DNA of 32,000 nt from Desulfobulbus propionicus DSM 2032 (lineage in GTDB: Bacteria; Desulfobacterota; Desulfobulbia; Desulfobulbales; Desulfobulbaceae): the NCBI RefSeq assembly GCF_000186885.1, contig NC_014972.1, positions 1,380,001 through 1,412,000 of the forward strand, written 5' to 3'. Under the pieces are notes generated by a model. It saw nothing but the letters and a program-made list of their open reading frames with translations, ran no database searches and had not been told where the DNA came from. This document shows, piece after piece, positions 1 to 32,000 of the stretch; the stretch's first letter is position 1; the number at the start of each line of letters is the position of its first letter. The translations under genes were made by a program, and so were the position numbers.

Positions 1-945
1 TGATTGCTCGTCACCGGCGAACAAATAGATGCTTTTGCCGTCCGGCGTCGTTCCCAGCAGTTCACCGGCCTGAACGTTCTTCTTCAACACCACCCGCCGT
101 TCAGGGCGGGCTATGGCCGATTCGGCGGGCAGGATCGGCCTCTTGCCCGCACCGATGCGGTAGAGGTGCTTGCGGAACAGGGCAACCTTATCCTTGTCCC
201 GGAGCTTGAGGTTAGTGTAGGCGGCATGGGGAATCAGACCGCCGATGGTCAGCTTGAGCGGTTGACGGCGCTGCTGGAACATCTCGCCAATCAACATCAG
301 GGTCGACAGCGGCTTGAACAGCATCGAAGCCGAGTAAAAGGCGAGCGAGTTGCGGGCACGGACATGGATGGGCAGGATCGGCGCCTTGGCGCGGGCCGCC
401 AGGCGGAGAAACCCTTTGCGCCAGGGGCCATCCTGAATGCCCTTGGGGGACAGGCGCGACACCTCTCCGGCCGGAAAGATGATCACCGCTTCCTCGTTGG
501 CCAGGGAACGCTCAATGTGACCGATCTGCTCCTTGCGGGTCACGCCGGTCATCACCCTGACCGACAGCAAGCAGGGACGAAGCGGCGTGATTGCCTCCAA
601 CAGGTCGTTGGCGACAATGCGGACATCGGGACGGCAGTCATGCACCAACTTGAGCAGAGCCAGGCCATCCAAGGTGCCGATGGGGTGATTGGCGATGATC
701 ATGACCCGTCCGCTAGCCGGAATATGCTCCCGTTCGCGTTCGGCAACCGTATAGGTGCACTGCAGGGATTCCAACACCTGCTCGACAAAATCCATGCCGC
801 GCAAATGGGGGTACTGCTCGGCAAAACGGACAAAGCGATCCTCGTGGAGAAGACGGCGAAGCACGCTGCGGAGCGGCGAGGAGAGGAGGGGCCGGGCAGC
901 CAGACCAGGAGAATACCGGGTGAGCAGGGCATCAACGGTGAACAT
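1..945 (-). CDS. PlsC-type acyltransferase domain protein, 5' part only (probable OlsF/GlsB-like fused O-/N-acyltransferase of aminolipid synthesis); runs off the left window edge
   Basis: Absent from the ORF track because it has no stop inside the window. Hand translation of the minus frame from ATG 943-945 (GGAGAA 7 nt upstream) gives MFTVDALLTRYSPGLAARP...RVMIIANHPIGTLDGLALL...EAVIIFPAGEVSRLSPKG...APILPIHVRARNS...GTTPDGKSIYLFAGDEQS. It carries the acyltransferase His..Asp block and the FPxGE block. The sequence continues past the acyltransferase domain, as in two-domain aminolipid acyltransferases. The + ORF 4..969 is its antisense shadow. Confidence 0.75.
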   Translation of the reverse strand, partial: MFTVDALLTRYSPGLAARPLLSSPLRSVLRRLLHEDRFVRFAEQYPHLRGMDFVEQVLESLQCTYTVAEREREHIPASGRVMIIANHPIGTLDGLALLKLVHDCRPDVRIVANDLLEAITPLRPCLLSVRVMTGVTRKEQIGHIERSLANEEAVIIFPAGEVSRLSPKGIQDGPWRKGFLRLAARAKAPILPIHVRARNSLAFYSASMLFKPLSTLMLIGEMFQQRRQPLKLTIGGLIPHAAYTNLKLRDKDKVALFRKHLYRIGAGKRPILPAESAIARPERRVVLKKNVQAGELLGTTPDGKSIYLFAGDEQS

Positions 946-994
946 GGATGTTCTCCAAAAGGGGGGTGATGAAGAGAAACCTGTCTCGGTTGTC

Positions 995-1762
995 TCAGGC
1001 GAAGGACCGATGCTCCCGGTACCCCAGCCACTGCTCGCGGAAGGACAACGGGAAGGCGGGCCGGTTGCTCTTTGTAGCCCTGAGCGGCTCCACATCGAAC
1101 TCCAGAGTGATCCCGGGCAGGTCCGAAGGACACGCGGCGACGCTGACCCTTGCAATCGGCGCGAACCGGGCGTGCAGCAGGCAGAGCATGCCGCCTGGGG
1201 CGTCCTCCTGGACATGGTGGGTGGCGTAGCGGGAGGGGGCGGTCAACACCTGCCACTCCTTGGCATGTAGGGCGGCGGCGCGATCGGCGCACAGGGCCAC
1301 CGCGCCGTACGGCTCCCGAAGCAAGGGGTGGGTGAACAGGGCGGCCAGCTGCATGTTCCGGATCAAAGCCACCGAGGCGAGATGGACATTGAGCACGAGG
1401 ACCGAGGCGTTGCGTTTGCGAATCAGGGCAAACTGGACGGTGGTCGTCTCTTGGCGGGTACCGATGGCAAAGCTGCCGCTGTTCAAGACCCAGATTCCGC
1501 TGGCGGTCAACAGGGCCAGGCCTCGGGCGACACCTTCCTGTTCCGAATGGCAGCGTGCTGTCGCAAAGCAGCTGCGGGTCAACCCGAGTCGGCCTGCCAA
1601 CAGGGTGCTGGCGGGCGCCCGGCCATCAGCGCCATGGACAAGCGATTGGCAGCACAACAGGTCGATTGTGTAGCGGTCGTCCAGAGTCGTCTTGGCATCG
1701 AACTCTTTCAAAAGTGCGTCAGCGTGCGTTGCATCCAGGTTTATCATTCGGAACATGATCAT
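995..1762 (-). CDS. hypothetical protein, possibly a degenerate endonuclease/exonuclease/phosphatase (EEP)-fold protein
   Basis: ORF 995..1849, trimmed to ATG 1762 (MIMFRMINLD...) because the upstream part is Arg/Pro-rich and looks non-coding. 'GLALLTASGIWVLNSGSF' and 'ASVLVLNVHLAS' resemble EEP core strands, but the GDFN-type catalytic block reads 'LCADRA'. The fold assignment is weak. Confidence 0.45.
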   Translation of the reverse strand: MIMFRMINLDATHADALLKEFDAKTTLDDRYTIDLLCCQSLVHGADGRAPASTLLAGRLGLTRSCFATARCHSEQEGVARGLALLTASGIWVLNSGSFAIGTRQETTTVQFALIRKRNASVLVLNVHLASVALIRNMQLAALFTHPLLREPYGAVALCADRAAALHAKEWQVLTAPSRYATHHVQEDAPGGMLCLLHARFAPIARVSVAACPSDLPGITLEFDVEPLRATKSNRPAFPLSFREQWLGYREHRSFA

Positions 1763-2177
1763 CTCTCGTGGCAAAGGGCTGTCAAACCGGCATGTTCTGG
1801 CGCGGACCGCGCTCCATGCCGGGGTGAAACGCCTGTCTTGTACCCCCACACTGTTGGTTTTTGGTCAGCGTACCATCAGGCTTTGGTGAGGAGTGGCTCC
1901 CGGCTGCGCTCTTTGGCTCGACGCCCGCTTTGGCCGCACCCGTCGGGATGGGGCGCCAAGACCGTCGCCGCCTGGATGGAAGTCATCTCCACGGCGGTTG
2001 TTACGGCAGGATCAGCAGGCACTTAGGATTCGATCAAGCACCGCGTTGTTGGCCGCACTGACCAAAACATAATCAATCCATAACGTTGGTTTAAAAACAG
2101 GCTCGTAGAGTGGGAGGCAGAACAGAAGACAAAAACGGATTGAGCGCCGATCAGGCGTTGACAGCAGACCCCCAACC

Positions 2178-3071
2178 ATGCGATTCGCCATTTCCTTCAC
2201 CTTCTCTCCCGGCACCCCGCTTTGGCATATTGGCACCCAATGGCTGGGACGGGATGCCCTCAGCGGCCAGAATTTCGCACCACCCAAGGTCCTTGGCCTG
2301 GACGCCGAAACCCTGCGGGAACTGACCCGGATACCTGCCCGCCACGGCCTGCAGGCTCCTCTTGTCCCGCTGTTTCGGCTTAAACCACCTCTGACCGAGG
2401 CAGATCTGAAGGCAGCTTTGGTGGATTTTTCCAGCCGGCAGTCGCCGTTCGCTTTACCGCCCCTTGCCCTCTGCCACGTTAACCGTGCGTTCAGCCTCTG
2501 TCCCTGTCGGCATTTTCCCGCCCTCCAGGCCCTGGCCGCCCGCTGTACCCGTGCCTTCGATCGGCTGCGTGCCCCACTCAATCCGAGCGAACTGGCCAAA
2601 CACAAGGCGCAACCGCTCAGCGGCCAGGAAAAAAGGAACTTGGAGATGTGGGGGAACCCGTACGTTTTTGAGCAATACCGTTTCGCCTTTCCCTTGACCG
2701 GCCGGATGGCCGAAGGCCGTCAGAAGGAGCTGGTGCACAGTGCCCTGCAGACCTTCTTTGGTCCGGCGCTGGCCCAACCTGTCGTGCTGGACAGCCTGTA
2801 CCTTTTTGTCGAACCGGAGCACGGTCAGCCGCTCAGCGGCGTCCACCGGTTTCCCTTGACTCTGCCCTCATCCGAACCTGGGGATCGCATCAGCCATGAC
2901 CCGCAGTTCCTCGACCAAGACCTTCATTCTCGATACCAATCCTGGTCGTGGTCCTGGAGCAGCGGACCCCGTATCGTCAGATCATGCTCGCCCGGCCAAT
3001 CGTTCCCCTGTCCAACAAGGAGATCGGCTACCTGCCCGGCGACAGCCAGTCCAACGGGCTCAGCCACCTGA
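2178..3071 (+). CDS. DUF1045 (2H-phosphoesterase-like, 'phosphonate metabolism'-annotated) family protein with a probably non-native C-terminal tail
   Basis: The N-terminus MRFAISFTFSPGTPLWHIGTQWLGRDA matches the characteristic DUF1045 start. Family-like sequence ends near '...LYLFVEPEHGQPLSGVHRFPL'. The last ~60 codons (...SRYQSWSWSWSSGPRIV...) are low-complexity and read through the PhoH remnant in another frame. No obvious SD precedes the ATG. Confidence 0.7.
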   Translation: MRFAISFTFSPGTPLWHIGTQWLGRDALSGQNFAPPKVLGLDAETLRELTRIPARHGLQAPLVPLFRLKPPLTEADLKAALVDFSSRQSPFALPPLALCHVNRAFSLCPCRHFPALQALAARCTRAFDRLRAPLNPSELAKHKAQPLSGQEKRNLEMWGNPYVFEQYRFAFPLTGRMAEGRQKELVHSALQTFFGPALAQPVVLDSLYLFVEPEHGQPLSGVHRFPLTLPSSEPGDRISHDPQFLDQDLHSRYQSWSWSWSSGPRIVRSCSPGQSFPCPTRRSATCPATASPTGSAT

Positions 3072-3166
3072 TCGAAAAGATGCAGGGGCAGCCGCTCTAT
3101 GCCCATGTCAACCTTGAAAAAGGCGAGCGTTCCGAACTCGCCATGCTTGCCAGTGAACTGCTATGA
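2896..3166 (+). pseudogene. collapsed remnant of a PIN-domain/PhoH-like ATPase (YlaK/PhoH2 type) gene
   Basis: The frame from ATG 2896 gives MTRSSSTKTFILDTN, a PIN-PhoH N-terminal signature. After a frame change near 2940 the sequence reads ...QIMLARPIVPLSNKEIGYLPGD (a PhoH motif), then ...YAHVNLEKGERSELAMLASELL (a PhoH-like C-terminus). About 90 codons remain where roughly 450 are expected. The stop overlaps the next gene's ATG (ATGA at 3163-3166). Confidence 0.6.
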
Positions 3167-3855
3167 GCCTCAAACAGTACCTTCTGTCCAATCGCTCCCC
3201 TCTCCGGACCCTGGTTCCCCTCTGCCTGGCCCTGCTACTCATGGCTGCCGCCGGTTCCCAGTCGCCGGTACTGCGTTACCGTGAGCAAACCGGAGACGAT
3301 CAGTTCATCTTCACGTGGCAGATAAACAGGGACGTTGATGGCATCACCGTGATGCAGCAGCAGGGTGACGAGATGTATAGCAGCCGCAACACTGCCGGAG
3401 GAGCGACCCAGAGCTGGCACTATGTCAAGCCGCCGGCCACCGATGTCCGGGTGGAACGCGACGGCAACCGACTGCGCTTCACCGGCCGCTTTGCCGGTGA
3501 AACGATTGACCGGATCCAGACCATCGATGGACGCCCATGGATGCAACCCCTCTCCTTCAGCCTGCAGCGGTTGGTTGGCGAAGAGCCGCAGGTCGCTCGT
3601 TTTTGGACCATCCGCCCCGATACCCTGGACGTGCTTGCCATGCAGGCGGAGACGGCGGGCAGCGAACCGGTGGCCATCGACAGCGGCGGCACCCGGAGGG
3701 CCAGCAAGGTGGTCATTCGTCCCGAGGGGTTGCTCAGCGCTTTCTGGCAGGCCGAGTACTGGTTCCGTGACGGCGACAACATGTTCCTGCAATATCGGGG
3801 AACCCACGAACCTCCCGGCACGGCCGAAACCCGGATCTGCCTGATTACCCCCTGA
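3163..3855 (+). CDS. secreted hypothetical protein (signal peptide)
   Basis: 230-aa ORF with a hydrophobic N-terminal signal (LVPLCLALLLMAAAGS) and normal, non-shadow amino-acid composition. I recognise no family. Its 3' end overlaps the convergent GT4 gene by 11 nt (3845-3855). Confidence 0.6.
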   Translation: MSLKQYLLSNRSPLRTLVPLCLALLLMAAAGSQSPVLRYREQTGDDQFIFTWQINRDVDGITVMQQQGDEMYSSRNTAGGATQSWHYVKPPATDVRVERDGNRLRFTGRFAGETIDRIQTIDGRPWMQPLSFSLQRLVGEEPQVARFWTIRPDTLDVLAMQAETAGSEPVAIDSGGTRRASKVVIRPEGLLSAFWQAEYWFRDGDNMFLQYRGTHEPPGTAETRICLITP

Positions 3856-4879
3856 CGGCACAGGCCTGGGAACATGGGGCAATGGCGTGATTGATCGCCA
3901 GATTGCCCAGGAACTGGCGGGTGCAGGCCTCCCACGAGTACCGCGCGGCCATCTCCCTGCAGGCAGTGCGGGAAAGGGTGAGCGCTCTCAGGGCCGCTCG
4001 GCCCAGATCGGCATCGAGGCAGCCGTTGATCCCTTCGCGGATCAGGTGGCGGGGGCCGGTCACCGGGTAGGCGGCCACCGGCACGCCACAGGCATTGGCC
4101 TCCAGCAGGACGAGACCAAAAGTGTCGGTCAGGCTGGGGAAGACAAACACATCCGCCGCCGCCATCAGCCGCGCCAACTGTTCGCCGTGCTGGGCACCGG
4201 TGAACCGGACCAGCGGATAGGCCCGGCGCAGACGCGAATACTCCGGCCCATCGCCGATCACCCACTTTTCTCCCGGCAGATCCAGATCCAGGAAGGCGGG
4301 CAGATTTTTTTCCGGGGCCACCCGGCCAACATAGATAAAAAGAGGCCGTTGACAATCAACGGGCAGGCCGGGACGCGGTCGGAACAGGGCGGTGTCGACG
4401 CCGCGTGACCAGGGGACCAGAGGGGCAAAGCCCCGATCCCTCAGTTCGTCGATGATGGTTGGCGCGGCCATGGTGCGGCAGGCGGCGCCATGAAAGTGTT
4501 TGAGCAGGGCATAACTGAAGGCAAGCGGCATTGGCACGCGCATCCGCAGGTATTCGGGGAAGCGGGTGTGATACGAGGTGGTGAAGGCAAGGCCAATCCG
4601 GCGGCAGGCGGATCGGGTTGCCCATCCGAGCGGTCCCTCGGTGGCGATATGCACGGCATCGGGTTGCCATTCGGCCAGCAGGCGGCGGATGGCGGCCGGA
4701 CTGGTCAGCGACAGCCTGATTTCCGGATAGGTGGGGCAGGCCACTGTTTTAAACCGGTCCGGGGTGAGGGTGAGGAGGTCGTGCCCCCAGCCGCGCAGCG
4801 TTTCCGCGGTCCGCGTGAGCGTGGTGACGACGCCGTTAATTTGGGGATGCCAGGCATCGGTGGCGATACAGATTTTCAT
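3845..4879 (-). CDS. GT4-family (GT-B, 'glycosyl transferase group 1') glycosyltransferase, SqdX/glycolipid-synthase-like
   Basis: ORF 3845..5020 trimmed to ATG 4879. MKICIATDAWHPQINGVVTTL is typical of lipid-glycosyltransferase N-termini, and the C-terminal block reads FPSLTDTFGLVLLEANACGVPVAA (the E..G....EA.A.G.PV motif). It overlaps the upstream gene by 44 nt. Confidence 0.85.
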   Translation of the reverse strand: MKICIATDAWHPQINGVVTTLTRTAETLRGWGHDLLTLTPDRFKTVACPTYPEIRLSLTSPAAIRRLLAEWQPDAVHIATEGPLGWATRSACRRIGLAFTTSYHTRFPEYLRMRVPMPLAFSYALLKHFHGAACRTMAAPTIIDELRDRGFAPLVPWSRGVDTALFRPRPGLPVDCQRPLFIYVGRVAPEKNLPAFLDLDLPGEKWVIGDGPEYSRLRRAYPLVRFTGAQHGEQLARLMAAADVFVFPSLTDTFGLVLLEANACGVPVAAYPVTGPRHLIREGINGCLDADLGRAALRALTLSRTACREMAARYSWEACTRQFLGNLAINHAIAPCSQACAVRG

Positions 4880-5648
4880 GTTGAACGGAAACCGCCTCGC
4901 GCAGGGGTTGATGGGTGGGCCATTCGATGATTCCCAGTTGGCCACAGGAATTTTCGGCCAAGGCTGTGCAGCTTTCCACCCAGTCGCCGGTGTTGGTGTA
5001 GAGCGTTGTGCCGATTTCACGAATCCCGGCCCGATGGATATGGCCGCAGATCAGGCCATCCACCCGGTGGGCCGCCGCCTCCCTGGCCACCAGGGCATCG
5101 AATTGGCCGATGCAATTGACCGCCCTTTTGGTCTGGTGTTTCAGCCAGGCAGAGAGGGTGCGGGGTCCGCGCTTTTTTGCAGGGAGTCGGATCGTGCACC
5201 AGCGGTTGCAGCGCAGCAGCAGGGCGTAGATCACCGAGCCCGTCGTGGCCAGCCAGGGACAGTGGCGGATCACCGGGTCAAAGGTATCGCCGTGCAGCAC
5301 CAGATAGCGGCGCCCGTCCACGGTCTGGTGGATGGCCGTGTTCTGGATGCGGATGTTGCTGATGGTGAGGCCGTCGAAGGCGCGCAGCAGGTGATCGTGG
5401 TTGCCGGGCAGGTAGATGACCTGGGTGCCGCCTGCCGCCTTAGCCAGCACGGTCTGGACGATGCGGTCATTGACCGCCGGCCAGTGCCAGGCCTTGTTCG
5501 CCTGGACCAGGTCAAAAATATCGCCGACCAGGTAAAGAAAATCGGAGTCGGTGTGGAGCAGGAAATCGAGCACCTGTTCGTTTTTCAGGCACCTCGTGCC
5601 CAGGTGGAGATCGGAGATCCAGATGGATCGGAAATGGTGCTGCGGCAT
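4836..5648 (-). CDS. LpxH-family (UDP-2,3-diacylglucosamine diphosphatase-like) calcineurin-type metallophosphoesterase
   Basis: The metallophosphoesterase motif series is complete: SDLHLG, VGDIFD, PGNHDH, LHGDTFD, CGHIHR. A strong SD (AAAGGAGG) ends about 7 nt upstream of ATG 5648. I cannot tell whether this is the housekeeping lpxH or a paralogue. Confidence 0.85.
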   Translation of the reverse strand: MPQHHFRSIWISDLHLGTRCLKNEQVLDFLLHTDSDFLYLVGDIFDLVQANKAWHWPAVNDRIVQTVLAKAAGGTQVIYLPGNHDHLLRAFDGLTISNIRIQNTAIHQTVDGRRYLVLHGDTFDPVIRHCPWLATTGSVIYALLLRCNRWCTIRLPAKKRGPRTLSAWLKHQTKRAVNCIGQFDALVAREAAAHRVDGLICGHIHRAGIREIGTTLYTNTGDWVESCTALAENSCGQLGIIEWPTHQPLREAVSVQHENLYRHRCLASPN

Positions 5649-5821
5649 GGTGCGCCCTCCTTTGGGTTGTGCCGATGCGGGTCCGGGGCAGTTGGTGCCG
5701 GCCCTGCACGTCGATCGCCCGCCTTGTTTGCACCCTAACCGGGCAGCGTTACCCTTTGATCAGGGAGCTGTTTTTTTCCGATTGAAGGTTTGTTGCGGTT
5801 TGATGAGCCGAGCCGCGGTGG

Positions 5822-6874
5822 CTAAATACGATGCTGATGGACCTGGAAGGAGAGGATGGCGCCGGTGACCATGCTGCGGCCAAAATGGAGGAACAGGATG
5901 AGCCAGAGGGCCTTGAGGCCAAGGATGAGCAGCGGGTCGAGCAGCACCCGCAGGCCAGCGGCCATGTCGGGTCGGGGCAGACTGGGCTGGGGCAGGAGCA
6001 CACAGAGCAGGGCGCCAAAGACCATGGCCGCCACGGCCATCTTCTGATAGGCGGTGATGGCCGAGAATCCGCGAAAATCGGCGCGCAGCATCTCGGAGAG
6101 CACGCGCCAGATTTGGGAAACCATGAGGCTCAGCAGAAAGGCGCTCCGGTACCTGCCCTGCAGGAACCAATGGCAGGCGACCAGGCCGGTGACCGTATAG
6201 AGCAGGCAGGTCAGCCCCTGCACCGGCACCAGTTTGACCCCGGCCAGCCCGCCCTCGTAGACGGCCTTCTTGGTGGGGGCGGTGAAGACCACCGCCATCC
6301 GGTCGAGCAGTCTGCGGGCCAGAGGACCGCACTGATCCAGCGGTTTGCCGTAGCAGCAGCCAAAACTGAGACAGGCCAGGCGGCCAAGCCCCTCGCCGAT
6401 GATGTAGCCGATGGCCAGGGCGGCCAGCACGATCTGCCCGCTCAGCCGGGGCGTTGCCGTCAGCCAGCAGCCGAGATTGATCGCCAGGATGAGCACGGGG
6501 GCACTCACCAGCCCACAGAAAAAGGCCCCTCCGATGGTGAAGGTGTACCCTTTCTTTTCCACCAGGCGGGCAATCCGCCGGCTTGCCGGGACACAGAGCC
6601 CGACGATCAGCGTCAAGAGTGCCAGCAGCGGCACCATGGCCATGTGGGCCGCCTGCCCAAGGACGAGCACAAAGACCAGGCCGACGATGGCGGCACTGGC
6701 CAGAATCAGCCCGTACCAGGTGAAGTTGATGCCCTGCCAAAGGCTGCCTTCACCTCGGCGGACCGGCACGGCGGCCAGCACCTGAAAACGATCGGAGGGG
6801 AGATACCGCCAGCCAAGCGTGATGGCCACGGCGAACAGGGCCGCGGTGGTGCAGAGAAAGAGCGCTTCGGTCAT
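5822..6874 (-). CDS. Lgt-family (prolipoprotein diacylglyceryl transferase-like) polytopic membrane protein
   Basis: Multi-TM protein containing 'GEGLGRLACLSFGCCYGKP', the Lgt-family G-R-x-G-C...GCC-x-G signature. The track ORF starts at TTG 6883, but I prefer ATG 6874 (MTEALFL...). There is no clear SD. It lies 33 nt downstream of the PSD-type gene. Confidence 0.75.
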   Translation of the reverse strand: MTEALFLCTTAALFAVAITLGWRYLPSDRFQVLAAVPVRRGEGSLWQGINFTWYGLILASAAIVGLVFVLVLGQAAHMAMVPLLALLTLIVGLCVPASRRIARLVEKKGYTFTIGGAFFCGLVSAPVLILAINLGCWLTATPRLSGQIVLAALAIGYIIGEGLGRLACLSFGCCYGKPLDQCGPLARRLLDRMAVVFTAPTKKAVYEGGLAGVKLVPVQGLTCLLYTVTGLVACHWFLQGRYRSAFLLSLMVSQIWRVLSEMLRADFRGFSAITAYQKMAVAAMVFGALLCVLLPQPSLPRPDMAAGLRVLLDPLLILGLKALWLILFLHFGRSMVTGAILSFQVHQHRI

Positions 6875-6907
6875 AATGATCAAGAGGATGATGTGATCAA
6901 GTCGGTT

Positions 6908-7909
6908 TCACAACCGCCGTTTGCCGGCAATGGTTGAACGTACCCGGACATCGGTTTCCACCACCGGCCGTCCCAGGCCCAGCGAGAATCGACTCAGGAC
7001 ATCGGCGCGCCGCCGGTTGCACACCAGATCGTCGCTGAAGGTGACCACCTCCCGTTGAAAGAGGAGGATGTCGGTGGAACTGCCCGGCCGGTACAAGCTT
7101 TTCGGGCAACCCTTCTCCAACCGCATGCCCTTGGCGATCGGCTGCGGCGCGTCGTAGGCGTGGGTCGAGTAGCACTGGACGATGTCCCCGATCATCAGGG
7201 CCACCACCTCGATCATCGCCACCAGACCAACCTGGGTGCCCCCCTGTACGTCGGTGTCGATGATGGTCACCACCCGCCGGTTCTTGGCATGCAGGGAGGC
7301 CAGGGCAATCTGCGCCCGCGGGTTGCAGGAGTGGTACTGGCCGTCGATCTGGTAGAAGTCGATCACCTCGCCGCTCACCGGCACATGGTTGTAGTGATAT
7401 TTGTCCGGGGTCAGACGGAAGATGGCGAAATCGCCGCCAACGAAAAACGGAGGCCAGGGCAAATCCTCGCCCAGCAGTTCCGGGGCGGAGAAAAATTTTT
7501 CCTTGATGAACAGCTCCGGTGTCTCCTCCAGGGAACCGATCAGCACCTTGGCGTCGGCGGGCGCGACGATGGTCTCGTTGGCCTCGTCCATGGGACGGCA
7601 CTGCCAGTAGCGGATCTGCCGTTCAAACACCTGCCGGGGGGTGGTGAAACTGGCAGCCGGGGCTACACACTCCCGCCAGTCCACCCCCATTCGCTGCAGC
7701 AGTGCCGGACCCCGACGGCTATCCACCGGCAGGGTGCAGTCGAACTGGAGATACCCGAGCACACTGGACATCCGCTCCGAGGTCAGAGCGCGGAACAGGC
7801 TGGGTGCCTGCTCACGCACCCGGTTGTAGAGCAGGTCGATGAACCGGTCGGCGAACAGGTGTTCGCTGACGATTTCCCCTGTTTCGCGGACGATGTACTG
7901 ATGCTGCAT
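6908..7909 (-). CDS. psd: phosphatidylserine decarboxylase family proenzyme (long N-terminal type)
   Basis: Track ORF 6908..8365 trimmed to ATG 7909 (RBS GGGAGAAG), because the upstream 152 codons overlap the preceding gene out of frame. MQHQYIVRETGEIVSEHLFADRFIDLLY is the N-terminus of the long bacterial PSD type. 'YRPGSSTDILLF' aligns with the self-cleavage G-S-(S/T) site that generates the pyruvoyl group. Confidence 0.85.
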   Translation of the reverse strand: MQHQYIVRETGEIVSEHLFADRFIDLLYNRVREQAPSLFRALTSERMSSVLGYLQFDCTLPVDSRRGPALLQRMGVDWRECVAPAASFTTPRQVFERQIRYWQCRPMDEANETIVAPADAKVLIGSLEETPELFIKEKFFSAPELLGEDLPWPPFFVGGDFAIFRLTPDKYHYNHVPVSGEVIDFYQIDGQYHSCNPRAQIALASLHAKNRRVVTIIDTDVQGGTQVGLVAMIEVVALMIGDIVQCYSTHAYDAPQPIAKGMRLEKGCPKSLYRPGSSTDILLFQREVVTFSDDLVCNRRRADVLSRFSLGLGRPVVETDVRVRSTIAGKRRL

Positions 7910-7920
7910 GGATCTTCTCC

Positions 7921-10278
7921 CTATGCGGTGACAGGGCCGTGCTGCTGTTCGAGATGGACAATCAGCAGGGCGAGCAATATGAGCAGATGGATCTCCCGGG
8001 CCGAGGCAGAGCCGTTCACCACCCGATGGCCGGCTTCGCGGATGAACAGCGGGGCAGGCACGCTGCCGAGCAACCGCTCCTTGAGGGCGCCAACGGCCTG
8101 ATCGGTGCACCCCTCCAAGCGAACGCCATCCGTCATCAGGGTTTCCAAGCCGTCGTGCAGGTGCCGCTGGCACAGATCGGTGCGGTAATAGTTCTCGGCG
8201 GCCTGGTTGAAGGCTTGGGTGCCCACCCGCATGGGATCGGTCTCCCGCCCCAGGGTGGTGAGGATGTCGCCGGTCAGCCGGGCCGCTGCCGTGGGTTCGG
8301 TGCCCTCCAGCATGGCGTCGACACGGTCGAGGAGCGACACCGCCTCCTGGCCGTCCATGGCGCATTGCTGCCGGAGCAGCGCCAGACAGGCCCGGTGATA
8401 GGCGGCCACTTCGATGCGCAGGTATCCCCGGTAGCGGCGACTGGGCCGCTGCCGGTCCGCCAGGGCGAGGATTCGGCGCAGCAGGGTGTTGCGGCTGTCC
8501 GCCCGGATAAACACCGTGGGTACACCGATGGCGGTGGCAAAAAAGATCTGCCGCCGCTCGCTCTCGGTGCAGGGGTCGTCGGGGATATCGGCGTGGCGGA
8601 CAGTGCCCGCAAGCACCCAGCGATAGGCCAGGCGGGTGACCAGGGTCTGCAGGTCGACGGCCAGGGCAAAGGTCGGGCCGAGGTCGGGAAAGAGCGAATA
8701 GTGCCGGCCCTCGAATCCGGAGAAACCAAAGGCGGCCAGGGTCCGCATCCGGTAGGGCAGGTAGATCGCCATGCGGCTGTCATAGACCCCCATCTCGGTC
8801 AGATCCTGTTTCAGCCGCTCTTGGTTCCCCATGACCCCGTCCAGGGCCGGGCTCTGCTCGACGCTCTGCAGGGCTACCAGGTAATCGATCAGCCGGACGT
8901 CGGGCAGGAAGTCACCGCGCAGCCGTAGCAGGGTGCTGGTCAACCGGTCGAACCACTGGGGGCCCACCGGGGTGAAGCTGTGACCGCAGAACCGCAGCGC
9001 CGCCTTCTTCTTCCATCGGCGCCACAGCATGCGCAGGTGGGTGTAGTCCAGTTCATGGGGCAAATAGCCCATCACCTTTTCCGGATGGAAGTCGCTGAAG
9101 CTCAGGCGATGGGGCGCGGCCGAGCAGGTGGTGACAAAGAGCGGCAGGAAGTGCTCGACGATCTTGATCACCAGATCGCCGAAGTACTTTTCGCAGATCG
9201 CGCCTTCCGGGCGCTGGTACCACCCGCTGAGCAGGCGACTGCCCAGGGTGATGTGGGTGCCGTTGTTGGCCAGGGAAGTGGAACTGGTGTTGGGGAGCAC
9301 CACCAGATTGTTGACGATGATCCCGGCCTCCTTGAGTTTGGCGATGGTGTTGAGCTGACTGCGGGACAGGGTGCGGTGGCAGAGCCCCATATACGCCTTC
9401 TTCTTCTCGCCGCGCGGCCAGCCGGACAGGCAGGGGTTGACAAACAGCTCGCGGTAGAACTGATCGGAGATGAGCTCGTTGAGGGCCTTCTGGCGGGCCG
9501 GCGGGTTGGGCGCCAGATACAGGCGGCACTGCTGGCCGTGGTGCTCCAGGCGGAACGCCTGGTTGGCATACTGGATGAGCAGTTGCAGGATCAGGAACCG
9601 GCGGCTGGTTTCCCGGGCGGTGCTGCGGCCGGGGAGGGTGGCCGCATCGCCGCTGGCCAAGGAAAAGCTGGTCACTTCGGGCGAACAGTTGTCGCTGATC
9701 AGGTGAGCCATCAGCCGCTCCCCGGTCTGGAGGAGCAGCGGCTCGGCAGGGTCGGCCTGCCCGAGGGCATCGGCCAGCGCCAGTTTGAGCAGATAGCTGA
9801 CCGGCACCCGTAGCCAGGGCTCTCCCTCGCGGGAAAAGAGAAAGGAATCGATATCCTGGCGTCGAGGACCCGCTGGATTGGCCTTGTCGGCCAGCAGATC
9901 GTGGTGCAGGATGGAGGCGGCATGGGTGGAGAGCAGGCGGCGGGGGAATCTGACCCAGGAGTTCTCCCAGATCTGGGTCTGCTGCGCCCCGAGAAAGGCA
10001 TCGAGATCGGCCAGCAGATGGGGACTGAGGTCGCCGCGCCGGGCCCGCAGGGTCAGGTTGTTGTAGTAGCGCGAGCCGAGGATGGTCAGGGGGAGATCGA
10101 CCTCGGTGGATCGGCCTGCAACGGCCACCTGAAACTCGTTTTCCACCCCCACGGTGACATCACCACCGGTGAACGGTTGCGGGTTGGCTTCCCGCTGCAG
10201 GTGCAGCCGGAACGGCTCGGTTCGGTGCAGCAACTCGTTCTGGTCTCCGGAGATCGGGGTCGGCAGGGATACGGTCAT
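7921..10278 (-). CDS. large (785 aa) soluble protein of unknown function; no family recognised
   Basis: Long ORF with normal, non-shadow composition. It ends 11 nt before the PSD-type gene on the same strand. The only faint motif hints are 'VGVENEFQV' near the N-terminus and 'LANNGTHITLGS' mid-protein, reminiscent of carboxylate-amine ligase (GCS2/GshA-like) metal and substrate blocks. I see no TM helices or signal peptide. Confidence 0.8.
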   Translation of the reverse strand: MTVSLPTPISGDQNELLHRTEPFRLHLQREANPQPFTGGDVTVGVENEFQVAVAGRSTEVDLPLTILGSRYYNNLTLRARRGDLSPHLLADLDAFLGAQQTQIWENSWVRFPRRLLSTHAASILHHDLLADKANPAGPRRQDIDSFLFSREGEPWLRVPVSYLLKLALADALGQADPAEPLLLQTGERLMAHLISDNCSPEVTSFSLASGDAATLPGRSTARETSRRFLILQLLIQYANQAFRLEHHGQQCRLYLAPNPPARQKALNELISDQFYRELFVNPCLSGWPRGEKKKAYMGLCHRTLSRSQLNTIAKLKEAGIIVNNLVVLPNTSSTSLANNGTHITLGSRLLSGWYQRPEGAICEKYFGDLVIKIVEHFLPLFVTTCSAAPHRLSFSDFHPEKVMGYLPHELDYTHLRMLWRRWKKKAALRFCGHSFTPVGPQWFDRLTSTLLRLRGDFLPDVRLIDYLVALQSVEQSPALDGVMGNQERLKQDLTEMGVYDSRMAIYLPYRMRTLAAFGFSGFEGRHYSLFPDLGPTFALAVDLQTLVTRLAYRWVLAGTVRHADIPDDPCTESERRQIFFATAIGVPTVFIRADSRNTLLRRILALADRQRPSRRYRGYLRIEVAAYHRACLALLRQQCAMDGQEAVSLLDRVDAMLEGTEPTAAARLTGDILTTLGRETDPMRVGTQAFNQAAENYYRTDLCQRHLHDGLETLMTDGVRLEGCTDQAVGALKERLLGSVPAPLFIREAGHRVVNGSASAREIHLLILLALLIVHLEQQHGPVTA

Positions 10279-10372
10279 CGCTCGTTGTCGGTTGCAGGGA
10301 TCGGTATCGTTCGCTGGCCAGCAGCATAGCGGGGGCGTGTTTGCTTCCGGCTTTGATCCTGTCAGGTTTGCG

Positions 10373-12295
10373 TCAGGAAGCGATCATGTCGGACAGCAGC
10401 CGGACTGGCGTCACCTGCTCGCGTTCACCCTTCCTGCCGGTCTCAAGCTCACCGGTCACCGCAGGTGCAGAATCCGTCATGATCGCGGCCTCGGGCAGGA
10501 ATCCATCCTCTGTACTCTCCAGGCGCATCGCCTCCAATTCCCTGACGTTGCCGTCGAGGAGGTCGCCGAGCTGCAGGGCAATCTCTTCGGCGTATCGGCG
10601 GGCATCGGCAGAAAACTGCAGTACCCCAGCCGCCGCCGCATGCACCTCGGTGATGCGGGTCGACACCTCCCTGGTATTCTCTTCGGTGGCGGCGCTCAGG
10701 GCAACGATGCCTCCGGTCAGTTCGCGCTGCCCGTCCACGGCCGAGCCAATGGCAGCGGTTACCTGGTGCAGTTGCTCCGCCCCGTGTTCCAGGGTGTCGA
10801 TCGAGGTGATGAACGAGGTGCAGATCGCATTGATGGCCTCAATCTTGGTCAGGACGTCCTGGGTGGCATGGGCCGTATTCTGGGAGAGTTTCTTGACCTC
10901 TTCGGCGACCACGGCAAATCCGCGCCCATGCTCGCCGGCCTTGGCCGCTTCAATGGTGGCATTGATCGCCAGGATGCGGGTCTGCACGGTGATGGCCTGC
11001 ACCGTGGCCACGATGCCGTCAATTTCAGCCACCGACCGGCTCAGACCTTCAAGCATGTGGCGGGCCTGGTCGATTTCCGCCCGCATGGCCCTCTCCTCCC
11101 GGTTTTGGACCGCCAACTGCTGGTGGATGCCATCCACCACCGTGCTGATCTGCTGGGATGCCGCGCTCACCTGGTCGGTCCGCTTGGCAGTATCGCCGGC
11201 CAGCACCGCCACATTCTCCGCGGCCTGTTTGGTTGCCTCGGCCACTCCCTGCAGGGTATGGGACATGGTGGCCATCTGCCCGGCCCGCTCATTGAGGCGG
11301 TGGATGGCCTCGGTCATTGTCCCGACCAGGGTTTCAATCCGCCGCCGGTCTTTGGCCTTGCTTGCCTCGAGCTGTTGCAGGGACAGCAGGGCTTCCCGGA
11401 AAGAGCCGATGGCCCGGGCCAGCACCCCGATCTGATCGCGTCGCCGAGACCAGGGTATCTCGGGGAACTGGCCGGCGCTCAACGCTTCCACCGCCCGCGT
11501 CAGGTGATGCAGCGGCCGTTCAACGATGCTCCGGGTGAGGAAGAAGAGGACCAGCACATTAGCTGCAATCGCCGCCAGGCCAACCCCGAAACTGAAGCGC
11601 CGCTGCTGCCTGCTGGCCTCCTGCATGCGCTGCTCCTGCTGGGCGATCTGATCGATGTAGCCCAGAATCTCGGTGCGGCTTTTTTCCGCCTCGATGCTTT
11701 TATCGGCGGCAAGGCCGCGCAAACGGCCAATGCCTTCCTCTATCGCCGTTGGACGGCTTGCCTCGCTCTGCACCGTGGCCAGCAGCCGTTGCCGGTCCGT
11801 CTCGGCTTGGCTGCTCACCAGGAGAAGCCTGTCGATATCGGCGGTAAAAGCGCCTCCGGCATCAAAGAGGCCATAACTCAGCACCGGTTGATCGTTCTCG
11901 ACGGTGACCACCATCAGCCCATTGGCCAGATCGCGCTTCTCGGTGCGCGAGTAGAGCGCGGCGTAGCTTTCCCGACCGGAGAGGCGTTGGCGCTCTTGGA
12001 TCTGAAATTGTCGTTCGACCTGCGTAAGAACGCTGGCCTTCGGGTCGGTGGTGAACAGTTTCGGCAGCCCCATGAACTCGTTTTGCAAGGTGACGATCGT
12101 CTGGCGCAGATTGGCATCCACCTGGTCCCGGATCGCCAGCACATCCGCCATCATCCCTTCCAGCCGGGCGGTGGCCCGGTGATTGACGAACAACAGAGCT
12201 CCGATGCAACAGTTGGAGGCCAGGGCGACACCCAGTAACAGTTTGCATCCCACGGTCAGCCAGCCGGTGCCGGCGGTCGATGTTTTTCTGGTCAT
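10373..12295 (-). CDS. methyl-accepting chemotaxis protein (2 TM helices, ~200-aa periplasmic sensor, HAMP, MCP signalling domain)
   Basis: The MCP hairpin core reads 'QTRILAINATIEAAKAGEHGRGFAVVAEEVKKLSQNT'. The HAMP-like segment reads 'RPLHHLTRAVEALSAGQF...IGVLARAIGSF'. The track start (12325) is a GTG. ATG 12295 gives MTRKTSTAG... and forms an ATGA overlap with the upstream stop. Confidence 0.9.
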   Translation of the reverse strand: MTRKTSTAGTGWLTVGCKLLLGVALASNCCIGALLFVNHRATARLEGMMADVLAIRDQVDANLRQTIVTLQNEFMGLPKLFTTDPKASVLTQVERQFQIQERQRLSGRESYAALYSRTEKRDLANGLMVVTVENDQPVLSYGLFDAGGAFTADIDRLLLVSSQAETDRQRLLATVQSEASRPTAIEEGIGRLRGLAADKSIEAEKSRTEILGYIDQIAQQEQRMQEASRQQRRFSFGVGLAAIAANVLVLFFLTRSIVERPLHHLTRAVEALSAGQFPEIPWSRRRDQIGVLARAIGSFREALLSLQQLEASKAKDRRRIETLVGTMTEAIHRLNERAGQMATMSHTLQGVAEATKQAAENVAVLAGDTAKRTDQVSAASQQISTVVDGIHQQLAVQNREERAMRAEIDQARHMLEGLSRSVAEIDGIVATVQAITVQTRILAINATIEAAKAGEHGRGFAVVAEEVKKLSQNTAHATQDVLTKIEAINAICTSFITSIDTLEHGAEQLHQVTAAIGSAVDGQRELTGGIVALSAATEENTREVSTRITEVHAAAAGVLQFSADARRYAEEIALQLGDLLDGNVRELEAMRLESTEDGFLPEAAIMTDSAPAVTGELETGRKGEREQVTPVRLLSDMIAS

Positions 12296-14097
12296 AACAG
12301 GGAGGTTGTTTCTGGTTGAGGACACAGCAAGGCACGGTGTGTTTCACTGTCCTGTGGTTCGCGTAGAACGCTTGGGGATGCTAGTTCGTGGATATAAAGG
12401 CTGCTGCCGGCGATCCGTTTGGCGCGGTGTTTGGCGAACGACGCCTCTTCCGAAATATCGATGGGGCAGCGGTGCAACGAAGGACACACCACCACCGCGC
12501 CCACCGAAAGGGTCATGGTGCCATAGCGCTGTTCCCGCCCTTCCCGATCCAGCGCGACGATGACACTGCCGATGTGGCCGTTGTACAGACCACCGATGCT
12601 TTCATCGAATTGGCGGAGGATGCGCTCGACAATCTGTTGCCAGCCACCACTGCGAAAGATGACCACAAAATCGTCACCACCGATGTGGCCGATGAAATCG
12701 GTCTGGTCGTCGATATTGGCGGTGAGCAGTTCCGCCAGGAAGCGCAGCACCTTGTCGCCCCGGCTGAAGCCGAAAAAGTCGTTGAATGGTTTGAAGTTGT
12801 CGAGGTCGAAATAGCAGACGGTGAACGGAACATCGGCGCGGAACAATTTCTGCAGCTGTTGCTGGATCGGCACGTTGCCCGGCAGCATGGTCAACGGGTT
12901 GGCATGCCGGGCGCGGCTGACCTGCAATTTGGTGATTTCATGGAGGAGATCGATCAACCGCCCCGTACCGGCCAGTTGGCCGTCATCGAGGATGATGAAC
13001 TCATCGGTGTGGATGTTCAAGGAAGTGGTCAAGCGGTAGCTGGCCTCCTCCAATGACATGCGCTTGTCCACCTGCATGACGTTGCGGTTGATGAAACGGA
13101 GGATCGGCTGCTTGCCATAGAGTTCCTTGCCGTAGAGACTGGCATAGAGGTTCATGAACTCACGGCGCAGGACCAGACCCAACACCTCGTTTTCATGGAC
13201 AACGACGATCGATTCCAGATCGGGTGTCGAGGTGAACAGCGCCCCCACCTCCAAAACCTTGGCCGTCGCCTGGACGGAAACGGCCGGCCGCACCAGCATC
13301 TCCATGGCTGGAGATTCCTCCTCGGCCTGGCGGAGTTCCTTCCTGAACAACCTGGAGGCAATGGTCACCGGCGGTATCGGCACCGGCCGGCCAAAGTAGT
13401 AGCCCTGGAGCATTTCCACCCCGATCTTGCGCAGGGTGGCATACTCCCCCTCGGTCTCCACGCCTTCGGTGATTACCCTGCATCCCAGGGCGGTGGCCGT
13501 TTTCAGAATGGTGGACACAAACTGCTGTTTGGTGCGGTCCTGATCGACCCCCTGAATGAAATGACGGTCGATCTTGACGATATCCGGCCGGATCTCGGAC
13601 CAGAGCTTGAGCCCCGAATACCCGGCGCCCAGATCGTCGAGGGCCACCCTAAACCCCATCTCCTGGTAATGGATCATCGCCTGCTGCATCAGCCGGATAT
13701 CCTCGACCGGATGGGTTTCGGTCAGTTCGATAATCAGCTGGGAAGGGTTGAGCCGGGCCTGCTCGACCAATTCCAAGGTCAGACCTTCGCGAAAATGCTC
13801 ATGCGTCAGGCTGTAGGGGTCGACGTTGATGAACAGCCGGCCGGGCAGGTTGAGTTGGGCGAAACGATGAATGACCATTCTTCGGCAGAGCAGGTCGAGT
13901 TCAGCCAGCCGATCGGCCTTGGTCGCCGCCTCGAATAGACGGGTGGGCGAATAGAGCACGGTGTTGACCGGACCGCGTACCAGGCCTTCATAGCCATAAA
14001 TTTGCCGGGTTTGCAGGTGGATGATCGGTTGAAAATGGACGGTGAGTTTCTGCTGCCGGATCACCGTCTCCAGGAGGGTTTCTGTTTTCTGGTCCAT
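12292..14097 (-). CDS. EAL - tandem CBS - GGDEF(GGDDF variant) c-di-GMP signalling protein
   Basis: EAL-domain motifs are present: YEGLVR, IELTE, DDLGAGYSGL, KIDRHF, EGVETE. Two CBS-like modules follow (…IVVVHENEVLGLVLRREF…, …FIILDDGQLAGTGRLIDLL…). The GGDEF domain reads 'YFDLDNFKPFNDFFGFSRGD...FIGHIGGDDFVVIF'. There is no RxxD I-site just upstream of GGDDF. Confidence 0.9.
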   Translation of the reverse strand: MDQKTETLLETVIRQQKLTVHFQPIIHLQTRQIYGYEGLVRGPVNTVLYSPTRLFEAATKADRLAELDLLCRRMVIHRFAQLNLPGRLFINVDPYSLTHEHFREGLTLELVEQARLNPSQLIIELTETHPVEDIRLMQQAMIHYQEMGFRVALDDLGAGYSGLKLWSEIRPDIVKIDRHFIQGVDQDRTKQQFVSTILKTATALGCRVITEGVETEGEYATLRKIGVEMLQGYYFGRPVPIPPVTIASRLFRKELRQAEEESPAMEMLVRPAVSVQATAKVLEVGALFTSTPDLESIVVVHENEVLGLVLRREFMNLYASLYGKELYGKQPILRFINRNVMQVDKRMSLEEASYRLTTSLNIHTDEFIILDDGQLAGTGRLIDLLHEITKLQVSRARHANPLTMLPGNVPIQQQLQKLFRADVPFTVCYFDLDNFKPFNDFFGFSRGDKVLRFLAELLTANIDDQTDFIGHIGGDDFVVIFRSGGWQQIVERILRQFDESIGGLYNGHIGSVIVALDREGREQRYGTMTLSVGAVVVCPSLHRCPIDISEEASFAKHRAKRIAGSSLYIHELASPSVLREPQDSETHRALLCPQPETTSLL

Positions 14098-14677
14098 GGT
14101 CCTGAGGGTAACTATTTACTTGAATGCCTTGCCGCGTAAGCATTTTCAGGCATTGGCCTGTGCAATGAGTGTTTCTACCGACCTTGTGTTACGCTTGGAT
14201 TAACTTTTGGTTGGAGGTTGGTTTACTCCCATCCAGCCATCGAGGGAGTATTTCAGGTTGGGTTTCCGCAAGCATTCATGAGTACGGCTGAGCGAATGTC
14301 GCCGGTACCAGCCGCAGCGTCATGACAGTGACGCCGACCACCTTTCCGGAGGCAACCAGGAACTTTCCAATCCAGGAGGGGAGGAAAAGGGCTAATATCT
14401 TTGTTTTTTCAAGATGTTGGTCTGGGTGAAAACCGGATGGAAATATTTTTATCTTTTATATTCAGATGATAACTAATTTTATATTGAATTCGTTTTTTTC
14501 TATACCCGGTCTTCTGGCCGGTTTGTGCTCCCGTTCGGTTTATCTGTAATTTGATATTGGCTGGCGATGCAAAATCGGGCCTGTCAGCTCTACATCTCTT
14601 TTCATTGAGTGTGCACGCTGGTAAGTTCTATACGCAGCAGAGGGAGACAACGTAAATCTTCACCACGGGAGATTGTC
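14098..14677. promoter_or_regulatory. 580-bp AT-rich divergent intergenic region (promoter region for the minus-strand signalling/lipid array and the plus-strand copper module)
   Basis: No credible ORF on either strand. Composition drops sharply: the 60-nt line at 14401 has 18/60 G+C and the line at 14461 has 20/60. One possible sigma70-like pair lies upstream of the copper genes, TTGAGT (14605-14610) with TATACG (14630-14635) at a 19-nt spacer. A 7-bp inverted repeat AATGCCT/AGGCATT lies at 14123-14154. The individual promoter elements are not secure. Confidence 0.5.
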
Positions 14678-15031
14678 ATGAACGAAGCCCTGGCACGGAG
14701 TTTTTTGCAGGCGGTCGTATTTTTTCTCTTCCTCCTGTGCGCACCATTCTCGTTGTTCAGTTCATCCAGTTGGTCTCAATCCGGCTCAGAAACCTCGGTG
14801 GCCATACGAGCAACCCCATTTGTGCCGCCAGCCCTTTCCTATGCCTCTGTTTTTGAGAACTATCATGGCTACCAGGATCAAGAGGTCGCTTCCTGGCTGG
14901 AAGCCAACGAAACCGTTGGACACATTGGTGGCTGGCGGTCTTACCTTGAAGAAGCATCCCAATCTCAACAAGATCAAATACCTCCGGCCGAAGACGCTCA
15001 CCACCCTTCCGGACATGGAGGCAAACCATGA
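14678..15031 (+). CDS. small secreted protein with a His-rich C-terminal tail; putative periplasmic copper-module accessory protein
   Basis: Track ORF 14609..15031 trimmed to ATG 14678 (GGGAG 6 nt upstream). It has a hydrophobic signal-like N-terminus (AVVFFLFLLCAPFSLF) and a conserved-looking 'WLEANETVGHIGGWRSYLEE' segment. The tail reads 'DAHHPSGHGGKP'. An ATGA overlap links it to the downstream TolC-like gene. Confidence 0.6.
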   Translation: MNEALARSFLQAVVFFLFLLCAPFSLFSSSSWSQSGSETSVAIRATPFVPPALSYASVFENYHGYQDQEVASWLEANETVGHIGGWRSYLEEASQSQQDQIPPAEDAHHPSGHGGKP

Positions 15032-16461
15032 GACTTTATTGCCTATCCCCACCATCCTTCTATGTTTTTTTGCTGACCCTGTTGTGCCTCTCCGGGTGCG
15101 CGCGGGTAAATTTCGAAGAAACCTTGACTCGGACCAACCAGGCAGCTGCGGAGTTTACCGATGGCAACCTTGCCTTGGCGCAAACAGCTGAACAACGCGC
15201 TTTCAATACAAAAACAGCGGAAACACTGCTTGCTCAACCTGTGAACCAGCAAGAAGCTGTGCATCTTGCCTTGGTCAACGACCCTGCCATGCAGGCCATG
15301 CTGGCCCAACATTGGTCGGATGCAGCCCGTGCGGCGCAATCAGGTCGCATGGCCAACCCCCTTCTGGTCTTTGAACGCACAACGTTGGCGGACGAGATTG
15401 AATATGAACGTTTGCTGGCATTTGGCCTGCTCGACGTGCTGACCTTGCCGTTCCGTTATGCCAGCGCCCAACGCCGTATCGAACAGTCGCAGGTGCGACT
15501 CGCCATGGATGTGGTGGACAAGGTCACCCAGGTCCGTCAGTCGTGGGTGAGGGCTGTGGCTGCGCAACAACAGCTCAATTATGCACGGCAAGTGAATGAG
15601 GTCGGCGAGATCAGTGCCGAACTCGCCCGTCGCATGCAGCGGGTTGGGAACTTCAACCGGTTGCAGCGAGCCCGGCAGCAGGCCTTCTATGCCGATGCGG
15701 CAACCCAATGGGCTTTGGCGCAACAGCATGCCATGGCGACTCGGGAAGGGCTGGTTCGTGTTCTCGGGCTTTCGGACGACCAGGAAAAAAAACTCAAGCT
15801 GCCGGAAAGGCTGCCTGATTTGCCCGAAGCTCCAAGGGGGCCGGAAGAGGTTGGCAAGGCCGCACAGAGAGGACGATTGGATATTCAATTGGCCAAGACA
15901 GCCTTTGCCGCGGCAGCCAAAGAGCAAGATTTGACCTTGATCACCAGCCTGACGGATATCGAGCTTGGGGTTCGTTACGATACCGTCTTCGATGATGCGG
16001 CCGGCACCCGTGATAATCGGAAGGGGTATGAAATAACGGTGCGTTTGCCTGTGTTTGACTGGGGAGATATGCAACGTGATGCCATGGATGCTCAGACCTT
16101 GGCCGCGGCCAACCAGTTGGAGGCGACCGTGCGCGCTGCCGGCTCCCAACTGCGGGAAACCTATGCCGCTTACCGCACGGCCTACGATGTAGCCAGACAT
16201 TATCGCGACGAGGTCCTGCCGTTGCGCAAGGTGATCTCCGAAGAGAATCTGCTCCGTTATAACGGCATGCTGATAGGAGTGTTCGAGTTGCTGGCCGACA
16301 CGCGGGATCAGATCGACACAGTCAGTGCCGCCATCAATACGCAGCAGGATTTTTGGTTGACCAACGCTGCCTTGCAGGCAGTCATCATAGGCACCCCTTC
16401 CATGGTGCAGGCTGGAAAAGAAACGGGAAAAATCCGTCAACGGGCCGAGCAGCCGCATTGA
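15028..16461 (+). CDS. TolC/OEP-family outer membrane efflux lipoprotein
   Basis: It has a lipobox (LLCLSGC) and two OEP-type repeat halves with long helical segments (…RRIEQSQVRLAMDVVDKVTQVRQSWVRAVAAQQQLNYARQ… and …AANQLEATVRAAGSQLRETYAAYRTAYDVARHYRDEVLPL…). It is translationally coupled to the small upstream gene. Confidence 0.85.
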   Translation: MRLYCLSPPSFYVFLLTLLCLSGCARVNFEETLTRTNQAAAEFTDGNLALAQTAEQRAFNTKTAETLLAQPVNQQEAVHLALVNDPAMQAMLAQHWSDAARAAQSGRMANPLLVFERTTLADEIEYERLLAFGLLDVLTLPFRYASAQRRIEQSQVRLAMDVVDKVTQVRQSWVRAVAAQQQLNYARQVNEVGEISAELARRMQRVGNFNRLQRARQQAFYADAATQWALAQQHAMATREGLVRVLGLSDDQEKKLKLPERLPDLPEAPRGPEEVGKAAQRGRLDIQLAKTAFAAAAKEQDLTLITSLTDIELGVRYDTVFDDAAGTRDNRKGYEITVRLPVFDWGDMQRDAMDAQTLAAANQLEATVRAAGSQLRETYAAYRTAYDVARHYRDEVLPLRKVISEENLLRYNGMLIGVFELLADTRDQIDTVSAAINTQQDFWLTNAALQAVIIGTPSMVQAGKETGKIRQRAEQPH

Positions 16462-16495
16462 GCGCAGGGAAAGACAGAGAGTTAAAGGAAGATCG

Positions 16496-17908
16496 ATGAC
16501 AACAAGAAGAACCTTTTTGAAAGCAGCCGGTCTCGCCGGCGGGGCGGTGGCCGTAGCGATGGTCAACCGCGCGGCCTTGGCCGCCCTGCCGGAGCCCGTG
16601 GTCCAGCAACAAACCGAAACCATGCCACCGCTGTTTCCCGATACCGGGCGGCCTTACAATCCGGTGGTAACGCTGAATGGCTGGACCCTGCCGTGGCGCA
16701 TGAACAACGGAGTCAAGGAGTTTCACCTGGTGGCTGAACCGGTGGTGCGGGAGATGGCTCCGGGATTCAAGGCCCATCTTTGGGGGTATAACGGCCAGAG
16801 TCCAGGTCCGACCATCGAGGTCGTCGAAGGAGACCGCGTCCGCATCTTTGTCACCAACCGGCTGCCAGAACACACTTCCATTCATTGGCATGGCCAGCGT
16901 CTTCCCAATGGGATGGATGGCGTATCCGGCCTGACCCAGCCGGCGATCAAACCCGGCCAGACCTATGTCTATGAGTTTGTCGCACGTCGTCCCGGAACCT
17001 TCATGTATCATCCCCATGCCGATGAAATGACGCAGATGGCCATGGGCATGATGGGGTCTTGGGTGACGCATCCCAAGGAAAAGCATCCACTCATTGGCGA
17101 GGTCGATAGGGATTTCATTTTTCTGCTCAACGCCTACGACATCGAACCGGGCAGCTACACCCCCAAGATCATGACCATGCTCGATTTCAACCTCTGGAGT
17201 TGGAACAGTCGCATTTTCCCAGGTATTGACTCGCTCAATGTTCGGCTGAACGATAGGGTGCGGGTGCGTATCGGCAACCTGACCATGACCAACCATCCGA
17301 TTCATCTGCATGGCCATGAATTTCAAGTGACCGGCACCGATGGCGGACCAGTGCCATTGTCGGCACGCTGGCCCGAAGTCACCACGGATATTGCCGTCGG
17401 CCAGATGCGGCAAATCGAATTTATCGCCGATGAAGAGGGTGATTGGGCCTTTCACTGCCATAAAAGCCATCACACGATGAATGCCATGGGGCATGACGTG
17501 CCGACAATGATTGGTGTCGATCATCGGGGGCTGAGCAAGAAAATCTCCCAGCTCATCCCTGATTACATGGTGATGGGGGAACGAGGCATGGCCGATATGA
17601 CAGAAATGGAGATGCCCCTTCCTGATAACACCGTGCCGATGATGACAGGGGAAGGGCCGTTCGGCTCTGTCGAGATGGGCGGGATGTTCAGTGTCGTCAA
17701 GGTGCGGTCTGGCCAGAAGCCAAACGATTACTCGAATCCCGGATGGTTCAAGCATCCCAAGGGAACAAGAGCCTTTCAGTATAAGAAAAAAATTAAAGAA
17801 CCAACCCGCTCCCGGTCTGCGGGGCGACAGTCCATGCCTCGCACGTCGAAACCTGCCGAGCCTGTCGAGGTGCGCATCCGCAAGCCGATGCGACATATGG
17901 ATCATTGA
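16496..17908 (+). CDS. Tat-exported multicopper oxidase (copper-resistance type)
   Basis: The twin-arginine signal reads MTTRRTFLKAAGLAGG. The four Cu-ligand blocks are HWHG, YHPHAD, HPIHLHGHEF and HCHKSHHTMNAMG. There are Met-rich stretches (EMTQMAMGMMG; DYMVMGERGMADMTEMEMPLPDNTVPMM). The RBS is AAGGAAG. Confidence 0.9.
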   Translation: MTTRRTFLKAAGLAGGAVAVAMVNRAALAALPEPVVQQQTETMPPLFPDTGRPYNPVVTLNGWTLPWRMNNGVKEFHLVAEPVVREMAPGFKAHLWGYNGQSPGPTIEVVEGDRVRIFVTNRLPEHTSIHWHGQRLPNGMDGVSGLTQPAIKPGQTYVYEFVARRPGTFMYHPHADEMTQMAMGMMGSWVTHPKEKHPLIGEVDRDFIFLLNAYDIEPGSYTPKIMTMLDFNLWSWNSRIFPGIDSLNVRLNDRVRVRIGNLTMTNHPIHLHGHEFQVTGTDGGPVPLSARWPEVTTDIAVGQMRQIEFIADEEGDWAFHCHKSHHTMNAMGHDVPTMIGVDHRGLSKKISQLIPDYMVMGERGMADMTEMEMPLPDNTVPMMTGEGPFGSVEMGGMFSVVKVRSGQKPNDYSNPGWFKHPKGTRAFQYKKKIKEPTRSRSAGRQSMPRTSKPAEPVEVRIRKPMRHMDH

Positions 17909-17990
17909 GTCATCGAGGAGGACGTATTTTCAAGATGTTATCCCGTGCTAACGAAGTCAAGCGAATTGTTCTTTGCAAAGGAGGCCACGC

Positions 17991-18326
17991 ATGAAGAAAC
18001 ATATCTTTTCCCTGATGGTTGCTGTGCTTGCTGGAGGAGGTGGTGTGCTGGTTGAGGGAGTGGCGCACAGTGCCGCGAATAATCAAGAGTACAATAAAAC
18101 AGGCCAAACAGAAGGCCTGACCTCCGGGCAAGTGCGCAAGATCGACAAAGAAGCAGGGAAGTTGACCCTCAAACACGAAAGAATCGCCAACCTGAACATG
18201 CCCCCGATGACCATGGTGTTCAGGGTGAAGGAGAAAAGCATGTTGAATGCTCTTCAGGTCGGTGACACGATCCTCTTTCACGCGGTTGACAGGAATGGTG
18301 TGCTGACGATAACCGAGATCAAATGA
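17991..18326 (+). CDS. cusF: CusF-family periplasmic Cu(I)/Ag(I)-binding protein
   Basis: Track ORF trimmed to ATG 17991 (RBS AAAGGAGG). It has a signal peptide. 'GKLTLKHERIANLNMPPMTMVFRV' has the His/+8/+11/+13 spacing of the E. coli CusF H36/W44/M47/M49 site, with Met in the Trp position. Confidence 0.85.
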   Translation: MKKHIFSLMVAVLAGGGGVLVEGVAHSAANNQEYNKTGQTEGLTSGQVRKIDKEAGKLTLKHERIANLNMPPMTMVFRVKEKSMLNALQVGDTILFHAVDRNGVLTITEIK

Positions 18327-18716
18327 GGTGAGCCATGCAGGCGCTTCTCTTTTCGGGCGGATACCTCAGTCTTGCGAAATCGCGTTGATAGTCAGCCTGC
18401 ATGCCTTTTGGGACGGCAGTTTGCCGGTTCACATTCCGCCAGGCTGGGATAGATTTCCAGGACTGTTGACAAGATCCTTCCTGATCGATTCCATTGGGGT
18501 TCGGGGCACCTTGCGCATTGTCCGGAAGTGGTGTCTTGCAGTTGCATGGAAGCGCACGTCCCGCACATCACAAAAAAGCAGGGGGGACTTGAGAAAATGA
18601 GTGACAGCTCCATGAATTTGCTCTAATTATTTGCATAACTAGCCGATGGCGCAGGGAACCCCATGCGGTTGTGTTTGCTCAGCAGTGCCAATCAAATTTC
18701 ACACCGTGAAAAGGGC

Positions 18717-19307
18717 ATGAACCGATTGCAACACCTTATCCCCCTCCTCGCCGTACTCCTCACCGCACGTCTCCTGCTGTCCGCCAGCGCCACGGCAGCC
18801 GCCGCCGTTAGCCCAACGAATACACCGCCCTTTCATTTCCAGCTGGAACAGGTACTGTCAACAGGGCGGTCGCCTTCCTCCGGTGAACCGGTTCGTCAAC
18901 GGGTTGGAGTCCGTGACATCTATGCCCGGGAACAATGCACACTCCTGTGGACGCCGGAGAAGGTCAAGCAGTTGCTTGCCGCCATTGCGGCCAGCCGGGA
19001 AAATGGCCTGCAGCCCACCGATTACCCTCACCAAACACTTCTCCTCTTCGGGCATTGCCTGGCCAATGACCCCGATCCTTCCCTTTCCGTCGAAGACGGT
19101 CTGGTCTGCTCTACCGAGCGATGGCGTTCACGCGAAGCATTGGAACAGCATCTGGGCTCCTCCTTGTATAGCCGGGTTTTCGAGGCCATGGAGCTTTCCC
19201 GGCAACCGCCTAAGGTCGAATTTTTGCAGGTACAGGATATCGGCGGGTTGGATATGGTGGCCCAAGCCCGAAGGGGCAAGGGCGTGGCGTTGCATCAGGA
19301 AGAATGA
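18717..19307 (+). pseudogene. chimeric ORF: N-terminal fragment of a YcbB/LdtD-type L,D-transpeptidase fused to the C-terminal part of an ABM (antibiotic-biosynthesis-monooxygenase-like) domain
   Basis: A signal peptide is followed by 'VRDIYAREQCTLLWTPEKVKQLLAAIAASRENGLQPTDYPHQTL', the N-terminal scaffold region of large L,D-transpeptidases. There is no catalytic YkuD domain. Instead the ORF continues 'GHCLANDPDPSLSVEDGLVCSTERWRSREALEQHLGSSLYSRVFEAM...PKVEFLQV', an ABM-like E.W.s.ealeaHl pattern. It may still be expressed as a fusion protein. Confidence 0.45.
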
Positions 19308-19459
19308 TGGTCACGCAGGTGCCGTCTCTGGCAGGGTTTTTGCTGCTGCGCCGGCGAATGCGCACCATCCTCCCCGACCCGTTGAACGGAACCAGGGGCA
19401 GGCAAGGGATCGGGATCAGCGGTCCACAATGAGAGCAGAAAGGGGGGTGGGAAAGATCG

Positions 19460-20656
19460 ATGAAGAAAGCCAATCATTGGGTTGGGAAGATATGGGGCGA
19501 CCGCCAGACGATTATGCGACTGGCGACCGTGACAATGCTCGCCATCGCTGCCTTGTGGCCAGCGGGCTGCCGCAAGGAGGAGAAGGCTGCGGCACCCATG
19601 GTGCCGGTGGTGGAAACCATGGTAGTGGTGCAGAAGGATGTGCCGGTGCAAAAGGAGTGGGTCGGTGTGCTCGATGGCCTTGTCAATGCCACCATCCGGC
19701 CTCAGGTTTCTGGCTACCTCATTCGCCAGAACTACAAGGAAGGTGAGGCGGTCCGCAAGGGGCAGGTGCTGTTCGAGATCGACCCGCGCACCTTCCAGGC
19801 CGCGCTGAACAAGGCCAAGGCCCAGCTCTCGGTGCAGATGGCCCGCCATGAAACCGCCAAGGCCAACCTGGCCCGCATCAAACCGTTGGCCGCCAAGAAT
19901 GCGGTCAGCCAGAAGGACCTCGACGATGCCATCGGCATGGAACTCTCGGCGCGCTCCTCGGTCGAGGCGGCCCAGGCAGCGGTGGATGAGGCACAGTTGA
20001 ATCTCGGCTTCACCAAGATCACCTCGCCGGTCGACGGGGTGGCCGGCATCGCCAAGACCCAGCTGGGTGACCTGGTGGGTCCGAGCATGCAGGAGGAGCT
20101 GACCTCGGTCTCCACCCTCGACCCGATCAAGGTGTACGTCAACATCAGCGAACGTGAATACCTCAATGCTGCCGCGGCCGGCAACCAGCGGATGGAAGAA
20201 CTGCCCCTGGAACTGATCCTGGCCGATAACAGTGTCTATCCGCATCCAGGGCATCTGGCCATCATGGACCGGCAGATCGACCCCACCACCGGCACGATGA
20301 AGATCGGGGCACTGTTCCCCAACCCGGAGAACCGACTGCGTCCCGGCCAGTATGGCCGCGTGCGCGCCACGGTCCGCATCCAGCAGGGCGCGTTGCTGGT
20401 GCCGCAACGGGCGGTTGGCGAGGTGCAGGGCAAATACATGGTGGCCGTGATTGGCGCCGACAATAAGGTCGACATCCGGCCGGTGCAGGTGGGGCCGCGG
20501 ATCGCCAGCGACTGGATCATCGACCAGGGGCTCAAGCCCGGTGAACAGATCGTGGTCGAAGGGATTCAGAAGGTGCGACCGGGCATGACGGTGACCCCCA
20601 AGCCGTTTTCACCGCAAACCACGCCAACGGCTGTCGCGCCGGCGGAGAAGAGGTGA
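19460..20656 (+). CDS. RND efflux membrane-fusion (periplasmic adaptor) lipoprotein, AcrA/MexA family
   Basis: It has a lipobox (LWPAGC) and 'GYLIRQNYKEGEAVRKGQVLFEIDPRTFQAAL...AQLNLGFTKITSPVDGVAG', typical of HlyD/AcrA-type adaptors. The start could alternatively be ATG 19514. Confidence 0.9.
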   Translation: MKKANHWVGKIWGDRQTIMRLATVTMLAIAALWPAGCRKEEKAAAPMVPVVETMVVVQKDVPVQKEWVGVLDGLVNATIRPQVSGYLIRQNYKEGEAVRKGQVLFEIDPRTFQAALNKAKAQLSVQMARHETAKANLARIKPLAAKNAVSQKDLDDAIGMELSARSSVEAAQAAVDEAQLNLGFTKITSPVDGVAGIAKTQLGDLVGPSMQEELTSVSTLDPIKVYVNISEREYLNAAAAGNQRMEELPLELILADNSVYPHPGHLAIMDRQIDPTTGTMKIGALFPNPENRLRPGQYGRVRATVRIQQGALLVPQRAVGEVQGKYMVAVIGADNKVDIRPVQVGPRIASDWIIDQGLKPGEQIVVEGIQKVRPGMTVTPKPFSPQTTPTAVAPAEKR

Positions 20657-20662
20657 GGCGCC

Positions 20663-23600
20663 ATGGCCAGATTCTTCATCAATCGCCCCATTGTGGCCAT
20701 GGTGCTCTCGATCCTTATGGTCATTGTCGGGCTGGTCGCCATGAGCGGCCTGCCCACCGCCCAGTTTCCCAACATCGTGCCGCCGGAGATCAAGGTGTCC
20801 ACCACCTACACCGGTGCCGATGCCCTTACCCTGGAGCAGGCGGTGGCCACCCCGATCGAGCAGGAGATGTCGGGCGTGGACAACATGAACTACATGTACT
20901 CGATCAACGCCAACAATGGCGAGACCAAGCTGACGGTCAACTTCGACATCAAGACCGACACCAACACCGACCAGCTGCTGGCCCAGATGCGCAAGGGCCA
21001 GGCCGAGTCGCAGCTGCCCAGCGATGTGCGTAACTACGGCGTCAAGGTGGAGAAATCGACCTCCTCGCCGCTGATCATGTTCGGCCTCTATTCGCCGAAC
21101 GGTACCTACGACAACGTCTTCCTCGCCAACTACTGCTACATCAATATCAACGACCAGATGACCCGCATTCCGGGTATCGCCAGCGTCACCATCTTCGGCG
21201 CCGGCAAGTACGCCATGCGGTTGTGGGTCAAGCCCGATCAGCTGGCCAAGCTCAACATCACTATCCCCGAGATCGTCAACGCCATCAATGCCCAGAACAC
21301 GGTCAACCCAGCCGGGCAGGTGGGGGCGGAACCGGTGCCCACAGGCCAGGAATTCACCTACGCGGTGCGCGCCCAAGGGCGGTTGCAGTCCGAGGCGGAT
21401 TTTGGCCGGGTGGTACTGCGCGCCAATCCGGACGGCTCGATCGTGCGGGTCAGCGATGTGGCCCGGATCGAGCTGGGCGCCCAGACTTACAGCCTGGAAG
21501 GCCGGCTCAACGGCAAGCCCAGCGCTCTGATTGCTCTGTACCAGATGCCCGGTTCCAACGCGGTCGAGGCAGCCAAGGGCGCCCGGGAACTGATGGAGCA
21601 GCTCAAGCAGCGCTTCCCGCCGGATCTGGATTATGTCGTGTCCCTCGATACCACCCTGGCGGTCACCGAGGGCATCAAGGAGATCGAACACACCCTGTTC
21701 GAGGCCCTGGTGCTGGTGATCATCGTGGTGTTCATCTTTCTCCAGGGGTGGCGGGCCACGCTGATCCCGCTGTTGGCGGTGCCGGTCTCCCTGGTGGGCA
21801 CCTTCATGTTCTTTCCCCTGTTCGGCTTCTCGATCAACACCCTGTCGCTCTTTGGCCTGGTCTTGGCCATCGGCCTGGTGGTCGATGACGCCATCGTCGT
21901 GGTCGAGGCGGTGGAACACCATATCGAACACGGGCTCAGTCCCAAGGAGGCCACTTTCAAGGCCATGGAGGAGGTCTCGGGCCCGGTGATCGCCATCGCC
22001 ATCATCCTCGCTGCGGTGTTCGTGCCCACGGCCTTCATCCCCGGCATCACCGGCCGGCTCTACCAGCAGTTCGCCCTGACCATCGCCCTGTCGGTGATCA
22101 TCTCGGCCTTCAACGCCCTGACCCTTTCTCCGGCCCTGTGTGCCTTGCTGCTCAAACCCAAGGTCAAGGGCCGCGGGCCGCTGCAGAAATTTTATGATTG
22201 GTTCAACCGGGTGTTCGGCCGGGCCACCGACGGCTACGTCGGCCTGTGCCGGGTAGCGGTGCACAAGAGCGCCATCAGCCTGCTCTTTTTGGTGGGCATG
22301 GTGGTCCTGACCGGATTCTTCGGCAAAACCGTGCCCTCGGGCTTCCTGCCGGAAGAGGATCAGGGCTACGTCTTCGCCGGCATTCAACTTCCCGATGCGG
22401 CCTCGCTGCAGCGCACCCGCGATCTCACCGAACAGGCGGAAAAGCTGATCATGGAAACCCCAGGGGTGAAGTACACCACCTCGGTCATCGGCTACTCGAT
22501 GCTCAGCCAGGTCACCAACACCTACTCGGCCTTCTTCTTCATCACCTTGGACGACTGGGCCGCACGCAAGGAGCCGGCCGTGCAGTACGAGGCCATCAAG
22601 CAGACGCTCAACAAGAAACTGGGCAGCCTCAGCGGCGCCATCGGTTTTGCCTTCTCGCCGCCGGCCATCCCCGGCATCGGCACCTCGGGTGGTGTGACCT
22701 TCATGCTCGAAGACCGGGCCGGCAAGGATCTGGAGTTCCTGGCCACCAATGTCAGCAAATTTGTCGAGGCGGCCAAAAAGCGGCCTGAACTGGCCACGGT
22801 CTCCACCACCTTTCGCCCGACCGTGCCCCAGCTGTTCGTCGAGGTCGATCAGGACAAGGTGCTCAAGCAGGGGGTCAACGTCAACGACGTTTACAAGACC
22901 CTGCAGAGCTTCATGGGCAGCGGCTTTATCAACTATTTCAACAAATTCGGTCGTCAGTGGCAGGTGTACATCCAGGCCGAGGGAGATTTCCGCACCAATA
23001 TCGACAACATTGGCCAGTTCTATGTGCGCAATCAAGAGGGTAAATCCGTGCCGCTCTCGGCCTTGACCACGGTGAAGAACATTACCGGGCCGGAGTTCAC
23101 CATGCGCTACAACCTCTACCGGGCCGCCCAGATCAATGCCGGCGCCGCCCCTGGCTACAGTTCGGCCCAGGCCATGCGGGCCCTGGAGGAAGTGTTCGCC
23201 GAGACCATGCCCTCGGAGATGGGCTACGACTACATGGGCATGAGCTTCCAGGAGTGGCAGGCGCAGAAAGGGGTGTCGCCGGTGGTGATTTTTGGATTTT
23301 CGCTGCTGTGCGTGTTCCTGATCCTGGCGGCCCAGTACGAGAGCTGGTCCTTGCCCTTTTCCGTCCTCTTGGGGACGCCGATCGCCGTGGCCGGCGCCTT
23401 TGGCGCCCTCTTTCTCCGCGGCCAGGAAAACAATGTCTATGCCCAGATCGGTCTGGTCATGCTCATCGGCCTGTCGGCCAAGAACGCCATCCTCATCGTC
23501 GAGTTCGCCAAGATGGAGTACGAGAAGGGCAGGCCCCTGCTGGAGGCCACCCTGGAGGGCGCCAAGCTGCGCCTGCGGCCCATTCTCATGACCTCGTTCG

Positions 23601-23824
23601 CCTTCATTCTCGGCTGTGTGCCGCTGGCCATTGCCTCGGGCGCGGGCGCCATCTCCCGCCAGGTCATGGGTAACGCGGTCATCGGCGGCATGCTCGCCGC
23701 CACCTGCATCGGTGTCTTCCTCATCCCGGTGACCTTCTATGTAGTGGAGAAACTGGGACACCGGCCCACGAACGAGCCGACCGTCTCCGCCAGTTCCAAT
23801 CAGGGAGGGCCGCATCATGGATAA
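20663..23824 (+). CDS. RND efflux inner-membrane permease, AcrB/MexB (HAE1) family
   Basis: 1053 aa. The N-terminus MARFFINRPIVAMVLSILMVIVGLVAM and the segments 'GLVVDDAIVVVE' and 'AKNAILIVEFA' are typical. The size and 12-TM organisation are canonical. Confidence 0.95.
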   Translation: MARFFINRPIVAMVLSILMVIVGLVAMSGLPTAQFPNIVPPEIKVSTTYTGADALTLEQAVATPIEQEMSGVDNMNYMYSINANNGETKLTVNFDIKTDTNTDQLLAQMRKGQAESQLPSDVRNYGVKVEKSTSSPLIMFGLYSPNGTYDNVFLANYCYININDQMTRIPGIASVTIFGAGKYAMRLWVKPDQLAKLNITIPEIVNAINAQNTVNPAGQVGAEPVPTGQEFTYAVRAQGRLQSEADFGRVVLRANPDGSIVRVSDVARIELGAQTYSLEGRLNGKPSALIALYQMPGSNAVEAAKGARELMEQLKQRFPPDLDYVVSLDTTLAVTEGIKEIEHTLFEALVLVIIVVFIFLQGWRATLIPLLAVPVSLVGTFMFFPLFGFSINTLSLFGLVLAIGLVVDDAIVVVEAVEHHIEHGLSPKEATFKAMEEVSGPVIAIAIILAAVFVPTAFIPGITGRLYQQFALTIALSVIISAFNALTLSPALCALLLKPKVKGRGPLQKFYDWFNRVFGRATDGYVGLCRVAVHKSAISLLFLVGMVVLTGFFGKTVPSGFLPEEDQGYVFAGIQLPDAASLQRTRDLTEQAEKLIMETPGVKYTTSVIGYSMLSQVTNTYSAFFFITLDDWAARKEPAVQYEAIKQTLNKKLGSLSGAIGFAFSPPAIPGIGTSGGVTFMLEDRAGKDLEFLATNVSKFVEAAKKRPELATVSTTFRPTVPQLFVEVDQDKVLKQGVNVNDVYKTLQSFMGSGFINYFNKFGRQWQVYIQAEGDFRTNIDNIGQFYVRNQEGKSVPLSALTTVKNITGPEFTMRYNLYRAAQINAGAAPGYSSAQAMRALEEVFAETMPSEMGYDYMGMSFQEWQAQKGVSPVVIFGFSLLCVFLILAAQYESWSLPFSVLLGTPIAVAGAFGALFLRGQENNVYAQIGLVMLIGLSAKNAILIVEFAKMEYEKGRPLLEATLEGAKLRLRPILMTSFAFILGCVPLAIASGAGAISRQVMGNAVIGGMLAATCIGVFLIPVTFYVVEKLGHRPTNEPTVSASSNQGGPHHG

Positions 23825-25241
23825 ATCGTGGATTGCCCTCCTCTTGATCCTGTTGGTGGGCGGGTGCACGGTGGGCCCGGATTACAACCGGCCGCCCATC
23901 GACGCCCCCTCGGATTGGCGGCTGATCGACAGCGAGGCCAAGGATCTGGCCAACACCCCCTGGTGGCAGCAGTTCAACGATCCGGTGCTCACGACCCTGA
24001 TCGAGACGGCCCTGCGGGAAAACAAGGAGCTGCAGATCGCTGCGGCGCGCATTGAGGAGTATGCCGGACGCTATGGCATGGCCCGGGCGGATCTCTTCCC
24101 GCAGGTCAGTGGGTCTGCGGAATACAATCGGCAGCGGGTGACCGAACTGGGCGACAACCGGTATGCATCCGGCTACAAGACCACCACCGACACCTTTGCC
24201 GCCACTTTGGGCGCCAGTTGGGAGATCGACATCTGGGGCCGAATCCGGCGCGGCACCGAAGCGGCTCGGGCCGAGCTGCTGGCCAGCGAGGAGGGACGGC
24301 GGGCCGTGGTCCTCTCCTTGGTGAGCAGCGTGGCCAGCGGATACATCAACCTGCGCGACCTCGACCGCCAGCTGGAGATCAGCCGCAACACCGCCACCAG
24401 CCGTGGTCAATCGTATGCACTATTCAAGGAACGGTTTGCCGGCGGCATCATCTCCGATCTCGAGTTGAGCCAGAACCGTTCCCAGTACGAGGAGGCCCTG
24501 GCCTCCATTCCCAGCCTGGAAAAGGCCATCGCCCAACAGGAGAACGGCCTCAGTGTCCTTTTGGGGCGCAATCCCGGGCCGATCCCGCGGGGCAGGAACA
24601 TCGATCAGTTGACCCTGCCGGCGGTGGTCGCCGGGTTGCCTTCGGACCTGCTTGAGCGGCGGCCCGATATCCGTCAGGCCGAGCAGACGCTGATTGCCGC
24701 CAATGCCCGCATCGGCGTGGCCAAGGCCGCCTATTTCCCGTCCATCTCTCTCACCGGCGCCTTTGGCTCGGCCAGTGGCGACCTCAGTGATTTGTTCAAG
24801 GGGCCATCCAAGGTCTGGAACTACAGCGCGCCCGTGACCATGCCCCTCTTCACCGCCGGTAAGATTGCCGGCAGCGTCAAGGAGGCCGAGGCCATCCAGC
24901 AACAGGCCCTGCTCGGCTATCAGCAGGCCATCCAGAACGGGTTCCGCGAGGTCAACGATGCCCTGGCTGATCAGCAGCATACCACGAGGCAGTTGGCGGC
25001 GCAGAAGAATCAGGTCGACTCCCTGCGCCAGTACGCCGACATCGCCCGGTTGCGCTATGACAACGGCTATACCGATTATCTGGCGGTGCTCGATGCGGAA
25101 CGCAGCCTGTTCAATGCCGAACTGGCCTACACCCAAACCCAGGGTGCGCTCCATCTGGCCCTGATCAATCTCTACAAGGCCATGGGCGGCGGCTGGATGA
25201 ACAAGGCGGACCAGATGGACCGACCGGTCAGCGGACCGTGA
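23817..25241 (+). CDS. RND efflux outer membrane factor lipoprotein, NodT/OprM family
   Basis: 'LLVGGCTVGPDYNRPPIDAPSDW' is the canonical NodT lipobox and N-terminus. It overlaps the RND permease gene by 8 nt. Confidence 0.9.
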   Translation: MDKSWIALLLILLVGGCTVGPDYNRPPIDAPSDWRLIDSEAKDLANTPWWQQFNDPVLTTLIETALRENKELQIAAARIEEYAGRYGMARADLFPQVSGSAEYNRQRVTELGDNRYASGYKTTTDTFAATLGASWEIDIWGRIRRGTEAARAELLASEEGRRAVVLSLVSSVASGYINLRDLDRQLEISRNTATSRGQSYALFKERFAGGIISDLELSQNRSQYEEALASIPSLEKAIAQQENGLSVLLGRNPGPIPRGRNIDQLTLPAVVAGLPSDLLERRPDIRQAEQTLIAANARIGVAKAAYFPSISLTGAFGSASGDLSDLFKGPSKVWNYSAPVTMPLFTAGKIAGSVKEAEAIQQQALLGYQQAIQNGFREVNDALADQQHTTRQLAAQKNQVDSLRQYADIARLRYDNGYTDYLAVLDAERSLFNAELAYTQTQGALHLALINLYKAMGGGWMNKADQMDRPVSGP

Positions 25242-25349
25242 GCGCAGGGTGGCAACCGATGTCGCCCTGCATGATTTCACGGAAGAATAACGAGGAAGAG
25301 GGCAGGGTGGCTCACGCCCGCTTGAATCAATAACCTACCGGAGGACAAC

Positions 25350-25952
25350 ATGAGCAAGATTTTCAGCATGGTAATGGTGGTCGCGTGTGTGGGTATCTTG
25401 GCAGCCTGTGCCAAGACGGAACAGCCTGTGGACAACCAGGCAAGCATGCAGGAGCAACAGGCATCTAATCTCGATGTGCAGCGTTCCAGTGTTCAGTCCA
25501 CCGTGGCCACGGTCGAGAGCGTAAATCTGAAGACCCGAATGGTCAAACTGCGCAGCCTTGAAGGGCGACCGTTCACCATCCATGTCGGCAAGGAGGCGGT
25601 TAACCTGCCCCAAGTCAAGGCGGGCGATAGGGTTGAGATTACCTATACCGAATCCCTGGAGGTCCGCATGGCCGAGCCCGGTGAGGTCATCGAGGAAAGC
25701 AGTACGGTCGTAGGGCGTGCGGTACCGGGTGCCAAGCCGGGAGGGTTCGGCATCACCGAGACCAACATCACCGCCGAGATCCTTGATCTGGATAAAGCCA
25801 ATGAAACCGCCACGCTGAAAATGGCCGACGGTTCTGTGGCCACGGTGAAGGTCCAGAATCCCGCCAACCTCGAAAAGGTCAAGGTCGGCGATACGATTGC
25901 CATCAAATATCTCGAAGCGCTTGAGATTACCGTGAAGGGCAAGAAGAAATAA
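25350..25952 (+). CDS. lipoprotein with two tandem ~56-aa repeats (small beta-rich, CusF/OB-like appearance); function unknown
   Basis: It has a lipobox (GILAAC) and RBS GGAGGA. Repeat 1 is V52-M107 (nt 25503-25670) and repeat 2 is I140-V195 (nt 25767-25934). Both end in NL(P/E)(Q/K)VK(A/V)GD(R/T)(V/I)(E/A)I(T/K)Y(T/L)E(S/A)LE(V/I). Confidence 0.75.
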   Translation: MSKIFSMVMVVACVGILAACAKTEQPVDNQASMQEQQASNLDVQRSSVQSTVATVESVNLKTRMVKLRSLEGRPFTIHVGKEAVNLPQVKAGDRVEITYTESLEVRMAEPGEVIEESSTVVGRAVPGAKPGGFGITETNITAEILDLDKANETATLKMADGSVATVKVQNPANLEKVKVGDTIAIKYLEALEITVKGKKK

Positions 25953-26033
25953 GACGATCGTCTGCCCGTCGGTGACCACCGCTTTTCGGCAGCAGCATAG
26001 AGACAACCACCTCGAAAAAGAAGGAGCCAAAGC

Positions 26034-26621
26034 ATGAAGACAGACTGGAAACAACCAAACAGACGGCGACTGACACAGGTCCTTGCCTTGGGCTGGATTG
26101 GAACGTTGCTGATGCTGGCCCTCCCGCAGATATCCCTGGCAGCCACCGCCGCCGAAATCAACCGTGATGTTGACATCGCCCTGAAGACCTTGTACCAGAC
26201 CACCCCCGCAGCCAAGAAAATGGCCGGTATCGCCAAAGGCATTCTTGTTTTTCCCGACATCATCAAGGGCGGTTTTATCATCGGCGGCCAGTACGGTGAG
26301 GGCGCGCTGCGCGTCGGCGGCAAGACCACCGGCTTTTATCGCACAATTGCCGCCTCGTACGGCTTGCAAGCCGGGGCGCAATCCTTTGGCTATGCCCTGT
26401 TTTTTCTCTCCGATGCGGACCTGAAGTATCTGAAGAGCAGCAAGGGCTGGGAGATCGGCATTGGTCCCACGGTCGTGGTCATGGATGAAGGCATGGCCCG
26501 GACGTTCTCCACCACCACTGCCAAGTCGGGCATCTATGCCTTTTTCTTTGATCAGCGAGGATTGATGGCCGGCCTGGGTATCCAAGGCAGCAAGATCACC
26601 CAGATTCAGCCGGATAAATAA
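26034..26621 (+). CDS. SYLF (Ysc84/DUF500) lipid-binding domain protein, exported
   Basis: The signal region contains an RRR motif (QPNRRRLTQVLALG...SLAA). 'AKGILVFPDIIKGGFIIGGQYGEGALRV...ASYGLQAGAQSFGYALFF' matches the SYLF core pattern. The RBS is GAAGGAG. Confidence 0.75.
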   Translation: MKTDWKQPNRRRLTQVLALGWIGTLLMLALPQISLAATAAEINRDVDIALKTLYQTTPAAKKMAGIAKGILVFPDIIKGGFIIGGQYGEGALRVGGKTTGFYRTIAASYGLQAGAQSFGYALFFLSDADLKYLKSSKGWEIGIGPTVVVMDEGMARTFSTTTAKSGIYAFFFDQRGLMAGLGIQGSKITQIQPDK

Positions 26622-26657
26622 CCGTGCCAATGCGGTCATGACATAGGGAGAGAAAGA

Positions 26658-27332
26658 ATGAAAACAACACGGACACTGATGATAGGGGCGCTTCTGCTGG
26701 TCTGCGGCATGCTCGTCGGTTGCGCCTCCACACCCAAGGAGACCCCTTCCGGTTTTCTGCAAAATTATCCGCAGTTCCAACCGGGCCCCAGCGACGGGGT
26801 TGATCAGCTCTACACCAAGCCCGGCATGGATTTGAGCAAGTATCGGCGGATCATGGTGGACGAGGCCCAGTTCTATCTGAAGAAGAGCGCGGCGGAGCAG
26901 GGCATCCAGGCCAGCGAGCTCAAGGAACTGTCCGACACCTTTCACCGCGCCATTTTCGAAGCGCTGGGCAATGCCTATCCGCTGGTCACCGAACCAGGTG
27001 CGGATGTGTTGCGCATTCGGTTGGCGGTGACGAACATCGAAACCAGCAATCCGGCGATGAGCGGCATCACCACGGTGCTGCCGGTGGGCTTGGCGATCAG
27101 CGTTGCCAAGAAAGCCACGACCGGCTCCTACACAGGGGTTGGCGGAGCCAGCATGGAGGTGGAATTTCTCGATTCCATGACCAATGAACGTCTGGCAGCC
27201 GCCATCGATACCTTCGACGGTTCGAAGATGAGCGGGTTCAGCAAGTTGGGGGCCACCAAGGAGGCCTTTGCATTCTGGGCCAAGCGGTTACGGGTTACCC
27301 TGGATAAGGCGCACGGCAAGGTGGAGGAATAA
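26658..27332 (+). CDS. DUF3313-family lipoprotein
   Basis: It has a lipobox (MLVGC). 'SGFLQNYPQFQPG...LSKYRRIMVDEAQFYL...VLRIRLAVTNIE' follows the DUF3313 pattern as I recall it. The RBS is GGGAGAG. Confidence 0.65.
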   Translation: MKTTRTLMIGALLLVCGMLVGCASTPKETPSGFLQNYPQFQPGPSDGVDQLYTKPGMDLSKYRRIMVDEAQFYLKKSAAEQGIQASELKELSDTFHRAIFEALGNAYPLVTEPGADVLRIRLAVTNIETSNPAMSGITTVLPVGLAISVAKKATTGSYTGVGGASMEVEFLDSMTNERLAAAIDTFDGSKMSGFSKLGATKEAFAFWAKRLRVTLDKAHGKVEE

Positions 27333-27426
27333 CGAGCACCTCACAACACCGAGAAGAGCCGGAATGCAACCAGTGGGTTGGCGGTATCGGCATCGGTTAC
27401 GCCTGCTGGCCAACACTGCTTCGAAA

Positions 27427-27481
27427 AGAGAAGAGGTATGGTCGGTTTGGGATCGCCTCTCCGCAGTCATGTCTCTTCTCT
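27427..27481. repeat. perfect 9-bp inverted repeat AGAGAAGAG / CTCTTCTCT with a 37-nt spacer in the pqi leader region
   Basis: Read directly from the sequence. The arms are at 27427-27435 and 27473-27481. Confidence 0.6.
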
Positions 27482-27516
27482 CCCCCCGGTTGCTTGTCCT
27501 TGTTGCGGTGGGGAAT

Positions 27517-27537
27517 GATCTGGTCTTGGACCAGATC
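27517..27537. repeat. perfect 21-bp palindrome GATCTGGTC-TTG-GACCAGATC (possible operator or stem-loop), immediately followed by GGCCGGCC
   Basis: Read directly from the sequence. The arms are at 27517-27525 and 27529-27537. No U-tract follows, so it is not an intrinsic terminator. It lies about 95 nt upstream of the pqiA start. Confidence 0.6.
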
Positions 27538-27631
27538 GGCCGGCCACAACGAACAAAGAAAGGCCGGTACTCCGGCATGGTATCATTATCGCGATCCACA
27601 CTTATAGAAAGCAAAACAAGAAAAACATGTC

Positions 27632-28255
27632 ATGCCCATCGACCAACCGCCGCCCACAGTGATCGCCTGCCCCGATTGTGACCTGCTCAATCGGCTGCCT
27701 GCGGAGGCAACAACCGTCACCCTGCTGTGCGGTCGTTGCGGTGCGGTGCTCGCCCGTCACAAACCCGACAGCATCGAACGTTCCCTGGCCCTGACCCTGA
27801 CAGCGCTGATCCTGTTCGTTGTCTCCAACAGTTTTCCGTTCCTGGCCATGAAGACCGGCGGCTTTGTCCAGGAAACCACCCTGTTGACCGGCATCCGGGA
27901 ACTCTGGAAACAGGACATGCAGGGGCTCTCCTGCCTGGTGTTGCTCACCTGTGTGCTGGTGCCGGGCCTGCAGATGATCGGTCTCCTGTACATCCTGGCG
28001 CCGCTCCAATGGGGGCGTCGACCGGCTGCCCATGCGGCCCGCGTCTTTCGCCTGGTCCAGGAGGTCGCTCCCTGGGGCATGATGGAGGTGTTCATGATGG
28101 GGATCCTGGTCGCCCTGGTCAAACTCGGCCACATGGCGACCATCGTGCCCGGGGTCTCGGTCTTTTCCTTTGGCGGTCTGATCTTTGTCATGGCCGCCGC
28201 CTTCTCCACCCTGGATCCACCCCTGTTATGGCAACGCCTGGACCTGCGCCGATGA
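27632..28255 (+). CDS. pqiA: PqiA-family integral membrane protein (first half-size copy)
   Basis: It has a zinc-ribbon-like N-terminus (CPDCDLL...LLCGRCGAVL) followed by about 4 TM helices, with 'GMMEVFMMGILVALVKLG' typical of PqiA repeats. Confidence 0.85.
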   Translation: MPIDQPPPTVIACPDCDLLNRLPAEATTVTLLCGRCGAVLARHKPDSIERSLALTLTALILFVVSNSFPFLAMKTGGFVQETTLLTGIRELWKQDMQGLSCLVLLTCVLVPGLQMIGLLYILAPLQWGRRPAAHAARVFRLVQEVAPWGMMEVFMMGILVALVKLGHMATIVPGVSVFSFGGLIFVMAAAFSTLDPPLLWQRLDLRR

Positions 28256-28869
28256 GTGGAGTCACTGCCCGCGAGCAGGGGTTGATCAACTGCCACGACT
28301 GCCATCTGCTGGTGGAGATGGCCCAGGACCATCACCAGTGCCCGCGCTGCGGCGCCCATCTCCATCAGCGCAAACCCAACAGTCTGGCGCGGACCTGGGC
28401 CCTGGTGTGCGCGGCCCTCATCCTGATCATTCCGGCCAACGTCCTGCCCATCACCGTCACCACCTCGCTCGGCGCCAAACAGGCGGACACCATCATGAGT
28501 GGCGTGATCTATTTCATGCAGACCGGTTCCTGGGAGATCGCGGCCGTAATCTTTGTTGCCAGCGTCTTTGTGCCGGCCGCCAAGTTGCTGATTCTGATCT
28601 TTCTGCTGGTCAGCGTCCGCTGGCGCTGGCGTTGGCGACCCAAGGACCGGACCACCCTGTATCGTCTGACCGAGTTGGTCGGCCGCTGGTCCATGGTCGA
28701 CATCTATGTGGTGACCATCCTGGTCGCCCTGGTCAAGCTCGGCGCGGTGGCAGCTATTGAGGCCGGACCGGCTGCCGTCTATTTTGCCGCGGTGGTGGTG
28801 GTCACCATGTTCGCCGCGGAAAGTTTCGACCCCCGTCTCATCTGGGATGTCATCGAGGAGGATGTATGA
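28252..28869 (+). CDS. pqiA: PqiA-family integral membrane protein (second half-size copy)
   Basis: Track ORF 27727..28869 trimmed to ATG 28252, which forms an ATGA overlap with the first copy. The upstream 175 codons are an out-of-frame shadow. The protein has 'CHDCHLL...HQCPRCGAHL' and 'WSMVDIYVVTILVALVKLG'. Confidence 0.85.
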   Translation: MSGVTAREQGLINCHDCHLLVEMAQDHHQCPRCGAHLHQRKPNSLARTWALVCAALILIIPANVLPITVTTSLGAKQADTIMSGVIYFMQTGSWEIAAVIFVASVFVPAAKLLILIFLLVSVRWRWRWRPKDRTTLYRLTELVGRWSMVDIYVVTILVALVKLGAVAAIEAGPAAVYFAAVVVVTMFAAESFDPRLIWDVIEEDV

Positions 28870-30497
28870 CCGACCAATCGTCCCTGGAACCGCATGCTGT
28901 ACCGGCCGCGGTCCAGGCCAGGCGCCGTTTTTCCATTGTTTGGATCGTGCCGCTGGTGGCGCTGGTGATCGGCGGCTGGCTGGCCTTCAAGGCCATCAGC
29001 GAAAAAGGACCGACCATCACCATCACCTTTGCTTCCGCCGATGGCCTGGAGGCGGGCAAGACCAAGATCAAGTTCAAGGACGTGGAGATCGGCCAAGTCG
29101 AGACCATCGCGCTTAGCGAGGATGTGTCCAAGGTGGTGGTCACGGCCAAGATGATCAAGGGGAGTGAACCCTATCTGACCGATCAGACCAAGTTTTGGGT
29201 GGTTCGTCCACGGATCAGCGGCGGCTCGGTCTCCGGCCTGGGCACGGTCCTTTCCGGGGCCTATATCGGCATCGACGGCAGCAAGGCAGGCACGCCGACC
29301 CGCCATTTCACCGGCTTGGAGGTCCCGCCGGTGGTGACCGTGGGCCAACCGGGACGGCATTTCGTCCTTCAGGCAGATACGCTCGGTTCCCTCGATATCG
29401 GCTCGCCGGTCTACTACCGGCAGATCCAAGTGGGGCAGGTGGTCAGCTACACGCTCAAGCCGGACGGCAAATCGGTGGAGATCAAGATCTTTGTCCAAGC
29501 ACCGCATCACACCCAGGTCACAAACAACACCCGGTTTTGGAACGCCAGCGGTTTTGATCTCACCCTCAATGCCCAGGGGCTCAAGGTCGATACCCAGTCG
29601 ATGGTCTCCATTCTTACCGGCGGTATTGCCTTTGATCTGCCCAAGGAGACCCAGCCAGGGGAGGAGGCCCAGGAAAATTCCAGTTTTTTCCTTTATGCCG
29701 ACCGCAATGCCATCCAGGAAAAGAAGTACACCATCCGCAACTACTATGTGCTGTTGTTCGACGAGTCGGTGCGCGGTCTCAGTGTCGGTGCACCGGTGGA
29801 GCTGTATGGCATCAAGCTGGGCGAGGTGGTCGACCTGAAACTGGAATTCGACCTCGACAGCAAGAAATTCTTTGTCCCGGTGATCGTGGCCATGGAACCG
29901 GAACGAATCAGTGCCGCCAAGAAAGAGGAGGCGCTGAAAATTGCCGAACACGATCCCGGGACCTTTCTCAAGGCATTGGTTGAACAACAGGGATTACGCG
30001 CCCAGCTGCAGAGCGGCAATCTGCTCACCGGCCAGCTGATGGTCAATCTGGTTTTTGTATCGGATGCTCCCAAGGCCAGCCTCTCCGATTGGAACGGATT
30101 CAAGGCCATCCCGACCATTCCCGGTTCCTTTGAACGGTTACAGGAGAGTTTGGGCAAAATCACGGCCAGCCTGGAAAAGGTCAAATTCGACCAGATCGGC
30201 GGTGAACTCCAACAGACCCTGCAAGAAACCAGAACGACAGTTGCCGAGATGGGCGGATTTGCCAAGCAGCTGAACAAGGAAACCACGCCCAAACTGCAGG
30301 AGACGCTGGTTGAACTGCAGAAAACCCTGGTAGAGGTGCAGCAGGGCATGGGCAAGGATTCGCCCTTGAACTACAACACCACCAAGACCCTGGAAGAGTT
30401 GTCCATGACCCTGCGCGCCCTGCGGGAACTCGCCAACACCCTGGATAACCAGCCCCAATCGATTCTTTATGGCAAGGAGAAGCAAGCAGATGAATAG
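28866..30497 (+). CDS. pqiB: PqiB-type multi-MCE-domain intermembrane lipid transport protein
   Basis: It has an N-terminal TM anchor (FSIVWIVPLVALVIGGWLAF). Three MCE-like modules follow (…GLEAGKTKIKFKDVEIGQV…, …LDIGSPVYYRQIQVGQV…, …LSVGAPVELYGIKLGEV…), then a long C-terminal helical region. An ATGA overlap links it to pqiA-2, and the RBS is GAGGAGGA. Confidence 0.9.
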   Translation: MTDQSSLEPHAVPAAVQARRRFSIVWIVPLVALVIGGWLAFKAISEKGPTITITFASADGLEAGKTKIKFKDVEIGQVETIALSEDVSKVVVTAKMIKGSEPYLTDQTKFWVVRPRISGGSVSGLGTVLSGAYIGIDGSKAGTPTRHFTGLEVPPVVTVGQPGRHFVLQADTLGSLDIGSPVYYRQIQVGQVVSYTLKPDGKSVEIKIFVQAPHHTQVTNNTRFWNASGFDLTLNAQGLKVDTQSMVSILTGGIAFDLPKETQPGEEAQENSSFFLYADRNAIQEKKYTIRNYYVLLFDESVRGLSVGAPVELYGIKLGEVVDLKLEFDLDSKKFFVPVIVAMEPERISAAKKEEALKIAEHDPGTFLKALVEQQGLRAQLQSGNLLTGQLMVNLVFVSDAPKASLSDWNGFKAIPTIPGSFERLQESLGKITASLEKVKFDQIGGELQQTLQETRTTVAEMGGFAKQLNKETTPKLQETLVELQKTLVEVQQGMGKDSPLNYNTTKTLEELSMTLRALRELANTLDNQPQSILYGKEKQADE

Positions 30498-31089
30498 ATC
30501 TCTCATCCTTCTCGGACTGGCGGCGTTCGGTTTATTCCTGGGTTCCCTCACCGGCTGCAGCCCGGTTTCCCCCCAGGTCAGCTACTACAGTCTGCTCGAT
30601 ACCCAACGGCCGCCCAGCGTCGCCGGTGCACGGCAGTCGTTGGCCATTCTTGTCGGCCCGGTTTCGGTGCCTGACCTGTTGAAAACGTCGCAAATCGCCA
30701 CCGGAACGGCAGAGCGGTACCAACTCGCCGAGCAGCATCGATGGGTGAGCCAGGTTGACCGCGATTTTGCCCGTGCTATCGGCGAGCAGTTGGCCTCCAG
30801 GCTGGGCACTGAACGAATCGCCCTCTATCCGCAGGATCAGTACCTGGCGGCACCCCTGCAGGTTGTAGTTGATATTCTGGCCATGGAAGGGACTTTGGGC
30901 CAGGAGGCCAGATTGACGGTCCGTTGGTCGCTGGTCGCCACCAAGAGCAAAACAGCGCGGCTGACACGTCGCTCCACCTTCAGCGAACGACCGGCCGACA
31001 GCAGCCATGGCGCTTGGGTTGCAGCCCAGCGGCGCAATATCAGTCGGTTGAGCGAGGAAATTGCCGCCGCGATCACGTCGCAGCATTAA
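30490..31089 (+). CDS. pqiC: PqiC/YmbA-type lipoprotein (ABC-type transport auxiliary component family)
   Basis: Track ORF trimmed to ATG 30490 (MNRSLILLGLAAFGLFLGSLTGC, which contains the lipobox). 'YYSL...', '...HRWVSQVDRDFARAIGEQLASRLG' and 'VVDILAMEG' are typical of the family. It overlaps pqiB by 8 nt. Confidence 0.8.
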   Translation: MNRSLILLGLAAFGLFLGSLTGCSPVSPQVSYYSLLDTQRPPSVAGARQSLAILVGPVSVPDLLKTSQIATGTAERYQLAEQHRWVSQVDRDFARAIGEQLASRLGTERIALYPQDQYLAAPLQVVVDILAMEGTLGQEARLTVRWSLVATKSKTARLTRRSTFSERPADSSHGAWVAAQRRNISRLSEEIAAAITSQH

Positions 31090-31380
31090 TCTTCGCCGGG
31101 ATGGTCAATGTCGCCTCGCTGCGGGAACTCCATGCCGCCAGCCGTCGTGAGCTGACCTTTTCCCTGGTGACCACGGTCGGCGTTCTTTACTTTGATGTCC
31201 TGCCCGGAGTGGCGTTGGCCATCGGCATGACCCTGCTGTGGATGCTTACACCGCAAGCCAGCCCCATGTGGCCGTGCTGGGACGAGTTCCGGGGATGAGC
31301 GGTTTTCTGCGCAATCGGGGGAGAGCGGTCGATCAACGGATCCAACGTAACCCAGGCAGTGCTTCTGCCTGCATCCCTTT
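31086..31380 (+). pseudogene. fragment of a SulP-family anion transporter gene (end of the TM domain and linker), frameshifted and truncated at both ends
   Basis: The frame of ORF 30924..31298 reads 'LIFAGMVNVASLRELHAASRRELTFSLVTTVGVLYFDVLPGVALAIGMTLLWML', which is the SulP last-TM and linker pattern. After a frame change near 31265 it continues 'AVLGRVPGMSGF...' (SulP 'vLGrvPG'). There is no upstream TM core and no STAS domain. The homology begins right at the pqiC stop codon. Confidence 0.5.
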
Positions 31381-31392
31381 GACAGGTGCAAC

Positions 31393-32000
31393 ATGAACGA
31401 ACAACACCAACAGTCGCGCATCGGTGCATGGATGGGCAGTCTCTGGCAACGTCTTCAACCCCGGGCAACAGGCGAGGATCCCCTTGTCCAGGCCATGGAT
31501 CGGCTGGTGCAGGTCGCCGATCCGGTTATTCGTCAGTCCAAGGGATATCGACGGGTACTGGCTGGCCCGGTTGCTGGTTCAATGAAGTATTTCCAGTCAT
31601 TGCTGGAAACCATTCCTGGTCCGGTCATTCTTGATCGCAGTCGGTATTATGACGACCCCACCGTCAAGGCCCTGTTTGCCTCACCCGAAGAGCTCGACGA
31701 GCTGTTGCGCTACAACCCAGAGATCAACAAGCTACGCAAGCAAGGTCTGAGCGGCGAGATGGTGGCGATGATGACCATGTTGCAGCAGGAGCGCACCATC
31801 TTCGGTCATAAGCAGGAAGGAGAATTGCTCCTACGCGATGTGCGGCAGCAAGCGGTGAGTTTTACCGATCATCGTATTGTCGCGCCGTCTCTTGATCTCC
31901 AGACGACCAGGAATGGCATTGTTAACCGGGGGTTGGAGGTGTTGGCCACGGTTGCCATGGAGCGGATCACCTCGCTACGGGCAAACAAGGCCGAATTGCA
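31393..32000 (+). CDS. hypothetical protein, 5' part (open to the right window edge)
   Basis: Not in the ORF track because it has no stop in the window. Hand translation from ATG 31393 gives MNEQHQQSRIGAWMGSLWQRLQPRATGEDPLVQAMDRLVQVADPVIRQSKGYRRVLAGPVAGSMKYFQSLLETIPGPVILDRSRYYDDPTVKALFASPEELDELLRYNPEINKLRKQGLSGEMVAMMTMLQQERTIFGHKQEGELLLRDVRQQAVSFTDHRIV... The composition looks coding, and I recognise no family. Confidence 0.55.
   Translation, partial: MNEQHQQSRIGAWMGSLWQRLQPRATGEDPLVQAMDRLVQVADPVIRQSKGYRRVLAGPVAGSMKYFQSLLETIPGPVILDRSRYYDDPTVKALFASPEELDELLRYNPEINKLRKQGLSGEMVAMMTMLQQERTIFGHKQEGELLLRDVRQQAVSFTDHRIVAPSLDLQTTRNGIVNRGLEVLATVAMERITSLRANKAEL

Follow-up and report, generated by a model that had tools for sequence, protein, structure and literature searches.

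What do five minus-strand genes packed side by side in Desulfobulbus propionicus DSM 2032 make, and do they belong to one pathway? The original prediction, drawn from a stretch of 32,000 nucleotides (the window), read them as a single pathway matching none known and concerned with polar-lipid head groups. It took an orphan 785-residue protein to be the key unknown, plausibly building the carboxylated head group for a PSD-type enzyme. The genes are as follows.

7921..10278, minus strand: X785, the orphan 785-residue protein and first gene of a conserved triad; candidate ATP-dependent glutamate gamma-carboxylate:amine ligase of glutamate-cysteine-ligase/PafA-type fold
6908..7909, minus strand: PSD-like pyruvoyl-dependent decarboxylase proenzyme, 333 residues (PF02666, E = 5e-34)
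5822..6874, minus strand: Lgt-like integral membrane protein, 350 residues, about nine transmembrane helices (PF01790, 41 bits)
4836..5648, minus strand: plcP, PlcP-type metallophosphoesterase phospholipase C, earlier called LpxH-type, identified by its P. aeruginosa and S. meliloti counterparts
3845..4879, minus strand: agt, Agt-type GT4 glycosyl-diacylglycerol synthase

Translation bears out all five open reading frames, and public gene calls made independently for the same contig (GCA_029267735.1, JAJUHU010000011.1) match them. The spacings first described are also found: X785 is separated from the PSD-like gene by 11 nt, and that gene from the Lgt-like gene by 33 nt; a 173-nt gap precedes plcP, whose ATG has AAGGAGG 7 nt ahead of it, and plcP and agt overlap by 44 nt. 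Profile searches returned the families originally assigned to the neighbours (PF02666, PF01790, Metallophos and GT4), and a role of the region in polar-lipid head groups is borne out. X785 stays familyless, with no match in Pfam, NCBIfam or PDB sequences; we agree that it is the key unknown and that the role proposed for it is plausible.

The last two genes of the run belong to a known pathway. LpxH is the best NCBIfam match of the metallophosphoesterase, yet the score is 45 bits against equivalog cut-offs of 134 and 190. Its product is 44% identical to PA3219 of P. aeruginosa (gapless over 232 residues, E = 2e-67) and 44% identical to the S. meliloti homolog, versus only 25% to E. coli LpxH (E = 3e-10). 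The matched P. aeruginosa gene sits upstream of glycosyltransferase and adenylate-cyclase genes, the layout of PA3219. LpxH was rejected as the identity of this gene on the basis of the sub-cut-off equivalog scores and the relative identities to PA3219 and LpxH. The agt product is 48% identical over 337 residues (E = 2e-103) to the glycosyltransferase downstream of PlcP in P. aeruginosa, Agt1/PA3218, which makes MGDG (PMC8528852). Judged by homology, the two genes are the well-described PlcP-Agt pair of phosphate-stress lipid renovation, which converts phospholipids to sugar lipids.

The remaining three genes are the conserved unit. The PSD-like gene follows X785 in 71 of the 72 loci with room for it, the Lgt-like gene comes next in 68 of 69, and the order is kept across Desulfobacterota, anammox bacteria and Nitrospira. 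This clustering is far beyond chance. The PlcP-like/GT4 pair, by contrast, is linked to the triad in only about one quarter to one third of loci; it is a separable module that can flank the triad on one side or the other, or be absent. Co-occurrence thus holds for the triad and only in part for the LpxH-type and GT4 genes, and the single five-gene pathway gives way to two units, the known PlcP-Agt pair and an uncharacterised three-gene operon. The operon is widespread and is the novel part of the locus.

X785 has at least 2947 homologs, every one of them named hypothetical, and its family comprises 827 cluster representatives. A second AF2 model reached a pLDDT of 89 and a pTM of 0.93. Foldseek ranked gamma-glutamylcysteine ligases best among PDB entries and PafA next; the top matches were GshA (3nzt and 2d32), PafA (4bjr) and yeast GCL (3ig5), at probabilities reaching 0.91, E-values no better than 0.03 and TM-scores of 0.26-0.41. 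Residues invariant in the family (G44-E46-E48-Q50, E105, N339-G340-H342, S386-A-A-P389 and E523-R525) form motifs collinear with those of YbdK and GshA. An hhalign comparison with GshA and YbdK gave no significant result, nor did any HMM search, and we regard the assignment to the glutamate-cysteine ligase fold as marginal. To our knowledge, all characterised members of that superfamily activate a glutamate gamma-carboxylate.

The PSD-like protein falls far under the cut-offs of all NCBIfam PSD equivalogs (best score 123 versus 371). Self-cleavage is predicted between G276 and S277, the serine codon lying at 7079-7081. All 74 family members aligned share the PAD, YHxxH and PGSST motifs without change, the counterparts of D90, H144/H147 and G253-S254 in E. 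coli PSD. The pyruvoyl machinery, with its D-H-S triad of residues and its GS cleavage site, is by this alignment kept.

The Lgt-like protein exceeds the PF01790 cut-off (41 bits versus 24.9) and falls short of that of TIGR00544 (26.8 versus 118.9). It keeps equivalents of E. coli Lgt Y26, G142-R143, R239, E243 and R246, of which R143, R239, E243 and R246 serve phospholipid binding and catalysis. The lipobox-site histidine H103 of the HGGL motif is not conserved in the family, and N146 and E151 are replaced inside the invariant motif GRLxCxSFGCCYG. The phospholipid-binding arginines are kept and the lipobox-peptide site is lost. Mutation of E151 inactivates E. coli Lgt, in which N146 belongs to a conserved hydrogen-bond network (PMC4728403); because both residues are lost here, the chemistry may differ. 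Transfer to a thiol is the sole characterised chemistry of the Lgt family (PMC4728403), and the protein is proposed as a phosphatidylglycerol:thiol diradylglyceryl transferase whose active site would face the cytoplasm. Across 72 members, lysine and arginine residues average 17.7 on the loops of the head and signature region versus 1.1 on the opposite loops, the reverse of the pattern in E. coli Lgt (PMC4728403). This charge bias predicts a likely inverted topology, with the head-domain side and active site facing the cytoplasm.

Four more genes complete the first 10.4 kb of the window.

1..945, minus strand: olsF, bifunctional ornithine-lipid synthase, N-terminal 315 of 587 residues, with Acyltransf_2 and Acyltransferase domains; the gene leaves the window
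995..1756, minus strand: h253, a 253-residue protein without a known family, encoded immediately upstream of olsF
2178..3071, plus strand: DUF1045/TIGR03223 "putative phosphonate metabolism protein" (PF06299, E = 1e-43; TIGR03223, E = 7e-59)
3163..3855, plus strand: h230, a secreted 230-residue protein convergent with agt, with a signal peptide ending LLLMAAAG/SQS

The OlsF-like acyltransferase of the original prediction is a bona fide OlsF; taken at its full 587 residues on the same contig, it exceeds the NCBIfam orn_lipid_OlsF equivalog cut-off (830.6 versus 620). The h230 protein belongs to no known family and has no Pfam match even at E = 1. Its homologs are the commonest non-triad neighbor, and 26 of 82 loci carry one no farther than 10 kb from the triad.

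Unbiased clustering of neighboring genes in 50 long loci, which are not phylogenetically independent, showed that 40 have pst, phoU, phoA, phoH or phn genes or genes for phosphorus-free lipids no farther than 10 kb from the triad, and that 10 have no phosphate or lipid gene near it. Phosphate neighbors in this set were PhoH2 (15 loci), PstB (9), PhoU (8), PstA/C (7), PhoA (6) and PhnM (4), and lipid neighbors were Agt-like (19), PlcP-like (15) and OlsF (10). In Desulfuromonas carbonis the triad adjoins OlsF, alkaline phosphatase, PPK2 and CHAD. The original prediction was incomplete in missing this phosphate-starvation context, along with the candidate glutamate-cysteine-ligase fold of the orphan and the probable inversion of the Lgt paralog in the membrane.

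Phased repeats lie upstream of several of these genes.

10340..10376, minus strand: operator-like element in the promoter region upstream of X785, four 11-bp-phased half sites
5748..5763, minus strand: phased repeat CTGATCAAAGGGTAAC, some 100 nt ahead of plcP
2058-2085: three phased half sites, CTGAC-N6-ATAAT-N6-ATAAC, ahead of the DUF1045 gene
1864-1879 and 2000-2015, minus strand: phased repeats in the h253 promoter region

The half sites upstream of X785 read CTGAC gcaaac CTGAC aggatc AAAGC cggaag CAAAC, and a -10-like hexamer, TATGCT, occurs at 10323-10328. This repeat is conserved at about -95 in an alignment of upstream regions from the Desulfobulbus clade. Of the 46 YTGAY-N6-YTGAY sites counted in 2.7 Mb of loci, 11 stand immediately upstream of X785. 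The repeat upstream of the PlcP-like gene is kept in loci L007, L008, L012 and L014 and partly in L010 and L011; the element at the DUF1045 promoter recurs, as CTGACGCAATCGTAAC, upstream of DUF1045 in loci L010 and L016. CTGAY-N7-TRAY occurs seven times in the window against 1.24 expected, a count reached in none of 100 shuffles, and five of these sites precede X785, plcP, DUF1045 and h253-olsF by about 95-260 nt, the last having two. Four promoters in the window thus share an 11-bp-phased, Pho-box-like repeat. Pho control of the island may follow, and the regulator need not be PhoB.

BACys ("butyramide cysteine") lipids, described in 2024 from a sulfate reducer, are membrane glycerolipids that contain sulfur and lack phosphorus (PMC11181052). 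When Desulfatibacillum alkenivorans is limited for phosphorus, PE, PG and CL give way to BACys lipids together with glucuronosyl lipids, both carrying the DAG, AEG and DEG cores of the phospholipids (PMC11181052). The BACys structure is tentative, from MS2 only, and a thioether to glycerol is not stated (PMC11181052). Glutamate plus cysteine, less H2O and CO2, gives C7H14N2O3S, the BACys head group, and the computed thiolate-derived cation of 205.0641 equals the reported head-group fragment at m/z 205.064 (PMC11181052). From this agreement of formulas we infer a link to the triad. The matches listed include none with a Desulfatibacillum name.

We consider it on balance probable that positions 1-10.4 kb of the window form an island of co-regulated genes that renovate membrane lipids under phosphate scarcity, with the triad making a BACys-type lipid. 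The olsF module, with h253, would make ornithine lipid, and plcP-agt would follow its known pathway, cleaving phospholipids to diacylglycerol that is then glycosylated. For the triad, whose product would be a glycerolipid free of phosphorus and containing sulfur and nitrogen, we infer substrates and steps as follows. X785, as a very large and divergent protein of the glutamate-cysteine-ligase/PafA superfamily, would use ATP to join the glutamate gamma-carboxylate to the cysteine amine. On the cytoplasmic side, the Lgt paralog would move diradylglyceryl from phosphatidylglycerol to the thiol of free cysteine or gamma-Glu-Cys, forming a thioether; glycerol-1-phosphate would be released, and phosphorus therefore recovered. 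The PSD-like enzyme would strip the alpha-carboxylate from the lipid-tethered gamma-glutamyl residue to leave 4-aminobutyramide, much as PSD acts on the serine of phosphatidylserine. The product would be S-(diradylglyceryl)-N-(4-aminobutanoyl)cysteine, with the head group C7H14N2O3S.

An unlikely but serious alternative is that the triad makes some other phosphorus-free or head-group-modified glycerolipid, such as an O-linked diacylglyceryl-serine or -homoserine, subsequently decarboxylated and amidated to yield a betaine-lipid-like scaffold, or an N-glutamylated derivative. Synteny, phosphate context and enzyme families would fit equally, the remodelled Lgt-like site (N146 and E151 to Cys, H103 lost) does not fix the acceptor nucleophile, and the tie to BACys is one of formula matching only. 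A cysteine lipid is favored by the thiol chemistry of the Lgt family (PMC4728403) and by best fold matches of X785 that are specifically Glu-Cys ligases, and a literature search found no O-linked lipid of matching composition reported from these phyla.

More doubtful is remodelling of existing aminophospholipids with phosphorus retained. In that case X785 would attach glutamate to the PS or PE amine, or else join an amine to the carboxylate of PS; decarboxylation of its product would fall to the PSD-like enzyme, and the Lgt-like protein would serve as a PG-dependent transferase or flippase-like partner. Phospholipid-bound serine is the normal substrate of PSD-family enzymes, the phosphate-binding arginines are kept, and the 10 long loci without phosphate-stress neighbors would suit it. 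The strong association with pst/phoU/phoA/phn, PlcP-Agt and OlsF and the promoter repeats common to plcP and olsF instead favor phosphorus sparing, and the diacylglyceryl-transferase homolog would be left without a role.

It is harder still to credit that the Lgt-like enzyme lipidates a dedicated protein, either secreted h230 or a cytoplasmic target, with X785 and the PSD-like enzyme modifying or supplying the lipid donor. Known Lgt substrates are proteins, and h230 has both a signal peptide and its frequent place beside the triad, but its cleavage site is of signal-peptidase-I type (AAG/S) without a lipobox cysteine, and it is missing from most loci. The unconserved HGGL histidine and the predicted cytoplasmic active site also argue against lipidation, which leaves the ligase and decarboxylase unexplained. 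Finally, chance adjacency of housekeeping psd, lgt and lpxH, the outcome named as fatal by the original prediction, agrees with Pfam membership and is refuted by equivalog scores far under cut-off (123 versus 371, 27 versus 119 and 45 versus 134, respectively), loss of residues essential for Lgt, PlcP orthology of the "LpxH" gene, and synteny with the orphan kept across phyla.

If the triad does make a BACys-type lipid, it represents the genes for BACys lipids, to which none have yet been assigned (PMC11181052). The pairing of BACys with glucuronosyl lipids in D. alkenivorans would mirror the two adjacent modules seen here, the triad and plcP-agt.

The original prediction took five tightly packed minus-strand genes to be one polar-lipid cluster matching no pathway that could be named. 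ORF calls and translations, with full-length gene models read from the matching contig JAJUHU010000011.1 of MAG GCA_029267735.1, place the five as follows:

7921-10278 (-): X785, an orphan protein, 785 aa
6908-7909 (-): PSD-like protein, 333 aa
5822-6874 (-): Lgt-like protein, 350 aa
4836-5648 (-): plcP product, 270 aa
3845-4879 (-): agt product, 344 aa

Intervals of 11, 33 and 173 nt separate the first four genes, and plcP and agt overlap by 44 nt; these positions and distances are as predicted. The window has a G+C content of about 62%, and the cultured organisms nearest to its proteins are Desulfobulbus species. The Pfam assignments to PSD (E 5e-34), LGT, Metallophos and GT4 hold. NCBIfam equivalog models give a different result: the PSD-type protein reaches at best 123.3 bits against a cut-off of 371, with all eight PSD/ASD models far below cut-off, the Lgt-type protein 26.8 against 118.9, and the LpxH-type protein (the plcP product) 45 against cut-offs of 134 and 190. 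Because they miss every equivalog cut-off, the three are paralogues rather than canonical enzymes, and the expectation of non-canonical lipid head-group genes is upheld. A reading of these genes as housekeeping psd, lgt and lpxH is rejected on the sub-cut-off scores, altered Lgt residues, the PlcP identity and conserved synteny.

Under phosphate scarcity, PlcP splits phospholipids to diacylglycerol, which Agt then glycosylates (PMC4796936, PMC8528852, PMC9239053). Known PlcPs share 46-47% identity, Agt1 yields monoglucosyl-diacylglycerol (MGDG) in E. coli, and Jones et al. describe the P. aeruginosa layout as PA3219 (plcP), PA3218 (agt1), cyaB (PMC8528852). In tblastn searches against a plasmid collection, which includes some mislabelled chromosomal records, the window plcP product shows about 44% identity to homologues from S. 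meliloti and P. aeruginosa. The P. aeruginosa match (44% identity, gapless, over 232 residues, E 2e-67) is a 270-aa gene; downstream of it come a family-1 glycosyltransferase gene, translationally coupled to it, and an adenylate cyclase gene, an order that corresponds to the PA3219-PA3218-cyaB layout. Identity to E. coli LpxH is only 25% (E 3e-10), so that the product stands close to the identity found among known PlcPs and well above its identity to LpxH. The agt product matches the P. aeruginosa Agt1-type protein at 48% identity over 337 aa (E 2e-103), which places it with Agt, and the two overlapping genes form a plcP-then-agt operon whose like is seen in P. aeruginosa and in 17 related loci. 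On these identities to PA3219/PA3218-type proteins, and the weak identity to LpxH, the genes at 4836-5648 and 3845-4879 are assigned as a PlcP-Agt lipid-renovation pair. At the edge of the window, 1-945 (-) encodes only residues 1-315 of OlsF; the complete 587-aa protein, taken from the matching contig, passes NCBIfam equivalog NF052615 (830.6 bits, cut-off 620). Judged by sequence, PlcP-Agt and OlsF together mark the region as a putative phosphorus-sparing lipid island. Directly upstream of olsF lies h253, 995-1756 (-), which encodes 253 aa with no family match and is conserved at this position in the Desulfobulbus clade (7 loci).

The remaining genes, X785, PSD-like and Lgt-like, form an operon referred to here as the triad. 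We searched 82 non-redundant X785 loci, in six-frame translation, with the window proteins. Gene order in the triad is constant across loci: a PSD-like gene comes directly after X785 in 71 of the 72 loci with room for it, and an Lgt-like gene comes next in 68 of 69. PlcP-Agt is separable from it: the pair follows the triad in Desulfobulbus, precedes it in Desulfopila and Desulfocapsaceae, and is missing elsewhere. The central place that had been proposed for X785 is justified, but the five genes are not one unit; plcP and agt are the known pair, and only the triad is conserved as a unit. The observation behind the original prediction is confirmed, and its interpretation was right in part.

The X785 family has at least 2947 homologues, all annotated as hypothetical and none with a Pfam domain. 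An HMM scan returned 827 cluster representatives, many of which are fragments, and the family was found in at least 583 species of the genomes scanned. The triad occurs in Desulfobulbales, Desulfuromonadales, Geobacteraceae, Syntrophales and Desulfobacterales (including the isolate Desulfonema ishimotonii), and also in Candidatus Brocadia, Nitrospira, Bacteriovoracaceae and SAR324. Its occurrence in anammox Planctomycetota and Nitrospirota suggests horizontal spread among anaerobic and microaerophilic bacteria of sediments and reactors. Cultured carriers, besides D. ishimotonii, are Desulfobulbus elongatus, Desulfobulbus alkaliphilus, Desulfogranum, Desulfuromonas carbonis and Geoalkalibacter halelectricus.

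Several individual loci deserve description. Complete triads outside Desulfobacterota, in anammox Planctomycetota and Nitrospirota, are found in L033 (Ca. Brocadia), L056 and L073 (Nitrospira) and P0460 (Ca. Wunengus). L066, from MAG WY2.bin112, is the sole locus with downstream room in which PSD-like and Lgt-like genes do not come after X785; its contig, covered about 1.7x, has many pst, phoU, phoA and phoH genes, and the case may be either a misassembly or a genuine exception. One MAG contig, L053, carries two X785 paralogues (1-2256 and 9890-12319); the intervening 7.6 kb or so contains an OlsF-like gene and a large ORF with a GT domain, and only the second copy precedes PSD-like and Lgt-like genes. 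Desulfuromonadales-type loci (L001, L002, L045, L063, L071 and L081) encode a small DUF2062 membrane protein of 157 aa directly after Lgt-like, and D. carbonis has a 53-aa hydrophobic ORF between the PSD-like and Lgt-like genes (L001:13421-13582). Both of these small proteins are possible accessory subunits specific to their lineages.

Flanking ORFs from the 82 loci were clustered without preselection, and recurrent clusters were annotated. PstB is counted only for members of at least 55% identity, because its cluster was mixed with other ABC ATPases.

Recurrent neighbours of the triad, counted on the 50 long loci (15 kb or more); loci are not phylogenetically independent
h230 (secreted, no family): 20/50
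Agt-like GT4: 19/50
PlcP-like: 15/50
PhoH2: 15/50
OlsF: 10/50
PstB (at least 55% identity): 9/50
DUF1045/TIGR03223: 9/50
PhoU: 8/50
PstA/C: 7/50
Alkaline phosphatase: 6/50
PhnM: 4/50

The PstB, PhoU and PstA neighbours pass equivalog cut-offs, and at least one Pho-type or phosphorus-free-lipid gene lies within 10 kb in 40 of these 50 long loci. The triad of Desulfuromonas carbonis, for example, has OlsF, alkaline phosphatase, PPK2 and CHAD as its neighbours. The neighbours vary by lineage, which argues for functional rather than inherited linkage.

The commonest non-triad neighbour, h230, is represented in the window at 3163-3855 (+) by a protein of 230 aa that has a signal peptide and falls in no Pfam or NCBIfam family. 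Homologues occur in 26 of the 82 loci, mostly just downstream of Lgt-like or agt and on either strand; one possibility is that h230 handles the proposed lipid in the periplasm. The DUF1045/TIGR03223 ORF at 2178-3071 (+), described as a putative phosphonate metabolism protein (E 1e-43 and 7e-59), extends about 70 codons past the end of the family model and is absent from public gene calls for the matching contig, which give short ORFs on both strands. The stretch that directly precedes the triad on its own strand, 10373-14097 (-), encodes a methyl-accepting chemotaxis protein (HAMP and MCPsignal domains) and an EAL-CBS-GGDEF protein, with a 34-nt overlap. Near the triad in long loci, EAL/GGDEF proteins are seen in 13/50 and sigma-54-type response regulators in 29/50, both clusters being generic domain families. 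G+C falls to 0.49-0.55 around 14-19 kb of the window. A copper-resistance-like cluster runs from about 15028 to 25241 (+), with assignments that are precomputed Pfam matches on the matching contig:

15028-16461 (+): outer-membrane factor
16496-17908 (+): multicopper oxidase
about 17991-18326 (+): CusF-like protein
19460-20656 (+): RND membrane-fusion protein
20663-23824 (+): likely RND pump, 1053-aa ORF

The 94-nt region upstream of X785, which starts after the stop codon of the chemoreceptor gene, contains four half sites phased at 11 bp, CTGAC-N6-CTGAC-N6-AAAGC-N6-CAAAC. The first pair is kept at about -95 in loci of the Desulfobulbus clade, and of the 46 YTGAY-N6-YTGAY sites that 2.7 Mb of loci contain, 11 immediately precede X785. 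Syntrophobacter-type loci have two or three CTTCAC repeats instead, with identical phasing. The window has 7 CTGAY-N7-TRAY sites where 1.24 are expected, 0 of 100 shuffles reach 7, and five of the sites sit about 95-260 nt upstream of start codons:

10361-10376: upstream of X785
5748-5763: upstream of plcP
2058-2073: upstream of DUF1045, extending to three half sites
1864-1879 and 2000-2015: h253-olsF promoter region

In relatives, too, the phased element is kept ahead of PlcP-like and DUF1045 genes, and plcP promoters of the Desulfopila type have three heptamers with 4-nt spacers. The data support a single type of operator common to four transcription units, X785, plcP, DUF1045 and h253-olsF. 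The Pho box is CTGTCAT-N4-CTGTCAT; the window repeats resemble it, their architecture is that of an OmpR/PhoB-type operator, and PhoB may control them. In the loci retrieved, neither CTGAC nor CTTCAC repeats were found ahead of pst or phoA genes, and for this reason PhoB control is something we infer. No sigma-54-type promoter was recognisable by eye upstream of X785.

Searches of Pfam, NCBIfam and PDB sequences with X785, as a single protein or as a 37-member profile, returned no match, and none of the 37 members matched Pfam even at E 10, GCS2, Glu_cys_ligase and Pup_ligase included. Comparisons by hhalign to E. coli GshA, to YbdK and to an 18-member YbdK alignment, a poor profile because the homologue search gave only close enterobacterial sequences, were non-significant (best probability 0.8%); the only stretch aligned is the helix right after the ExR strand in both. 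Sequence and profile matching thus did not place X785 in a superfamily. A first AF2 model (37 sequences) had a pLDDT of 76 and weak Foldseek matches, of which Dop, PafA and yeast GCL were coherent. A second model, from an 89-sequence alignment, had a pLDDT of 89.3 and a pTM of 0.93. Its best five Foldseek matches in the PDB, all with marginal E-values, are F. tularensis GshA (E 0.03, probability 0.91), two chains of E. coli gamma-glutamylcysteine synthetase 2D32 (best E 0.06, probability 0.89), PafA (probability 0.91) and yeast GCL. Four invariant motifs of X785 are collinear with motifs of YbdK/GshA: G44-x-E46-x-E48-x-Q50 with G15-E17-E19-Q21, N339-G340-x-H342 with G134-x-H136, S386-A-A-P389 with S165-A-A-S-P169, and E523-x-R525 with E237-x-R239. 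X785 probably has a carboxylate-amine ligase fold. Proteins of the Glu-Cys ligase, YbdK and PafA-Dop type are its best and only coherent fold matches, with the putative metal/ATP-site motifs GxExE, GxH, SAAxP and ExR invariant and in the same order; those proteins have 370-520 aa, whereas X785 is 785 aa long, its C-terminal domain being all-helical and its large insertions conserved. To our knowledge, the characterised members of the superfamily (GS, GCL, YbdK, PuuA, PafA) all activate the gamma-carboxylate of glutamate with ATP.

PSD-like belongs to the PSD family PF02666 (118 bits, cut-off 22). PAD (D90), YHxxH (H144/H147) and PGSST (G253-S254) are invariant when E. coli Psd is aligned to 72 members of the family, from which we predict that the protein cleaves itself at G276/S277 and is an active pyruvoyl enzyme that decarboxylates an alpha-amino acid whose amine is free.

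Lgt-like belongs to PF01790 (41.1 bits, cut-off 24.9). In E. coli Lgt, residues Y26, G142-R143, R239, E243 and R246 serve phospholipid binding and catalysis of diacylglyceryl transfer, and H103 of HGGL is the proposed lipobox-peptide site (PMC4728403). Equivalents of the former residues are retained across 72 family members of Lgt-like, which makes transfer of a PG-derived diacylglyceryl group to a thiol the natural prediction. H103 is not conserved in the family alignment, and the GRLGNFINGELWG signature residues N146 and E151 are lost, replaced by Cys inside an invariant GRLxCxSFGCCYG motif. One additional TM helix is present at the N terminus and one at the C terminus. In 72 members, K+R counts average 17.7 (minimum 11) on loops of the head/signature side and 1.1 (maximum 4) on alternate loops. 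The E. coli enzyme has a periplasmic head domain and active site, and positive charge lies on its cytoplasmic loops (PMC4728403). Given this reversed charge, Lgt-like is predicted to be inserted the opposite way, with its catalytic cavity toward the cytoplasm.

Phosphorus-limited Desulfatibacillum alkenivorans replaces PE, PG and CL almost wholly with glucuronosyl glycerolipids and sulfur-containing aminolipids (Ding et al. 2024, PMC11181052). The latter, tentatively named N-butyramide cysteine glycerols (BACys) on a structure from MS2 only, have DAG, AEG or DEG cores, as in phospholipids, and a defining head-group fragment of m/z 205.064, C7H13O3N2S+ (PMC11181052). Genes for BACys are not proposed in PMC11181052 or in the other papers on phosphorus-free lipids that were searched. 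Glutamate plus cysteine, less water and CO2, gives C7H14N2O3S, and its thiol-minus-hydride cation is 205.0641.

The triad is probably a phosphate-stress pathway for a lipid head group; its substrates, step order, topology and Pho control are what we infer. Lgt-like would move a diradylglyceryl group from PG to a thiol, giving an S-link, X785 would form a gamma-glutamyl amide bond at the cost of ATP, and PSD-like would carry out pyruvoyl-dependent alpha-decarboxylation of the lipid-tethered amino acid. The product would be a glycerol-S-Cys with an N-linked, decarboxylated gamma-glutamyl (4-aminobutanoyl) group. With PG as donor, glycerol-1-phosphate would be released and phosphorus directly recovered. 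As gamma-Glu-cysteamine has the same formula, decarboxylation of S-lipidated Cys before Glu ligation fits equally well. The triad and PlcP-Agt, two adjacent modules, may correspond to the two lipid classes co-induced in D. alkenivorans, the former to BACys and the latter to the glycolipid.

We rate the chance that the product is a BACys-type thioether aminolipid at even or marginally better. There is an even chance that the triad is the complete BACys-type pathway, made of an inside-out Lgt paralogue acting on a small-molecule thiol, a gamma-glutamyl ligase and a gamma-glutamyl decarboxylase, and widespread among sediment and bioreactor anaerobes. The predicted head-group formula matches, the organisms belong to the same phylum, and BACys is induced only by phosphorus limitation, alongside the glucuronosyl lipids that would be PlcP-Agt products; BACys is a lipid without assigned genes, and the triad is a set of genes without an assigned lipid. 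Desulfatibacillum is absent among the matches listed from a Desulfobacterales-type profile search, most entries of which are unnamed; Desulfonema, Desulfosalsimonadaceae, Desulfococcaceae and Candidatus Wunengus are among them. A literature search for Desulfatibacillum with PSD found nothing.

Three main rivals to the BACys reading are to be weighed. The triad might make a different phosphorus-free lipid, for example an O-linked one, which would suit the Pho-type neighbourhood equally; the thiol expected as Lgt-like acceptor argues against it. It might instead remodel aminophospholipids with phosphorus retained, a role in keeping with the PSD family and less so with the phosphorus-free-lipid genes nearby. 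Dedicated protein lipidation by Lgt-like would agree with the known substrates of Lgt, which are proteins, but a cavity opening to the cytoplasm, as predicted, fits a small cytoplasmic acceptor better than an exported prolipoprotein.

Phospholipid replacement is a major microbial answer to phosphate scarcity. The PlcP-Agt and OlsF portions of the region are already known in kind; the triad is probably lipid renovation of a new sort, with a product prediction that is specific and readily testable. It offers a concrete candidate gene set for the sulfur-and-nitrogen lipids of anaerobes, and cultured carriers exist. If the BACys reading is true, the triad represents a third lipid-renovation chemistry, forming a thioether aminolipid directly from PG, and includes an Lgt paralogue of reversed orientation that lipidates a small molecule. 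It would also give a function to this widely distributed orphan family, and a genetic marker for phosphorus stress and lipid biomarkers in anoxic sediments.

Compared with known systems, the window plcP and agt are orthologue-level matches to the PlcP-Agt renovation pathway, which is known from S. meliloti (SMc00171), Phaeobacter MED193, SAR11, P. aeruginosa (PA3219/PA3218) and B. cenocepacia (BCAL2364-65), and share with it the translationally coupled order and an upstream direct-repeat operator; they differ in their anaerobic Desulfobulbus-like host and in physical linkage to a second, putative lipid operon. Lgt-like shares its Pfam family and key phospholipid and catalytic residues with E. 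coli Lgt (PDB 5AZB/5AZC, PMC4728403), but is always encoded with a candidate ligase and a predicted decarboxylase and has an inverted loop charge pattern. PSD-like resembles Psd in family, in the autocatalytic D-H-S triad and G-S cleavage motif, and in a predicted substrate that is an alpha-amino acid tethered to lipid via its side chain. It differs in failing every PSD/ASD equivalog, in an N-terminal extension of about 90 residues, and in the proposed substrate, which is not phosphatidylserine but the gamma-glutamyl (or cysteinyl) residue of a thioether lipid. BtaA/BtaB carry out SAM-dependent betaine-lipid (DGTS) synthesis, induced by phosphate limitation, with an ether link formed from DAG. 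Like BtaA/BtaB, the triad would place an amino-acid-derived, phosphorus-free head group on diacylglycerol through a non-phosphate bond; its enzymes are unrelated to them, and it would use a thioether formed from PG, then ligation and decarboxylation in place of methylation.

Follow-up and report, generated by a model that had tools for sequence, protein, structure and literature searches.

The chromosome of Desulfobulbus propionicus DSM 2032 carries, immediately upstream of a gene for a decarboxylase-type lipid enzyme, a long open reading frame (ORF) whose relatives are all unnamed, which raises the question of what reaction its product catalyzes and in which pathway. We analyzed this ORF within a stretch of 32,000 nucleotides (contig NC_014972.1, positions 1,380,001 to 1,412,000), hereafter called the window. 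In the ORF listing of the window, it starts with ATG, occupies positions 7921..10278 of the minus strand and encodes a protein of 785 aa, here named X785. A preliminary description of the sequence had regarded it as a coding ORF for an orphan protein without an assignable domain, and had proposed a new enzyme family acting in lipid head-group chemistry. Homologues aligned over the full length at 34–97% identity, thereby indicating that X785 is a real gene. Of the scored candidates, more than 2,900 were homologous at E≤1e-3, so that the protein is an orphan in annotation but not in homology; 827 representatives of 50%-identity clusters in a library of 1.8 billion proteins matched X785, many of those listed being fragments.

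The fold and conserved motifs of X785

Searches with sequence models agreed with the earlier view that X785 has no known domain. Pfam and NCBIfam gave no match to X785 at E≤0.1, and the ligase families of both collections were absent at E≤10 from 36 members (X785 and 35 homologues). X785 did not match PF04107 (YbdK/GCS2) by gathering score, and this model was present in all 120 retrieved YbdK homologues. Searches of PDB sequences with X785 and with an X785 sub-profile yielded no match, and the single sequence of GshA gave no signal.

A structural model was obtained with AF2 from a 126-sequence alignment (pLDDT 94.2, pTM 0.95). It comprises a catalytic core (residues ~36–560), with insertions at about 60–190 and 205–335, and an all-helical C-terminal domain of ~230 residues (~560–785); the insertions and the helical domain, which lack a counterpart in canonical ligases, make up about 45% of the length. 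The eight best PDB matches of this model in Foldseek all belonged to the carboxylate-amine ligase superfamily. The first was E. coli γ-glutamylcysteine synthetase (2d32_A; E 7e-3, prob 1.00, TM 0.47), and the others were PafA (4bjr_B; prob 0.97, TM 0.44), two further chains of 2d32 (prob 0.96 and 0.87), GshF (3ln7; prob 0.92), Francisella GshA (3nzt; prob 0.77), Dop (7oy3_A; prob 0.72) and yeast GCL (3ig5; prob 0.51), whereas unrelated folds with a prob of 0.02 occupied rank 9 onward. We therefore consider it very probable that X785 has the glutamate–cysteine-ligase fold. This fold is shared with PafA and with Dop, a hydrolase, and does not fix the substrates. The preliminary description had also reported no transmembrane segment. 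The C-terminal helix at residues 758–776 (HLLILLALLIVHL) is indeed too short for a classical transmembrane helix, but its Kyte–Doolittle 19-residue mean is as high as 1.82 and it is modeled confidently as a helix (pLDDT >90), so that a caveat is needed; it may be a membrane anchor.

Two short stretches of X785, GVENEFQV (residues 44–51) and NNGTHITLG (residues 338–346), had been likened at the outset to motifs of carboxylate-amine ligases. Invariance was counted in 126 X785-family sequences, down to 34% identity, and G44, E46, E48, N338, G340 and H342 were invariant. The first stretch, Motif 1 (G44-V-E46-N-E48-F-Q-V; 10126..10149, minus strand), lies on the first β-strand and contains an E-x-E pair of putative Mg/ATP ligands. 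It aligned with YbdK G15-I-E17-L-E19-L-Q21 at an hhalign score of 24.1, as compared with 11.5±2.2 for shuffled profiles. The second stretch is part of Motif 3 (N338-N-G340-T-H342-I-T-L-G346-S347; 9238..9267, minus strand), a His-containing strand in which S347 was also invariant and in which hhalign paired G340-x-H342-x-x-x-G346 with YbdK G134-Q-H136-V-H-V-G140. The helix and loop after this strand form Motif 4 (H376-F-L-P-L-F-V-x-T-x-S-A-A-P389-x-R391; 9106..9153, minus strand), which aligned with YbdK R156-F-V-P-H-F-I-A-L-S-A-S-S-P169-Y; at the corresponding place GshA has, by eye, L-F-G-A-S-P-A. In Motif 5 (G521-F-E523-G-R525-H-Y-S528; 8695..8718, minus strand), an E-x-R strand, G521, E523, R525 and S528 were invariant, and F-E523-G-R525 paired with V-E237-V-R239 of the YbdK sequence G-T-V-E237-V-R239 when either segment 280–600 or segment 500–600 was used (score of the segment holding the motif, 23.5 versus 14.6±2.8 shuffled; reached by none of 100 shuffles). 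Motif 2 (D196-N197-x-S-P200-E201-x-x-S204; 9667..9693, minus strand) is a candidate for the strand with the second metal-binding Glu. Its residues D196, N197, P200, E201 and S204 were invariant, but its segment gave no significant profile match to YbdK, and we therefore equate E201 with GshA E67 and YbdK E60 only tentatively.

When full-length profiles of X785 and YbdK were compared, the sole match was the 15-column S-A-A-P motif (E 0.017), and Motif 4 recurred in the segment test. In that test, X785 segments 30–70, 330–400 and 500–600 were co-linear with YbdK 1–35, 132–175 and 177–302, their scores being reached by 0, 3 and 0 of 100 column shuffles, respectively. The profile similarity to YbdK/GCS2 is weak but consistent. 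X785 has the ordered invariant sites E46-x-E48, E201, H342 and E523-x-R525, and four of its five motifs, all except that of E201, could be aligned with YbdK. The same pattern, E-x-E...E...H...E-x-R, is given by GshA positions E27/E29, E67, H150 and E328/R330. We take the latter to be metal- and phosphate-site residues, presumably as assigned by Hibi et al. 2004. The motif resemblance had been judged weak at first because the spacing between the two stretches is much larger than in YbdK. The spacing is indeed larger (296 versus 119 residues), but the long insertions and the C-terminal helical domain account for it.

The three-gene module and its link to phosphate starvation

The X785 stop codon TAG (7921–7923) is followed by 11 nt (ggagaagatcc), which include a GGAG Shine–Dalgarno sequence, and then by the ATG (7909) of the decarboxylase gene. 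From this gap, co-translation and functional linkage had been proposed. The linkage is upheld by the data below, but the mechanism would be operon co-transcription or translational coupling, rather than co-translation. The decarboxylase gene (6908..7909, minus strand) encodes a pyruvoyl-dependent enzyme of 333 aa related to phosphatidylserine decarboxylase (PSD; PF02666, E 5e-34). Its best NCBIfam score was 123 bits against a cut-off of 371, and all nine PSD/ASD models remained below their cut-offs. Its sequences 'PGSST', 'PAD' and 'YHxxHxP' pair with 'LG-ST', 'PADG' and 'YHRVHMP' of E. coli Psd, and the G-S-S cleavage site and the Asp/His/Ser triad were kept in 70 cluster members.

About 24 nt further downstream in the window is a gene (5822..6883, minus strand) for an integral membrane protein of about 350 aa related to the diacylglyceryl transferase Lgt (PF01790, E 1.7e-10); translation may in fact begin at the ATG at 6874. 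This Lgt-like protein scored 26.8 bits with TIGR00544, as compared with a cut-off of 118.9. In the 67 Lgt-like members, the equivalents of E. coli Lgt R143, G154 and R239 were kept (within G-R-L...G and W-R...E...R), H103, N146 and E151 were each replaced by Cys, and F-G-C-C-Y-G was invariant. We take R143 and R239 to bind the lipid phosphate and G154 to be a signature residue, as we understand the E. coli Lgt literature.

Among 81 X785 loci, the PSD-like gene was found in 70 and the Lgt-like gene in 67, the remaining loci lacking them mostly because their contigs end before these genes. The order X785, PSD-like, Lgt-like was seen in practically all loci whose flanks were long enough, in Desulfobacterota, Nitrospirota, Nitrospinota and SAR324, and clustering of the ORFs of the 81 loci identified these two genes as the only conserved general neighbors of X785. 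A DUF1045 gene (2178..3071, plus strand; PF06299, E 1e-43), whose family recurs in 11 loci and in locus L002, is a neighbor whose membership in the module is uncertain. The fold, the invariant motifs and the synteny with lipid genes support the early suggestion of a new enzyme family in lipid head-group chemistry. That suggestion had named lipid or CDP-DAG substrates. Its link to lipids was borne out, but the Lgt-like partner speaks for a phosphorus-free lipid with a thioether linkage and not for CDP-DAG chemistry.

Genes related to phosphate starvation are found near the module. At least one gene for PstS, a PhoB-like regulator, PIN-PhoH, a PlcP-like protein, an Agt-like protein or PHP-GT4 was present within 8 kb in 43 of the 81 loci. 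The PstS beside the module scored 415 bits with TIGR00975, above the cut-off. Locus L001 contains, in addition, genes for PPK2, alkaline phosphatase and an acyltransferase resembling OlsF, the last of which adjoins the module in Desulfuromonas. In the window and in other Desulfobulbales, the module is directly followed by genes that we call PlcP-like and Agt-like, names that we use by presumed analogy. The former (4836..5648, minus strand; PF00149) encodes an LpxH/PlcP-like metallophosphoesterase of 270 aa, a candidate lipid-remodeling enzyme of the phospholipase C type, which matched the LpxH models weakly and far under their cut-offs. The latter (3845..4879, minus strand; PF13692, PF00534 and PF13439) encodes a GT4 glycosyltransferase whose best NCBIfam similarities were lipid glycosyltransferases, all under cut-off; it probably begins at the ATG at 4879, within the end of the metallophosphoesterase gene before it. 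The PlcP-like gene adjoins the module in 10 loci, and the two genes are paired in 10 of the 12 loci with GT4.

A Pho-box-like repeat, TKTCAC-N5-TKTCAC, was detected in 19 of 73 upstream regions, as compared with 4.0±1.8 in shuffled sequences and 5–13 for other spacings; the half-site had been defined on these very regions, and the spacing test alone is independent. The repeat was absent from the 94-nt gap upstream of the module in the window. We regard it as probable that the module is a pathway for a lipid head group and is linked to the limitation of phosphate.

A proposed route to a thioether aminolipid

A candidate product is provided by published lipid data from Desulfatibacillum alkenivorans PF2803T, in which GlcA lipids and 'butyramide cysteine glycerol' (BACys) lipids replace PE, PG and CL under phosphate limitation. 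The same source gives a BACys head-group fragment C7H13O3N2S+ (m/z 205.064) and the cores DAG, AEG and DEG, which are also those of PG and PE in this organism. It presents the structure 'N-butyramide cysteine' as a tentative MS2 assignment and assigns no genes to BACys; none were found in the literature searched. The genome of D. alkenivorans DSM 16219 contains the full module, in a locus with no phosphate genes nearby. The module–BACys link consists of this co-occurrence in one organism and a match of composition.

We infer the substrates, step order and product of the module as follows. X785 would form an amide between the γ-carboxyl group of glutamate and the cysteine amino group, yielding γ-Glu-Cys or a close analog. 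In a reaction like that of Lgt with the lipobox Cys, the Lgt-like enzyme would then attach to the Cys thiol the diradylglyceryl moiety taken from phosphatidylglycerol; this step would release glycerol-1-phosphate, so that the phosphorus could be recovered. Finally, the PSD-like enzyme would strip the α-carboxyl group from the lipid-bound glutamyl residue, as PSD does on phosphatidylserine, and the end product, S-diradylglyceryl-N-(4-aminobutanoyl)cysteine, would be a zwitterionic substitute for PE. The first two steps are possibly reversed, in which case the ligase would act on lipid-bound cysteine. Decarboxylated γ-Glu-Cys has a calculated composition of C7H14N2O3S, and its thiol-minus-hydride cation has a mass of 205.0641; the head group predicted from the module thus matches that of BACys in composition, as an isomer of the published 'N-butyramide cysteine'. 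It is probable that anaerobes use the trio to make a membrane lipid with sulfur and no phosphorus once phosphate is exhausted. For the fuller statement, that X785 is an ATP-/Mg-dependent ligase in a module that makes a phosphorus-free thioether aminolipid, BACys, when phosphate is scarce, we see an even chance. That BACys is the specific product is close to evenly balanced, and that the trio is the complete, previously unassigned pathway for these new phosphorus-free thioether dipeptide lipids of phosphate-limited Desulfobacterota, Nitrospirota and related anaerobes falls a little short of even.

The same fold and lipid module might instead serve another acid/amine pair or a lipid-bound head group, yielding another aminolipid, with BACys made by other genes. 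The fold leaves the substrates unspecified, the loss of H103, N146 and E151 and the gain of an invariant C-C in the Lgt-like protein may reflect an unusual acceptor or donor, the module occurs in many lineages without known lipids, and the BACys link is that of a single organism and a composition. We nevertheless consider such a different chemistry rather unlikely: amide formation to Cys, S-diacylglyceryl transfer and α-decarboxylation explain all of C7H14N2O3S, and the best structural match is specifically a γ-glutamylcysteine synthetase. To our knowledge, no other orphan lipid needs this exact trio of ligase, Lgt and PSD. X785 could also be a PafA/Dop-like ligase or amidase with a peptide or protein as its substrate, as in the tagging or untagging of a lysine, or a head-group hydrolase. 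PafA and Dop are among the top matches, they were the sole superfamily members visible with an earlier, poorer model, and Motif 2 resembles by eye a PafA/Dop stretch that we take to be D-H-x-H-P-E-Y-S-T-P-E. In Foldseek, however, GshA-type enzymes outranked both, the co-linear sequence signal went to YbdK/GCS2, and genes for Pup, the proteasome or protein modification did not recur among the neighbors in the 81 loci, which makes this role improbable.

An alternative maturation of lipoproteins in phosphate starvation, in which the Lgt paralog lipidates proteins when phosphatidylglycerol is scarce while X785 and the PSD-like enzyme supply a different donor or act on the product, would agree with the association with the Pho regulon, with protein lipidation, the one activity known to date for the Lgt family, and with the conserved arginines, which suggest the usual kind of lipid donor. 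We regard it as quite improbable, given the low TIGR00544 score and the lost Lgt residues; it is also hard to see what a ligase and a decarboxylase would contribute to the lipidation of proteins, and no lipoprotein signal peptidase or Lnt gene recurred nearby in the 81 loci. Finally, X785 could have kept the fold as a catalytically dead scaffold or regulator, as might be suspected from its insertions and helical domain, which canonical ligases lack, and from the failure of every sequence model to recognize it. The E-x-E, H and E-x-R sites and about 50 further positions are strictly invariant in the 126 sequences, and such invariance down to 34% identity has the appearance of an active enzyme; a dead protein is therefore highly improbable.

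Relation to known systems and significance

The proposed ligase reading places X785 closest to GshA/GCL (2d32, 3nzt, 3ig5 and 3ln7, the last being the N-domain of GshF), its best structural matches, which have what appear to be the same ordered sites and a reaction like that proposed here, the ATP-dependent formation of an amide onto cysteine. GshA is, however, a protein of 518 aa, in contrast to X785 with its inter-motif insertions and C-terminal helical domain, and the two have no detectable similarity at the HMM level. X785 lies in a lipid operon, not with gshB, and occurs mostly in anaerobes. YbdK/GCS2 is the sole family with a measurable profile–profile signal to X785, the shared segments being the E-x-E strand, the G-x-H-x-x-x-G strand with the S-x-x-P helix, and the E-x-R strand with the next helix; it is a compact single domain of about 370 aa, half the size of X785, in another genomic context. 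PafA and Dop (4bjr, 4b0t and 7oy3) have the superfamily fold in common with X785, but their substrates are proteins and their genes accompany those for Pup and the proteasome, and X785 has no such neighbors.

The partners of X785 belong to the same families as E. coli Lgt and Psd and keep core catalytic features, and the proposed steps would reuse their chemistries, but both are far under the NCBIfam equivalog cut-offs, and in the proposed route they would act on a small thiol and on a non-phospholipid head group, respectively. The proposed logic, phosphorus-free replacement under Pho control, is that of PlcP–Agt, BtaAB betaine lipids and OlsBA/OlsF ornithine lipids. The enzyme families of these systems are entirely unlike those of the module, whose predicted lipid is sulfur-linked and dipeptide-derived and whose proposed donor is phosphatidylglycerol itself, not DAG plus an activated head group.

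These results define a compact module of three genes that is linked to phosphate starvation, and give a large unnamed family, whose thousands of members come from sulfate and metal reducers, syntrophs and nitrite oxidizers, a fold and a probable reaction class. They also supply candidate genes for an orphan lipid class found in 2024, so that the biosynthesis, exact structure and environmental spread of 'sulfur-and-nitrogen-for-phosphorus' lipids become directly testable, and the genes of the module may serve as markers by which phosphorus stress is recognized in anoxic sediments. If the proposed route is correct, lipidation of a small molecule would be new for the Lgt family, as would action on a non-phospholipid for the PSD family and a dedicated role in membrane-lipid synthesis for a relative of glutamate–cysteine ligase; the published BACys head group would be revised to a 4-aminobutanoyl-cysteine amide, and the known chemistry of the GCL, Lgt and PSD families would widen.

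The X785 family and its predicted fold

The preliminary description had assigned to positions 7921–10278 of the window an orphan 785-aa protein, here called X785, lacking an assignable domain and carrying faint carboxylate-amine-ligase-like motifs. The ORF listing confirmed this ORF, on the minus strand and with an ATG start, and the two motifs, GVENEFQV and NNGTHITLG, were located at residues 44–51 and 338–346, respectively. No Pfam or NCBIfam model matched X785, no ligase family was found at E ≤ 10 in a Pfam scan of 36 members of its alignment, and PDB sequence searches with the protein, the full profile or a sub-profile of 79 columns covering the His motif returned noise or nothing. Strictly speaking, X785 is no orphan: the homologue search scored more than 2,900 relatives, every one unnamed or annotated as hypothetical, and 827 representatives of 50%-identity clusters matched it in a library of 1.8 billion proteins. 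Its nearest relatives are from Desulfobulbus (a metagenome protein, 97% identity; D. elongatus, 74%). The statement that X785 has no transmembrane segment requires a caveat, as its C-terminal helix HLLILLALLIVHL (residues 758–776, window 7951–8007) is strongly hydrophobic, with a 19-residue Kyte–Doolittle mean of 1.82. This hydrophobicity is semi-conserved, and the helix might either be buried in the protein core or serve in membrane association.

Both motifs were strictly conserved in 126 family sequences, down to 34% identity. Residues G44, E46, E48, D196, N197, P200, E201, H301, N338, G340, H342, S347, E523 and R525 were invariant in this set, together with about 45 further positions. A first AF2 model, built from 36 sequences, had a pLDDT of 78.6, with core regions 304–337 and 402–530 poorly predicted; Foldseek found nothing significant with it, and Dop, PafA and type III glutamine synthetase (GSIII) appeared amid noise. 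A second model, built from the 126-sequence alignment, which included a divergent clade from a later homologue search, reached a pLDDT of 94.2 and a pTM of 0.95. Its eight best Foldseek matches in the PDB were all carboxylate-amine ligases: E. coli γ-glutamylcysteine synthetase (2d32 chain A, E 7e-3, probability 1.00, TM 0.47; also chains B and D), bifunctional GshF (3ln7), PafA (4bjr), Francisella GshA (3nzt), yeast glutamate-cysteine ligase (3ig5) and Dop (7oy3). The E-values were marginal and the set of matches was consistent; from rank 9 on, the probability was down to 0.02.

E. coli ybdK and gshA were then fetched, and a YbdK family alignment was built for profile–profile comparison with the X785 family. 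The YbdK profile was shallow (Neff ~2.2), because all homologues retrieved were from Enterobacterales and at least 62% identical. At full length, the sole match covered 15 columns (X785 HFLPLFVTTCSAAPH, YbdK RFVPHFIALSASSPY; E 0.017). Segment-wise, three parts of X785 matched YbdK in the YbdK order: residues 30–70 with YbdK 1–35 (score 24.1; column shuffles 11.5±2.2, 0/100 as high), 330–400 with 132–175 (18.6; 13.4±2.2, 3/100) and 500–600 with 177–302 (23.5; 14.6±2.8, 0/100). These alignments pair G44-V-E46-N-E48-F-Q50 with YbdK G15-I-E17-L-E19-L-Q21, G340-T-H342-I-T-L-G346 with G134-Q-H136-V-H-V-G140, and F-E523-G-R525 with V-E237-V-R239. Segment 185–215 (D-N-x-S-P-E) gave no signal against YbdK in the segment comparison, and hhalign of the X785 family profile against single YbdK or GshA sequences was uninformative, with no signal for GshA. 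The invariant residues E46/E48, E201, H342 and E523/R525 of X785 would correspond, in order, to E27/E29, E67, H150 and E328/R330 of E. coli GshA (positions checked on the sequence), which act there as Mg ligands; E201 is the candidate for the single Glu in this E-x-E, E, H, E-x-R succession.

On the basis of the predicted fold and these comparisons, we conclude that X785 probably belongs, as a very divergent member, to the glutamate-cysteine-ligase superfamily. Insertions at ~60–190 and ~205–335 and a C-terminal helical domain at ~560–785 approximately double its size. X785 falls outside the HMMs that define GshA, GCS2 and PafA/Dop, and therefore appears to form a new family within the superfamily.

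Genes of the conserved module

The X785 stop codon (TAG) is separated by 11 nt, including GGAG, from the ATG at 7909 of a gene for a phosphatidylserine decarboxylase (PSD)-like protein (6908–7909, minus strand), as had been described, and a gene for a diacylglyceryl transferase (Lgt)-like protein follows (5822–6883, minus strand). We fetched 82 loci with X785 homologues from genomes and metagenomes and identified neighbours by tblastn and all-against-all ORF clustering, with concordant results. The only generally conserved neighbours were the PSD-like (70/81 loci) and Lgt-like (67/81) genes, always downstream of the X785 gene, sharing its strand and keeping this order; loci without one of them were mostly truncated contigs. 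The idea of a carboxylate-amine-ligase-like enzyme tied to lipid genes was both supported and extended. Lineages with the module include Desulfobulbales, Desulfuromonadales/Geobacter, Syntrophales, Syntrophobacterales and Desulfobacterales, and beyond these Nitrospirota, Nitrospinota and SAR324; the divergent X785 clade includes proteins labelled Gammaproteobacteria/Acidiferrobacterales.

Since the PSD-like protein retains the G-S self-cleavage site and the Asp, His and Ser residues of E. coli Psd, an active pyruvoyl decarboxylase is expected from its sequence. Its scores were far under every PSD equivalog cut-off of NCBIfam. The Lgt-like protein, also far under the lgt equivalog cut-off, retains the equivalents of R143, G154 and R239; in it and its homologues, an invariant F-G-C-C-Y-G replaces the signature residues N146 and E151 of Lgt, and Cys stands in place of H103. 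Given these low scores, both proteins look like paralogues that have acquired a new role.

A DksA/TraR-type zinc-finger protein (PF21157 and PF01258) is encoded near the module in 13 loci (e.g., L021:7996–8409), and in at least five of them (L021, L027, L051, L081 and L082) its gene separates the PSD-like gene from the Lgt-like gene. In Desulfuromonas carbonis (locus L001), the Lgt-like gene is flanked by a 53-aa ORF and a gene for a DUF2062 protein.

Phosphate-related genes and other neighbours

Downstream of the module, the window has two overlapping genes, one for an LpxH/PlcP-like metallophosphoesterase and one for a GT4 glycosyltransferase, an arrangement that, by analogy, we take to be that of PlcP–Agt lipid-remodelling pairs. 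At least one phosphate-starvation-type gene was present within 8 kb in 43 of 81 loci: PstS in 10 (TIGR00975, 415 bits, above the cut-off), a PhoB-like regulator in 13 (best model PhoB, 243 bits, under the cut-off of 296), PIN-PhoH in 13, PlcP-like proteins in 10, Agt-like GT4 proteins in 12 and a PHP-GT4 fusion in 10. The fusion (~810 aa), which has an N-terminal PHP-type phosphoesterase domain, adjoins the module in Geobacter/Desulfuromonadales-type loci (L035, at 418–2844, L055, L059, L062, L063, L065, L070, L071, L072 and L080), and may correspond, as a single protein, to the separate metallophosphoesterase/GT4 pair of the window. In D. carbonis (L001:1–9737), genes on the opposite strand precede the module; they encode a 601-aa OlsF-like bifunctional acyltransferase (PF19576 and PF13444), alkaline phosphatase, PPK2 and a CHAD protein.

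Upstream regions of X785 homologues contained the direct repeat TKTCAC-N5-TKTCAC, which has Pho-box architecture and an 11-bp period, in 19 of 73 cases, against 4.0±1.8 in shuffles and 5–13 at other spacings; since these same regions also supplied the half-site, the spacing specificity alone is an independent test. Examples are L038 (TTCGCAGGAAATTCACCGGTTCTTCACT), L026 (CTTCACCGAATCTTCACC) and L048, and sometimes three repeats occur in tandem. No such repeat was found in the 94-nt gap upstream of the X785 gene in the window. This gap is all that separates the X785 start from the stop codon of a methyl-accepting chemotaxis protein gene (HAMP and MCPsignal; 10373–12325, minus strand), so that read-through transcription into the X785 gene is possible. 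The chemotaxis gene is in turn overlapped by 34 nt by the frame of an EAL-CBS-GGDEF protein (12292–14097, minus strand). A promoter/terminator scan of 3400–10500 gave nothing above shuffles, and an Rfam scan of the window found no RNA families.

DUF1045 proteins are often encoded in phosphonate-utilisation operons; one (PF06299) is encoded at 2178–3071 (plus strand), and the family recurs in 11 related loci and in L002. The GC content falls to 0.49 at 14001–15000, against 0.58–0.68 over most of the window, and this dip is followed by a copper/efflux-type cluster (15028–25241) encoding an outer-membrane efflux protein, a multicopper oxidase, an HlyD/CusB-like adaptor, an AcrB-family RND pump and a second outer-membrane efflux protein.

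A candidate lipid product

We infer the substrates, step order and product of the module as follows. The glutamate-cysteine-ligase-type enzyme would form an amide onto cysteine; the Lgt-type enzyme would alkylate the thiol of the N-acylated cysteine with the diacylglyceryl group of phosphatidylglycerol, releasing glycerol-1-phosphate; and the PSD-type enzyme would strip the α-carboxyl from the lipid-anchored terminal amino acid, whose amine is free. Starting from γ-Glu-Cys, this would yield S-diradylglyceryl-N-(4-aminobutanoyl)cysteine, with the head group C7H14N2O3S.

The full module is present (locus L079) in Desulfatibacillum alkenivorans DSM 16219, which we take to be the type strain PF2803T. 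No phosphate genes were found near it at this locus; at L079:2896–7566, it is preceded by two paralogous glutamate-synthase conserved region (PF01645) proteins and a GAF-ANTAR regulator, possibly a sign of a connection with glutamate or nitrogen metabolism. For decarboxylated γ-Glu-Cys, the computed thiol-minus-hydride cation is 205.0641. According to Ding et al. (PMC11181052), D. alkenivorans PF2803T at 0.5–1.5 µM phosphate replaces PE, PG and CL with glucuronosyl lipids and novel sulfur-containing aminolipids. They give the aminolipid head-group fragment as C7H13O3N2S+ (m/z 205.064), tentatively call the compounds N-butyramide cysteine glycerols (BACys), report for them the core types of PG and PE in this organism, namely DAG, AEG and DEG, and name no genes. 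The published BACys structure and our proposed one are isomers. In the literature searched, we found no gene assignments for BACys or Lgt-like lipid enzymes.

The suggested link to BACys comes from the match in composition and from one organism, D. alkenivorans. That the module makes a different aminolipid seems rather unlikely, as the three chemistries (ligase, Lgt-type and PSD-type) combine naturally to the head group C7H14N2O3S. PafA and Dop are among the eight best structural matches, which would suit a PafA/Dop-like protein-modifying role for X785; we set this improbable reading aside because no Pup-like protein-modification neighbours recurred in the ORF clustering of 81 loci. We regard an alternative lipoprotein pathway as very improbable, and the proposal that X785 is a dead scaffold as barely credible. 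The trio as a complete pathway for BACys-type thioether aminolipids is a tentative reading, to which we give slightly less than an even chance. X785 itself probably founds a new family in a known superfamily, placed within a new three-gene module that is probably a lipid pathway.
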